A DNA stretch of 61,064 nt, counting the filler, from Sphacelaria rigidula (taxonomy: Eukaryota): the NCBI GenBank assembly GCA_964200075.2. It is 6 parts of 6 records of this genome, joined end to end, with 100 filler letters (N's around TTAATTAATTAA, not from the genome) between each part and the next. Parts side by side here need not be neighbours in the genome. Positions count along the whole stretch, not along the records: positions 50,972 to 61,064 come from CAXNAA020007162.1; 5 more parts are not named here. The stretch is one strand, 5' to 3'. Shown piece by piece: positions 1 to 61,064 of the stretch. The position numbers and the translations under genes are program-made. Numbering within the stretch: position 1 is the first letter of the stretch; the number at the start of each line of letters is the position of its first letter. Below the pieces are notes generated by a model. That model was not told where the DNA came from, ran no database searches, and saw only the letters and a list, made by a program, of their open reading frames with translations.

Positions 1-1069
1 ACGGCAGGTACACGCAGCCATTCGGGTACAATCCTTTCGCCTTCAACCAAAGCCGGCAATTAAACAGGGAATCGAATCCTGCCTTACAAACACACATTCG
101 ACCAGATTCCTACCATACCCGCTGGTCGTTTCTGGGGACCATCAGCATATCCACAAGGAAACTAGTTTTAATTCAATGCCTCAGTCATATACCATCACAT
201 TGTCTTATTATTAGTTTAATTCAGGTGTGAACGATGTAGTGGACATGATGTCGCCAGTTCCTCCCCCCCCCCCCATCCCGCCCCGGTCGACCCACAACCA
301 ATTTCAAACGGACGGTCCCGTCTTGCCGTCTCGATCCTCTTTTCAGCATGTATTTTGGGCGGGAGATGGAGCTTTCGCCGCATTTTGCATATGATGTGCT
401 GTAGTACACTAAAGCATAGGGGAATTTGAGGGAAGATCACGCGAACAAAAATACGGTACGTGGTCGTGAGCGGTATCGATAGGAAGGTCGTGAGCGGTAC
501 ATTGTCCTACCCGTGTGCTGGACTGGACTGTGCCGGATTATATTGTACCAGGAGCTCTGCCTTACTGTGTCAACAGCACACAAAATATCCTTCATTGCAT
601 GGTACAGTACAGTCCAGCACAGCATAAGCATGGGCAACGTCGTACGAAACACTCATGTGCCTGCACTTCGGCATGGCATTTATGACGAGACATAAAACCC
701 CGCATCCGCGCGATCCTACATGTTTCAGCGTCGATTTCTCCATAATCGGGACCCCTCCCTGTTGAAAACACCCCGACTATCGGACGATATCGATGGAACT
801 GTTTTTCATCGAAGCATCTTTCAGAATCGTGGCACCCGCTGCTCCGGATGAAAACGAGGTTGCAACTCCTTCAAAATGCGTTTTGCAGTTCCCCTGCGCA
901 GCCGTCAGGTAACTCTTGAACGATCGTTGCTGCACTGACAGTACAACAAGTAGGTACTAGTGGTACGTTAGCTGTATTCCGTTGCCCGTGGCGAAGGATA
1001 GATAGTTTTATCATTTGTATTATTGGAGAGTGCCTAGACTGAGCCGATCCTATGACTGAGGGATCAGAT

Positions 1070-1439
1070 GTTGAGTGAGCTCAGCAGGCAGCGTGGTAGC
1101 TGCCATGAGCGGGGTACTGTAGTCACACACACTCGACCACCAGTACCTGCACGTCCGCATTAATCTATCCGCACATGTGCATGCTCACTCAGTATACCTG
1201 TTCACGTGAACAGGGCGGTTCCGGAGGGCATCGAAGCCTCGACCTTGTAATCACAATATCACAAGGTCGAGGCTTCGATGCCCTCCGGAACCGCCATGTT
1301 CACGTGAAGAGGTATACTGAGTGAGCATGCACATGTGCGGATAGATTAATGCGGACGTGCGGGTACTGGTAGTCGAGTGTGTGTGACTACAGTACCCCGC
1401 CCATGGCAGCTACCACGCTGCCTGCTGAGCTCACTCAAC
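1070..1439. repeat. Near-perfect long inverted repeat (hairpin): 179-bp arms, 12-nt loop
   Basis: Arm 1070-1248 is the reverse complement of arm 1261-1439 with about 5 mismatches and no indels. Loop is AATCACAATATC. No target-site duplication is visible. Confidence 0.97.
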
Positions 1440-2009
1440 GCTGCCGGGTGTGCCTCCCTCTGTCGCCAAATCTATGATTAGACAGACACGCCGTGCTGGC
1501 GGAGGATCCCACATAAAATCTTCCTGAGGACGGCAGCTGCACATGAATTGTAGATACAGTTCTTCGTAATCGCCTCTTACGACACGCACGGGCAGCCTGT
1601 GCGCGGGACACTACGATATGTGACTCTCCGCCAGGGTTGACCGTAGTATGACGTTCCTGTTTTGCCTTGAGATGACAACATATTGTGAGCACAATACGTA
1701 TGTGTTGTACGAACAACGTTCCAACTTTCAGTATCTGGTGCACGTTCTCTGCTGTGTCGTACTATCCGGTAGCACTCGTTGGCCCCACCAATAAATGGAG
1801 TGCCGTATCCTCCCCATCAACAGGAATCACTGCTGTACTATTATGGATCAGTGGCACGTTCGGCCCAGGGGTAACCTCGTACAAGGAAAACGATTGCCCC
1901 CAAACCGGGTGCTTTGCTAAATCACCGAAAATGCACAGCCGGCCAAATTCCATGTCTCAGCAACAACAGTTCCACTTGAATATGACCCACCGCTGCATCA
2001 ACCGCCACT

Positions 2010-5000
2010 GCGCTCCATACTCCATCGTTCACCTGCCATTGACAAAACAGTCGGGGGCAACAGTCTCACCGACGAGGACAACGTAGGCCTCGGTGCAAGA
2101 GAATCTGCCGCTGCCTCCACATCAATCATACCACCCCTTGAGATGGCCTCGTTGCGGACATGGGCCTCATCACCTTTGACGATGATATTTTTTATGGGGT
2201 ATGCCTGTTAGAGATATACTTTGGTATAAAATATCCGGGCAATGCTCAGTGACACAGCGCAGGTAGCATGTGTCGCTTGGTGTTCATGCGGAGCAACCGC
2301 TGTCGATTGAAACGTCGAATACAGGAACTTTCTAGAGTACGTCTGGAACAAGTACACTGTAGATCGATGTGAAGAACGGTCTAGTACGATCGAGAATCTT
2401 TGATAGGATTAAGATACGAACTCTTAAGAAGAAGAGCAAAAGAGGACTCACGAGCACATCGCGAGCCCTACTCTTTCACTCTTCACTTCTCCAACTTCTC
2501 AACTGGACTTCGACAGCCGCCCAGAGACGGGCATGCACATGGGCGGCCCTCGCCCCCTACCGTATGATGCAGTCTTGGATGGGCTAAAACCCACAGACGC
2601 CGATTTCGCCGATTTCCGTACTATCGGTCCTCGCGCAAATATTTCAGTGTCGCCACCTCCAGTTGCCCATCTCATTTCCGACAATACGCGCTCTCGGTCT
2701 GCCGCCCGCGCCAACTCTCCCCGCGCCCCGCCGCCACCGACAACACCTACTGCTCTCTCGAGTAGCGTAGCGCTGGTCCCCCACAACAGCGCGCCACGAG
2801 CCTTGACAACACCCGTCACGCGCAATTCTCAACACAAGCACAGAGCACGCTCTCCGGCGCGCACTACTTCGACAACACCGCCCGCCGCGGCACCGCCCGT
2901 GCCCACCCCTTCTGATGCCCCGGATGTACATATCGACGTTGGCACCTCCGCCCCACCGCCTATTCCACCGTCTTCTGAGCCACCATGTCTCGTCGGCTCT
3001 ACGGCGGAAGGCCAACTGCGCGAGTTTCTCGCCAGTTTTACCCACCGTGATTGGGCTCGTGAACAACAAGCGGAACCATTATGCCGCGCAACCATGCGGT
3101 ACCTCCATGCTGGCTGCCCTGCACCCATCCCGGCCAATGTTCTGGCCCCGGTTGGCACACTGCCATCACCAACTGCCTCTGAGGTGTACGAACTCGCACG
3201 CAAACGTACTATCTTCACAACTGATCACGGCATCCAACTGCTTGTCCGCCGCCCTACACCCCAGCCGAGTATAATTTCACCCGCGACCACCGGACGTCAT
3301 GCACGCCTACTCGATGATGAACCCACCCGGATATATATCCCATTTTTGATGCGACCGTGGGTAATGAAAGGCTGCGACACGGACCTGTCTTGCCACCTTG
3401 GTGTCACACGCACATTAGCGTTACTCGAACGTTTCTACTGGTAGATCGGAATGGAAGTGTCCACCCGCTTCTGGATTCGGCGATGCTTCAAGTGTCAGGC
3501 TCGCAAAACCTCACGGCAGACAATACGTTGGTCTGTCATTTCGATGGCACTTCCCAACACTCCTGGCCACCTCGTGTCTTTCGACTATTTCGGTCCTACC
3601 GCCCACTGACCGTGGCAATACCTACATCTTACTCTCTACCGACCGTTTCAGCCTTCACGCGTCCATGTACGCAGTCACCGCTGGAGACTTCACAGCGGTA
3701 GGCACAGCTAACATCTTAGTTCACGACTATATTAAGCACTATGGTTGCCCGAAATTGCTTCTCTCCGACAACGGTCAGCAGATTTGCTGCGATCTCTCGG
3801 ACGAACTGTATACGCTCCTGGGCATTCCAAAGATAGCCATGAGCGCTTACCACCCTAATGGTAACGGTGATACTAAAAGAGTGAACCACACAATGGCCCA
3901 GATGCTGTCTATGGTAGTCAACGATTGACGAAACGGTTGGAATCTCCATCTCTCACATGTCATGCTGTCCTATAACAACCCGGTCAATGCTGCTACCGGT
4001 CTTTCTCCGAACGAGTTACACCTCGGCTGTTACCCCCGTCTGCCCATCACCGTGTTTGAAAGACACACCTTCGATGGCCACCAAGGCTTGGATCAGGATC
4101 AGATATCCTACCATCATGACCTGGCACGTGCACGCCAGCGCAAAGTTTTCACTCTCGTGCGTGAACAACAGGCTATCAACGCTTCGCGCCTTGAGAGATC
4201 TAATAATCTCCACTACTACTTGATGCACAAACGCCCTACTTGGAAGGTTGGCGATTGGGTACTCGTATGGGTTTACAATAGCTTGTCAACCATCCGCCAA
4301 GGCGCCAACAGAGCCGCCAACGAGACCGTGTTGAAGACTAAGCTCTCCCTTAACTGGACAGGATCATTGAAGAGTCTGATCGTCGGACCCTCGCCATCGT
4401 CACCTGATGGCAAGTCTGTTGGTGACAAACTTCTTTATCTCGATCTCCCCCGCGACCTTCAGGGACATGACGCCAAATCCCGCGTCTCTGTGCACCGTTG
4501 CAAACCTTGCACCAATCCGCATGACACTAGAGACATGCCCAAATATCTGCCTGCCGGTCTTATGGAATACGTACTTAACAGCTATTCGACCAAGTCACCA
4601 CCTTATCACGTTACTACCGACGATATGACGGAACAACCCCTTCGCCTCGCCGTGTCCCATATCTCCAGCCACCAGATCGCCCGCGGTCGAGGCGCTAGGA
4701 TTGCTGTCACGTACAAAACTCACTGGCAAGGTCTTCAGAGAGCGTCTTGGGAACGCGAATCCGATCTTCAGCTGCATCGCCGAGCTATTTTCCTGTACTG
4801 GACGAGTCATCCTACGATAGGGGGGGGGGTATTTTGGGCCACTTCTTGCACTAAATTCCAAGGCAAATCGCCGCTGAAATCAGAAACGGTTCCTTGATCG
4901 AGTCTCTTACAGATACATAACGCTCATTCATACCGATTGACACCGTTTTGAACCAAATACAAGCGCATCGCGAGTGTTGCACGGCATCTGACACACTTAT

Positions 5001-5520
5001 CAGCCTTTTTTTTCGTGCAATCAAATACCCCCCCCACTATCGTAGGATGACTCGGACACAACCTCAACAGCAACATGTTGCTCACAACAAGAAATATCGC
5101 AACATGCGCCACGGCGCCGCAGCACGTGAACTCCACCGTGACAAAGGTTTACGCTTTGTCACCGCTGGCTATGAATTGGTAGCCACCAAGCATTGGGAAG
5201 ATGAGATCCGCGCGAAACAGGAAGTCCTCCCCAAAGGCGCCTACGTCTGGTACAAAGGCAGCGACAACCTTTGGTGGCTGGTCCAGACCCACTCCACAGA
5301 CCTAACCGCGCCTGACACATACATCGTGTGCTTTATCGATGACCCCGGACCTGTGCAGCTCAAGCTCCGCCCAGAGCCTTATACCACCAGTCCATCCGCA
5401 CCACGAGGGTCTTGGTGTCTTCAGCGACTCAAGTCCGAAGGCCTCCGCCGCAGAATCCAACGTAACATCGATCGCACACATGATGTCGACGCACCACTTG
5501 AAGCTTCCATAGACCTCCTG
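2010..5520 (+). pseudogene. Degenerate Ty3/gypsy (chromovirus-like) pol 3' half: Pro/Thr-rich linker, integrase, chromodomain, PWWP/Tudor-like tail
   Basis: Zinc-finger region CHLGVTRTLALLERFYW*...RRCFKCQARK. Core motifs VSFDYFGP, LLSDNGQQ and SAYHPNGNGDTKRVNHTMAQMLS. Chromodomain-like AVSHISSHQ...YKTHWQGLQRASWERESDL. Several stops and frameshifts; the 5' boundary is approximate. Confidence 0.9.
4804..5053. mobile_element. 250-bp MITE with GAG...CTC termini and 4-bp TSD (Sola2-like by termini and TSD)
   Basis: TIR GAGTCATCCTACGATAG(G)nTATTT pairs with AAATAC(C)nACTATCGTAGGATGACTC. GGAC is duplicated at 4800-4803 and 5054-5057. Excision restores the gypsy reading frame. Confidence 0.92.
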
Positions 5521-6810
5521 CTTTTCGATCCACGACATTTTTCATTTCTCTTTTATTTCCTTCCCTTGTCGATTAGATATTTTCCCTTCTTCCACCACTC
5601 AGGACACACCAGTGCCACCCACCGACTCCTTCAACAGCCTGCAACCGGAGCCCCTTCAGCGCACAACATCGGACAACGAATGGACCTTGCCCGGAGCACC
5701 ATCATCCTCGGCTACTGGAGCTTTTCGTATTCCCGCTCTTGGTGGTTTTGACTGGCGCTGGACCCCTCGCAGTATTTGAGTTGCTGATTCCCTTGCTTTC
5801 TCAGCCGCCATGCGCTCGCCGCATGTGATTGACCTTTTTCGGTGGTTGAGCTTGGTACCACCCATGTAAACGTTGTGTCCCTGGTGTGTCCCCCCTTTTG
5901 CTTCTTTGATTTTGGCTAGCGCCCCGAAGGATTTTGTGTTCATCTGTTAAGTATGCTAGCCCGCAGCAGCATTGTGTGCTCCTGCGCCTTCAAGCGCACG
6001 TGCGCTTTTCGGTAGCAGATTTTGATTCCCTTGTTTGAGGTGTGGGAGGATCGGGCAACGGAGTGGATGTTGCCCTCGTCGTCTGGCGTGTACCTTCTTT
6101 TTCAGCCACGACGGCCGAGTGCTTTTATAACATTGAGTCGCCTTCCTTGTCGCTCATTACTTGACGTGCAGAAAAACCTCCATTTTCGTTGCTTTTCGAT
6201 ATTTCTCATCGCAACTGTAATAGAGCTTCGTCTGGATGGGCTAGTGCCATGAAGCTAGGAGGCGTTTATGATCAAGTCTGGGACTTTATAGTTGCGGGTC
6301 TGATCAAGCTTGACTAGGCCGGATGTGAGACTGATGAAAGGGTACAGGCATGGCTTTTTGTGAGCCTTCCCGACTCACTCGCTAAGTGGAGCTGACAGCT
6401 AAACAATTGCTATAGCCGGAGAGCAACGTGAGAGAGCATTGAACGGAGCGATAACGAATATGAGTGAACAAGAGTCTTTTGTACCAAGTGGATATTGCTT
6501 ACTGCGTGAAGCTTTTGAGGTGTGAACTGATTTGGACACGACCGTAACCTGAACCTGCGAGGATTGATCTTGCAAGGATCTGATCTGACCCGCATGCACC
6601 CAAAGGTGCATGCTTCACAACACCATAACATGGGATCCAAGATACTGCGCAATAAGTGGTACGAACAAACTTGTTGGTGCATCGTATTCGAGGACATTCC
6701 ACCTAGGCCTTGATCATTTGGAACAGAGTCTTGCATCTGCGATTTCTGTGCGGCGATCATTTCAACCGTCGGGGCGTCAGAATTTGTAGCATACAGTCGG
6801 ATATTGCCCA

Positions 6811-7260
6811 TTTGAGCCTGCACGCAAGGACGTACAGCAACGACATCTGGACAGCACCTTTATTTGTGCCTAGGATCTAGCTCGTTTAGCAGAGTTTGCT
6901 TCGGGCAGGAAGACGACTGCAGTGTAGCTAGCTGCAGCCGTGAGCGCCTACATGTACGACGTGTAGCAACGAGATCTGGACAGCACCACATGAGCGCGTC
7001 GAGCATTTTTGCAATCTCGCGGCGTTGGAATCGTGCTTAGGATTTGGTCTCTAGCAGCGTCTGTTTAGACCTAGACACGACTGCACCAGCTGGAGTAGCT
7101 ACAGTACAGCCGTTTGAAGCCTGCACGCACGACGTGTAGCAACGAGATCTGGACAGCACCATATTTGCACATCGAGTACTTACGGTCTCGGGTCGTTGAA
7201 ATCGTGCCTAGGGTCTGGCCTGATACCCCAAGAGTTCTACAGCTGAAGCAGCTGCGACAT
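6811..7260 (+). repeat. Three imperfect direct repeats in the leader upstream of a copia gag
   Basis: A GACGT..AGCAACGA(G/C)ATCTGGACAGCACC core recurs at about 6829, 6958 and 7131, immediately before the gag ATG at 7262. Confidence 0.8.
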
Positions 7261-7261
7261 C

Positions 7262-8416
7262 ATGGATCAAGCATTCAACGGACAAACAACTCTGAAGTCA
7301 TTCCCCAAGTTCGACGGAACGAGTCTAATGTTCCGCGAATGGCGGTCAAAAGTACGGGTAGTAATCAACTATTGAAACAAGTTCCTCTTCGATATTTTGG
7401 ATGGAAAGGAACGCCCGGAGCCAGCAAAAGGCCAGCTGCTGACCGACACTTGAGGAGCGCCTCCACCGACCGCGCAAGCCATTGAAAAAAGGCAGCGCGG
7501 TAATCAAGACCACTTTTCCATTTCGCACCTTGCCACCACTGGGTCAGCGAACATCCTCGTGCGACAGTACGAGAGCCGGAGGCAGGGGGGGACTCGGCGA
7601 TGGGATTGCTGCCTGAAAAGCCCTTGCGGGCAAATATGACAGCTACACGAAAGAGACGCGACGAGCATGCTACGACGAGCTGTGCAATACATAGACGCAG
7701 CATGGACAGGATCCGGAGGACTTCTTTCACAAAATGGACGACCTTCGGGCCCGGCCGCATGACATGGGAAAGGTGGTCTCTGACGAGCGCTACCAGGGAG
7801 TCATTCTGTACTCTATCACGAACGACTACGACTTAGTACGGCACACCAGCTTCCGCGACCGCAACTAGGGGTTGGAGGAGATAAAGTCCATTATGCGGAA
7901 CATGTCCATCGACAAGCTCTCTCGCGCATCCACCAAATCTGTTATGGGCCGCAGCATGGCCATGCAGGCGGCGCACGGTGACCTCAACAGCATCCAGTGC
8001 TCTAACTGCGACAAACACGGGCACCATCGCGACACCTGCCCTGAACCTCTGCGACAGAGATCATAGGAGCACCAACAACAGCAGAGGAAAAGAGGAACCA
8101 CTGGAAAAAAGGAGAAGACGGGAATTCCAAGTGGTGTTCTTTACACAAGACAAAAGTCACAGCGGCGAGCAGTGCTTCAAGCAGAAGGCTACAAAGAAGG
8201 AACAAGCTAGCGGCATCAACTTTGCCAAGATCGGCAGCGCGCGAATTGCCCAGACAGCAAAACCCAAACAGCCAAGGTTTGGATTTTCCTTCACATCTGT
8301 CGGGACTACGCTCGCGAACGTGGCGAATGAATCCAACAAGCTGAAAGAGCCCGACATGTCAGTCTTTGTTCTTGGACCAACGCCGCAGAAAACACTCAAG
8401 CAACGGACTGCAGATA
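7262..8416 (+). pseudogene. Ty1/copia gag remnant with CCHC zinc knuckle, truncated by an LTR insertion
   Basis: Reads through stops as MDQAFNGQTTLKSFPKFDGTSLMFREW...GDGIAA*KALAGKYD...GQDPEDFFHKMDDLRAR...LEEIKSIMRNM...CSNCDKHGHHRDTC, followed by a WCSLHKT motif. Confidence 0.85.
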
Positions 8417-10095
8417 TGTCATGGTACGATACTTGCGACCTGGGTAAGAAGATGCCAGTTCAGTGGGCACCGGGGCTAGTAGGCCCAAACACAGTCTTTA
8501 GTATCGAAACCATTGAGTTCGATATTGTCGAGTGGGAGTCAACCACCGCACCAGTGGTCAGGTGGCATGTCATGAACCGCGCAGGCTGCAGCACAACATG
8601 TGCTGCATGAAGGTCAGGCTTACATTGTGTGAAGACCAGAGAATCCTCTGAAATAGCAGTCCATGGATGGCGTAGATGCTCTTGTATTATTGGCGTACAG
8701 GCTAACTTGTGCTTTGCTAGTTGAGATGTATGGTCCAAAACGACTCTGACCCAAAGGGGGCAGGCAGCTGGATTCAATCAAACAATGTAGTATGACCCGT
8801 CGGGTACCAAGCATGACAAAGTATGACAAATGGAACCCAGTCGACTGGAACATGACCAATAAATCTGTAACCCACGGTACAGAGGTATCCGTCTTCACGG
8901 GTTGTGACAGTTACATGCGGTGGGATTTGATACCATAGTAGGCGTATGTCTTGTACCTACGTACGAAATGTTTGCTTGTCACGATGTTGGGGTAGCCACA
9001 CCCAGTCACTTCGTTCTCTTCCTTATTTTCCTTCCTTGACTGGCTTAGTCAAGTTATGTAATACTACTCTTCTACAACAACATGATCGGCCCAGCCGTGT
9101 CCTTTGATCGACTTCATCAGTCGTGTCTAGCTGTCCCTGTTTACGGATCACGTATCAAGGAGCATGCTCCACTATAAAACAGTGCACTGCGAGGAAGTCC
9201 GCCACGGTCACATCAATTACCTCACAAGTGCACAGGAGCGTGAGCCTCGAGGAGTATGGAGGCAGGCCCACGCAAGCTGCCAGTCTGGACGGGCGCTCGT
9301 GGGCACTTGCGAGAAACATGGGACGATTGGACACTTTTCATCGTTGGATATGCTGTGGAGAAGGGACTACACCCCCTGCGATCGGATTACACCACATCGG
9401 CCATTCAGACAGCGACCACACTCGACCAGCGTAGGGCGTACGAAACGCACCACAACAACATACAGTCCTTGTGGTTCCTCCTGGCACAGGCTACGAAAGG
9501 GTCAGCCGCAGCCATCGTCGCACGATGCGAGCAGGGCGGCAATCCTGACGGCAGGGAAGCCTGGCTGGAGATAGGACGCATCTATGGAGGACGTGCACAG
9601 GACGAGCGGCCTGTGCAACTACTTGCATCGGAAAGAAGACTGCGGGATCTCCAATGCAATTCCGCAGAAGAATCAGCAGGTTTTATGGTGAAGCTGGACC
9701 CCTACCTGGGGGGGATTCGGAGCGCTTGAAAACGCTAAAGCCGAGGAGACTAAGGGGGCAGCCCTTCTACTCGGAATCAAGGAGGCGCTGTCATGGTACG
9801 ATACTTACTACCTGGGTAAGAAGATGCCAGTTCAGTGGGCACCGGGGCTAGTAGGCCCAAACACAGTCTTTAGTATCGAAACCATTGAGTTCGATATTGT
9901 CGAGTGGGAGTCAACCACCGCACCAGTGGTCAGGTGGCATGTCATGAACCGCGCAGGCTGCAGCACAACATGTGCTGCATGAAGGTCAGGCTTACATTGT
10001 GTGAAGACCAGAGAATCCTCTGACATAGCAGTCCATGGATGGCGTAGATGCTCTTGTATTATTGGCGTACAGGCTAACTTGTGCTTTGCTAGTTG
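8417..10095 (+). mobile_element. Young LTR element: LTR 8417-9082, partial gag, then a second LTR copy from 9789 running off the contig end
   Basis: 8417-8723 matches 9789-10095 with 3 differences in 307 bp. The LTR starts TGTCATGG and plausibly ends ...ACAACA at 9082. Confidence 0.85.
9256..9788 (+). pseudogene. Copia-type gag N-terminal fragment
   Basis: MEAGPRKLPVWTG...WDDW...SLWFLLAQATKGSAAAIVARCEQGGNPDGREAWLEI. Frameshift in a G-run near 9710; cut off by the LTR at 9789. Confidence 0.7.
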
Positions 10096-10195
10096 NNNNN
10101 NNNNNNNNNNNNNNNNNNNNNNNNNNNNNNNNNNNNNNNTTAATTAATTAANNNNNNNNNNNNNNNNNNNNNNNNNNNNNNNNNNNNNNNNNNNN
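10096..10195. other. Artificial contig linker (N44-TTAATTAATTAA-N44)
   Basis: 100-bp N run containing a six-frame stop linker. Confidence 0.99.
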
Positions 10196-10267
10196 AAGGA
10201 TGTCTGACGCACTTATGAGCTTCTTTTTTCGTGCAACCAAATACCCCCCCCTATCGTAGGATGACTC
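10196..10267. mobile_element. Right end of a second copy of the GAG...CTC MITE family
   Basis: ...TTTTTTCGTGCAACCAAATACCCCCCCCTATCGTAGGATGACTC matches about 4985-5053; truncated by the contig start. Confidence 0.9.
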
Positions 10268-10269
10268 AT

Positions 10270-10978
10270 GTATACCCCTAGTGATACCACACCCGCAATC
10301 TTGTCTAAGCGTGCGAAGACCTTCATCGGATCTTCCGTCTTTTCTATCTGTAACTCGTTGAAAATGCGTCTTCACTTCGGCTTTTCGGAGGGAGGTCCCG
10401 GCCAGAACCGATTACACAAGAAACGCCAACCTGCATTGGGGGAGTTTGTTTCAAATACCCTGCTTGAAGGTTCACGGTCCGTGATACTCTCCGTCAACCA
10501 CATCCAAGCATTATGTGCTTGTCTTATTGCTCGTCTCACTGAGAGTTTGATTAAGCAAAAATCGGGAAGTAATGGGAGGATCACCTACGAGCATGTCGAT
10601 ATCTGTTTCAAGCCTGCATACAATCACAAGATTGAGAAAACCCTCAAAGCGTATCTCCCACAACGGGAAGTCAACACTACTTGATAGCTTGGAGACAGCA
10701 GTTTTGATTCTGCTTATTTCCCTAAATCCCATTACAAGATTGCTACCCCCTGCAATCCCAACCTTACCAATAGCTGGCAGCAGGCTATCGACGACGACTT
10801 CATCTCTACGACTGAAAGCAGATCCTGCCCGCTCCCCGGCGCTAGCATCATCAAGATATGCAGACTGATCTCCACCGAAGGATCTCTTTGCGCGCCCGCT
10901 AGTACTCTCCTGAGTAGCCTCGATGCACGACAGTCTTTTGTCCAAGGCCCTTGTTTGTCCCTCAAGAAGCGCCTTCAA
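10270..10978 (-). pseudogene. Ty1/copia gag remnant
   Basis: VSKLSSSVDFPLWEIRFEGF, then after a frameshift AWMWLTESITDRE...NSPNAGWRFLCNRF...ELQIEKTEDPMKVFARLDKIAG (UBN2-like gag). Confidence 0.75.
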
Positions 10979-11305
10979 TTATTCGATTATTTTATATTGA
11001 TTCGCCATCTCAGAACGAAGCTTCAAGGTCGATCCGAACACGTTATCGTATTAAAATGATCGTGCTGATCAGATGGCAGTGTGGCAACAACAGCCCCGTG
11101 CGTGCTGTGTGCCCAAACAGAATATTGCCCCCTTGCAGTAAGTCAGAAGCAGATGAAGAAGTGGTTCAAGTCTTAATTACCATTGTTATCGACACGGACG
11201 AAATTGGTTGACGAGAGGTGAGGAAAACGAGTGAGAGAGGAGGGCGTGAAGCACTACCCTGTCACGACTTCCCAGGAGCCAAAATCTCCTGTCAAGGCAA
11301 ATGCC

Positions 11306-11525
11306 TGTGACGCCAGCCAGAAGAAGTACTGCTAGACCACTGCTGTTTGAGGGACTCCCCAGTCGCACTTGCCTCAGTTTTAGCTGCCAGCCTTTACAAC
11401 ATTTCATCATCTGGAGTGCCCGTGCAGGCGCAGCCTCATAGACCCGTCAGCGTATCATCCCCACGTCCCCGATCATCATCCGGGTAATCACTACCAACTC
11501 AATGTACCGGCGTATTTTCGTCACA
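11306..11525 (-). repeat. 3' LTR of the gypsy element
   Basis: Direct repeat of 16893-17112 with TGTGACG/CGTCACA inverted ends. Confidence 0.95.
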
Positions 11526-11599
11526 GCACTTCCAAAGCGCTTTAGATGAAAATCGAACAACAAGCTTGACACATAAAAAACGCCAAAACGATGAGTAAG

Positions 11600-14500
11600 T
11601 TACAACTGAATACCAAACTTATTCGAAATGCGAGCAGCAACGGCATGAGCCACGCGCAATTTACGCAACTCCTTCGTGAGAAATTCCGGAGCGGTCTCAA
11701 AAATATCCTTGAAAGGCTCCCACGTACGCTCCTCAACTTCGGAACCAACCCAGTCGACCAATACGATCAACGAACGATCGTCTGCTTCTTCCACTCGGAC
11801 AATACCAGCCATTTGTAATTGCCCCTGATTGAAGGCGTGCTAGAAGACGTCCTTAATCAGCCCTAACATCAAGCTGCGAGTCTACAAAAATAATGCGAAC
11901 GAGCTACTTGGGCGGTCTGAACACGACCGGAAACAATGTCCTGGATCTCAAACACGTGCGGGGGGGTGAGCACCAACCACTCTCCATGAACCAGTCCGCG
12001 TCGCCATCAACTTGGGCGTAACGCCCGGACGACGCACGCGTGAATACAAGACAGAGTCGCCTACCTCGAAATTCGGCAATTCCAGCCAGCCCCGACGAGA
12101 ACCCCTCACGCCTACGCGCACGTTCAGCGGCAATACGCTCCTTCACTTGAACGTGGAAGCATTCGTGCAAGTCCAAGACTCGTTGCAATGCACGCTTAAG
12201 TTGACCATCATCCAAGACATCACACTTCCATTCCCCCTCCGACGAAGACGCCAACACCGAGAAAGACGTCCGAGGAGCACGACCAAACCTCACGTAGTAC
12301 GGCGTACTATCGTGACGACGATACGCTATATTGAGCGCCGATTGTACCGCAGGCAACACGTCAACACACTCGGAAACCGCTCTACGCGGCTCAACCAGAA
12401 TAGAGCGGAGAGCACGACCTACTTTCTTGACCATGCGTTCGCACGTGCCGTTAGACCACGGGGAATACGCCACCGCAGACTGGGATCAACGTGTAAACCC
12501 TCTAGCAATCGGGCCAAGATCGCATTCATAAAATGCGTGGCGGTGTCACTCACCCACACACGCGGCACCCCCAAAGTATTGCCCCAATTTAACACAGGTG
12601 CAGCAGTCGATTCAGCTGTACACATTGCCACTGGTTCCAGAGACACGAAGTTGCTCAAATCATCCATTATTACCCAAATGAATCGAAACCCAGCACCCTC
12701 CCGCGAACCTTGGGAAGCTAGCGGGCCACTCTCGCCCACGTACAAGAAGTCAAAATGAACGACTTCATTCGGCACGGTCCCGTGGACCGTTTCACCGGGC
12801 GGGCGGGGAACAACATCGCCCACCCTCAAGTTAGCACAGTGAAGACACTGGCGGACAAATTCGCGCACATGAGTTTCTATTCCCTGACAGACACAAAACT
12901 CTTGCAAGCGCACGAGCGTCGCAGCCACACCACGATGCCCGGCGTCGCGCATGTGCGCGCAAATCATCAGACGTACCTGCAACTGGTTATCAGAACTCGG
13001 AAGTCACAAAACGTTCCAGTCACGCACATGCACACGAAACAGACCTTCACGATCCAAGATAGCAGTACCGATGTCCGACTCGAAAGGTTGCACGTCCGCA
13101 TCTTCGCCCCCAAGGTCTTTTCGTTGCGCTTGGCGGACAACATATTTGGATGGCATCGAGTCATCAGGTTCACACGAACCATGAACGGCCACAGAGCGCA
13201 TAGGCAAAGCCGGAATATTCACCCAGCGCGGAAGCAAGTCACCCCACGCGTTACGGTCACCCGAAATGTGGCAAATTGAGTAACGATACTGGCCGAGAAC
13301 ACCTTTCCTACCTACCGTCGTGCCAACGCCTTCGACACAAATGTAACGCACGCTTCCGGGTTGAAAATATACACGAGATTTCGATGATCCGTGAAAATGT
13401 ACACGCGATCCCACAAACGATGTTCCAAACGACGAAAGGTTCTCACGATAGCAAAACCTTCCTTGTCAACTGTGGTCCAACGCAACTGCGAACCCTTGAA
13501 ACTACCACTGAGGAAAGCCAGTGGTTCATGCGTCATATCCTCGATCGCTAAGCGTCGTTTCGTTTCAACTTCAGACACCTGCGTGACAAACCTACCCCAA
13601 TGGCACTCAGAAGCATCCGAAACCAACACCTGGCAATCAGGACGAGGATGGAACAGCGTCACGGCATGGGCCAGCAGATCCTTCGCTGCCGCCCACGCCT
13701 GCAGCCTGCCCTCCGTCCACAATGCAGGCGGAGTAGCACGCTGTTTTGCTACACGCTTCGTCCGCCTCGCAGCACCCGCCATGAGGTTTTCGAGGGAAAA
13801 ACGCAAGGGAGCTACGATTTCTGCCGTACGCGACAACGAGGTACGCATCCAACTCACGGCATAAAGGAATTGCATGAGTTCTGCGGCCGTCTCCGGGCGC
13901 TGCATATCAAACAGACGCGGCAATCTGACAGGGCCATGAGATACGCGTCCGCGTGAGTACACTTTCCCACACCACACGAGTTCACTAGCAAAAACGGTGC
14001 ACTTGTGCGCAGCCGCAAACAAACCAACACTCTTTGAACGAACCAAGATGGCATCACGCGTGTCTCAAATTTCCTCTTCCGTGTCCGTGAAAAATAGTAC
14101 ATCATCCACCCATATCTTACACTTCTGCCATGATGCGTTGAAAATACATCGTGGCATTCGGCACGCCTTGCGGCACTCGCTTCGGGGTGAACAAGCCAAA
14201 CGGAGTCGTGGTGGTGACAATCCTCTCCGCCTCCTCCGCCAATGGCATCTGCCAGTAACCTTGGAGCAGGTCCAACTTGCCAAAAAAACGAGCACGCAAC
14301 AGATCAAGTATGACGGACTTTTGGTTGGGCATTACACCCGGCGACTTCTCAACCTGCTCACTCACGGCCTTGTAGTCGCTTACCAGGCGAAACGAGTCCT
14401 TTTCGAAATCGCCATAGCCGGACTGGACAACACCACCTGGAACTTCTGGAACACCAACCCGAGCGCCAAAAGAGCCACCATGCACGACGCCAACCGGCTC

Positions 14501-16598
14501 GACTTCACCGGATCGTACCGCCGCAGCTTCGTCTTCGCCGCGGACGCCCAGGTGTTTGGTAAACACGCATGGGCTCGCGCAGGGGGATCACCCCGCAGCG
14601 CACGACAAAACGCGTTGACGCAGCGATGCAAAATGCCGCGCAGGCGCTCCGCTTTTGAGACGCTGAGGCCTTCCGCCCCAGCATCCGTCATGTTCTCCTC
14701 CAGCGCGACCTTCCGAGCGGACTCCTCTTCCACCGGATCCGTGAACATCTCCGGGCCGCGCTCCACCAAGCGTTCCACCGCTTCATCCCGCTCCTCGGTC
14801 ACGTGCCCCTTAGCCTCCTGAAAAGCATCCACCGGCAAGCTCATGCGACGACTGCCCAAAAAGGCGGGCGTTTCCACGCGCGAACCAGGCGGAAACATCC
14901 TCGTCGTCATGGAGTCCCACAACCGCGCATACGGGTCGACTCCAAGATCCTGAAGCGTCGGCAACACTAGAAGAATGACGCCATCTGACCCGAGGCATGA
15001 TCGCAAACGAGATCGGAGGCAACGGCGCCGGAACTGAGGAAGTCGTGAAAGCCAGCTGCAGCGGAACAATACGCTCCGTGACGGAAACATGCTGACCCGA
15101 CACGGTGACGGTCTGCCGCGCCCCGAACGAAAACGGAATGCGCAGCGGCACACCCGGGAAAAGATGCTCCAACATCTCTACAATTTGCACCGACAGAATC
15201 GAGACTCGTGAAGTGTGCGCCAGAATCCAACATAGCCCGAACCGCAATGGCTCCACGCACCCGTTGATTTGGAAGACACAGCTCCGCAGGAACGTACTTA
15301 TCCGCAAAGTCCAAGGGCACTTCATTCGCCGACCGATGCGCCGCTAATCTCACTTGACGTCACGGCTGCGCACGCTGTGCAGGCGAAGACGCCCCGGCAG
15401 GTTTAAACGACATCGCCGGTGGGTACAATCCCCAGTCAGCAGACCAAATATTTGGCAAAACTCCGATCAGCGCATCAGCAGGCGTCGCGCCTGACGCTGC
15501 TGCCGGCGTCGCCACCGACGCCACCACCGGCGCCGGCGCAGTTTTCGACACTGTAGCAGTCGGTCCCACCTGCACCGCCTGTTGCGGAGAAGCAGCACCT
15601 ACGGCGGCGCCGGACCCAGAACCATACCCGTGCTGACGCCGCTGCCCCCGCTGCTACTGCTGCTGCTGCTGCTGCTGCTACTGCTGAGAACTCAACTGCG
15701 ACCCTCCACTGCCGGAGGATCCGCCGTCGTCACCACCCCGACCACCTCGTTCTTTGCCCTTGTGCTGACGATGCTGATGGTGCGCGGCATGAGACCGCCC
15801 AGACTTCCCACTGGAAGACATTGGGCAATCGCGCGCATAATGGCCCACCTGGCTACAGCGATGACAAGTGATGGTCGCGGCGCGGCCGGCCGATTTCGAG
15901 TCGTGGTGGCGCCAAGACTTCGGCGAGGAGGTAGACGACTGGCTGAAGACCTGTATCTTCCGCCACTCCTTGGCCTCGGCTTCGACGCCACGCATAACAA
16001 GGAAGTCGTCGGCCTACCAGTTGGTCTCGTGCTGCAGCTTGACGAGCACGGCTTCCTTGTAATTTGCTGGCGCCAACCCCTCCACCGACGCCTTGGTGAT
16101 TACTGAAGCAGAGCTGGGAATAAACTCATCATCGGGGGAACGATGCACCAGTGCAACGTTCGGATTTTCCGTGCAGGACGTCTCCAGATTTGACAAGACT
16201 GGCTCCACCCGCTCTAGCCGCGTCTTTCCCCTAGAATTCATGGTGACCGCTTTCGCCACGGCCGCGGACGCTTGTGTAATCTCTGCCTTGGCACCCGCCG
16301 CATGACCAGCATGAATTTTGATCGCCGACTGCGGCGGGATGATTGTGCTCTCATCATGTTTCACACGAGAAAAACCTTTCTGCATACACATTCGCACTTG
16401 GTGAGCCATCGACACCACCTGATACCACACAGCACCCTCTGCGTTAGCGTGCTCCACACGCTTTTTGAGCTCCAGACACTTGGTGTACAAAGTGCGAAGT
16501 GCACTCTCGGAATGCCTATCCTCGTACTGAGGAGGTCGCAAATCTTCCCGCATAATCACGGGCGTCACGCTGGACGCAGCACGCGAGCTGGTCGCCAT
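11600..16598 (-). pseudogene. gag-pol of the gypsy element, disrupted by many frameshifts
   Basis: Zinc knuckle CHRCSQVGHYARDC. Protease AMLDSGA. RT FRLVSDYKAV, KLDLLQGYWQM, VPQGVPNATMYFQ, WVDD. RNase H SDAS, KEGFAIV, FTDHRNL. Integrase HMRDAGHRG...CLHC, VHFDFL, VSDTATHF, YSPWSNGTCERM. Chromodomain LVDWVGSEVEERTWEP. Confidence 0.95.
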
Positions 16599-16892
16599 AG
16601 CATCAGCCGGCTACCTGCGAACCTTTCGGAGGCCACCGGACCGTCGCGAATTGCACACTTCATCCTTCCTGCGTTGCCGCACCACACAGTCGTAGGAGCT
16701 TCCACACTCCCGCTGCACGCAGCTTCAGCAAGTCTCTAGTCTGGATCAATCACAGGCCAGCCGCCTTTCTGCAGCTACCTCAGCTTGTAACCCCTCCACG
16801 CGACCGATGAATCAGGTTGTCCCCAGCTTCCAGACTCTTCCGCCGAAATTCTCCCAGCAGGTTCCGTTAGGTAGTAGCACAAATATCGATAT

Positions 16893-17112
16893 TGTGACGC
16901 CGGTCAGAAGAAGAACTGCTGGATCACTGCTGTTTGAGGGACTCCCCAGTCGCACTGGCCTCAGTTCCAGTTGTCAGCCTTCACAACATTTCATTTTTCG
17001 GAGTGCCCTTGCAGGCACAGCCTCATAGACCCGTCAGGGTATCATCCCCGTGTCCCCGGTCATTATCCAGATCATCACTATCAACTCAACGTAACGGCGT
17101 AATTTCGTCACA
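16893..17112 (-). repeat. 5' LTR of the gypsy element
   Basis: Direct repeat of 11306-11525. Confidence 0.95.
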
Positions 17113-19081
17113 AGCCGCTACTCAGATACCCAAACATGTCCCAAACATAGGAACTCTGAACATTTTGCCGTTCCTCAACCATTAGGAACCTTCTGAAAAA
17201 CATTCCTACAAACCTTGAATTCCCCGTAATTTCCCCGCTCATATGTGCTGGCTTGTGTTGCTAGAAAAGCTATACTGAACATGCCACGCGCCGTTGTCTG
17301 CAGTAGTCGACACGTAAAATGTACATGATGAAAGGGAGTTTGGCCAAAGCAAACATAGGCAAAGAATACCTTCAAGTGTGGTTGCATCCAACTTGTAGAA
17401 TTCGTACCGTTAATTATTTTTTGTGACCTTGTCGCTTGCTCGAGCATCAGGTGCTGCACTCTGTGGGCTCATGCTGCTTGTAGCCACCTATTTTATGCTT
17501 CTTCAGCGGAGGTACTCGCAACATCTGCAGGAGCTTTGTATAGATGAGGTGATCGGGCACTGGCGGTCGCCTACACAGGAGATGCACGCTGCGGCAAAGA
17601 CAGTACAAGCATGCTTCAGGTACCCTCGTAGACCCATCCCCGTTCACAGATGTCGACGCGAGGGCAACAGGGAACAGTGGCCTGAGGGTACCCATGGACG
17701 CAAAAACATTAATACCTTTTTTCTCGGTACCTTGGCAATGATCATTGTGCATAGGAAGGAGCCCTACCTGATTTTGCTCATAATGCCTTGTTTATTCCCA
17801 TTAAAAGTAGCGTATATACTGACCAGAAACCTTGTTGTCTTCCAGGAATCATTTCGCCACGATCAAGGTGATCAGGGCTCGAGAGTTTCACATGTGGAGG
17901 TACAGATGCACAAGAACACACCGAGTGGCGGAGAATATGGTCCATGCAGCTATAGCATTAACCATAGTGGGCCTAACATACGCCAACCTGGTGTTCGCAG
18001 CAAAATTTGATAGGTGAGCATGGAGCGTGATGAGTACAACATAAAGAATCAGTGATCTAGGGATGTGGTTCGCACCCAAGAAGCGCGAAATGAGAACTTA
18101 CTATCCGATTTCTCGGGAAATACAAGTTTTGGCCTCAATAAGCTGGGCTCGCTTGAATATCGCACCCTATTTCTTTGTAAGATGATACTCCAAAGCAGAA
18201 AACGTCATATTTCAGCTCGCCATATTTCATGTGTGGACGACCGCGTCTGGAATGTGATCTCAATCCACAACATCTTTTTGTTGGCGCTGCTCACCATTGA
18301 TTTTTCGTTGCACAGCTTGTCCCCGAAACGTGTGCCTTCGGGCGTGTTGGCCGAGGGTTCCAGCGTTCATCACGATCCAACCTCCACTATTTCATCGATG
18401 ACCGAGTGATGAGAAATTACAACCTTTGTTCCACATAGTAGATGACTCCAACTGAACCACGTATGGCCCTTTGGTCCGGCATGGTGTCAATCTGCATCGA
18501 TTGGTAAAAAGAGGTATCGGCACGAAACATTTTATAACTATAACGTAAACGCTCCACTTGAGCGCGAACTAGGCGGGCATTGCATCGTTGCATTGAGTCC
18601 AAAGATACAGAGCAGGAATACACCCAGGTTTTCGAGTAGATGTTCATGTCAGGCACCCAAAATTCGAAAATATGGAAACTCCTGAGTGTACCACACCTTG
18701 AACGTAACTGTTCTCCGCAATTTCGAGCTTGGGTGGCTCATCCAGGTTTTAACGCTATGTACGCCACACGGAATGTCGAACGTACGATCTCTACCCCACG
18801 CCAGGTCCCCTCGTGCTACCAAGGAAGATTTGTCGAGCGTTGCAGTGTGCTTTCATACATGACCCATGGTTCCTTTCCCACAAACCTGTTTATTTGACGC
18901 CTTCAGCACAACATCGACTACTTGGCTAGCGACGTGGATGGTGGCAATCCTGGTCGAAGCATTCTTGCAACAACCCGTGTTGTTGCTGGCGACGGGGGTG
19001 CTGGGCGACTTTGTGGAGACGGGTGTCGAGATTCTCATAGAGATGGTCGGGTAGTGCCCGTAGAGCACTACCTTGGAGTGA

Positions 19082-19620
19082 CACTCTCTACGATAGCCCC
19101 GCCCCCAAAACAAAGTGGCTGAGTTGGGGAGTATAGACTTGTCTGTACTCAGAACAAGGTCTCAGTGCTTGCTCCAAAGGCTTCCTCCCCAGCAGGGCTT
19201 CACAGACTTCAAGACAGAGCACTTATACGAACAGCTGACTTCGTTGAACCGGAAGGTGACCCTTACACCTCCCCGTGCACACAGCATATGTCGAGCAGTC
19301 ATAGTTATACTCCAGAGAATATCCCATGCCCTAGTTCAATGTGAATCGCATATTCATATCTCCTCCTCGTAGACAGCATATCATGCACCTGCACGTGTAC
19401 TGGACGTGAACTACTCCACAGGAGTCAAAATCTACATGTAAATCGAAATGAAAAAAGCCGAGCACAACGAGCAGCTCGGGATTCCCACGCTTGGGTTCGT
19501 TTTCGCCAATGTCACCCATATGAGGCTCTTATGCAGCCTGAAACCAAACATCAGGTGCTGTATGACCATTTTCCTCGTGACAGTTTTAGGCTGGTTGTCG
19601 GAGGCGGCTATCGTAGAAAG
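19082..19620. mobile_element. MITE family with CAC(T/C)(T/C)TCTACGATAGCCCC TIRs, copy A (carries a nested insertion)
   Basis: Ends CTCTACGATAGCCCC and GGCTATCGTAGAAAG. Body is homologous to 20059-20290 (inverted), 49892-50131 (inverted) and 50503-50743. Confidence 0.85.
19132..19420. mobile_element. Probable solo LTR (289 bp) nested in the MITE
   Basis: Absent from the other family copies. Flanked by a GGAG duplication (19128-19131 and 19421-19424). Ends TATAGAC...CTCCACA, read as a decayed TG...CA. Confidence 0.65.
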
Positions 19621-20058
19621 ACTCGGTCCTGACAGGGGCCTGTCGGGGTTTTCTCGGACCCGTTAACAATTTTTGGCCTCACAGCTTTTCTCTTCTCTTT
19701 TCGCCCTTTTTTATTTCCCTTGCTATTGGTTAACTCCGTTTGTTAGTCTGTTTCCTTCCTGCGCACCCCCTTTTTCCAGTTTCTTTGAGTTAGTGTTGTC
19801 TTCCGTTGCTTTGTGTTCGCCATATTTCTGGCGACAACGCCGTTGACAGCGAGTCAGTTGGCACGGGACAATCATAGATGAATATACTGATCGAGTGAAC
19901 TTGCACCGAGCACAGTAGGTACGTGTTATGGTGCTTGGAGGGACGGTTCTCGAGGAGAACTGGTAGTTATATCGGACGGATGTGGACGTGAACTATGTTC
20001 GAATAGTCACGGGTTTAGGATGCAACAACTGGTTGATCCGTCCGTGTACCATGCACGG

Positions 20059-20290
20059 CACCTTCTACGATAGCCCCTCCAAAAAACACTCGCCCAAAAC
20101 TGTCACGAAGAAAATGGACATACAGCGCCCGATGTTTGGTTTCAGGCGGCCTGAAGCGCCCCATATGGGCGACATTGGCTGATACGAACCCAAGCGTGGG
20201 ATTTTCCACTTTCTGGTTGTGTTAAGCTTTTCAAATTACAATTTACATGTAGATTTTGGCTCCCCAGGCCAGCCACTTTGTTTCGGGGGG
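20059..20290. mobile_element. CTACGATAGCCCC MITE family, copy B
   Basis: Starts CACCTTCTACGATAGCCCC; inverted homologue of copies A and D; runs to the contig end. Confidence 0.85.
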
Positions 20291-20390
20291 NNNNNNNNNN
20301 NNNNNNNNNNNNNNNNNNNNNNNNNNNNNNNNNNTTAATTAATTAANNNNNNNNNNNNNNNNNNNNNNNNNNNNNNNNNNNNNNNNNNNN
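20291..20390. other. Artificial contig linker
   Basis: N run with TTAATTAATTAA. Confidence 0.99.
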
Positions 20391-22588
20391 TCATAATATT
20401 GGCCGGCGCATCGGCCTGCAAACGTTCATGCAGCCTCTAGGCTGGCCCAGCTCGTACATGAAGGGGTTCATGAAACGGGAAACGTATCATCATGCTGTAC
20501 GTGTGGCTTGGAAAAAGATGCGGCACCGAGTGGTAGGAGAGCAGACAACGAGGCGGTGTCTCATCGAGACGAAAATGAACAGCGAGAGACGAAACAAGAG
20601 CCCAAAAGCACCATCCCTTGTTGGTTCGCCGGGCATTGGGGTCGCGGCGACATCATCACCCGGCCCGGCGAATCAATAAGCGTGCCACTTCTGGATGTTG
20701 GTTTCGTTTCTCGCTTTTTTTTTGTAGCGTTGAGGGAGGGCCTTGGGGCGCGCTCGATGAAATCATCAAATTATTTTCCGATCGAAAAAAAAGTACGTGA
20801 AGAAAAAAAAAAATCTGATTGATCAAGTCACGCAGGCCGTCCATCGAACAAGTGTGATATCCTTTTGAGCAACCACTACGCTATCCACCATCCGTCGTTC
20901 ACGATCATATCAGTTACTGTATATTGAAATGACGAGACGTATCAGATCGGGACTTTTTTTCTCCACCAAACTTCCATGAAAAAATTGTTTCGATAAAACG
21001 CGCCTGAGGTAGGTGGCCGTTTTGACACAAGAAACAGTCCTTGTTAACAAGACGAAGCATAACATGGTGCTGTGGCAATTGGGATACTGCTTAATCCACC
21101 TCGATGCCGCAGAAAAGTTCATTATGCATCTCCCATCCAACCAACAAGCAGATTCATTTTGGACACTCATAGTGTGTTGAGGTTGGTCAGTCTAATCCCG
21201 TTATAACCCTCTATCCCACACCTCCCGGGTCGCCCCAGGTCACCGACGGCACAGTTGAGGTTCAGGATAGCTTTTTCCATGTATTACAGAACGCCTCGTA
21301 ACATGAACGCCTGGATGTCGAGTATCTATCTGTCTGTACCGAAAATCGTGCAGGATAACATTTCACCGACTCCAAGACAAAAGTCACATGTGTGTATGCA
21401 CGTCTTCGCTCGTTCGTTTTCGTGGGGTACATGGTTCCATACTTCGCGCGTGGTGCACGACGGCCATCGCTATAACTGCAATAAATGCGTACAACATCCA
21501 AAATAGTCTTTTCTCAAGGTTTTCGCTGTCTTCATACCCTCGCGGCAGTGCTGGTAACTAGAGCATATTCGGTTGGGGTACGAGCCAGGTGTTCATTTCA
21601 GTCCGGACCTTCCAAACGTTTCACTCCGGGCCTTTCAAACATGCACTGTTGGCTTTGTAAGCTGTTCGGTTGATCTGGGGACAGACCCCCGCCCCCCCGT
21701 AAAAAAAACACTACCCATCTACCCGCTTAAACCCCCCTGGGTATGTCCAACCTGTAGGTCGGCGAAACTATACCTAGGCGAGGGTTGCATGCTGAGGGTT
21801 GACTCCTCGGGAGGCCAGAACTCCCCAAGGAAAAGTATCACCGACTGAGGCTAGGCACCAGTAATCCCAACGCTCAACAGCACCTCAGCAGCACCTCTGT
21901 GATCGCCAGCAGGGTCCCCGACTCAAAACATATCGTATACTCCTTGGTGCACAAAACCTCACGTACGTTCGTATAGTAGCGTGTCAACTCTAGGAAATGT
22001 CTTTCACATATTTTTCGTGATCCGCCAGGGCCCATTTGCCACACTAGCCACAGAAATAATTTCGACGACCGATTTTATGTCCTGCTGGTATCATGACATG
22101 CAACAGCATACACACCAACCATCACGCGAAATAACACTTCAGCCAAGCCTTGCTTTTCTTGAGTAAACCGAGATCATCATTCGTCGAAACCGCATAGCGC
22201 CCGCATGCCATGGCTAGGTCGACCTAGCACAGAGGGTCCATTTTACCGCATCAGCTCAGCACTGCTTCAATAGATATACGCAAACTGTCCGCGTCACTTG
22301 CCCAATATATCTTCTAGGAAGGCCAGACCCCACGAACCTCTACAGGTGGACAACAAGAAATCGAATGCCAGCACTTTTTCGCCCGCGTATGCCTTGGTTT
22401 GAAATGTACCAATGGCAATGACATGTTTTCGCTGGCATTTCGCATCGCAGAAATTTCTCCATTTCGGAGAAGACGATGGTGCACAGGGCATCACTTCAAC
22501 AGATCATGCAAAATGACCACACGTTTCGGTCTCGTGGGTGGAACAACGCAGCATCATCGCTCCATGGCAACAAAAACAATGACCCCAC

Positions 22589-22657
22589 CTCTGCCTCGTC
22601 GTCCGATACCGAATCTGACTTGTTCCTACGCCTCCGAACCACGATCTCATCCCGTAC
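22589..22657 (-). CDS. SUMO-like (Rad60-SLD type) domain protein, exon 3
   Basis: cag|VRDEIVVRRRRNKSDSVSDDEAE|gtgggg; 69 nt, phase 0; supplies the final D-x-I-x-V strand of the ubiquitin-like fold. Confidence 0.75.
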
Positions 22658-23266
22658 CTGCTTCACCATGACACGAGTAAAACAGGTCGGGAGAAGACAA
22701 CATAGGGGGGGGGAAGGGGGTGCTTAAACGACCTTCAAATAGGCAATCGGACTAAAAGCATATTCCCATGAGTTTCTCCGCCTTTCTCGGGAGGGGTGTG
22801 GGGGGGTGTGGGGGGGGAGAGGGGGTGACTTTTCTGCTTGACATGTTACTAGTCGGGCTAGAGGTCGAACCGGGCATGCGAAAAAGATAGCAAGTGCGCC
22901 GAATTCCTTTCGGAGGAAACAACATCAAGTATTTCCGAAGTGGAATTGGACAGCCAAGCAACACTTGTAGGGCAAAAGTGCGCCGGTGAGTCGCCCAACT
23001 AAACTTAGCGTGAAAAGGAATTTCTGCTCAGACCCACGAGTAGCGAGCGCAGCTCCCTCGAACATGATGCTTTGATGGCGAAGGATATACATTTTTGTTT
23101 CATGGATGCCGACGCCAGCGCTTGATGCTTGATGTTGAACAACTTGCCAGCACACCGGCTTCCAAGATCTCAGAATGTTCGCGGTCAAAACGGCCAACAG
23201 ATACGATTGGTCAAGGTCCTTCCCATTTCAGCCGCGACAACTGAGAGGTATCTCAAACTCAAGATT

Positions 23267-23408
23267 GAGGTATTGCAAAACTCGAGATTCCCGGTATATT
23301 CTCAGTGATTTACAGTCGACTAGAGGCGTCTCAAAACTCGAGGTTCCCGATATATTCGACTGTATATTACTGCGAAAATACCGAGAATCTCGAGTTCTGA
23401 AATATCTC
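23267..23408. repeat. Small foldback with ~53-bp imperfect inverted arms and an internal partial direct repeat
   Basis: GAGGTATTGCAAAACTCGAGATTCCCGGTAT...TACAGTCGA versus TCGACTGTAT...ATACCGAGAATCTCGAGTTCTGAAATATCTC. Confidence 0.8.
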
Positions 23409-23699
23409 TATTTGGCGAAGGATCTCAGTCCCGACTATAGGGACAGGGCTCGCATGCGAGGTACAGTACAAAAGAACGGCATGCCGATGCCGAATCATTC
23501 GCAAATCGACTGGATTTATTCCAAAGGCGTTACAGCAAGGTACAGATAATGTGACCTACCTGGAACTGACCAAAACGAGTAAAGATTTTCCGATGAATGA
23601 ACTATACCGTTGTCTGCACATGGCAAACGTCGAAGACGAGGGAGCCTACATAGATATACGTAGATATACGGACGAATGCTGACCATTGCTCACCCTCGA

Positions 23700-23895
23700 C
23701 GATATATGGTCAAAAGATGCAATGGACACAAAACTGCACTTCGTGAAGTATGGGCCTACTGAAAATAGTGTCGTCCGATACTTCACGCAGTACATTTTTT
23801 GTCTGATGCATCGTTTGGGTCGACACCGGTTGCAATGGTCTATGGTCTATACTTCACACGGTATATTTTTCGTCTATTGCATCCATTGAGCTTGA
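23700..23895. mobile_element. MITE with ATATGGTCAA(T/A)AGATGCAAT(A/G)GAC-type TIRs; a second copy spans about 49843-50240
   Basis: Imperfect TIRs at both ends; the same terminal sequence brackets 49843-50240. Confidence 0.6.
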
Positions 23896-25636
23896 ATATT
23901 TTGTCCAGGGGTGTGGAACATTTCAACGTACAGGGGTGACGTCGGGAATATAACGAGAATTGCAACTGATAACAGGCTACATCTATTTGCGGATAAAACG
24001 CGTTCAAACAAGAGCCAAATCTAGTCCATGGATCATCCGTAACGCACGCACATCAGTCAAATGCAAAGGGGGCAAGCACCCGTGAGCGAAACATGACTAT
24101 CATGCACCACCCTCGACTGAGCGCATCTGATGAAAAATCGTCATGTGACGGCAACAACCCCAGACGTTAACGCCCGAAACAATTCCCGGACAAACCGACA
24201 TCGTGCAACGACGGACCACGTCGTGGCTTCGGGAGTGGGAGGATTCAGCAGTCACATGCATGCTCAATTATCGTGGCCTTCTGGCCCGAGACAACAATTG
24301 GGGTCCCGATCCGGTTCACTACTCTCCGACCTACCTACCCATCCCCGTGGACGGAGAGAAATAAGCGCTCCCTGACGTACAAAAAAAAATGGAGAAGCGA
24401 GTACTGTGGTCGAAATAGGAAATTTCAAACAGCCTTCAGAGTCGAAGTTGCGGTTGCGGCATGCTCAGAGATCGCAATCCGATCTCTAGACGACTCAACC
24501 ACACAATTACTCGATGGGGAGGCGCAGCCTGACCTTCAATAGTCAACAAGCGACACACGGACGGATAGATGGTCGCATGAAGCACGGTCGTTTGTACATG
24601 GAACGCTGTCACAACAAAGAATGGCTCTGCTTGACCCAATGGCGGCACGCCAAAACGTAGGTGATACGCAACTCACAGCTGGCACCCCCCAGCCTCAGAT
24701 TTTACCGTCGGTGAACACGACACACACATACGATAGATACCACCCATACGGACGCAGCCCGTAAGACATCCCGCTTCGCCGATTACGGCATGGGGGGATG
24801 GTCAGTCAACATGCTGCTTCCATTTGCTTTAGGCTGTTTTTCAGGACGATAAGATAGGCCCGCAGCCAGCTCGGAGTAAACTGGTATCCCCGACAGTCAC
24901 AACGGACAAGAAAATTCGCGAAAGAATGTCACAACGCCTCTCCTCTGTCCTACATGAGCGGAGAGAGATATGGCCTTGAGATGAAAGCGCGTCACTCGGC
25001 ATACAATAGTAGAACATGACGCATGAGGACGAGGACTGTGTAGAAGATCCACCGCATTGTCAAAGAAGCTCAGCTATATTCGTCCATGCCTCATGTCTGT
25101 GCTAACTATCCTCGGGCATGCCATCATCAATAAACTCAGACTGCAGACAGCATTTTTGATTGATGAGGGCTCGAGAAGAGCATGGTTGTATTTAAATCTC
25201 CCCACGGTTGAGGCGGGAAGTCTTACTTGCATCCGAAAAAAATCTCCGCGCACCGTGCCTCGCCTATTGGCCCCACTTACTGCCCTCACTAGATGAAGCG
25301 AACTTCTCTGCGCTCTCTGTACTGCAGACTTCCCTCGCAGAAACCGAGGCATGCTATATCCATCTTGTGGTCGCCTGTGACCTTCCCTCCCAAAGCACGC
25401 GGCAAAATTGAGTAGTTGGCGGCATTTTTGTAAGGAGCTCGGAGCGGAGACAAATGTCCGCAATTCTCAACGAAATACAATTTTCGCGAACTTTATGGTA
25501 TTTCGTCATTCCAAACCGCGACTGGCATGCGCGGACGAATACGCGGTTAGCGCGCCGCGCCCTGAACAGGCAGAGCACACCGCAAGTCCTGTTGGGTCGA
25601 GCGAATTTAAAACCTCGCCGAAATCGGAATATCCGA

Positions 25637-25669
<33 letters not shown>
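25637..25669. repeat. (CTA)n microsatellite
   Basis: About 11 tandem CTA units. Confidence 0.95.
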
Positions 25670-25670
<1 letters not shown>

Positions 25671-26095
25671 TGGATTCATTTACACACAAGTCGGCAAGAA
25701 CCTATACCATGCGTTTATCCGACGTGACACGTACCCGCCAACAGGGAAGCAAGCAGGCTTCTGCGAGTCCCATCAAAACGACGTAGCATCAACCTCATGT
25801 GGGATAATATACAAGCCAACGACTACCGTACAGACAGTAGTATACTGAAGGTACTACAGTTCTCCTCAGTTACACTCGGTTCAATATAAGGCGTCGAGGC
25901 GGCACCCAGCAGACGTATGGATAACTGAGAGCTACAATTGTACTGTGTAGATACTGCAGCAATACCGTACGAAAGACCGTACAGTCAGTACGCACACCTG
26001 TAACCCATAGATACGACACGAATAGCACTACCGTCCCAACCGTACTGTAGAAGAGTACACACACAAGCAGCTGTCCACGTGAACGAAACACTCAC

Positions 26096-26308
26096 CAACA
26101 GAAAAACCGTCTCCGGCGTATCCTCGTTTTGTAACTCCTCCGTGAAGTAGTAGGCCAAGTCATCCTTGCGGAGACCGTGGTGTTTTGCGTAGTGCCGAAA
26201 AAGCGACGAAAACCGCTGGTTCTTCAGCATGAGACAACTGTAGGGCGTCCCCGCTCTAACTCGAATAACCGACCGCTCAGACCCCTCAAGTATCAGGTCT
26301 TCCGCCGG
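26096..26308 (-). CDS. SUMO-like (Rad60-SLD type) domain protein, exon 2
   Basis: Pyrimidine tract and cag|PAEDLILEG...CLMLKNQRFSSLFRHYAKHHGLRKDDLAYYFTEELQNEDTPETVFLL|gtgag; 213 nt, phase 0; SUMO-like pattern (F..Y...G....L.Y.F...L...DTP). Confidence 0.85.
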
Positions 26309-27539
26309 CTGTGTGAAAATAGAAAATATGGGGAATAGAGAGAGTGTACGACCAGTATAGTAAAATGGGTACAAGAGGACCTTGGAAAAAAGTGGTTCAT
26401 TGTACAGGGCAATATTCCGGGTATGCGAGAGACAGTTTGGTCCAATGTAGAGCGATATGTGGGAGGACGAGACAAACAAAGTGGAACGTGGCCTTGTTCT
26501 TCTACAGCCGCGACGTGAAAGCTTTGAAGAAGGCACCCGACATGCCATTTAATCAGAACATAACAATACTGCTGACGGTGCCGTGACTACGGCGACAAGA
26601 CCTCCTCCAAACGACACTGCCTAGGTGGTCTGATACCACAGGTGCCACCGTACCGTGGTTGTCACACCAGGGGGGTACAGCAATTACTCTTTGCTGTTTC
26701 ATGTGCTGTACCTCGAGCTGTACACACTTCACAGGCACAGGTTTGTGAGGGTGTGCTGGAGAGGAGGGCGCAGCAGTACGCTAGGAGTGATTTTCCGAGA
26801 TAAGTTGATATCAAACGAGCTCGACCAACGGGCACAATCAGGAACTATATGAAAAAATAAGTCCAGGAAGCGTGGGTGTTCATTTCCGCGCGTTACCATG
26901 TGTATCCAGTGCCATGTACATGCGGCCATTTCTGTAGTGTAGCTCTCTTGACTCAACGATATCATCCTCGGAGGGTACAACACATGCGTGGATTCCGACA
27001 GCATTATATAGAATTCAACTACAAACCGGGGTATTATATGGGATTCAGTATGCACCAAACCTGTTGTAGAGGTTTTTTCTTTCGTATTTCACGTTGCCCC
27101 CTCATTTTTCTGCCCTGTCCTTTTCTCCGATTGTTTTAGTAACTATTTATGTTGATGATGTGGCTTCTTCGCTAACGCTCGCATATCACCAAGACCCGAG
27201 AAAATGATGTGTTGAATTGGAGCCCCACTGAGAGGTATCAACACATGGACCTGAGAAGCGATGTGAAGAATTCCACCACAATCCCGAGCGAGAATAGGAC
27301 TGGCATTCATTTCAACTGTGTAGTGTGCGTATGGTTTGCCAGGAGAGCGACAAAAAAACGCGGCGACTTCTGGTCGTTTTTCTCGAAACACGGCGTGCTA
27401 TGCACTGAAGAAGACACCACACGGTGTAAATGTGTAACCCCTCCAACCAACACTGCAGATATTTTTGGAGAGACACCACATAGCACAACCCTTTATAATA
27501 ACCATCGAGACAATACGGAAACAACGTAACTAAGCTCAC

Positions 27540-27614
27540 CTTTACAACGAACTCCACGTGCTGGTCTACCGGCCGCGTCGCCCCAGGCGCCGCGTTCGCA
27601 TTCGCTGCTGCCAT
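27540..27614 (-). CDS. SUMO-like domain protein, exon 1 (start codon)
   Basis: ATG at 27614; MAAANANAAPGATRPVDQHVEFVVK|gtgag; 75 nt, phase-compatible with exon 2. Confidence 0.7.
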
Positions 27615-30431
27615 TTCTGTTCAGTATGTATCCCTATGGTGCCACCTCCCCGTTGCTCCACCTATAGTTCTTCCCTTTTTCCCGTCCCTCGCCGAAAACT
27701 TGAAAGCCCTCCCCCCGGCTCTCCGAACCCTTCCCCCTCCTTGCTGTCGATGCGTTCCCTTTGATAGTATTACAGTAACTTTGAGCTGTGATGCAGCAGA
27801 TTGTAGACCTGTAAGTGCAGATGCCTGTTGCCAACGTACGCTATTGTACCGTGTGTCTAGTGAACGCTCCTTCAGAAGGTAATGTTCGTAGTTGGGGGGA
27901 AAGGGGTGTGCGGCTCAGTGGTTCACTGAAACCAAGATAATATTAAATATCTTGAAAATACTACAGCCCTCAAAGTATAGGGGAAATAGAGACACGGTTG
28001 TAACTGTCAGTTCTAAGATGTAACCGTCAATTTTGCTCCGCAAAAATAAAACGCGGCGTTTTCCATTTTGTGAACATTAGATTTTGCCTTGCGTTTTCCT
28101 CGTGGAGGTACATACATGGTACACCGACTCTACTGTTGTACTGCATAGGTCTCCCGTTCGTGCATATTGCCTTGTTTACGATTCAGTTATATGAGTAGTG
28201 AGTCGATGGCGGTGTCGATGACCACGAGTGTCTCAGTGGACACCAGCAAGAGAAATGTGAGCATCATGTTGCGTCAAAGATCAACCGGCCGGCAGTGTGT
28301 GTTCGGAGCGCCATATGATCAGTTCGGGTCACCCGCACCTATCCGCCGAATCCGCTCCAAGAACGAACTGGAACCAAGCGTTGTGGCGCATTTTGATGTA
28401 AGGGGCACAAGCATATCTCGGGATGGTGGGTAGAATAGTAGTTGCTCTATAGGGTATCACAGTTATTCGATTGACGGCCTGCGACACCTGCCTTTCGTTC
28501 GTGCAGATACGAAGATTACAGCCAGTGCACGAACCATAGATGAAGCGTTAGGTGCACTGTTCGGCCACGTGACAATGCCTTGGGGGGTATACTTTGCCAT
28601 CGTAAGGATGCATATGTAGAGATTGGGGTAGGTTGGTCTCGTGTTTGCCTTGTATGTGGCGACCATGCTGTTTAGTCGCCGTCTTGCCGTTTTGCTACAG
28701 CAAGCATATAGTGTAGGGGTACCTGAGTGGGGGTCAGATAGGCAAGGTGCTCGGTCAACGACCGACGCATGAGCAGCAGTACCGCAGTCGGTTGAGTGTC
28801 ACCGAGTGATGCGGCGGGACAAGAAACAGCAGCAGGCATCAATGCAATGAACACTGTGTATACAGCGTACACATCTTTCGCTGATTCCTGTTTCATCCTC
28901 GGAGTTGCGAAACCCCACTAATGGCCAAGCGGTTCGTTTATCCCCCACCGACTGCGTGGGCACCCGAACAACCACGTGACCCCGATAACCATACCAGTCG
29001 GTGTGTTTCTCCTACAGTACCTAGACACGTGCGAGTATATCGGTTACTTTCCAATGGAGCGAACGGCTCCCGGAACTCACTCGACATTCCATTGTTGTGA
29101 GGTTGTCCCATTGGGCTGAAAAAAAACTGCCAAGAGCCAAGCAAGCGTCCAAAGGCAACATGTTGATTGGACATCCCGCCTCATGATGTCGCGGCGACCA
29201 ATAATCAACATGATGACTTTGAAAGCTTGATTACCTCTCGGCTGTTTTTTTTTCATGCCGTGAAGATGGGCCTCAAACCCTGAGATCGCTCGTGCGATGC
29301 ACTCTTTTCCCCCATAACCCAGCCAATTTCGTGAACAAACGTCCAATTTGTCTCCATCCATTAGTTTGTAACACTGAAGCCGAACAACAGGATCGTGTTA
29401 CACGAGGTAACAAAACGCAAATGAACAAAAACATATTACTAGTATTACTTTTTGAGTGTTCAAGTTTCGGGGGAAATCTCTCTTACGAGAAAAACAATAA
29501 CCAAACGTTCGTGTCGCAATTCGGTAACATGAAAAAAGTCGATCCTCCCTACACCAAACCCACAAGTGGTTGTCGCATCTGCTAAGTGCACATCATGCTT
29601 GATCATTTGAGAATGAAATATTGTCGTTGCGGTTGCCAATCTTTTCGAGTTCACAAGTACTACTATTGTATCCATGAACACACATGTAACAATTTATCAA
29701 TCAAAACATGCGCCCATCCCACTAGCATGGCAGTCAGGGCAACAAACAACGCATGACAGGACACAACAGAGTCGAGAGAAAGATGATCAAGCCAGGGGTC
29801 TGTCGAAAAGACATTTCGGGAAACGTAGGCCCCAAGATCGAAAATTCGAGTTTTTGAAGGGAGGAGGGGGGAGGGTCGGGGGAGGGGGACACCCAGCCTG
29901 ATGTCCCCCAGTTTATAGCCGAGGCATTGATGCGGTCAGCTGCCGTGTACAGAGATCCTTGGTATGGAGACCGCTGAGATGGCGGACACGCCGCCCCCCC
30001 CAAGCTCATCACTGACCATGATTACATGTATAGGATCATGTTCCGTGTCGTGTGCCTCGGGTATTTACCAGTATTCCGAGCAAGTTTGGCGAGGCGTGAG
30101 ATAATGTTGCTACTTTGGCTACAGGCTATCGCTACCGTGCTCTCGTGTGCATACATATGTGTGAGTGTGGCCGGCATCCAAGGTCATCGGGACAGAGCGG
30201 GCGAGAAGCAGAAGCAAATACACAAACCTTGCAAAACAGACCAAACTGTTCGGTTTTTGTCAGTGTTTTTTTTTTACAATATTTGGGAAGGAAAGGGATG
30301 CCAGTTTTCGGAAAATTGCCCTCCGGCAGGGGGGGGCAACGTGTACAAAATCTTCTCCCGACAAACCCCCGCGCAAGCTTACGAAAAATGAGAGCCGCGC
30401 TCATCGCACTGCATCCCCCCCCCCCCCCACC

Positions 30432-30470
<39 letters not shown>

Positions 30471-30484
30471 ACCACCCACCCCCC

Positions 30485-30584
30485 NNNNNNNNNNNNNNNN
30501 NNNNNNNNNNNNNNNNNNNNNNNNNNNNTTAATTAATTAANNNNNNNNNNNNNNNNNNNNNNNNNNNNNNNNNNNNNNNNNNNN
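30485..30584. other. Artificial contig linker
   Basis: N run with TTAATTAATTAA. Confidence 0.99.
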
Positions 30585-30646
30585 GACATCTACCGAAAGG
30601 GGTAGACTGGCGCCCAGAATAAATGGGACGACAACACAACACACAC
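30585..30646 (+). mobile_element. 3' tail of the tRNA-derived SINE family
   Basis: TACCGAAAGGGGTAGACTGGCGCCCAGAATAAATGGGACGACAACACAAC matches about 60096-60160 and 48770-48816. Confidence 0.8.
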
Positions 30647-31622
30647 CTGAAAAAGTCACTGGGTGACCCTGATTTGCGGCGCTGGCGGTCAGAGGGTTAA
30701 TATTCCGACGAGGTAGTCGTTGGACGTATAATCCGAAAGCAAACAAACGCCGAATCACGACGGATCAATATCCTACACTCGAAATGCACTATATTATGTG
30801 GGGCAGGTAACCATAACCTGCTCAACGTGTAGCAGCGCATCGATGAGAGGAATATTCTTGTTTCTTCCTCACTTCTTCTCTTTTTATTGGCAGTTCAACA
30901 AAACGGAACGTTCTTATTGGTATTCAATGTTTCGCCCACTAAACTAAAAGAACACGCGAAAACAACCGTCTTCCGATGAAAAGCTGACCCTCGATCGAGT
31001 GTCATACTACTCTCCCACGAAAATCTTGTTTTTTGTCGTCTCTGGGGGCAAAGAAAACAAAACGTGTTTCGTGTGTATTTACAAAATATTGTCACTGCAG
31101 GAAAGTTGATTCGTCGTAGAGTACGCATGTCATACTTGATCTCCTCACTTGATTTGCTGATCCTCGTGATCCAATGTTTTAGACTACGAAAAAATGCAGC
31201 AACGTGAGTGCCTGCATTTCAAATATGTTCTTGTTCCTTCTTTCTTCGTTGACGTCATGACCATAACTCACCAAGCAATGTCGAGAGCACTCTGCCGCCC
31301 TCACGGATTTCGATAGCTGAGAAGATAGATTTTTGGCCGAATGAAGGTGTGCTGTGTATTTTGCCTCGAGGATGAGATTGCAACGGAGCGGAGCTTATAT
31401 CCCAAAGTTTGCAAAATCATACAGGTGCCGCATTCTCAATCTTCACACTGTGTCACATTTGCGCCTCCCCCGCGGAGCACATGGCCATGTCCATTCATGT
31501 GCGTACTGCCGTTGAGTGTCCACAATGCTTCGCCCAGGTGGGCTGTGTGGGCATGCCGGACGAGCCTGGGCGGCGCAGCGAAGAGTGTCGCCATGGCGTG
31601 TGTATGTGTGTGTGAGAGAGAC

Positions 31623-31626
<4 letters not shown>

Positions 31627-31684
<58 letters not shown>
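31627..31684. repeat. (AGAC)n microsatellite
   Basis: About 14 tandem AGAC units. Confidence 0.95.
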
Positions 31685-31685
<1 letters not shown>

Positions 31686-31740
31686 GTGTGTGTGTGGTGT
31701 CGGTTGGGCGGCGAAAACCTTCGCCCTTCCGTCGACACAG

Positions 31741-32293
31741 GTGACAGCAGCTGCCACTGCAGAAAACAACCACGTGCTTAGTCGGGGATCTTGTAAGTAA
31801 ACATTTGGCCATGATCAATTCACTGGATGGCGAGCAAGATACACGTACTCCATATAGCGAGAACGGGGAAAGTGGCACGTAATTTCCCCATCTGTGGAAA
31901 CAAATCCTCATCAGCCAGAGGACCGCGATTGGTCGAAAATTCATCCGCTTCAAGGACCGTGGATGACGTCACCCATCGACTGGGTATTTCTGGTCAATCG
32001 GATACCCGCGACAGGTTTTTTGGTCAATAGGAACGACCGCGTGCCACTTTCTCTTTCCTCCTAGTGTGTGTGCAACTTTGAAACCGGGCGCAAGCTCACC
32101 GTGCTATGCACGAGCGGAGATGAGTGTAACGGTGCACGCTCTGAAGTCAAGCTCTCAGTGAGGGGGGTTACAACAGCACACGGTATTTCTTCAAAGATCA
32201 GGTGTTTTCTCGTCATTATTCACACGCGTCTGCTCGCCAGTGTCACGAGTGCTGATCAGGGGCGACCGCAGACACCAACTTGACCCGGAATAA
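31741..32293 (+). CDS. Possible last two exons (31741-31792, 32241-32293) of an unidentified gene convergent with miaB
   Basis: cag|...|gtaagt and ccag|...TAA with compatible phases, giving VTAAATAENNHVLSRGSLSRVLIRGDRRHQLDPE*. No recognisable homology. Confidence 0.25.
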
Positions 32294-32380
32294 CAAGAAC
32301 ACCAAGTCATCCCCTTTAATGCACTCATCAGAAGAACACCAAAACAGCAGAACCTAGCTATCACACGGGTAGTAGATCAA

Positions 32381-32521
32381 TCAGTATGGCTCCCCCTGGC
32401 GAACTCCCGTCAAGCTCCATGGCCGGCACTCGGTAATTTTGGCTTTCACCAGCTTTCCCCTGAGCTCGCTAATATCGCCGTCGAGGAAGACTGGCCGGTT
32501 TGTTCGTGTTCGACCCATCAC
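32381..32521 (-). CDS. miaB: tRNA-2-methylthio-N6-dimethylallyladenosine synthase MiaB, last exon (TRAM domain)
   Basis: cag|[46 protein letters not shown]. Confidence 0.93.
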
Positions 32522-33512
32522 CTGTTCGGCAAGCAGTTTTGGTCGCACACGTTAATAATAAGAAAAAAAAACAGCACGTAAAGAAGTCAAAACGATCGTA
32601 AAAACCGCCGTAGTACCAAATTCAGGTTGGAAGTTTTCGGAAGTGTAACGAGCAGAAAGAGGCTCACGAACCGGGCTCATCTACTGAGCCCTCACCACAT
32701 TTGTATATACAAATACATGATGTAATATACCACATCACATTTCGGGTAAGGCTGAGAAATAGGAATTGAGCTTGGATCCACAACAAAATCAATGTTCCTC
32801 ACCACAAGCGGGCAGTTTCTGTAGGTTTGCCACTCTTTTGAATACACCTTGAAATATTGCCGTGGCAAAAAGAGCGGTGTGCTGTGAGTTCGCTGGGTAC
32901 TGCAGCAGTTCAGCAACGTCTACTGATTGTCCCGCACTGACCGATCTCCGAAGGTCCTAGCCTTGGCCACAAGATGATGAACGTACCCGAGGTAAACATA
33001 ACTGAGACACTCGCCGAAGACAATTGAAGAAAGAACATTAAAGACACAGAATTGGAGAAGGACGAAATACCCCCGCAGCAAAATCCCTGCTTGCGCTCAT
33101 GTTCGCTGTACCCGGACACCACTTACGACCAACCGTGATCGTACAACGACAAACGCAAGTCCACAAAACACGAAACCTTGCACGACTGCTTCGTGTAGAG
33201 AGAGAGAGAGAGTTGCATTCTTTTAGGCACAACACTGGGACGACCCTGAAGAGCAACAAAAAAAAAAGATTTTGCGAGAGAGGCGTTGCTTGAATCAATC
33301 TGAAAATTTTCGCCGACCAACAAACCAACGAACGTGCCCTGCTGTATGTTTGATGTGTAGGGTACCATGGCTTTTACAATCTCAACGGCCGAGACCGGTG
33401 TCTTGAATGATCCAGTAGACGTTTTACACAGAATAGATTCGTGATGGCCTCTTCGCACACACTGCGGCCAAGAGACGATTCTCAGATCGGCTCTCCGGAA
33501 CGATTCCCGCAC

Positions 33513-33653
33513 CTGCGCTGCGTTCTTGGGATTCCTTTCCTCGACCAGCACCTCCTCCACCCTACCCATGTACCGCTCGCTGCGCTCTTGAGCGTGTGCG
33601 CAACCCAATCGCATAACCCTCTGCAATCGGTCGGCCTTCACATCCTCCGGCAC
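33513..33653 (-). CDS. miaB: MiaB exon
   Basis: tag|[47 protein letters not shown]|gt; 141 nt. Confidence 0.95.
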
Positions 33654-34428
33654 CTAACACGCGCCCCCGGTGAGGGTAAGGGGGTGGTAGCAAATGCAAG
33701 TGGACACAGTCGATCGCCCACAGTTGAAAAGACTCCGCGGCCAAGACGTGAAGTTTCGAGAGCTGTGCGAAAATGTATCAACCACGTATACAGGCGAACT
33801 AACTCCATAGACGGACTGGCGGAGATAGGGGTAAGAAAAACAAAAGAAAACGAGACTCCCTGATTGATCTTTTTTTTGTAAACCTTGAAGAGAACCCGAC
33901 ACAACGGGTACGAGAGAAGGTCAGTTTGTATCACGCCCGGAACAATCGCTGGACATGCTTACCAAAACTTCCAGTCCCACAGACAAGTGTTGCCTCTGTA
34001 CAACATCGTAGTGCCGACCGTGTTACTTTATCCGCATGATGCGTCGACGGCAGAGAAAATGCTCAGAAGCTGAAAGGACTGTAATTTCTGGGAGGGGCAA
34101 CGGGGTACGAAAAGACGAAATTAAGATAACAGCACTGACGTCCAAAAGCGACCAAATGGTCATCGATCGGAGTGTGTGAAATGACTGAAAGAAAACAAGA
34201 ATCCAGAAAAGGTTTACACGGTACCGAGAACCCTTCACCCCGGCTCTCTCAAATCACGGGATGACTCCAGTAGTCGACCAAGAGTTTTTGCCCACTAGGA
34301 GGAAAAGGGGGATGGGGGGGGGCATACTCACTCGTCGCTTGCTTGAGTCATTTGACCGTTGATCACACATTATCTTCGGAACGAAGCATTATTAATTGGA
34401 GAAGGGGAGGGGGGGGGCTTATATTCAC

Positions 34429-34474
34429 CTGATCTGTCCACAACGCCGCCTCCGTATTTGGCCGCGGGGAGTAG
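34429..34474 (-). CDS. miaB: MiaB exon
   Basis: cag|(S)[15 protein letters not shown]|gtga; 46 nt, bridges phase 2 to phase 0; YSPRP methylthiotransferase motif. Confidence 0.95.
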
Positions 34475-34715
34475 CTGCCAAAGTGAAGACCAAAGGAGGT
34501 ACGACGGAAAGAGGAACAAAAAACACATCAAACCAAACTGCACCACGACTTTGCACTGTAGAAATGAGTCATGACCTGGTCTCAGGCCCTCCAGCAAAGC
34601 GAGGCGATCGTGCGGAGGAACATCGGCGCAACGGTCAAGAGGAAAACAAGGTACAGGACAAGACGCAATCACACACACAAAAAAAAAGACAAGCAAAGGA
34701 GAGTAGCCGGCCCAC

Positions 34716-34840
34716 CTGAAAGTGTTGAGGTTGTCGAACTTGACTCTCTCCATGAGGTCAAGCGTGTGCTGGAACTGTTCTTCCGTCTCTCCCGGGAATC
34801 CCACTATTACATCCCCCGTGATGGCGGCGTCGGGGGCAAC
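34716..34840 (-). CDS. miaB: MiaB exon (radical SAM domain C-terminal part)
   Basis: cag|[41 protein letters not shown](S)|gt; IVGFPGET signature. Confidence 0.97.
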
Positions 34841-34911
34841 CTGAGGACAGAAAATAATAAGATAAGATATGTGGACACTTTTCTGCCTTAATTACCCCTT
34901 TCATCGTCACC

Positions 34912-35230
34912 CAGGGTGGGTTATCCGTCGAATCAGCAAATGATCCACCCTGCCGGTCGGAGAGTTTGTTTAGAGGTTTTAATACCGGGCCATTTTATTT
35001 TTCAGATTTTTCTCTTTCCGAAGAATCGGATTTTTTCCCAACTTCTTCCAATACATGATTGCTGGCGAAAAAGAAGCTCAGACAGGAGATTTTCGGAGAA
35101 ATCCGCAGGCAGTCTTGAATTGATCTATCGCCTGACCTGGTCAAGAAATCTTCTCTGACATTTTTTCCGAAGAATGAACTGTTACTTTCGGGTAAAATCG
35201 TAGATTTCGGGGCGGTGAATAGACCCGTTG
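34912..35230. repeat. Dispersed repeat (probable MITE) with a related copy at about 44035-44407
   Basis: Shared CGGAGAAATC(C/T)GCAG...CAGTCTTGAATTGATC...AAGAAA blocks; boundaries approximate. Confidence 0.55.
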
Positions 35231-35750
35231 ATGATACCTCCTTACTGCCAACTTTTTTTATTGTACCACCGGTACAGTGAAGCATGTGGGATACACAGAA
35301 CACACAGGTTCAAAGCTCTCTTCATCATTATAGACCACATGGGAAAAGCAGAGTTTGACGAGAGTCATGACAACTACGGAGGTGAATCAAGAGAAAACCT
35401 TCTGTTGAGTATTGACACAACATGCCACACGGACGGTCACGCCCTGAACAGGTGCCGACACTACACAGGATGCACACAGGATATTTGTCATTGATTTTTC
35501 GACCAGCTCTGGAGTATGTGTGGGTAACATGCACGCGCACGCAAGAAGGGGTGTCAGGCACTGCATGGAACGCCATGTAGACCATAGTGACAAATAGGCC
35601 TTAGAACTGACGATCGTACAGGAAGGGTACACCAACCAGCTGGGGGAAAAACAAGGGAAATTGTTTACAAATCATCAACAAAAGCGGCGAGACAAGAGTG
35701 TGGACATGTTGCTTGTTTTTTTCGTTGAATATTTCACTGCAGATTCATAC

Positions 35751-35819
35751 CTTTTTGATACGGTCGATGATTCGCATGTACGTCTCGACCGTGTACCCTC
35801 TGCGCATGTTTTTCAGCAC
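35751..35819 (-). CDS. miaB: MiaB exon (most 5' exon found; upstream exons not located on this contig)
   Basis: cag|VLKNMRRGYTVETYMRIIDRIKK|gtatg; 69 nt. Confidence 0.93.
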
Positions 35820-35858
35820 CTGCAAACGGAGGACACGGCGGGGGACCGAGGGGGAGAG

Positions 35859-36228
35859 GGGTGTACTCATGACCTTGCATGCCATAGTCATGTGGCCATT
35901 GACCATTGGGTGGGTGGGTGGGGGGGAGCAGGGGTGTACTCATGACCTTACAAGCCATAGTCACATGGTCATTGACCTCGCATCCCTACAAAGCCGGGAC
36001 CGAGCACGCCGGGTTTTCCCCGGACCAGGCTCGCAATCAATCACAAAGCGCGAAGCGCCACGATGTGTCTGGCGAGTCGCATGAACGACGAGCTGCATCC
36101 TGCTGAGATTGTTCGGCCCGCAGCGTACTGATTATCTTGCATTTGGATGGCAGCCTTCAATGAGCTGCTTCATTATCTGGCATCGCCACTTCCAGAGACG
36201 GCCACGGGCTTCACACTGCCTCATGGGT
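35859..36228. repeat. Dispersed ~300-bp repeat; copies also at 41297-41595 and 50972-51015
   Basis: GGGTGTACTCATGA...ATTGACCTCGCATCCCTACAAAGCCG...GCCACTTCCAGAGAC occurs on two contigs and its 3' end on a third; the first ~50 bp are locally duplicated here. Confidence 0.9.
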
Positions 36229-36599
36229 ATCATAGCATTCAACCGTCAGAAAGCGAACACCCCGCAGATGGGCTAAATGGACTACGCCACATTTGGGGTT
36301 CAGAACAGCTCTTTTCTCGCTGCACAAAACGCCGATTTCATGAATGTTCCGCATCTATGTAACAAAGTAGTCCCGGAGAACCCCTGACCGGTTTTGCCCC
36401 TGTGGTCAATCTAGTCCAGATTCAGTATGTGTGCTGTGTATCTTCGCTGGACACACAGCAAGAAAACGTCAGGGTGACATCGCTCTCCACTGAGCACAGT
36501 CTACTGCATGCTGCTGATGTCTCTGCTTAGTTGCCATAACAGCACTACAGACAGCGTAAAGCTATGCTGGCAATGCATGAGGATCAGGCAGGCGGAATA

Positions 36600-39500
36600 G
36601 ACCACGAGCTGACTAAAGAACACGTTACTTGTGCCCACGTAATCTATGGTCGAGGTATCGTGACCAAATTGAGAAATACGGCTTGACCGCGAAGTAGTCC
36701 CCCTGTAGGGGAACAAAGTGACCATTTTGATAGCAGTAGTTGGTCAAAATGGTCCCTCTGCTCTGCTCGAGCCTCGTTCTTGGTTCACAATTTTCCGTGG
36801 GAAACTTCGCAACACACATGGTTGACTTGAGCTTTTTGGCTATTCTACGCACGGGCCTCCACCCTCCGGTCAAAACTTACCCCCTGCCCCCGGTCCCTGT
36901 ATTTCCGTGTGAGGAATCTCATAAGCCTTTCAGATCCAGATTTTTTTGGAGACGCTGTAGATGATGGGCACATCCGGCGTGCCTTACATCTAGCGAAAGA
37001 TACGCTTTACAGCTGCCAAATGACGTGTACGAGGTTTGCTCATGTAGCGCGCAACCTGGGTAACATTGAAGGCTATGTCGAACCTTGTACATTGAGATAA
37101 AAAATTAAGGCTTCCAACCACGGCTTGATTTTTCTAGTCGCTTGTTGATCCAGAAGATGTTGCTCCATGTCTTGGTGGTTGTTGTTGATGCCTGGTGCGC
37201 GTACTGCGTCCAAGAGTCCATATTGAATTTGTGTATTTGTGCTGAGACAGTTTGAAGGTTCCTCACCCTGTATCGCGTATAACCTCCATGCCGAGGATGA
37301 GAGACACTGGTCCAATCTCCGAGATGGAAAACTTCGTCTTGAGTGTGTCTTGTATGTCTTGGAAAAAAAATTATGGAGGGTCTCGTTAGAAGGATATCGT
37401 CAACGAACAATGTCAACGTGACGCAATTGTCATTTTGTCTACCAATATACACGTAGGGGTCGCTTGCAGTGACAGTAAACCCAATTTTCCCTAACTCGGA
37501 GTTGATGGTGAAGTTTCAGACATTTGGACTTTGACGCAGACCATAACGTGCGCGACGAAGACGTATTACGTGAGGTTGCCCGGTAGCAGGGTCGCTAGTG
37601 AACACGTCCTCCTGCGGTTTTCCATTTCAAAACGCCGTTTGAACGCCAAGCGCAATTAGTGGCCAGTTTTGAAGGGCGGCTATCGCAAGAAGAATTCGTT
37701 GGCTTTCGAGCCTGCAAACCGGTGCAAACGTACTCCTGCGATGGAATCCGTGTCGTTGTGCCCATCCTTGCACAACGAGTCGAGCCTTGAAGCGTCTGTC
37801 AGCTTTGACCTTAATACACCCAACGCGTGCCAATTATGCTGTTGTTCGGGGGAAAACCTCCAGCTGAAATAATATCAGCCACGCGATGATCTTGGATGCT
37901 ACGCAGCTCATTCAACATAGCTGTTCTCCACTTCCATGCGTAAGGTGAGAAAAAAGCCTGCTTGAAGTTGTTTGGGACAGGAATGGAAGCTGGTGGCACG
38001 ACGATTTTGATGCCAATCGTTCAAATATACTGCAAAACAGTTTTCAAGACCATGGATGGGTGTGGTGAAGTTTCTGCCGTCAGGGCTAGCTTGCGCAGTT
38101 CTCGGGATTGCTGTTGAGTAGTAAAAAAGGGTGAAGTGTGATCCACGTTGCCGGCAGAACGTAGTCGCCTTCGATGAGTAGAGGCAGTCGAACTGTTGTC
38201 GGAGTTGTGCAGCTGTGTTATGCCGTCAAAAACGTTGTCGTTGGAGTCAATAATTTTATGCTGAATTTTTTCCTCGCATCGCTGGGTATTAATATCTTCC
38301 GCCCAAGTAGTCGGAGATGAACCTTGCCACATGTTGGTTGGAGCTCCGACTGCTTCTTCTATGAATGTAACATTCCTGGGACTGCAAATCCTGCCAGAAT
38401 GCCGGTCGGAAATTCGGTATAAAGGGCTGGCCCTGTCGTACCCTATTATAACTCCTTCCCGAGCTTTGTCCTTCAGCTTAGTAAGATGTCCTTTCTTGGA
38501 TACGAACGCACGGCATCCGATAGTACGTAGGAACGATATTTTCGCCTGCTTCCCGAACATCCGGTAGTAGGGTGTTTTTCCGTTGATGCTCCGATGCGGT
38601 AGACGATTGATCAAAAATACTGCAGTGGCAGCAGTCTCTCCCCAAAGATATTTCGGAAGACTCGCTTTGTTGAACCCTTTTGGAACCGACTCCCCACGAG
38701 GGCTGTGTCTCATCCAATTGTTTTCGTGTCGAAAACGTGCGGCCCAATCAAATTCGCGTGTTTCTGATTCGTCTGCACCACTAATTTTCTCAGATGGTTG
38801 AGAACATGAATGCCGTGGACGTATCAAGTACGAGCAAATTCGATTCCACTTTACGTTTTCGAGTCGAAAACAATTTGATGAGACACGGCCTAACAAGGGG
38901 TTGACCCTGTGTTACTGAAACAATGAAAAAAAATAAGTCAGGGAGAGACCTGCCCAATCACGGCGAGGCGAAATTTATCGACCAGACCCGAAGGACCAGC
39001 GCGGGGACTGTTGCCGAGGGTGATGTCATTGCAAATATCGTTTGGGGATCCTGTCCCTGGCCTAGATGAGCCTTCCCATGCTCCCAAATGCAGGATGGTC
39101 GCAGCTTAGTTTATGGTACTACTTGCATTCAGTACAGCGTTCCCGGGATTTTCCGGGAGTTTTTAGGGTCGCCAGTCTATACTAATATGCAGGTGCTACA
39201 CTAACACAGGGTGGAGCGAAAAAAACCGGGAAGAAGTGTATATGCTACCATATGGTCATTTTCACGAGGCACTTAACCCCGGTGGGCCGTGTAAAGACAA
39301 AAGGAGCTACCGTCATGAATTCTGCGTGTCCCTCTGCCGATAACTTGCGGTGTATAGTTACCATGTATGTAGTGGGCGGGGATGAAGAAGCGGTCTATAG
39401 GCAGTTGATCTCGGTAGCTGACAACTGCCCAGAATGTGCAAGGGGGTATGCAGCGGCAGCTGCTGCTGCAGTCGGAGAGACGTACTGCACTGTACTGTAC

Positions 39501-40060
39501 TATACTGTATGTATGCGCGTCGCAACGCTGATACCCTTCGAAGAGAATTTTCCGCATGCAACAAAGGGGGAAATGGCGGCCCACCCCGACCACAAAGGGC
39601 TGTCTGGCAAGGTGATGGGGAAAATATTATCATCCAAAGCCACAAGTGGCGGGCGGCCTGTTGAAAGCTCTCTGCTGCGACCCATGCTGCTTGCTACATT
39701 AGATATACACCACCTAATGCGCACCCTGCACCTGAAAATAGATGGGGTGAAACCTTCGATCTTCCTCATAATCCTGCCGTTACATACGTGGATTATCAGC
39801 AACACGCCACTGTTTCGTGCAGACGCCAGATACGTCATTCCCAATCAGCCCCATTGGTCGTTCTAGAGGCCCGGTCTCAAAAGGGTTAAAAGACAGTGGG
39901 TGATATTCGAAAAAGTTCTACCGTCACGTTCATATATACCGATTCGCTGTGGTGCGTGGGGCGCAGAAAAATCTTGGAGAATTAAAAATCGTCTTGCAGT
40001 AGCGACGAAATAGTCCGCGATGTAGTCACCTACGCGGTCTGACCGCAGGCGATGTACTCG
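36600..40060 (-). pseudogene. Degenerate Ty1/copia pol (integrase, RT, RNase H), probably inside a miaB intron
   Basis: Integrase RLRSDRVGDY...SAPHAPQRIGIYERDGRT...LPKYLWGETAATAVFLINRLP...TIGCRAFV...RNVTFIE. RT VPNNFKQA, FKARLVVQG, TFAPV, YGLRQSP, LFVDDILL. Copia domain order; 3' boundary approximate. Confidence 0.92.
38675..39885. mobile_element. Non-autonomous piggyBac-like insertion (1.2 kb) in the copia integrase
   Basis: TIR CCCTTTTGGAACCG pairs with CGGTCTCAAAAGGG. Flanks are TGAA (decayed) and TTAA. Removal restores ...HCLLNKASLPKYLW in frame. Confidence 0.8.
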
Positions 40061-40061
40061 A

Positions 40062-40473
40062 CTAATATAAAGCTGCATGGCATAAATTTTGTGCATGTGT
40101 TTTGACTTGCGTGCAGTATCTTGTCTGGCTGCACATTGAAACTATGTCTACACGTCAGTGAAAGTGTCTGCTGTATTTTTCCTCTGTTTGCTTGACCGCA
40201 ACAGGTTGTACAGCTATTTGCTATAAAGTCGAAATCCAGAACATGGAAAAGCAGCCAAGTTATAAGTTGTGTGTCAATTTTTGAACGCTCTCCTTTGGGT
40301 GAGACGCCATGGCAAACCAATGTGTACGCAAATAGTGAGTCAAGCAAACAAAAGAAAAATACAACAGGCACTTTTACTGACGTGCACACATGGTTTCAAT
40401 GTGCAAACAGACAAGATCCTGTACGCAAGTCAATACACATGAACAACATTTATGCCACGCAAATTTATAATAG
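40062..40473. mobile_element. Foldback/MITE with ~135-bp diverged inverted arms
   Basis: 40062-40196 is the reverse complement of 40339-40473 at roughly 80% identity. Confidence 0.85.
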
Positions 40474-40678
40474 AGCGAAGGTAAAAAAAGACAAAAATCA
40501 TATTACTCATAATAATTAAGATGGTCATAATAGTCGTAACAGTCATAACAGTAATAACAGTCATAACAGTCATAAAAATCATAATAAACACAATGAGCAT
40601 AAGGACTATAAAAAGCATAATACAGACAGACAGACAGACAGACAGACATACAGACATACAGACATACATACATACATA

Positions 40679-40778
40679 NNNNNNNNNNNNNNNNNNNNNN
40701 NNNNNNNNNNNNNNNNNNNNNNTTAATTAATTAANNNNNNNNNNNNNNNNNNNNNNNNNNNNNNNNNNNNNNNNNNNN
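40679..40778. other. Artificial contig linker
   Basis: N run with TTAATTAATTAA. Confidence 0.99.
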
Positions 40779-41072
40779 CGGTAGCCCCCCCCGTTCTTTT
40801 TATTTGTTGGTGGTCGCAAGAAAACAAAACAAAAAACACAAAACCGCCCCCCCCCCCCCCCCCCCCCCCCCAGGGATCAACCCATCTCCCTACGATATCT
40901 CTCCCCGGTCGGTACACGCCCTACATTTTGGTCCCGCGGATTGGATTATGACTTTACACTCCCGCACCGCACCGCGTCAACTCTCGTCAGTCAATGAGCA
41001 ACTTTTTTCGTTTACTCGTTGTGGTCGTCATGCTTCCGACGGTGGATATCCGATACTTAAAAGGAAAAAACA

Positions 41073-41153
41073 AAATCGCCATCGGGAATCGAACCCATGT
41101 TCTCTCCACCACAAGTGGTGACAGCCGAACCATTTTGATTTACACCACCGAGG
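41073..41153 (-). mobile_element. tRNA-derived SINE-like head
   Basis: Minus strand reads GCCTCGGTGGTGTAAATC...ATGG (A-box-like) and GGGTTCGATTCCC (B box); it does not fold as a cloverleaf. Confidence 0.6.
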
Positions 41154-41296
41154 CACGGCGACGTATACCTGTGGATCCTCGACTATTTTTTTATGGGAAC
41201 GGAAATTATTTTTTCGATGGTGTCTGGAATTTGGGGAAATTATATCCCCACGAAAGTACCTACCTTCGTGGGGTTACCATGGGGGCGCGGGGGGGG

Positions 41297-41595
41297 AGGG
41301 TGTACTCATGATCTTGCATGCCGTAGTCATACGGCCATTGACCTCGCATCCCTACAAAGCCGTGACGCAGCACGTCGGGTTCTCGCCGGACCATGTTCGC
41401 ACTCAGTCACCAAGCGCGAAGCGCCGTGGTGTGTCCGGCGAGTCTCATGAAGGGTGAGCTGCATCCTGCTGAGAGCGTTCGACTCGAAGCCTACGGATTA
41501 TCTTGCATGTGGGTGACAGCCTCCAATGAGTTGCTTTAATTTCTGGTGTCGCCACTTCCAGAGACAGCAACGGCTTATACACTGTATCATGTAAA
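41297..41595. repeat. Copy of the 35859-36228 dispersed repeat
   Basis: Colinear similarity over about 300 bp. Confidence 0.9.
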
Positions 41596-42391
41596 CACTG
41601 GACGCTGTTTTTGTGCGACATGTTTTCGCATCTTTTTATTTTTCGCTCACAATTTTTCATTTGTGTTTTTCTCCCCTCGTGGCAATGTAAGAAAAAAGCC
41701 CTGTAAAAATGCTTTTCTAGTCTAGACTCTCCGTCGTTTTACGCCCCTAAAAGAGAGCTAGGCGAAGTTTGAAAACCATGAAATGGCTTGCTCAACTCTT
41801 CGAGATGACTCTGCGGCATATTATCGTTTTCTGTAGGCCGTGGTTTTTTCTTTTGGGTAAACTTGCATTTTTGTCCAAGAACGGCCGAGAACGGTCAGAC
41901 CTAAAATCAAAAACTGCCGTTCCGTCTTTGAACTGGACCGTCTCTGGGCAATAATGCTTGTTAGGTAGAAACAAAACTACGACCACCGGAAAACGCGAAG
42001 ATGTCCCATTAATAGAACCGTCTCAACGAGTAGAGCAAGTCATTCCAAGGTGTCAAACTTCCGCCTACCGTAGCTCTATTTCAGGGCGTACAACGACGAA
42101 GGAGGACGAGAAGAGCATTTCATTAACAGGGCTTTTTTTGTTTTGTTTGCCAAAAGGAGCGGCATAAAACAGTCTTACTACTTGTATTTCACATATATAT
42201 ATATATATATTCACGGAGCCAACCGTTTTGAGTATTTTTATTAGTATTTATCTTTTGCTTTGTTTTATTTCGTCTCGTTTTTTTTTTTTGTGCGAAAGAT
42301 CCGGATTCCAGGTAGTTTTCAACTTTTCATTCTTGTTGTCACGGTGGGTCCCGTGTTTTGTATGGATTCGTTTTTTTTTTTTTGTCGCCAG

Positions 42392-42473
42392 ATGGTCACC
42401 GGGTCACAGCTCTCTCGCCACTGTCCTGGAGCAGTTTAGGGGGGCGCTAGCACCATTTCTTCCTTTGTGGGAT
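42392..42473 (+). CDS. FANCL: E3 ubiquitin ligase FANCL, internal exon
   Basis: cag|xWSPGHSSLATVLEQFRGALAPFLPLWD|gtgag; resembles the FANCL DRWD segment W...SSL..I..QF...I.....FWD. Confidence 0.85.
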
Positions 42474-42673
42474 GTGAGCGGCAAGAAGTAGACAGTCTGA
42501 GTTAGGTTGCGTCAGGCAGTGTGTGTACGAGGTCACTCGCGGTACGCTCTTGTTTGCCGCACGGCAGCATGCATGCACGGCAGAGGTGTGTCCCTCCGTC
42601 AAAACGGCTCTCGAGTGGAGGTGTGTTCACCACGTGGTCGATGAAGAAGTTTGTCGGAAACATCTTTTTCAGA

Positions 42674-42703
42674 TAACCCTAACCCTCACCCTCACCCTAA
42701 CCC
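42674..42703. repeat. Short interstitial telomere-like (TAACCC)n tract
   Basis: TAACCCTAACCCTCACCCTCACCCTAACCC. Confidence 0.6.
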
Positions 42704-42972
42704 AAGGCATACCGAGAACCCTCGGGCGAAGGGAGTGCGAAGCGTTCCTTAGGCAAAGTGTGGCGTTGGCAGACCTCAAGGTGGTGCCGCAGGCGTCGAT
42801 TTTGACGAAAATGCCTTCTGCGCACGCGAGGGACAGTTGGGGCTGTCAGCCCTGCCAAAGATACGAATATCGGTGTTTACACTCAAATCAAGTAATAAAA
42901 TTCCGGGAAGGTTCTAATCGACCAAGTGGTGAACACAACTGCTAGGGTGTAATAGAAGTGAGCTGTGTCTGC

Positions 42973-43038
<66 letters not shown>

Positions 43039-43181
43039 GTTGCTCCTTCTTCTGTTGTTGTCATGATAATGTTCTTGTTATTGCCGTGATCCATTACTGT
43101 TTGTGCTGTTATTGCTATCGACATGGATCGTTTGATCCATTAGTATTGATATTTGTTGTTGCTGTTGCCATGATCCATTAC

Positions 43182-43251
<70 letters not shown>

Positions 43252-43322
43252 ATCGACATGGATCATTTTGATCCCATCAGTGTTGATAATTGTTATCGCT
43301 CTTTGCCATGATCCAATACTGT
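42973..43322. repeat. (TTG)n microsatellites embedded in an imperfect minisatellite
   Basis: TTG runs at 42973-43037 and 43182-43250; repeated CC(A/G)TGATCCA(T/A)TACTGT...TATCGACATGGATC units. Confidence 0.9.
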
Positions 43323-43662
43323 CGAGTGCTGTGTTCTTATCGCCATCGCCATTGACGATGTGATTTGTCTGTGATGATGTTGCCGTTCATGCCATTGCCA
43401 TAATTCGTTATTGTTCATATTGTTGCTGCTTCTGTTGTTGCAACAGCGTTTCCACGACAGCAGCACTTGGTGCTGACTTCCACCCTAGCCGCGCGTAAAT
43501 CCCCGTCATCGTCAATCGACTGCACACCCTCCAGCAGAATATATTTACCTCAGCTTATCATCATCACGACGAAGACACTCAAGTAAGGCACCAGGAATGA
43601 AATATCTCGGCTGGCTTTTTTTTTGTGATTCGACTTCCCTCGTTTATCCTGTCATTATCCAG

Positions 43663-43797
43663 GAACTGGACGATCTTGACAGGCATACCTGGATACTCGA
43701 GCCGGAAAAACCGTCGCTCTCGACGACAATGAGGCGCGTGGCCGTTGCCCCTCATTGCTCCGTCATGCTCAACATTGACCCGAGGGCGCCGAGCGCG
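43663..43797 (+). CDS. FANCL: FANCL internal exon (second RWD-like repeat)
   Basis: cag|ELDDLDRHTWILEPEKPSLSTTMRRVAVAPHCSVMLNIDPRAPSA|gtaag; matches the FANCL signature D..D..TW.LEPEKP....RR.A.......DPR.P. Confidence 0.93.
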
Positions 43798-46619
43798 GTA
43801 AGACTCCCCGGAATGTGGGGGTAAACCGCTAGACGGCGAAATTTGGTCATCTGTTGAATCGGCATAAAATTCGACTCTTAAATAGTATGCATGATCCAGG
43901 TGGACTACCCTTGCGGTCTCATTTTCGTTCCTCTTTCTAGTGAAAATGATGCCGATTAAAATATATATATAAAGCATCGCTCGCAGTCAAGGGATTAAGG
44001 GGACAAGGAACAATAAAGTGAGAGGGGATATGATAGGGTTTCAAGTGAAAAGCGCGACTGGCGTGTGGTTTATTAGGTGCCTTGTTAACGAAGCATTTTA
44101 AAAGTATGTTTTTCTTCCCCCCTCCCCCTGAGAAACTGATTCGAAGGATTAGATGTTTCCCCCAATTCTCCAAAAATAAGTGCTAAAAAGAAATCCGACG
44201 CTTGATAATCGGAGAAATCTGCAGTCAATTCTGAAAAACAATGTGACGTAAGATTTTCTGAAAAATCTGTAGTCAGTCTTGAATTGATCCTGTGGCTGAC
44301 ATTGGTAAGAAACCTGCTCTAACTTTTGTCGGAGATTTTCTTCTTCGTTTCTCCCCGAGAAATTCGGAGATTCCGAATAAAAAAACGTTCATACGTAGGA
44401 CCCCTGATGTCTGTAGATAATAAGCGTAGCGTTACGGCTACATATATACGAGGGTGGTTGGAATGTGATGGGTCTTCGATGGGCACTCGAGGTGAAAAGC
44501 CGTTTTTTGCAGGTTTGGACACCAACGCGCTGAGGTGGTCTGAAGCAAATTGGTACATTCAAACACCGGTTTGGCCAGAGCCGGAGGGAAGGGGTGAATT
44601 CCATCCACCAGATACAATGCTGTACTGTTTTCCCTTCTTGTTTTGGAGGGGAGAGGGCGGGGGGGTGATATGTGATTACCGTTGATAAAAACGTGAGAAC
44701 TCGAGGCAGCAAAATAAAAGTCGGCGCAAAGTAGACGGGGTGCAGTAGTGTTGGTCCGATTCGCGACGATATACCAAATTTTTAGGCAAGTACCGGGGGA
44801 GAGAGGTAGATGGTTCAATCCATACATACCCTGGACAAATAACAGACAACATCGCACACACGTCGGAGAGTTCATGAGCCAACCTAACCCTCTCGGTGTA
44901 ATGGGAATGGAAAAGTGAAAAATGTGGATCTTGAGGTGTTTTTTTTTTTTTAACGACATAATGTGGATGAGTATTCGCACAGCTTTCGGGAAAAACCGGA
45001 CATATGGACCGAACAAAACCCCAACCACCCCACCAATACGAAAATGAAACGAAACAAAACGAAACGAAACAAACAATAAATAAATAAATCAACAGTTTTA
45101 CTCTTGTTCCACCCTCTCTCGGGTCACAGGGCGGCGGGCGGGCGAATTGAATCTAACACGTTCGAGAACCACCGTTTGTGCTGTACGTGACTGTCTTGCT
45201 TGCACCCGTGAGTGTTCGTTGCCTTGCTCGGTATTGGCGAGCGTGGAGTGCTTTTTGGGCTTGGGAACTGAGCATAACCGAGCGAGGGCGGTGGATGTGC
45301 ATTTTGTTCTCTCACAGTGACCCCTACAGTACCATCCTGTTGTGTCGTCATCCACCACTACATGACCTGATCCTATATGATTCGTCATCCGCCAACACAA
45401 ACCTCAGATTCCTTCGAAATCCTACCATTTTCAGACCCGTATTACAATGTGCCCCTGTGCGGCATGGGACTCCGTATGTAAAAAATAGACAAGTGGTGCC
45501 CACTTTTGCTTGTATACGACGTGGTAGACTTCAGGGACGCGAGGGCTGATGATTTTGGCTGTGTGCACAAACTTAATACAAGCTTGACCCGTTACGTCCC
45601 TTCACAGGATAAAACTAATCTGACTCCACCGGGGGGACATTTTTGGTGCGTGCATGACGTCTGCTGGGGGATTCTGCTGTGACCTTCCGCCGTGAAAATG
45701 GTTGCTATCGGTCGATCGGTCTTTTCTGTTCCCATTTTTCTTTTTCCTCTTGTCAGGGCTTGATTTGATGAGGCGTCTGGCCCGGGGACGGAAGGGGAGG
45801 GTTCCCGAAGATATCATTATCTAAACAACCGAAAAGGACTCTTAGATTTATTCTCTATGAAAACGAAATACGTGACAGCCGGGTCCGAGAAGAGCATAAC
45901 GCTATCTTTTCGTCACTACTTATGATCGGCGTCCAGCGCTGTAGGGAGCAAATATGGAACAAGGGACCAAATGAGCTAAAATAGGTCATGGTCCCGGATC
46001 AGTACACTAATAAGAAGTGATGGTCAGGTAGCTAGCTCATGAGCTGTCTGATGTGTGGAACATGGTCAAAACGTGTACTGCGTCCAGTATCGAAGAATTT
46101 GCTCATTGTAGTAGACGATAGATTCAGTACTGTACGCAGCACAATATTTGACGGCATAATCTCTGAACCCCCAGGGCTGTTCTCGTTTTTTTTTTTTCAT
46201 TTTTGCTCTTCTCTTTTCTTTTTCTTCCCTCTTCTTCTTCCCTCTTTCGTTTTAGATCGGGCCATTTCTTTTTGTGCCTTGCTTTTGTTGACTTTTTATT
46301 TTATTTTCACGTCTTCGTCTACGATGTCGTCCTGTTCGACTTTTTCTGTTCCTTCTTTTTCTTCAGCGAGTGTTTTCAGTTCTGTTTTTTCTTGGGTACG
46401 TCTATCATGTGACCACGCCTGGATCATGACTACCTTGGGGGTCAGTCACAGTGCGACAGTCAATCAAATCAATATTTCCATCAATATGTTGTCATTATCC
46501 AAATAATGATAACAATAAAATAATAATAATATTCCAGGGTGTGATGCCCTTGAGACGACGGACGGGTCCTCGGGAAGGCGAGATGTTCAAAATGTGACTG
46601 GAGAATAAAAACCGAAGGG

Positions 46620-47717
46620 GTAATAGAGAGTTTCGGAAAACGTTTTTTTTTCCCATCTTACAGTCAGAGTGAAAGGAAAAATAGCCGGGAACGGTGCCCT
46701 TTCCGTCATGAAGTATTTTTTAGAGCGATTTTTTCAGAGTGAGAATGCCGTTTGCACCTCTCCACTCTGAAAACCGCTGTACCTCTTCATAGTTCAGAGC
46801 GGAACAAAGACGAACCCACACCTTCACCACCATGATCACAGCCAGTTCAAGATCAATTTACCCCAACAAGCAAAGTGGGACATCCATCACAACTGTCGAG
46901 CTCATCACAATGGACCATTCACGATGTAGAAAACGCTTTGCATCGCAATCAGAAGACCTCCCTGACGCTGCCACGGTCGTGTTAGCATTCGCTTGGTTGC
47001 GCTGGGTGAAAATTCAAATGCTCGGCAGACACACGCCGTTGCCTTGAGTGCAGTGCCCCATTTTTGCCAGCTTCAACCGTAACAAGACGGTGTGAACGAT
47101 TCGTAGTCTACAACGCACAAGCAGTACCAACACCTGGCTACATTGCCATTCCGTTAGAGGTCATGACTTCTTGCACCACCGTTGTGGGTGGCATGTTGGG
47201 AAATCATCACGATACGGCCTTGTCTGTTGTTTGGAAGTGCTGGGTGATTTCGTACTGTACTACTGTACGACCGGCTGTCTGTACGGTACCGCTGCAGTTC
47301 ACCGTACCGCAATGTACTGCTTTAGGGTTCTGCATTGCTCTCTCTGTACTGGATTGGCTGTACTCTATACTGCACAGCACTACAGCACTACAGTGCCCTG
47401 TAGTGCGCCGTGGTGGATTGAAGTACTGCAGGTGCAATGAAGCGTAGTGTACGCACGTACGGTGCCTCAGGGTATAGTATGGTACAGTCAATGTTGTGCT
47501 GATCTGTGCATTTTCGGACTGCACGATGGTCGATCGCACATTTGGCGGCGGCACGATCTGCGGCCAATCACTGCGAAAAAAAAAACTCAACATCAAGCCA
47601 CGTCACAGCAGCTTCCGCTATAAACTTTTTAGCGTCCACTCTGAAGTTTCAATCCTTTCACTCTGCACTCTGACTCTATGGCGAGAAGAACTATCTTCCG
47701 AAACTCTTTGATATCCA
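46620..47717. mobile_element. Probable non-autonomous DNA transposon with long diverged TIRs, in a FANCL intron
   Basis: AGAGTTTCGGAA...CAGAGTGAAAGGA at 46627-46678 is inverted at about 47653-47708. Confidence 0.55.
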
Positions 47718-48268
47718 TATCAGCCCCCCCCCCCTCCCTTCATGGGCTGCTTCATGCGTGTTTTTCGAGACTCGAAGAGGTTTGTTCGTAAAAGGGATCT
47801 TATTCGCCGGCTAATCTTGAGCGTTGGTGATCACGGCAACGCAGCTGCTCAAGGCCTTGAGCTCAAGACAAGCTGCTATCATTGAGAACAATATTTCCGT
47901 GCGAGATTGAAAGTCTTGCGCTGATTGTGAGAGCGAGTTTCATTATTCGCTCTAACTTGACCAATTTTTTCATTCCGTGTGTGTGGTGTTCTTTGCCGGT
48001 AACTCTGTCGTGTGCTTACAGACAGCTAGCTACACGTCTATGTCCTACTCAGGGGTACTTAATGCTTCAGTGGCGAGCTAGTAATACAGAAAGCGTACCG
48101 GGCCTCGTCGAAGGTCCGGAGGGGCATTTCGGAACTGAAAGTGTTTCATCCACTAATTGACGCCTTCTCGCTTTCAGAAAACAGTGTTTACTGCTTTTTG
48201 CAAGAGGCCTCAAGTCGCACCAATTCGCGTCTGTTTGATGACCACCCCTGTCCGATCTACGGGTACAG

Positions 48269-48348
48269 GTACCAGAAGTACGGTTCTTGGGGAGCCAAGC
48301 AGTAATCGGTCCCCTTCGGGAGGCATTTTCTCGGAATCTCCTGTCATG
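48269..48348 (+). CDS. FANCL: FANCL internal exon
   Basis: cag|VPEVRFLGSQAVIGPLREAFSRNLLS(W)|gtgag; matches PE..FLG...V..PL....SRN...W. RING-domain exons not found on this contig. Confidence 0.9.
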
Positions 48349-48470
48349 GTGAGTGTGCGCGAGGGGTGAAGAGAGGATGGATGATGACAAGTACGAGTAT
48401 GTCCTTCGCGCGATGGTGTTGTTAGCGGCTGAAGAAGGACGATGTATGTGCGCCGTAATATAACTGTACT

Positions 48471-48816
48471 GGTCGGCCCGGCGGCTCAGCTGGTAACCTC
48501 GAAACCTTCTGCCGGTTGGCTCGTGTGTTCGAATCTCGGAACGATCTGGGATTTTTCTCACACCATGCCCAACAGTGGAGAGCGACTATGCCGTTGGTAC
48601 ACAAAATTCGGCTCAACGGTCGACGAGGGAAAGGGAGCGCTGAACCCCTCTCACGATAAAAAATTACGGCAAGCACCGCAGAAGGAAGGCGGAGTACTAA
48701 AAACAAACAAAGAAGAACAAACTCCTGTGGTGGCATTCCTCCTGTGACCCCTGCTGGTGCGCCCACATATACCGGAAGGTGTAGGCCAACGTTCAGAATA
48801 GATGGGACGACAACAG
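48471..48816 (+). mobile_element. tRNA-derived SINE
   Basis: A box GGCTCAGCTGG, B box GTTCGAATC; colinear with 59658-60160. Confidence 0.88.
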
Positions 48817-49416
48817 CACGGCACTGTTGCACATCCTGGACAATACGCGCTAAACAGTTGCAATAGAAGAAAATTGTACTGCGTCAAGTGTAGACTTATT
48901 CGCGGTTAGGACGACTAAACTCGTGATTCAACTCATATTCATTATTCCAACGGATAAATCATACGATTCGTACATCATTTATTCGTAATTTATACAGCTT
49001 TTCAGCTCGTACGTCGTGCAGTACATGTCAAAGGTACCTGCTTCCTACCTTCCGTGAATAGCGGGGTAAATATTGGGGCACATATTCATCTGCTGCACTG
49101 TAATTTGAATGAATCGATTGTACATGCCACGCACTCCTTACCATCATGAGTCGGGAACGTCATGTACAACTTGCTTGGCTGAGTCGTTCGAGGTGAGCGC
49201 CCGTATATTCTTCCCACCTTCGGGTTAATGCGGGACCAACAATTCATACAGGTCGAATCTTGTCAATACATGGGCCCCGAATCACGCGTACTTTTCTCCA
49301 AGCTGTAATGTGCGCAAGATTCCTGCGCTGCATATGTGTTATCCACCCTCCACTCAGCGGGACCAACAGTTGATACAGGTTTGATCTTGTGATTCTGTCG
49401 TGCTGTTGTTGTTGTT

Positions 49417-49448
<32 letters not shown>

Positions 49449-49891
49449 ACCCCTTGTTGTTGAAGTTTTTTTCAGCAGCTCCACAGAATGAAGTGTTTTG
49501 ACCAGTCCTCCTCATAGGGAACAAAAAACATGAAAAAAAAAAAAACAGAACAAAAAGTGATTGTGCAGCACTGTCCGTTCCGAAGTCGATGATGATGGTG
49601 GCCATATATATATATATATATATATGCAGTCTTGTCCCTTTCCCAAATATACGAATATGGATTTTTTTCAGCTGAGACGTCCAAACACAGCGCGCCTGTC
49701 AACGTCTGACGCTACCGAAACTCCACGCACGTGTAAGTCGCACACCCTGGACAATATATGGTCAATGATTGATTGATGGATTCATTGGTTGGTTGATTGC
49801 CACACTTTAGCTGTTCCCCCCCGCGGATCCAACCGTGGCCACATGATAGAACAGTAGATTCAATAGACCAAAAATGTACCGGATTAGAGTG

Positions 49892-50131
49892 ATGCCGCGG
49901 TAGCCTCCCCCCAAACTAGCCCCAAAACTCTCACGAAAAAAATGGCCATACATCGCATGATAGCTGGTTTTTGACTACATGAAGCGCCACATGTGGGCGA
50001 CATTGGCAGGAACGATCCCAAGCATGGGGGTTCCCGACCGCTCGGTGTCTTCGGCTTTTGTCGTTCTCATTTACAGATGGCTTTTGCCCCCCTCAAACCA
50101 GCCACTTCCCTGGCGGGGGCTAGCGCGGCAT
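49892..50131. mobile_element. Variant of the CTACGATAGCCCC MITE family (copy C), nested in another MITE
   Basis: Body homologous to copy B; own TIR ATGCCGCGGTAGCC pairs with GGCTAGCGCGGCAT. Confidence 0.75.
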
Positions 50132-50502
50132 TAGTTATACCGTGTAGGTCTATTGCAACTATTGTCGGTCGACAATAGTTGCAATAGGCCTATACACCGC
50201 CCAGTGCAGTTTTGGTCTATTGCATCTATTGACCATATATCGTGTTGTCTGTGTTCAGGTTGTGGTAAGTTTCAACGGTCGGACGGGTCATGGTCGCTTC
50301 CAATCACCAATATCTACGATTGCTGAGGCCTGAGTGCTCCGAAGAGACGAAACAACGTCGACTGCGGGTCAGAAACGTCTCTACAATGGGCAATTTTTGC
50401 GCTATTCCACGTTCCTGGTGTGCGTGTACCTTCAGGTTCAACTCTGAAAACAAGACCAAAGGATTTATTCGTGGGGTACAAATCAAGTACAACTGAAACC
50501 GA

Positions 50503-50743
50503 CACTTTCTACGATAGCCCCCCCCCCCCCCAAAAAAAAAGTGACTGGTTTTGGAAGGCAAAATCTTCGCGTAAATCGGATCGGAAAAAGCCGAGCACAG
50601 TGAGCAGCAGAGAATTCCCACGCTTGGGTTTATATTCGCCAATGTCGCCCATATAAGGCGCTTCATGCAGCCTGAACCCAAACATCAGGCGCTGTATGAT
50701 CATTTTTTTCGTGACACTTATAGGCTGGTTTCTTTGGGGGGGG
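50503..50743. mobile_element. CTACGATAGCCCC MITE family, copy D
   Basis: Starts CACTTTCTACGATAGCCCC; colinear with copy A once the nested insert is removed. Confidence 0.85.
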
Positions 50744-50871
50744 CGTACTCATTTGTTGCTTGCCTTAGTCGTTTGACTATTCACCACGTATCCCTTTCGA
50801 GACGGAGCGGGGGGGGGGGGGGGGGGTTACGGTGGAAAGGAGCAGCAAAATGTGTGGTGGAGCGGAGAAAT

Positions 50872-50971
50872 NNNNNNNNNNNNNNNNNNNNNNNNNNNNN
50901 NNNNNNNNNNNNNNNTTAATTAATTAANNNNNNNNNNNNNNNNNNNNNNNNNNNNNNNNNNNNNNNNNNNN
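50872..50971. other. Artificial contig linker
   Basis: N run with TTAATTAATTAA. Confidence 0.99.
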
Positions 50972-51670
50972 GCCACTTCCCGAGACAGCCACATCTTATA
51001 CACTGCCTCATGGGTGTCTCATTAGCGGGGGCCGCGGGATTGGACGATCTGAAGATTGATACTACTGCCAGAAACATGAACGGGTTTCGACGTGATTTGG
51101 TCGGCCTCCTTGACGCATAGGCGCCGCCGTTCAGTACTTTGTTGTGTGTGACGACGTTATTCTTGTCATGAGTTTTTTTCCCTCTTGAAACCTTCAGACC
51201 GTACAGCAGTTACAATAGTTCGTTCCTTTGAGACCATTTTTCTTGTACACGTCTCGAGTATTGTGAACCACTGCTCTAGCAGCAAGGACCTGAAAAGCTG
51301 TTGGCCGAACGAAGTATCAAGTGTATTGTCGGTCATGATGTAGTACGCAGCTCTGAAATGGCGGGGTTATCATAGAAGGACTAATTCAAGTACCTTAACA
51401 TATTAAAAATGACCTTGATTTTTCCTGGGTGGCACAGATGAGGCAGTGCAGAATTTTCCCCGTGAAGGTCTTCTGAAAGGCAAGTTTGCATTGTTTTCCC
51501 ATGGTGATTGCCTGGGTATGTAGCCAATCCACTGCGTATGGGGGACCAACTTCTGTTTTGCTTCAGCTGCGGTGTTTAAGGACTGGCTCAGTGGTCCATT
51601 TTCTTCCTTGTTTGTGCTGTCTGTCATGATCTACTGGAGTCCGATAGGCATTCATCGCATATCCTCTGAA

Positions 51671-52225
51671 CGCGTTTCCGAAAGTCTGCAGTGATCAGCT
51701 CGAGTTGCTCTCTTTCGGCACCAAGAGGGCAACTCTTCCGGGTTGCTGCTCGCAGCTACTCCTGTCGTGTATAATGATAACTAGCGAGAATGGCAACTCT
51801 CCTGCTGCAACGGCCTTGTTCGTGATGTTTGAAATGAGGCAAATGATGAATACACGGTGAAGTGAGCCGTGGGTGGCTCATGTTCATTTTTTTCGTCCTT
51901 GACAATGGCCACGCACGGCTCGCCTTGCATTGATTGCTGAACTCTACGTTTGCTCTGGCTCATTTTCCGTGGACCCGCTATACGCTGCCCTTGACTCCTC
52001 GCACAACGACATGGCCGCCTACGAGAAGGCGAGCCGTGCGTGGCTTTTCATAATTTGCCTCATTTTTATACCATGAGCAAGACCACCGCAGCAGGAGAGT
52101 TGCCAGTCTTGCCAGTCATCATAACATACGACGGGAGAGCCTGCGAGCAGCAACCCGGGAGAGTTGCCCTCGTTGTGCCGAAAGAGAGCAGCTCGAGCTG
52201 ATCACTGCAGACTTTCGGAAATACG
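51671..52225. repeat. Long diverged inverted repeat (arms 51671-51926 and 52026-52225, ~100-nt spacer)
   Basis: TTTCCGAAAGTCTGCAGTGATCAGCTCGAG...GCCACGCACGGCTCGCCTT is mirrored by AAGGCGAGCCGTGCGTGGC...CTCGAGCTGATCACTGCAGACTTTCGGAAA. The left arm has about 55 extra bp. Confidence 0.92.
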
Positions 52226-52897
52226 ATTCTTTTGTGTCAGCGTGATGTTTGCCAGCGTATACCTCGTAGAGATTACACCTTCGATAACCTGCTTTGTGAT
52301 GTCTCAGCATGTCGATTTCCGCACTTGTTGTGCGAAAGGAAGTGTACGTCTTCGAAGCTGTCGACTTCGTGAGGTATACACGCCCTGAATACCAAGTGTT
52401 AAACGGCGAAAACATAACGCGTTGCCGAAACTCCGCATAGACGCGGATCATTGCGAAGCACCAGCGGAGGGGCTCCTTGTTGACCCACACTAGACTGCTC
52501 TGTATACACCACCAGTGGTTTGAGTTGATTCGAGCGCTTCGTCGTGATCATCGCCTCACCCGACTAGAGTCCGTCGTTCTCGTAGACTTGAGTCGTCACA
52601 AAATTCGAGTGTTCTCGTGCTCATCTTGTGGGCCGCTATAATGGTTTGTATCATCACGCGAGCCTGTCTCGCTTGGCTCGTTGAGGTCTCTCGTAGCGCT
52701 TGTCACAAAAATGAAGCCTGATGACGGTCGCCCTTTGGTGAGAGTTTCATGTCGGACAAAATGGAACGCTCAAAAGAGTGATGAAAATGTATGTATGCGC
52801 GCATGATTTTCTTTAGTATTGACGGGTCTGATTTTTTGTCGCACACTGCCTGATTCGCTACTCCAGCCGCGGTCACAAAAATGGAAGTCCGAGGGGG

Positions 52898-52969
52898 AAA
52901 CTAGTGTAGTGGTCAGTACACCACATTGTGGCTGTGGGAACCTGAGTTCGATTCTCGCATTGGACACCA
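52898..52969 (+). pseudogene. tRNA-His(GUG)-derived sequence with encoded CCA
   Basis: D arm TAGTGTAGTGGTCAGTAC; perfect anticodon stem CCACA/TGTGG around TT-GTG-GC; GAGTTCGATTCTC; ends GGAC-A-CCA. The acceptor stem does not pair. Confidence 0.85.
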
Positions 52970-53074
52970 TGTAACGGATATTTCAGAAAAGTAGGCTTAT
53001 ATTGACTACTAGCAAGGCTTCGTGATAGGAGCTGCCTGGATGTACAGATGAGCAATGCTATGGTAGGGGTTACA
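52970..53074 (-). mobile_element. Putative short (105-bp) LTR abutting the tRNA-His CCA
   Basis: TGTAAC...GTTACA inverted ends. On the minus strand ...GTTACA is followed directly by TGGTGTCCAAT..., which is PBS geometry. No partner LTR seen. Confidence 0.55.
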
Positions 53075-53349
53075 CTTTTTGTTTCTGGGTCTCTTTTTTG
53101 TTGGAGCCCAAATTATTTGTGCTGTCGAGGTGTACGGTTCGTCCGACGAACCAGGGTCTTTGTCAGCGAATAGCTGTTTCTATGCCCTCTCATCCCTTCC
53201 TCTCGCGAGGTCTCATGTAGGAGAGCACGTTTCCTGTTGGCTCGCGGAAATGGTCGGATGCACCGCAGGAAATAGAAGGTGATAAGCAGCTTGTAGTCGG
53301 TCTTTTTTAAAGGTCACGTTGAGGAGTTGCAGGGGGGGACTTCGAGAAC

Positions 53350-54690
53350 TTCAGCTTTCAAAATCCAGATCTTGAGATCTTGTGGTGCTGTCGATATTCC
53401 TCTGTCGTAAAGCACTCCACCGGACTTCTTGTACTTTCACTGCGCAATTCGGATCCGGCGTTTGAGCCGGGGGGTTGCGTTGGCCTTCCGTTGACGGGTG
53501 TTGCAAGGTAGGCAAAGCTCTGTATTTGAGCATGTGGTTGCCCCCGCGGCCATGATGTTCATCTTGCCCACTTGATGGCGATGCAGATATGCACATGGTC
53601 TCCGTCTTCTTCTCGTCAGCCCCAATGCTTAGTACGCTCTGAAATTGGATGTCATCTTGGCGACGCTCGCCTGTGACCTTGAAACAGTTCCAGCGTCAAT
53701 GGCGTACAGCATAGCTCATCATAGTTATTGCCGACGTGCCTTGTGTATGCCCTCCTCTCCAGCCCTCACTTCTACGGGCTGCTTAACCACATTCTCCTTC
53801 TCGTAGCCTTGGACCGGCGTACGTTCTGCCCGTTGTGCCCCCTCCTTGTCTCCCCCTCCCCCCCCCCCCCGTCCGTTCCTCTCCATTACTTGCACCACGC
53901 CTTTGAGTACTGTTCTCTCTCGTGGAAGCCTTTCTTTTGCTGCGTTCGGGACGGCGATGAAAAATGTGCGAAGTAGCAGCGGGGCTAAGCACGCACCCTT
54001 GCCCCTGTCCGATTGCGAACCAATTTGATAGTTCTCCATCATTCATGTGTACGCAGCCCTGCATCTTGTCGTGGACTGGGCGGATGACCGCGACCGTCTT
54101 GGCGCGCATCCCGAATCGCCCAAGCATGGCCCAGGGTACCGACGATTGAGGCATTCGCTTTCGCCAGGTCAGTAAAGCACTCGTACTCTACCGAGCCCAT
54201 GTAGTCTGTGCATCACGAACATTATACGTGTGTTGAGCCTCGAGTGCGGAGCTCACACTGTTCTTCTGGGAGGATTATGTTACGCCCCAGGTGTGCGCTG
54301 GGCTGGCTCACGATAATCTTCAGGGGGGCTTCCTCGGCGCGTGCCATTAGTGACATGCCCATGTATTTACCACAAATTAGCCACTGCTTCGTGTGCGCTT
54401 GATAGCAGCGTCCTTTTCATTACCGGGAAACATTATTTTCTGTCCCCACCTTGACAATGATGTCGTGAAGCTTCGGGAGGACGGTGTACTTCTCCCGCAT
54501 ATCTGATTTCAGCAGTTCCGCAGGTAGATCACCAGGTCATGTTGTCTTCCCCTTCGCAGAAATACCTAATGCGTCTTTGGTCTCCGTGATTGTCGGCGCG
54601 GTCGCGAGCGATATATGGACTGGGATCTGCGGAATCTGCATCACGATGCTGGGGTCGACGACGCCGACCCTCGCGTTCTGTGGCTTAATA
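53350..54690 (-). pseudogene. Degenerate non-LTR retrotransposon (RTE-like LINE) reverse transcriptase
   Basis: FTDLAKA; W.MLGRFGM...VAVIRPVHDKMQGCVHMNDGELSNWFAIGQG(..)QGCVLSP; MLYAIDAG (decayed YADD); many frameshifts. Confidence 0.85.
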
Positions 54691-56246
54691 TGAAAGTATC
54701 AACTCTATCTCTTTCGAGGATATCCGCCGGATATATCTGCAAGCCACCCTCGTAGCCCTCCATGTGTTGAGATTGGTGGTCCTTCGATCCCTCCAGGTTT
54801 ATCCCTTTTGAGATGAGCGTGTAGAGTAGTTTACAGCTGAAACAGGGGTTCACGTATTTTCTTCAGAGTCGGCGATTTCCAATAGTGTTTTCTCGTACCA
54901 CCGCTTATCTCAGGGAATGTTCAATCCAAAATGTTGGGGATCGGGAGATACTAGGCAGCCCCTGCGCATTCCGAGACAAAACAATTTCTGCACTCAATAT
55001 TGAACGACCTCCGGGATGTCCGGTTTTCGGGGGTCCTGCGACTACCCAGCCCCAGGTTCTAATCCTTGGGTATTTCTGCTCTATTGAAGCGATCCCGATT
55101 GTTTTTTTGCACAAATGTGAAGGATTTATTTTTCATTCCTATCTACGCATTGTGCTACAGCCAAACACTGTGTTATTTGGACCAGTGACGGTCGAAAACA
55201 CCACCTGATACACGAGGTAATTCCTCTGTATCACCTCGACAACATCAAATGAGCATTGTCCCTGAGCACGATCTCTTACTTTTCCCATTATCTATCGACC
55301 CTAAGACTTTCGAGTGTTATGGAAGAGCACTCTATAGAAGATAATTCAGAGAAGTACTCAACTACAAAAGTTGTCCAACCGCAACTACAAAAGTTGTCCA
55401 ACCGAGCTCTGTATAGCATAGGGGGGGGTGAACCAATCCCGATCGCTCTCGTGAATTATTATACAGGCCCTTGATTTTTATTTATATCTATCCATTATGC
55501 AAGAGCCGAAAAAAATGTGTTTTGGAACAAAAACGGCCAATGGTGTTGATCAAGCCGATAACCACTGAGCTACCCAGTGAGCGCTGACTGAGTAGCTCAG
55601 TGGTTATCGGCTTGATCAACAAAAGCTAGTGCCCGAAGTCCGTCTAGGTGTGAGACGGTCAAGCCACGAACTTCGATGTCACCCCGGGGTTGCAACCTCT
55701 GTGATCAGCGCTACTTACTTGCCCGGAATAATATCCATCTGAACGAAGAACCGGAATAATATCCATCGGAAGCCCGCAAGGAGGATTATCGGCAATTTTC
55801 TGACCATGACCAACTGGCCAAGAAAATTGCGTCACGGGTGAGAGTCGAACTCCGGACTTGAACTTTTGATGAGCATGCCGACAACCACTGAGCTAGTCAG
55901 TTAGCAAGAAAATTGCGTCGCAGGTGAGAATTGAACTCTGGACTTGAGCTTTTGTTGACCACGCCGATAACCACTGAGCTACTCAGCTAGCTTTTGTTGA
56001 TCAAGCCAATGCCCACTGAGCTACTCAGTCTCAGCTTTTGTTGACTGAGTAGCTCAGTGGTTATCGGCTTGATCAACAAAAGCTCAAATCCGGAGTTTGA
56101 TTCTCACCCGTGACGCAATTTTCTTGGCCTATTGACTACGGTCAGAAAATTACCGATAACCCTCCTTGCGGACTTCCGATGGATACTGTTCTGGCTGTTC
56201 ACTCCGATGGATATTATTCCGGGCAAGTGAGCAGCGTCGATTACGG

Positions 56247-56597
56247 CACACGCGGCCATTTGACAACCACCGGAGTTCCGCCAGAGCGGTCAATTTTCGA
56301 GCCTACCGAGGGATTAAGCGCCTCCAGAGGAATTAAACGCCTCGAGAGGAGTAGTTTCTTGTTTCCTCCAGAAAGATTAAACGCCTCCGGAGGCTTGTTT
56401 TGTCTCTGGAAGGCCGCGCGTCCCTCCGGAGGCATTTTGCTACCCCCAAATTCCTCCGGAGGGGTGCGGGACCCATCAGAGCGGTCGCTTGTGGTTTTCT
56501 CCAGAGGGATTCGAAGCCTCCGGAGGCTTGTTTTGCCTCTGGGTAGCCGCGCATCCCTCCGGAGGCATTTTGAGGGGTAGCCAAATGGCCACGTGTG
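56247..56597. mobile_element. MITE with CACACG(C/T)GGCCATTTG TIRs (CACTA/CMC-like), inserted in array unit 2
   Basis: 16-bp TIR with 1 mismatch; absent from the other units; many internal CCTCCGGAGG palindromes. Confidence 0.88.
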
Positions 56598-56943
56598 AGG
56601 GGTTGCAACCCTGGGGTGGAATCCAAGTTTGTGGCATAACAGCTAGACGGACTTTGGCCATTAGCTTTTGTCGATCAAGCCAATACCACTGAGCTACTCG
56701 GTCAGCAGACTCAGTCAGCAGTCAGCAGTCAGCAAGTAGCTCAGTGGTTATTGGCTTCATGAACGAAAACTAGTAGCCGAAGTCCGTCTACTGTATAGCT
56801 GTTATGCCACGAACTTCGATTTCACCCCAGGGTTGCAACCCCTGGAATCAACGCTGATCACTTGCCCGGAATAATATCCATCGGAATGAACAACCGGAAT
56901 GATATCCATCGGAAGTCCGCAAGGAGGGTTATCGACAATTTTC

Positions 56944-57201
56944 CAAGGATCGGACACGTTAATGATTAACGTCCAGAAATTACGTGATTTACTGCGATCG
57001 ATTCGTGCGATACGAATCAATCCTTAGGCTTTGTTTCCAGCGTTTCAAGCCAGCTACGCGCAGCCCAGGCACGTGGAATGGCGCAAAAGTGGCGTGGAGA
57101 CCTGTTCGACTAGCGGTCGACTTTTTTCTCCCTTTCGATCAATCAGGCCTAAGAAATCGTGGATTTGGTGATTCGAACCGGCGATGATCCGTCCGAACCG
57201 T
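56944..57201. mobile_element. MITE (hAT-like by CA...TG ends and possible 8-bp TSD) inserted in array unit 3
   Basis: Ends CAAGGATCGGAC and GTCCGAACCGTG; flanks CAATTTTC and TAATTTTT; inverted homologue at about 50275-50485. Confidence 0.7.
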
Positions 57202-59345
57202 GTAATTTTTTTGCCATGATCAGTTGACGAAGGAAATTATGTCACGGGTGAGAATGAAACCCTGGACTTGGGTTTTGTTGATCACGCCAATAACCACTGA
57301 GCTACTCAGTCAGCGCTGACTGAGTGGTCATCAAGAAATTTGTGTCACGGGTGAGAAAATTGCCGATAACCCTCCTCGCGGACTTCCGATGAATATTATT
57401 CCGGTTCTTCATTCCAATGGATATTATCTCATTCAAGTGAGCATCATTGATTCCAGGGGTTGCAACCCTGGGGTGAAATCAAAGTGCGTGGCTTGACAGC
57501 TAGAAGACGGACTTCGGACACTACTCTATGTAGCTCCTTTTTTTGTTGATGAAGCCAGAAAGCACTGAGCTACTCAGTCAGGGCTGACTGAGTAGCTCCC
57601 TGACTGAGTAGCTCAGTGCTTATTGGCTTCATCAACAAGTGGCACCCTCATCAATTCAGCACGAAAGGCGTTCAATTTCGAGCGCGGAAATCATTCTTGC
57701 TTCGGAATGTGGGCGGATGCTTAGTTCCTCCCCATCCCCAACGTTGTGGCCAAACTTTCACTGGGATGAGCGGTGGTATGCGCAAAAACTAATAAAAATG
57801 GCCGACTACGGAAAAATTACAAAAAAAAGCATCTGTTGTTTCAGCTGAAAACTACTGTTGGCTTTTTTTTATCACCGTCCGCCCGGTCGGAGGCGTTCTG
57901 CGTGGTTGTCCACGTATATAATGGTTGTCTTGAGCTACTTGAGCGTTTCGTCTATCGTGAATACATCATTCCGGGTTGGCTTTCCGCGCGTCATGTCTCA
58001 CCAACCATGCATGCATGGGGGTGTCAATTTGTGCGTGAGTGGTGAAGTCGCCCCATCCGACTTGACACGCTCATCGCCACACGGGTTGGATTACCTCGCT
58101 CGGTACGATACAGACGATGTCAATGAAGGGGGTGACTGGGCCATCGATGGTGGGTGTTGTTGTAGGGAGTGACGTTAAGCGGAGTTGTGCTCCGATGGCG
58201 CGGACCACCTCCCCTCTGACAGGTCGGTTCGAGTTGTCTGCGGTCCGATTATTTTGTTTACACCTCCGTTGGAGCGGTCGTGTTTCTGACTGTTGGTGGC
58301 AATTTGAAATCGGTTTTGTAATCGCGTCCAAACATCTACGATTGGATCATCAGAATGCCTCTTCACTATACTTGTTCCTTTGCCTGAACCTGCACTTCAC
58401 ACGCGACGGTCTACGTGGCGCATTAGGACATACAAAACAGTCGAGCCGGTATCTCGTCCTCTGCCAGGTAGGGTTTTGTTCCCTCGAACGTGTGTGATGT
58501 GCCTCCCTTGCGTGTGCCGAAACTAGTGGTCGCAGCGAAAATCGGTCCTTAGCATGTCGTTATCGCTCTTATGTCATAACGTGTGCACCTATTTACCACC
58601 CCACTGTTGGTACTCTCGCGTTGGCCACTGCGGGGATTTGCATCCATCAGAATCAGAGCTTGTTCTTTTGGGGGTGCAATTGTCGTTATGTTGTCCAGTT
58701 CGGTCCAGAACTCGGATTTCACGCCCAGACTTGCGCACTTGGTTGAAGCCCATGCTACAATGAAAGTCAGCTAGGTGTTTGTGTCTGTTTTCCGGGTTCG
58801 TATCCTCGTCGGTCATTCGTCAAAGGTAAGGTAAGACGAAGATCATGGAAAATAACCCCTCTTACACATTAAACAATAACACTGGATTTGAAGGTAAGTT
58901 TAATTCCAATAATGAGAGATTTCCTATCTGCCACAGCGTGTTTGCTCGCGTGTCCTTTCGCAGCCGCACCTCACGTCCGCGTTTACGGAAGCGCTGAGGT
59001 TGCACGAAAAACGAGGGCCAAACATACTTCCTGTCGTTGTATTCGCTTTCGTGTCGAAAGTACAGAGATACCCACAATCGCCCCAGTCCAACGTAGTGGA
59101 ACAGACAGGTGGAACAAAAATCGGAGAAGCTTCAGATCACACAAACACGTCCATCCGCACAAACCTTGTGTACGGTACAAGTTTGTGCAGCCGAGCGGCG
59201 GCGGCGCACATAGAATAGCTGGGTTGACTACCCACGTGGCGGGGGTGAGGTCCGATTTGCTATTATCTTGCTGGTGCTACTGTGGTATCGTGTTTCGTCG
59301 GGAGGAATCGTGCAAGGGGAGCATTGAGAGAGCACAGACAGGGAT

Positions 59346-59477
59346 ATGGAACCCCGACCTCTGTTATCGAGGAGCAGCGGCTCGGCCATGATGAGGGCTG
59401 GTCGTGTAGCTGTGCTAGTGGGGTCGGTGCTCGGGGGGAAGTCTGGAGTTGTCGTGGCTGATGATTACAACCATAAG
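59346..59477 (+). CDS. Possible first exon of a signal-peptide protein, TM9SF/nonaspanin-like
   Basis: MEPRPLLSRSSGSAMMRAGRVAVLVGSVLGGKSGVVVADDYNHK|gtgtgt. A hydrophobic stretch followed by ADDYNHK resembles the D...H.Y start of mature TM9SF proteins. No downstream exon confirmed. Confidence 0.35.
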
Positions 59478-59657
59478 GTGTGTATGTGCGTGTACGCGTT
59501 GGTGTCCGGATTCCTGGGGTGCAGGAGGTGTGGGTGGTTGTCTGTTAAGTGTCTGTACTTGGCTGTCCTGATGGGATTTTGCTGTGTGCAATATTAATCT
59601 GTTTCGTGTATGGTTCTCTGTACTTTATTGTACTACTGTACTACTGTACCGCTACTC

Positions 59658-60160
59658 GGTCGCCCCGGTGGCTCAGTTGGTAACCTCGTAACCTTCTGAT
59701 GGTTGAGTAGAGGGGTTCGATTCCCGGAGTAATCTGGAATATTTCCTCACACCATGCTCAACAGTGGAGAGTGACTATGTCGTGGGTACACAAAGTTCGA
59801 CTTAACGGTTGACGAGGGAAAGGTACAGCGGAACCCCTCTTGCGATAAAAAATGAAGGCAAGCACCGCAGACCGGAGGGGGGGCGGGGGGGGGGGCGAAA
59901 GCAGTTGTTGCTTGCGTGGGTACGGTGATCATGTGCCACGCGGAGCACCGTTCCTACTCCTAATAGAGACACCTCCAACATTCTGGCGCTCATTACTTTC
60001 CTTCGCAGACCGGAGGGGGGGTATTAAAAACAAATAAAGAAGAAAAAGCTCCTGTGTTGACCGTCCTCCTGTGACCCGGGCCGATGCGTCTACATATACC
60101 GAAAGGTGCAGACTGGTGCCCAGAATAAATGGGACGACAACACACAACAACACACACACT
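59658..60160 (+). mobile_element. tRNA-derived SINE
   Basis: A box TGGCTCAGTTGG, B box GGTTCGATTCC, CA-rich tail; colinear with 48471-48816 plus an internal extra segment. Confidence 0.88.
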
Positions 60161-61064
60161 GTGGAACATTGTTCGTCACGTCAAAAGCATCTGGGGCCCG
60201 TCGTTTTCGAGGCAGAGGCGGCGGATGTCTGTGTATGCTCTCTTCCAGACACGCGGCGGTGCAACCTTTCTGGAGCAAATAGGGAGCCCCCTGCTCCGCC
60301 TTACGACATGTAGGATATGGGTTGAAACGTACTTGTGCACGGGGATTGCAATGGAATTGTTTCTGTACTGTCACCGGGGCGAATGTGCTATACTGTCCTG
60401 TGCGGCATCGTACTACCTACTGAGTAACGTACTTTGTGCTGCTGTCTATCACAGTGTATTTTGTTATCGATACAGAAGGCGTATACGAGGTGCAACAACA
60501 GTATCACCCCATTTCCCGGTTACATTATGCACACCAACAGTAGTGCTGACGGCAACAACTACAGACAGTACAGCGTGGTGTTGTCCCGACCGAACAGCAA
60601 AGTGTACACCAGGCAATGATCGGCAACGAGAATACGTTGACTGTGACCGTAGTGTAGTTCATGCAGTACAACAGTGTCGACGAGGTATTCGGAAGGTTTG
60701 TAGCTGTGTGCTGTACCGCACGGAGCTTCTGGCGTCTTCCGCAGATATCAGCGGACGGATGTGTAGCGACATGGTTTGACAAGGAATGGGATCTTGACCC
60801 GATTGTCCGCCAGCTTAGGTCATCCGTTGAACCAGAATCAATTTGAGTTGACAAATTAATGCATGGCCCAGATAACCTACCCCGGCGGTCACGGCATTGG
60901 GCGACGGATTCAACTAGTAAATGAAATGTTCGTAGACTTGACATATAACTTGGAGGCGGGGGCGCGGGGGCCGGTTGGGGGGGGGGGGGGGGGGGGGGTT
61001 ACTCTTCTTTGTTTGGTGTTGTCCCGCTTATGTGTTGGAGGATTTTCGGTTTTGTGCTCGTCTG

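Follow-up and report, generated by a model that had tools for sequence, protein, structure and literature searches.

How did a ~320-bp unit come to stand four times in alternating orientation, with a palindrome at every junction and at both ends, within 2.1 kb of the Sphacelaria rigidula genome? The array occupies positions 55544–57638 of the window, the whole 61,064-nt stretch of DNA that was analysed. Inspection of the sequence revealed four ~320-bp units in the order + − + −, separated and capped by five palindromes (H1–H5), and repeat analysis confirmed the alternating units, palindromic junctions and capped ends that an earlier note had described. The array is built as follows:

55544–55621, unstranded: H1, the left cap, a 78-bp spacerless palindrome formed by an outer 39-nt arm and the terminal repeat of unit 1
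55583–55905, + strand: unit 1, 323 bp, with a terminal repeat, a body and an inverted tRNA-gene-like end (nhmmer E 5.6e-112)
55905–56030, − strand: junction debris, in which the tRNA-like end is duplicated in tandem over 86 bp (55905–55991) and followed by an extra terminal-repeat copy (55987–56030)
55989–56084, unstranded: H2, a B-end to B-end junction whose 42-nt arms enclose a loop of 12 nt
56043–56706, − strand: unit 2, inverted and split by nested repeat 1 (nhmmer and unit alignment)
56663–56771, unstranded: H3 (I25), an X-end to X-end junction
56720–57313, + strand: unit 3, split by nested repeat 2 (nhmmer and unit alignment)
57273–57325, unstranded: H4, a spacerless junction with a truncated right arm, bridged by X3 and X5 contigs
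57314–57582, − strand: unit 4, inverted, its B end truncated and rearranged
57543–57638, unstranded: H5 (I17), the right cap, with 41-nt arms and 14 nt between them

Each unit is bounded by terminal inverted repeats of 39–63 bp, which in unit 1 lie at 55583–55645 and 55843–55905 (I9; 63 nt, 78%). From unit to unit, we detected inverted repeats of 207 nt (84%, I1), 148 nt (88%, I2) and 98 nt (90%, I4), together with a direct repeat of 143 nt (87%, D3). The 39–45-nt core of the terminal repeat is 80–100% conserved across 11 copies, and a 36-nt terminal sequence occurs six times at up to three mismatches, always within the array, where shuffled sequences lead one to expect 0.00. Unit 4 has lost most of its B-box end, and a 25-nt segment of it (57332–57356) is in the opposite orientation. 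The only ORF of at least 150 aa inside the array (56110–56580) had no match to a Pfam family.

All five palindromes share one centre point, namely the terminal repeat's outer end. In H1, the 39-nt arms (I19; 55544–55582 and 55583–55621) are 95% complementary with 0 nt between them, bearing out the 78-bp palindrome with two mismatches reported before. The arms of H2 (I16; 55989–56030 and 56043–56084; 42 nt, 93%) are 12 nt apart, and those of H5 (57543–57583 and 57598–57638; 41 nt, 95%) are 14 nt apart. The fold of H1 reaches −62.2 kcal/mol (z −14.1), with z of −13.3 for H2 and −13.6 for H5. The H5 spacer is a 16-nt tandem duplication (TRF 57584–57614), and 16 nt are missing at 57584 in contigs from X3 and X4, two of the four short-read runs (X1, X3, X4 and X5, from two studies) whose contigs were compared. 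The junction at 57313/57314, within H4, is a spacerless palindrome as previously stated, but it is not intact: the perfect palindrome is just 22 nt long (57304–57325), and the right arm ends after 11–12 nt. Spacerless centres are thus present in at least one allele of three of the five palindromes (H1, H4, and H5 in the X3 and X4 contigs). The centre of H3 (56707–56735) is scrambled by short slippage repeats of the CAGTCAG type, and the tandem duplication at the second junction spans 55819–55991 (TRF periods 86 and 42). The secondary rearrangements, namely the 86-bp and 42-bp tandem copies, the 16-nt and 7-nt slippage and the one truncated arm, are all located at palindromes. The internal junctions are, in order, B:B, X:X and B:B, leaving no junction of unlike ends, and the four bodies are accompanied by five palindromes, with a complete one at both array ends. 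Both outer caps stop at the same repeat position, 39–40 nt from the axis, at ...CAACA.

We tentatively favour the view that the array may well be a non-coding fossil, in which one ~320-bp unit underwent inverted multimerisation at the DNA level through a strand turn-around at the outer end of the repeat, and then decayed. A strand would have folded back at this outer end (...CAGC), the turn-back being either a hairpin end closed covalently or a leading/lagging template switch as in the ODIRA 'dog-bone'. Replication through the turn would have produced head-to-head and tail-to-tail copies with spacerless palindromic junctions, and two or three rounds would have yielded four bodies and five palindromes. 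Palindrome slippage, partial deletion, the insertion of two high-copy repeats and a divergence of 15–20% among the copies would have followed. We infer the turn-around mechanism, the order of the events and the origin of the ends from a tRNA gene. A hairpin or turn-around step is the best account of spacerless junctions that have a common centre, always the same outer terminal-repeat end, and four bodies with five palindromes and B:B, X:X and B:B junctions are what replication of a linear molecule with hairpin ends produces. The alternation itself is weak evidence, since the inverted unit ends make any two adjoining units form a palindromic junction whatever their orientation, and four units alternate by chance in 2 of 16 cases (1 in 8). 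In appearance, the array is a relic of hairpin-type DNA duplication; it does not demonstrate a new type of jumping element, and nothing suggests its present-day activity or function.

ODIRA and fold-back amplicons, which are kilobases or larger, are the closest to hand for comparison, and the array resembles them in that successive copies alternate in orientation and their inverted junctions lie at inverted repeats of short length. Passages of two reports (PMC4689423; PMC10766183) describe such amplicons in yeast and human as triplications with a replication origin inside and an interrupted-repeat loop kept at the junction; palindromic junctions and secondary rearrangements at the junctions are further points of likeness. 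Parts of the same reports describe the in vivo replication of hairpin-capped linear DNA into an inverted dimer able to integrate (PMC4689423; PMC10766183), and the junction rearrangements of yeast inverted amplicons include the loss of one palindrome arm (PMC4689423). On the other hand, the array has a 320-bp unit, four copies plus caps instead of a triplication, and spacerless centres (three of five) instead of a retained loop, differences that we counted against multimerisation of this type. Four 320-bp units and spacerless centres fit better with an enzyme-made hairpin than with a replication slip. Meanwhile, the caps stopping at the same repeat position suggest a defined terminus or a site-specific nick; equal cap endpoints are unexpected under simple local duplication, unless the entire block was mirrored in the final step. 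This possibility bears on the inverted repeat Y, which encloses the array:

54825–55042, + strand: Y left arm, part of an older, larger inverted repeat enclosing the array
55043–55543, unstranded: left spacer, ~500 bp from the Y left arm to the array, lacking an equivalent on the right side
57639–57856, − strand: Y right arm, directly adjoining the array

The Y arms are 218 bp long and match at 71% over 190 positions (BLAST, 54825–55006 versus 57856–57669, E 4.5e-19). In global alignment they are 67.8% identical (143/211), as compared to 80.2% (203/253) for the mirror partners, units 1 and 4 (z about 3 by simple arithmetic). A mirror step should have copied the Y arms too, so their greater divergence counts against it. 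If the conservative reading is true, namely multimerisation followed by decay, the locus is a further, unusually small (320 bp) case of hairpin-prone inverted repeats seeding palindromic amplification in a repeat-rich eukaryotic genome, and its worth is that of an annotation caveat, not a discovery.

The units are 80.2–85.2% identical in pairwise comparison and diverge in a star-like manner, which suggests one burst at the array locus. In 246 ungapped columns, the informative splits numbered four for 12|34, zero for 13|24 and five for 14|23, with 17, 12, 12 and 23 singletons in the respective units; the absence of any site backing 13|24 speaks against a dimer having been duplicated directly. 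The array is old, as had been proposed, because its units are only 80–85% identical and two very high-copy repeats are nested in it:

56246–56597, unstranded: nested repeat 1, high-copy interspersed and MITE-like, with inverted ends and an internal 133-bp duplication
56947–57203, unstranded: nested repeat 2, very high-copy interspersed, within unit 3

Nested repeat 1 has a read depth of 1.6e4–9e4 versus ~25, and 54–56 contigs diverge just behind 56597; the homology to unit 2 picks up again at 56598. For nested repeat 2, the depth is 3e4–6e5, and 104–129 contigs diverge behind 57202. The unit family itself is low copy. Unit bodies were found at ~1–11x single-copy depth (~25–30 in X1), a count made at 90% likeness or more and thus exclusive of more diverged copies: the bodies of units 1 and 4 lie at ~1.2–2.5x, and parts of units 2 and 3 at 4–11x. 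This low depth, against 1e4–6e5 for the nested repeats, was counted for multimerisation. Profile HMMs (E<=10) revealed no unit copy in the remaining ~58 kb of the window. Contigs of other loci, at single-copy depth, carry differently joined unit pieces (55607 to 55815 with 20 other letters, 57320 to 57573 with 17 letters and 57322 to 56906 with 30 letters), indicating that the family is dispersed, as a mobile element would be; these relatives were counted against multimerisation.

It is rather unlikely that the array arose from a low-copy, non-autonomous MITE-like DNA transposon with tRNA-derived terminal inverted repeats (TIRs), either inserting repeatedly beside or into the end-junction of earlier copies, or forming, as the whole capped block, one composite element with TGTTG...CAACA ends. 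The unit has the terminal inverted repeats (39–63 bp), the small size (~320 bp) and the non-coding, ORF-free character of MITEs and other TIR transposons, and the differently built relatives at few other loci, the elevated depth of parts of units 2 and 3, the identical stopping points of the caps and the partial match of the outer flanks (4/5) all speak for such an element. However, the unit differs from MITEs in its ~1–11x depth, tRNA-gene-like ends and spacerless abutting, and it lacks a convincing target-site duplication (TSD). None was found at any internal junction, leaving the earlier proposal of insertion into the element's own junction without its expected trace. Adjacent copies of one element, head-to-head included, are also known from double insertions, in which, according to part of one report, a copy of the target duplication stays in the junction (McGurk and Barbash 2018, PMC5932611); the junctions of the array have none, which counts against double insertion. 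At the outer edges, the flanks AATGG and AGTGG agree at four of five positions, a match expected by chance in ~1.6% of cases at a fixed length and place and far more often with free length (simple arithmetic). The flank is almost self-complementary, and the right boundary varies between runs, as X3 and X4 contigs lack 2 nt exactly at 57637. A fixed-length TSD at each insertion, as MITEs and TIR transposons leave, is therefore not seen. The TG...CA ends, which the earlier note had combined with a 5-bp integrase-type TSD, are uninformative because a palindromic end yields them automatically. Insertion by an LTR-retroelement-type integrase was likewise rejected, with ends that are inverted rather than direct, a TSD of 4/5 and TG..CA arising from the palindrome. 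The low depth of the bodies of units 1 and 4, the ~58 kb without a copy and the star-like divergence pointing to a single burst at this locus also stand against a transposon. Pfam searches of 29 of the 30 window ORFs of at least 150 aa detected no transposase, HUH, Rep or tyrosine recombinase domain; the domains found were those of LTR retrotransposons only, at least 40 kb away on other pieces. The ends of Foldback (FB-type) elements are long arrays of short tandem subrepeats. The array resembles these elements in its nested inverted repeats and hairpin-forming ends, and in lying within the longer Y inverted repeat, whereas its ends are single 39–63-bp tRNA-like sequences.

Two tRNA-gene-like modules were mapped at these ends:

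55823–55905, − strand: tRNA-gene-like module of unit 1, with an A box followed after 43 nt by a B-like box and then by a TTTT run
56040–56122, + strand: best-kept tRNA-gene-like module, with an A box at 56050–56060, a B-like box from 56093 and TTTT at 56119–56122

The window contains 11 matches to the A-box consensus, nine lying in the array (0.84 expected), and eleven copies of the terminal sequence carry its 9-nt core. Motif matches to an A box with a B-like box at tRNA spacing were obtained in three copies only. The units had been called tRNA-headed, a description that reduces to these motifs: ARAGORN found 0 tRNAs in the whole window, the Rfam tRNA model had no match at E<=10 in 55000–58200 (3.2 kb) or in the 106-nt best copy (56030–56135), and the RNA folds were no better than those of shuffles (z −0.29 and +0.58), with no cloverleaf. 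Judged from the sequence, the TTTT run, ~77–80 nt past the start, is in keeping with a tRNA gene copied along with its terminator rather than with a SINE head, and we infer that the unit ends derive from such a copy, its boxes and T-run now degenerate. Pol III terminates at T-runs, and one directly after the tRNA-like part would stop Pol III before the unit body. As motif matches, the A-box consensus and the B-like box at tRNA spacing recall tRNA-derived SINEs, whereas the two unit ends are inverted copies of one sequence. A tRNA-derived SINE was rejected on three further points: the recognisable tRNA head is missing by ARAGORN, the Rfam model and folding; neither a 3' tail (A-rich, simple repeat or LINE-derived) nor a variable-length TSD around single units is present; and the family is at ~1–11x depth at 90% likeness or more, not a high-copy dispersed one.

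Unequal crossing-over is a quite unlikely origin of the array: a tandem repeat of palindrome plus body would have been formed, and the bodies would later have been flipped by recombination between the flanking palindromes, with the alternation coincidental. A segment between inverted repeats can invert. The excess of one palindrome over the units, the complete palindrome at each array end, the 2-in-16 chance of alternation and the tandem partial duplications at 55819–55991 are all in line with this origin, but the three internal junctions all join like ends, and the 13|24 split, expected from direct duplication of a dimer, has zero informative sites. Moreover, the origin of the first spacerless palindrome is left unexplained.

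By analogy with rolling-hairpin replicons, the array could conceivably be the integrated tetramer of a selfish replicon or transposon, Pol III-linked and hairpin-ended, which multiplies by rolling-hairpin synthesis and is nicked site-specifically at its terminus, but we consider this very unlikely. Like parvovirus rolling-hairpin concatemers and hairpin-telomere replicons, the array joins its units head-to-head and tail-to-tail, has a single palindrome at each junction and ends in a full palindrome on either side; its caps are equal in length (39–41 nt), which is what nicking at a fixed site would produce. Part of one report describes parvovirus intermediates as head-to-head or tail-to-tail concatemers (PMC3087758). 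The likeness is architectural only, as the array is non-coding, chromosomal, decayed by 15–20% and of a low-copy family. In addition, no Rep/HUH or other replication gene was found among 29 of the 30 window ORFs of at least 150 aa, although a trans-acting gene could lie elsewhere; the tRNA likeness fails both the covariance model and ARAGORN; and the terminal-repeat patterns gave 0 matches in metagenome, viral and prokaryote collections. More specifically, it is a highly doubtful proposition, again drawn from analogy, that the ~320-bp unit represents a present or past DNA parasite, non-coding and hairpin-ended, with closed tRNA-gene-derived ends, parvovirus- or 'dog-bone'-like multimers, a nick 39–40 nt from the axis and re-entry into the chromosome as capped multimers. 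The common junction centre, the palindromes outnumbering the units by one, the equal-length caps ending at the same base and the differently joined relatives are compatible with such a parasite. If conserved capped termini and young copies exist genome-wide, they would suggest a class of non-coding elements multiplying via hairpin-ended intermediates, and would tie the formation of palindromes to tRNA-gene fragments (Pol III boxes, possible fork barriers).

Short-read contigs jointly cross all five palindromes. X1 contigs cover 55598–56084, 56569–56847 and 57451–57900 exactly; X3 contigs cover 55427–55627 and 57298–57480 with two differences each; an X4 contig covers 56569–56847 with one difference; and a 371-nt X5 contig covers 57350–57513 and beyond. 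Palindromes are known to cause chimeric reads and misassemblies, and no single contig spans the array, but a fold-back assembly artefact, which the earlier note had raised against its own description, is extremely unlikely, as contigs from four runs and two studies bridge every junction exactly or with one or two differences, and units differing by 15–20% cannot be collapsed or mirrored copies of each other.

Further repeats lie in and around the array. Within the left spacer, 55387–55473 is a ~90x repeat (depth 2142 versus ~25–30 for single copy in X1), and part of the Y right arm, 57736–57822, is a ~64x repeat by read depth. Nested repeat 2 has a diverged copy at 50275–50472, matching in the order 50472–50275 at 74.5% over 200 positions.

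The array at 55544–57638 is a genuine, unusual-looking, decayed, low-copy palindromic repeat cluster. It contains a ~320-bp unit four times in the orientation + − + −, each unit bounded by inverted ends with a core of 39–45 nt that extends to 63 nt at 78%. Reading of the sequence at 55300–57900, together with repeat searches, confirmed the four alternating units, palindromic junctions and caps described in the earlier note.

Units (sequence reading, repeat searches) and palindromes of the array
55583–55905, +, unit 1
56043–56706, −, unit 2
56720–57313, +, unit 3
57314–57582, −, unit 4
55544–55621, palindrome H1, 39-nt arms, 95%, spacer 0
55989–56084, palindrome H2, 42-nt arms, loop of 12 nt
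about 56663–56771, palindrome H3, centre scrambled
57273–57325, palindrome H4, 22-nt centre perfect, right arm truncated
57543–57638, palindrome H5, 41-nt arms, 14 nt between them

Hairpin folding was far stronger than that of shuffled sequences (z about −13 to −14). A 36-nt end sequence occurred six times at ≤3 mismatches, always within the array (0.00 expected), and profile HMMs built on the unit and on its end had no match in the window outside 55515–57670 at E≤10. Matches to microRNA hairpins in Rfam were all below threshold (at most 45.7 bits; gathering score, 100) and reflect nothing more than the fact that the palindromes are long hairpins.

The old age proposed for the array was borne out. 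With the nested repeats excised, the units are 80.2–85.2% identical in pairs. Within 246 ungapped columns, the informative splits numbered four for 12|34, none for 13|24 and five for 14|23, as compared to 17, 12, 12 and 23 changes specific to units 1–4, respectively. This scarcity of informative splits beside many unit-specific changes points to units that arose in one star-like burst and then decayed independently. Two of the units were later interrupted.

Nested repeats
56246–56597, nested repeat 1, in unit 2, ends inverted, 133 bp duplicated internally
56947–57203, nested repeat 2, in unit 3, with a 74.5% copy at 50275–50472

In short-read contigs from the read data for this stretch (five public runs from two studies, one labelled algae metagenome), the nested segments reached a summed depth of 1e4–6e5, versus about 25–30 for single-copy sequence, and dozens to more than 100 contigs diverged exactly behind 56597 and 57202. 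The nested segments are high-copy interspersed repeats, inserted after the units.

The units themselves are scarce. At a comparison threshold of 90% likeness, which leaves copies as diverged as the array units (80–85%) uncounted, the bodies of units 1 and 4 had about 1.2–2.5 times the single-copy depth, and parts of units 2 and 3 had 4–11 times, partly by cross-mapping within the array. Several contigs at single-copy depth show the pieces of the family in other arrangements, so the family is present at a few other loci. One such contig carries the end repeat, 20 letters and then the inverted tRNA-like end, and would be a short, body-less relative. A 22-nt pattern of the terminal repeat was absent from the metagenome, viral and prokaryote contig collections, as was a looser 32-position pattern from the metagenome contigs; the organism is probably absent there, so that neither result bears on copy number.

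Every palindrome is centred on one and the same outer end of the repeat, three of the five without a spacer. The junctions join like ends, the palindromes number one more than the units, and debris is concentrated at the palindromes. If a strand turned around at the end of the repeat, replication through the turn-around would yield an inverted multimer of units. Such multimerisation at the DNA level would account for the common centres, the like-to-like junctions, the extra palindrome, the burst genealogy and the debris, and we tentatively prefer it, at a little short of even chances. The same turn-around logic applies to hairpin-capped 'dog-bone' DNA, which in yeast gives an inverted dimer on replication and then integrates, the junctions being rearranged later (PMC4689423; PMC10766183). 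Three features limit our confidence in multimerisation: the array unit falls far short of the published amplicons in size, centres without a spacer would be better explained by a hairpin made by an enzyme than by slippage during replication, and the equal length of the caps suggests a defined terminus.

A low-copy TIR transposon that inserted beside itself is an unlikely source of the array. Because the ends of the units are inverted, a palindromic junction forms wherever two of them abut. No target duplication was found at any internal junction, while an excerpt of the relevant report indicates that double insertion would leave one there (PMC5932611), which argues against the earlier suggestion that the element inserted into its own end-junction. 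The TG...CA ends, previously read as the mark of an integrase, follow from the palindrome, and the putative 5-bp TSD matches at only four of five positions, with a left flank that is nearly self-complementary and a right edge that differs between runs.

Slightly less probable still is a tandem repeat in which the bodies were flipped. Unit orientation can be read from the interiors only, and + − + − has a chance of 2/16. The alternation stressed in the earlier note is therefore present, but it is weak as evidence, given this chance and the automatic palindromic junctions. A hairpin-ended selfish replicon we consider improbable. An assembly artefact, including the fold-back that the earlier note had named as a danger, is scarcely credible, as short-read contigs from four runs bridge each of the five palindromes, exactly or with 1–2 differences, although the whole array lies in no single contig. 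In H5, a 16-nt tandem duplicate is missing from contigs of the public runs X3 and X4, which are also 2 nt shorter at the right boundary.

The description of the units as tRNA-headed held for the motifs only. Nine of the 11 exact A-box consensus matches in the window fall in the array, in the ends (0.84 expected); in three copies the A box is followed at tRNA spacing by a B-like box, and the best tRNA-like copy has a TTTT run at 56119–56122. On the other hand, ARAGORN found no tRNA in the window, the Rfam tRNA model matched nothing at E≤10, even with the search confined to 106 nt, and the tRNA-like RNA folded no better than shuffles. With a terminator immediately after the tRNA-like part, Pol III would halt ahead of the body. 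The ends are therefore fairly described as a degenerate tRNA gene copy that includes the terminator, rather than as a SINE head. No paper in the literature searched contained a 17-nt piece of the terminal repeat. Judged by titles and the openings of abstracts, none of the papers listed on tRNA-derived TIR or MITE elements with a Pol III A box deals with such an element, and none of those on tRNA-like, MITE, foldback and SINE elements describes the architecture of the array. The tests that could be run lent no support to a new class of Pol III-linked mobile element borrowing an integrase.

The array is enclosed by an inverted repeat, the Y arms (54825–55042 and 57856–57639, 218 bp), which align by BLAST at 71% over 190 (E 4.5e-19) and globally at 143/211 (67.8%). 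The right arm abuts the array, and ~500 unmatched bases separate the left arm from it. Parts of the Y flanks are repeated 60–90 times by contig depth, so the array probably lies inside another repeated element. The Y arms have diverged further than units 1 and 4, the outer pair (67.8% versus 80.2%, z about 3 by our arithmetic), and the enclosing repeat is older than the array. That the whole 3-kb block was mirrored once about H3 is unlikely given this divergence, and the left-hand 500 bp without a counterpart weaken the idea further. A joint 55536→57795, seen at single-copy depth in one contig each of runs X1, X3 and X4, skips the array plus 157 bp; its shorter side is only 29 letters, and both of its breaks fall in a 10-nt direct repeat (9/10 alike). 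It was rejected as an empty site, being off the array ends and between direct-repeat copies in repeated flanks, and may represent either an allele with a deletion or a paralogous copy of the enclosing repeat. In the left flank, a perfect 23-bp tandem duplication (55359–55404) adjoins a segment repeated ~90 times (55387–55473).

The array sits in the last of six separate ~10.1-kb pieces (50972–61064), and elsewhere in the window means the other sampled pieces. The linkers (10096–10195, 20291–20390, 30485–30584, 40679–40778 and 50872–50971) each consist of two 44-N runs flanking a 12-nt all-frame stop spacer; a run of ~70 C (85% matches) directly before one of them (30415–30484) is possibly an artefact of sequencing or of the piece end. 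The DNA of the window is eukaryotic, with remnants of LTR retrotransposons at 11904–14046 (−), 38021–38896 (−) and 2533–5751 (+).

Domains in the LTR-retrotransposon remnants
12419–14046, −, Integrase_H2C2 and RT_RNaseH, Ty3/gypsy-type (Pfam)
38021–38896, −, copia-type SH3 domain (Pfam)
3962–4897, +, one of three adjacent ORFs at 2533–5751, chromodomain/integrase-C-like (protein atlas, a lead only)

As leads only, the protein atlas connected the copia SH3 domain with plant-dominated clusters and the chromodomain with clusters in which Oomycota were commonest. A spliced-leader motif of dinoflagellates had no match at ≤3 mismatches. Long hairpin repeats also occur away from the array in this genome: a 370-bp near-perfect palindrome at 1070–1439, which shares no sequence with the array, has 182-nt arms (97% complementary) around a 6-nt loop.
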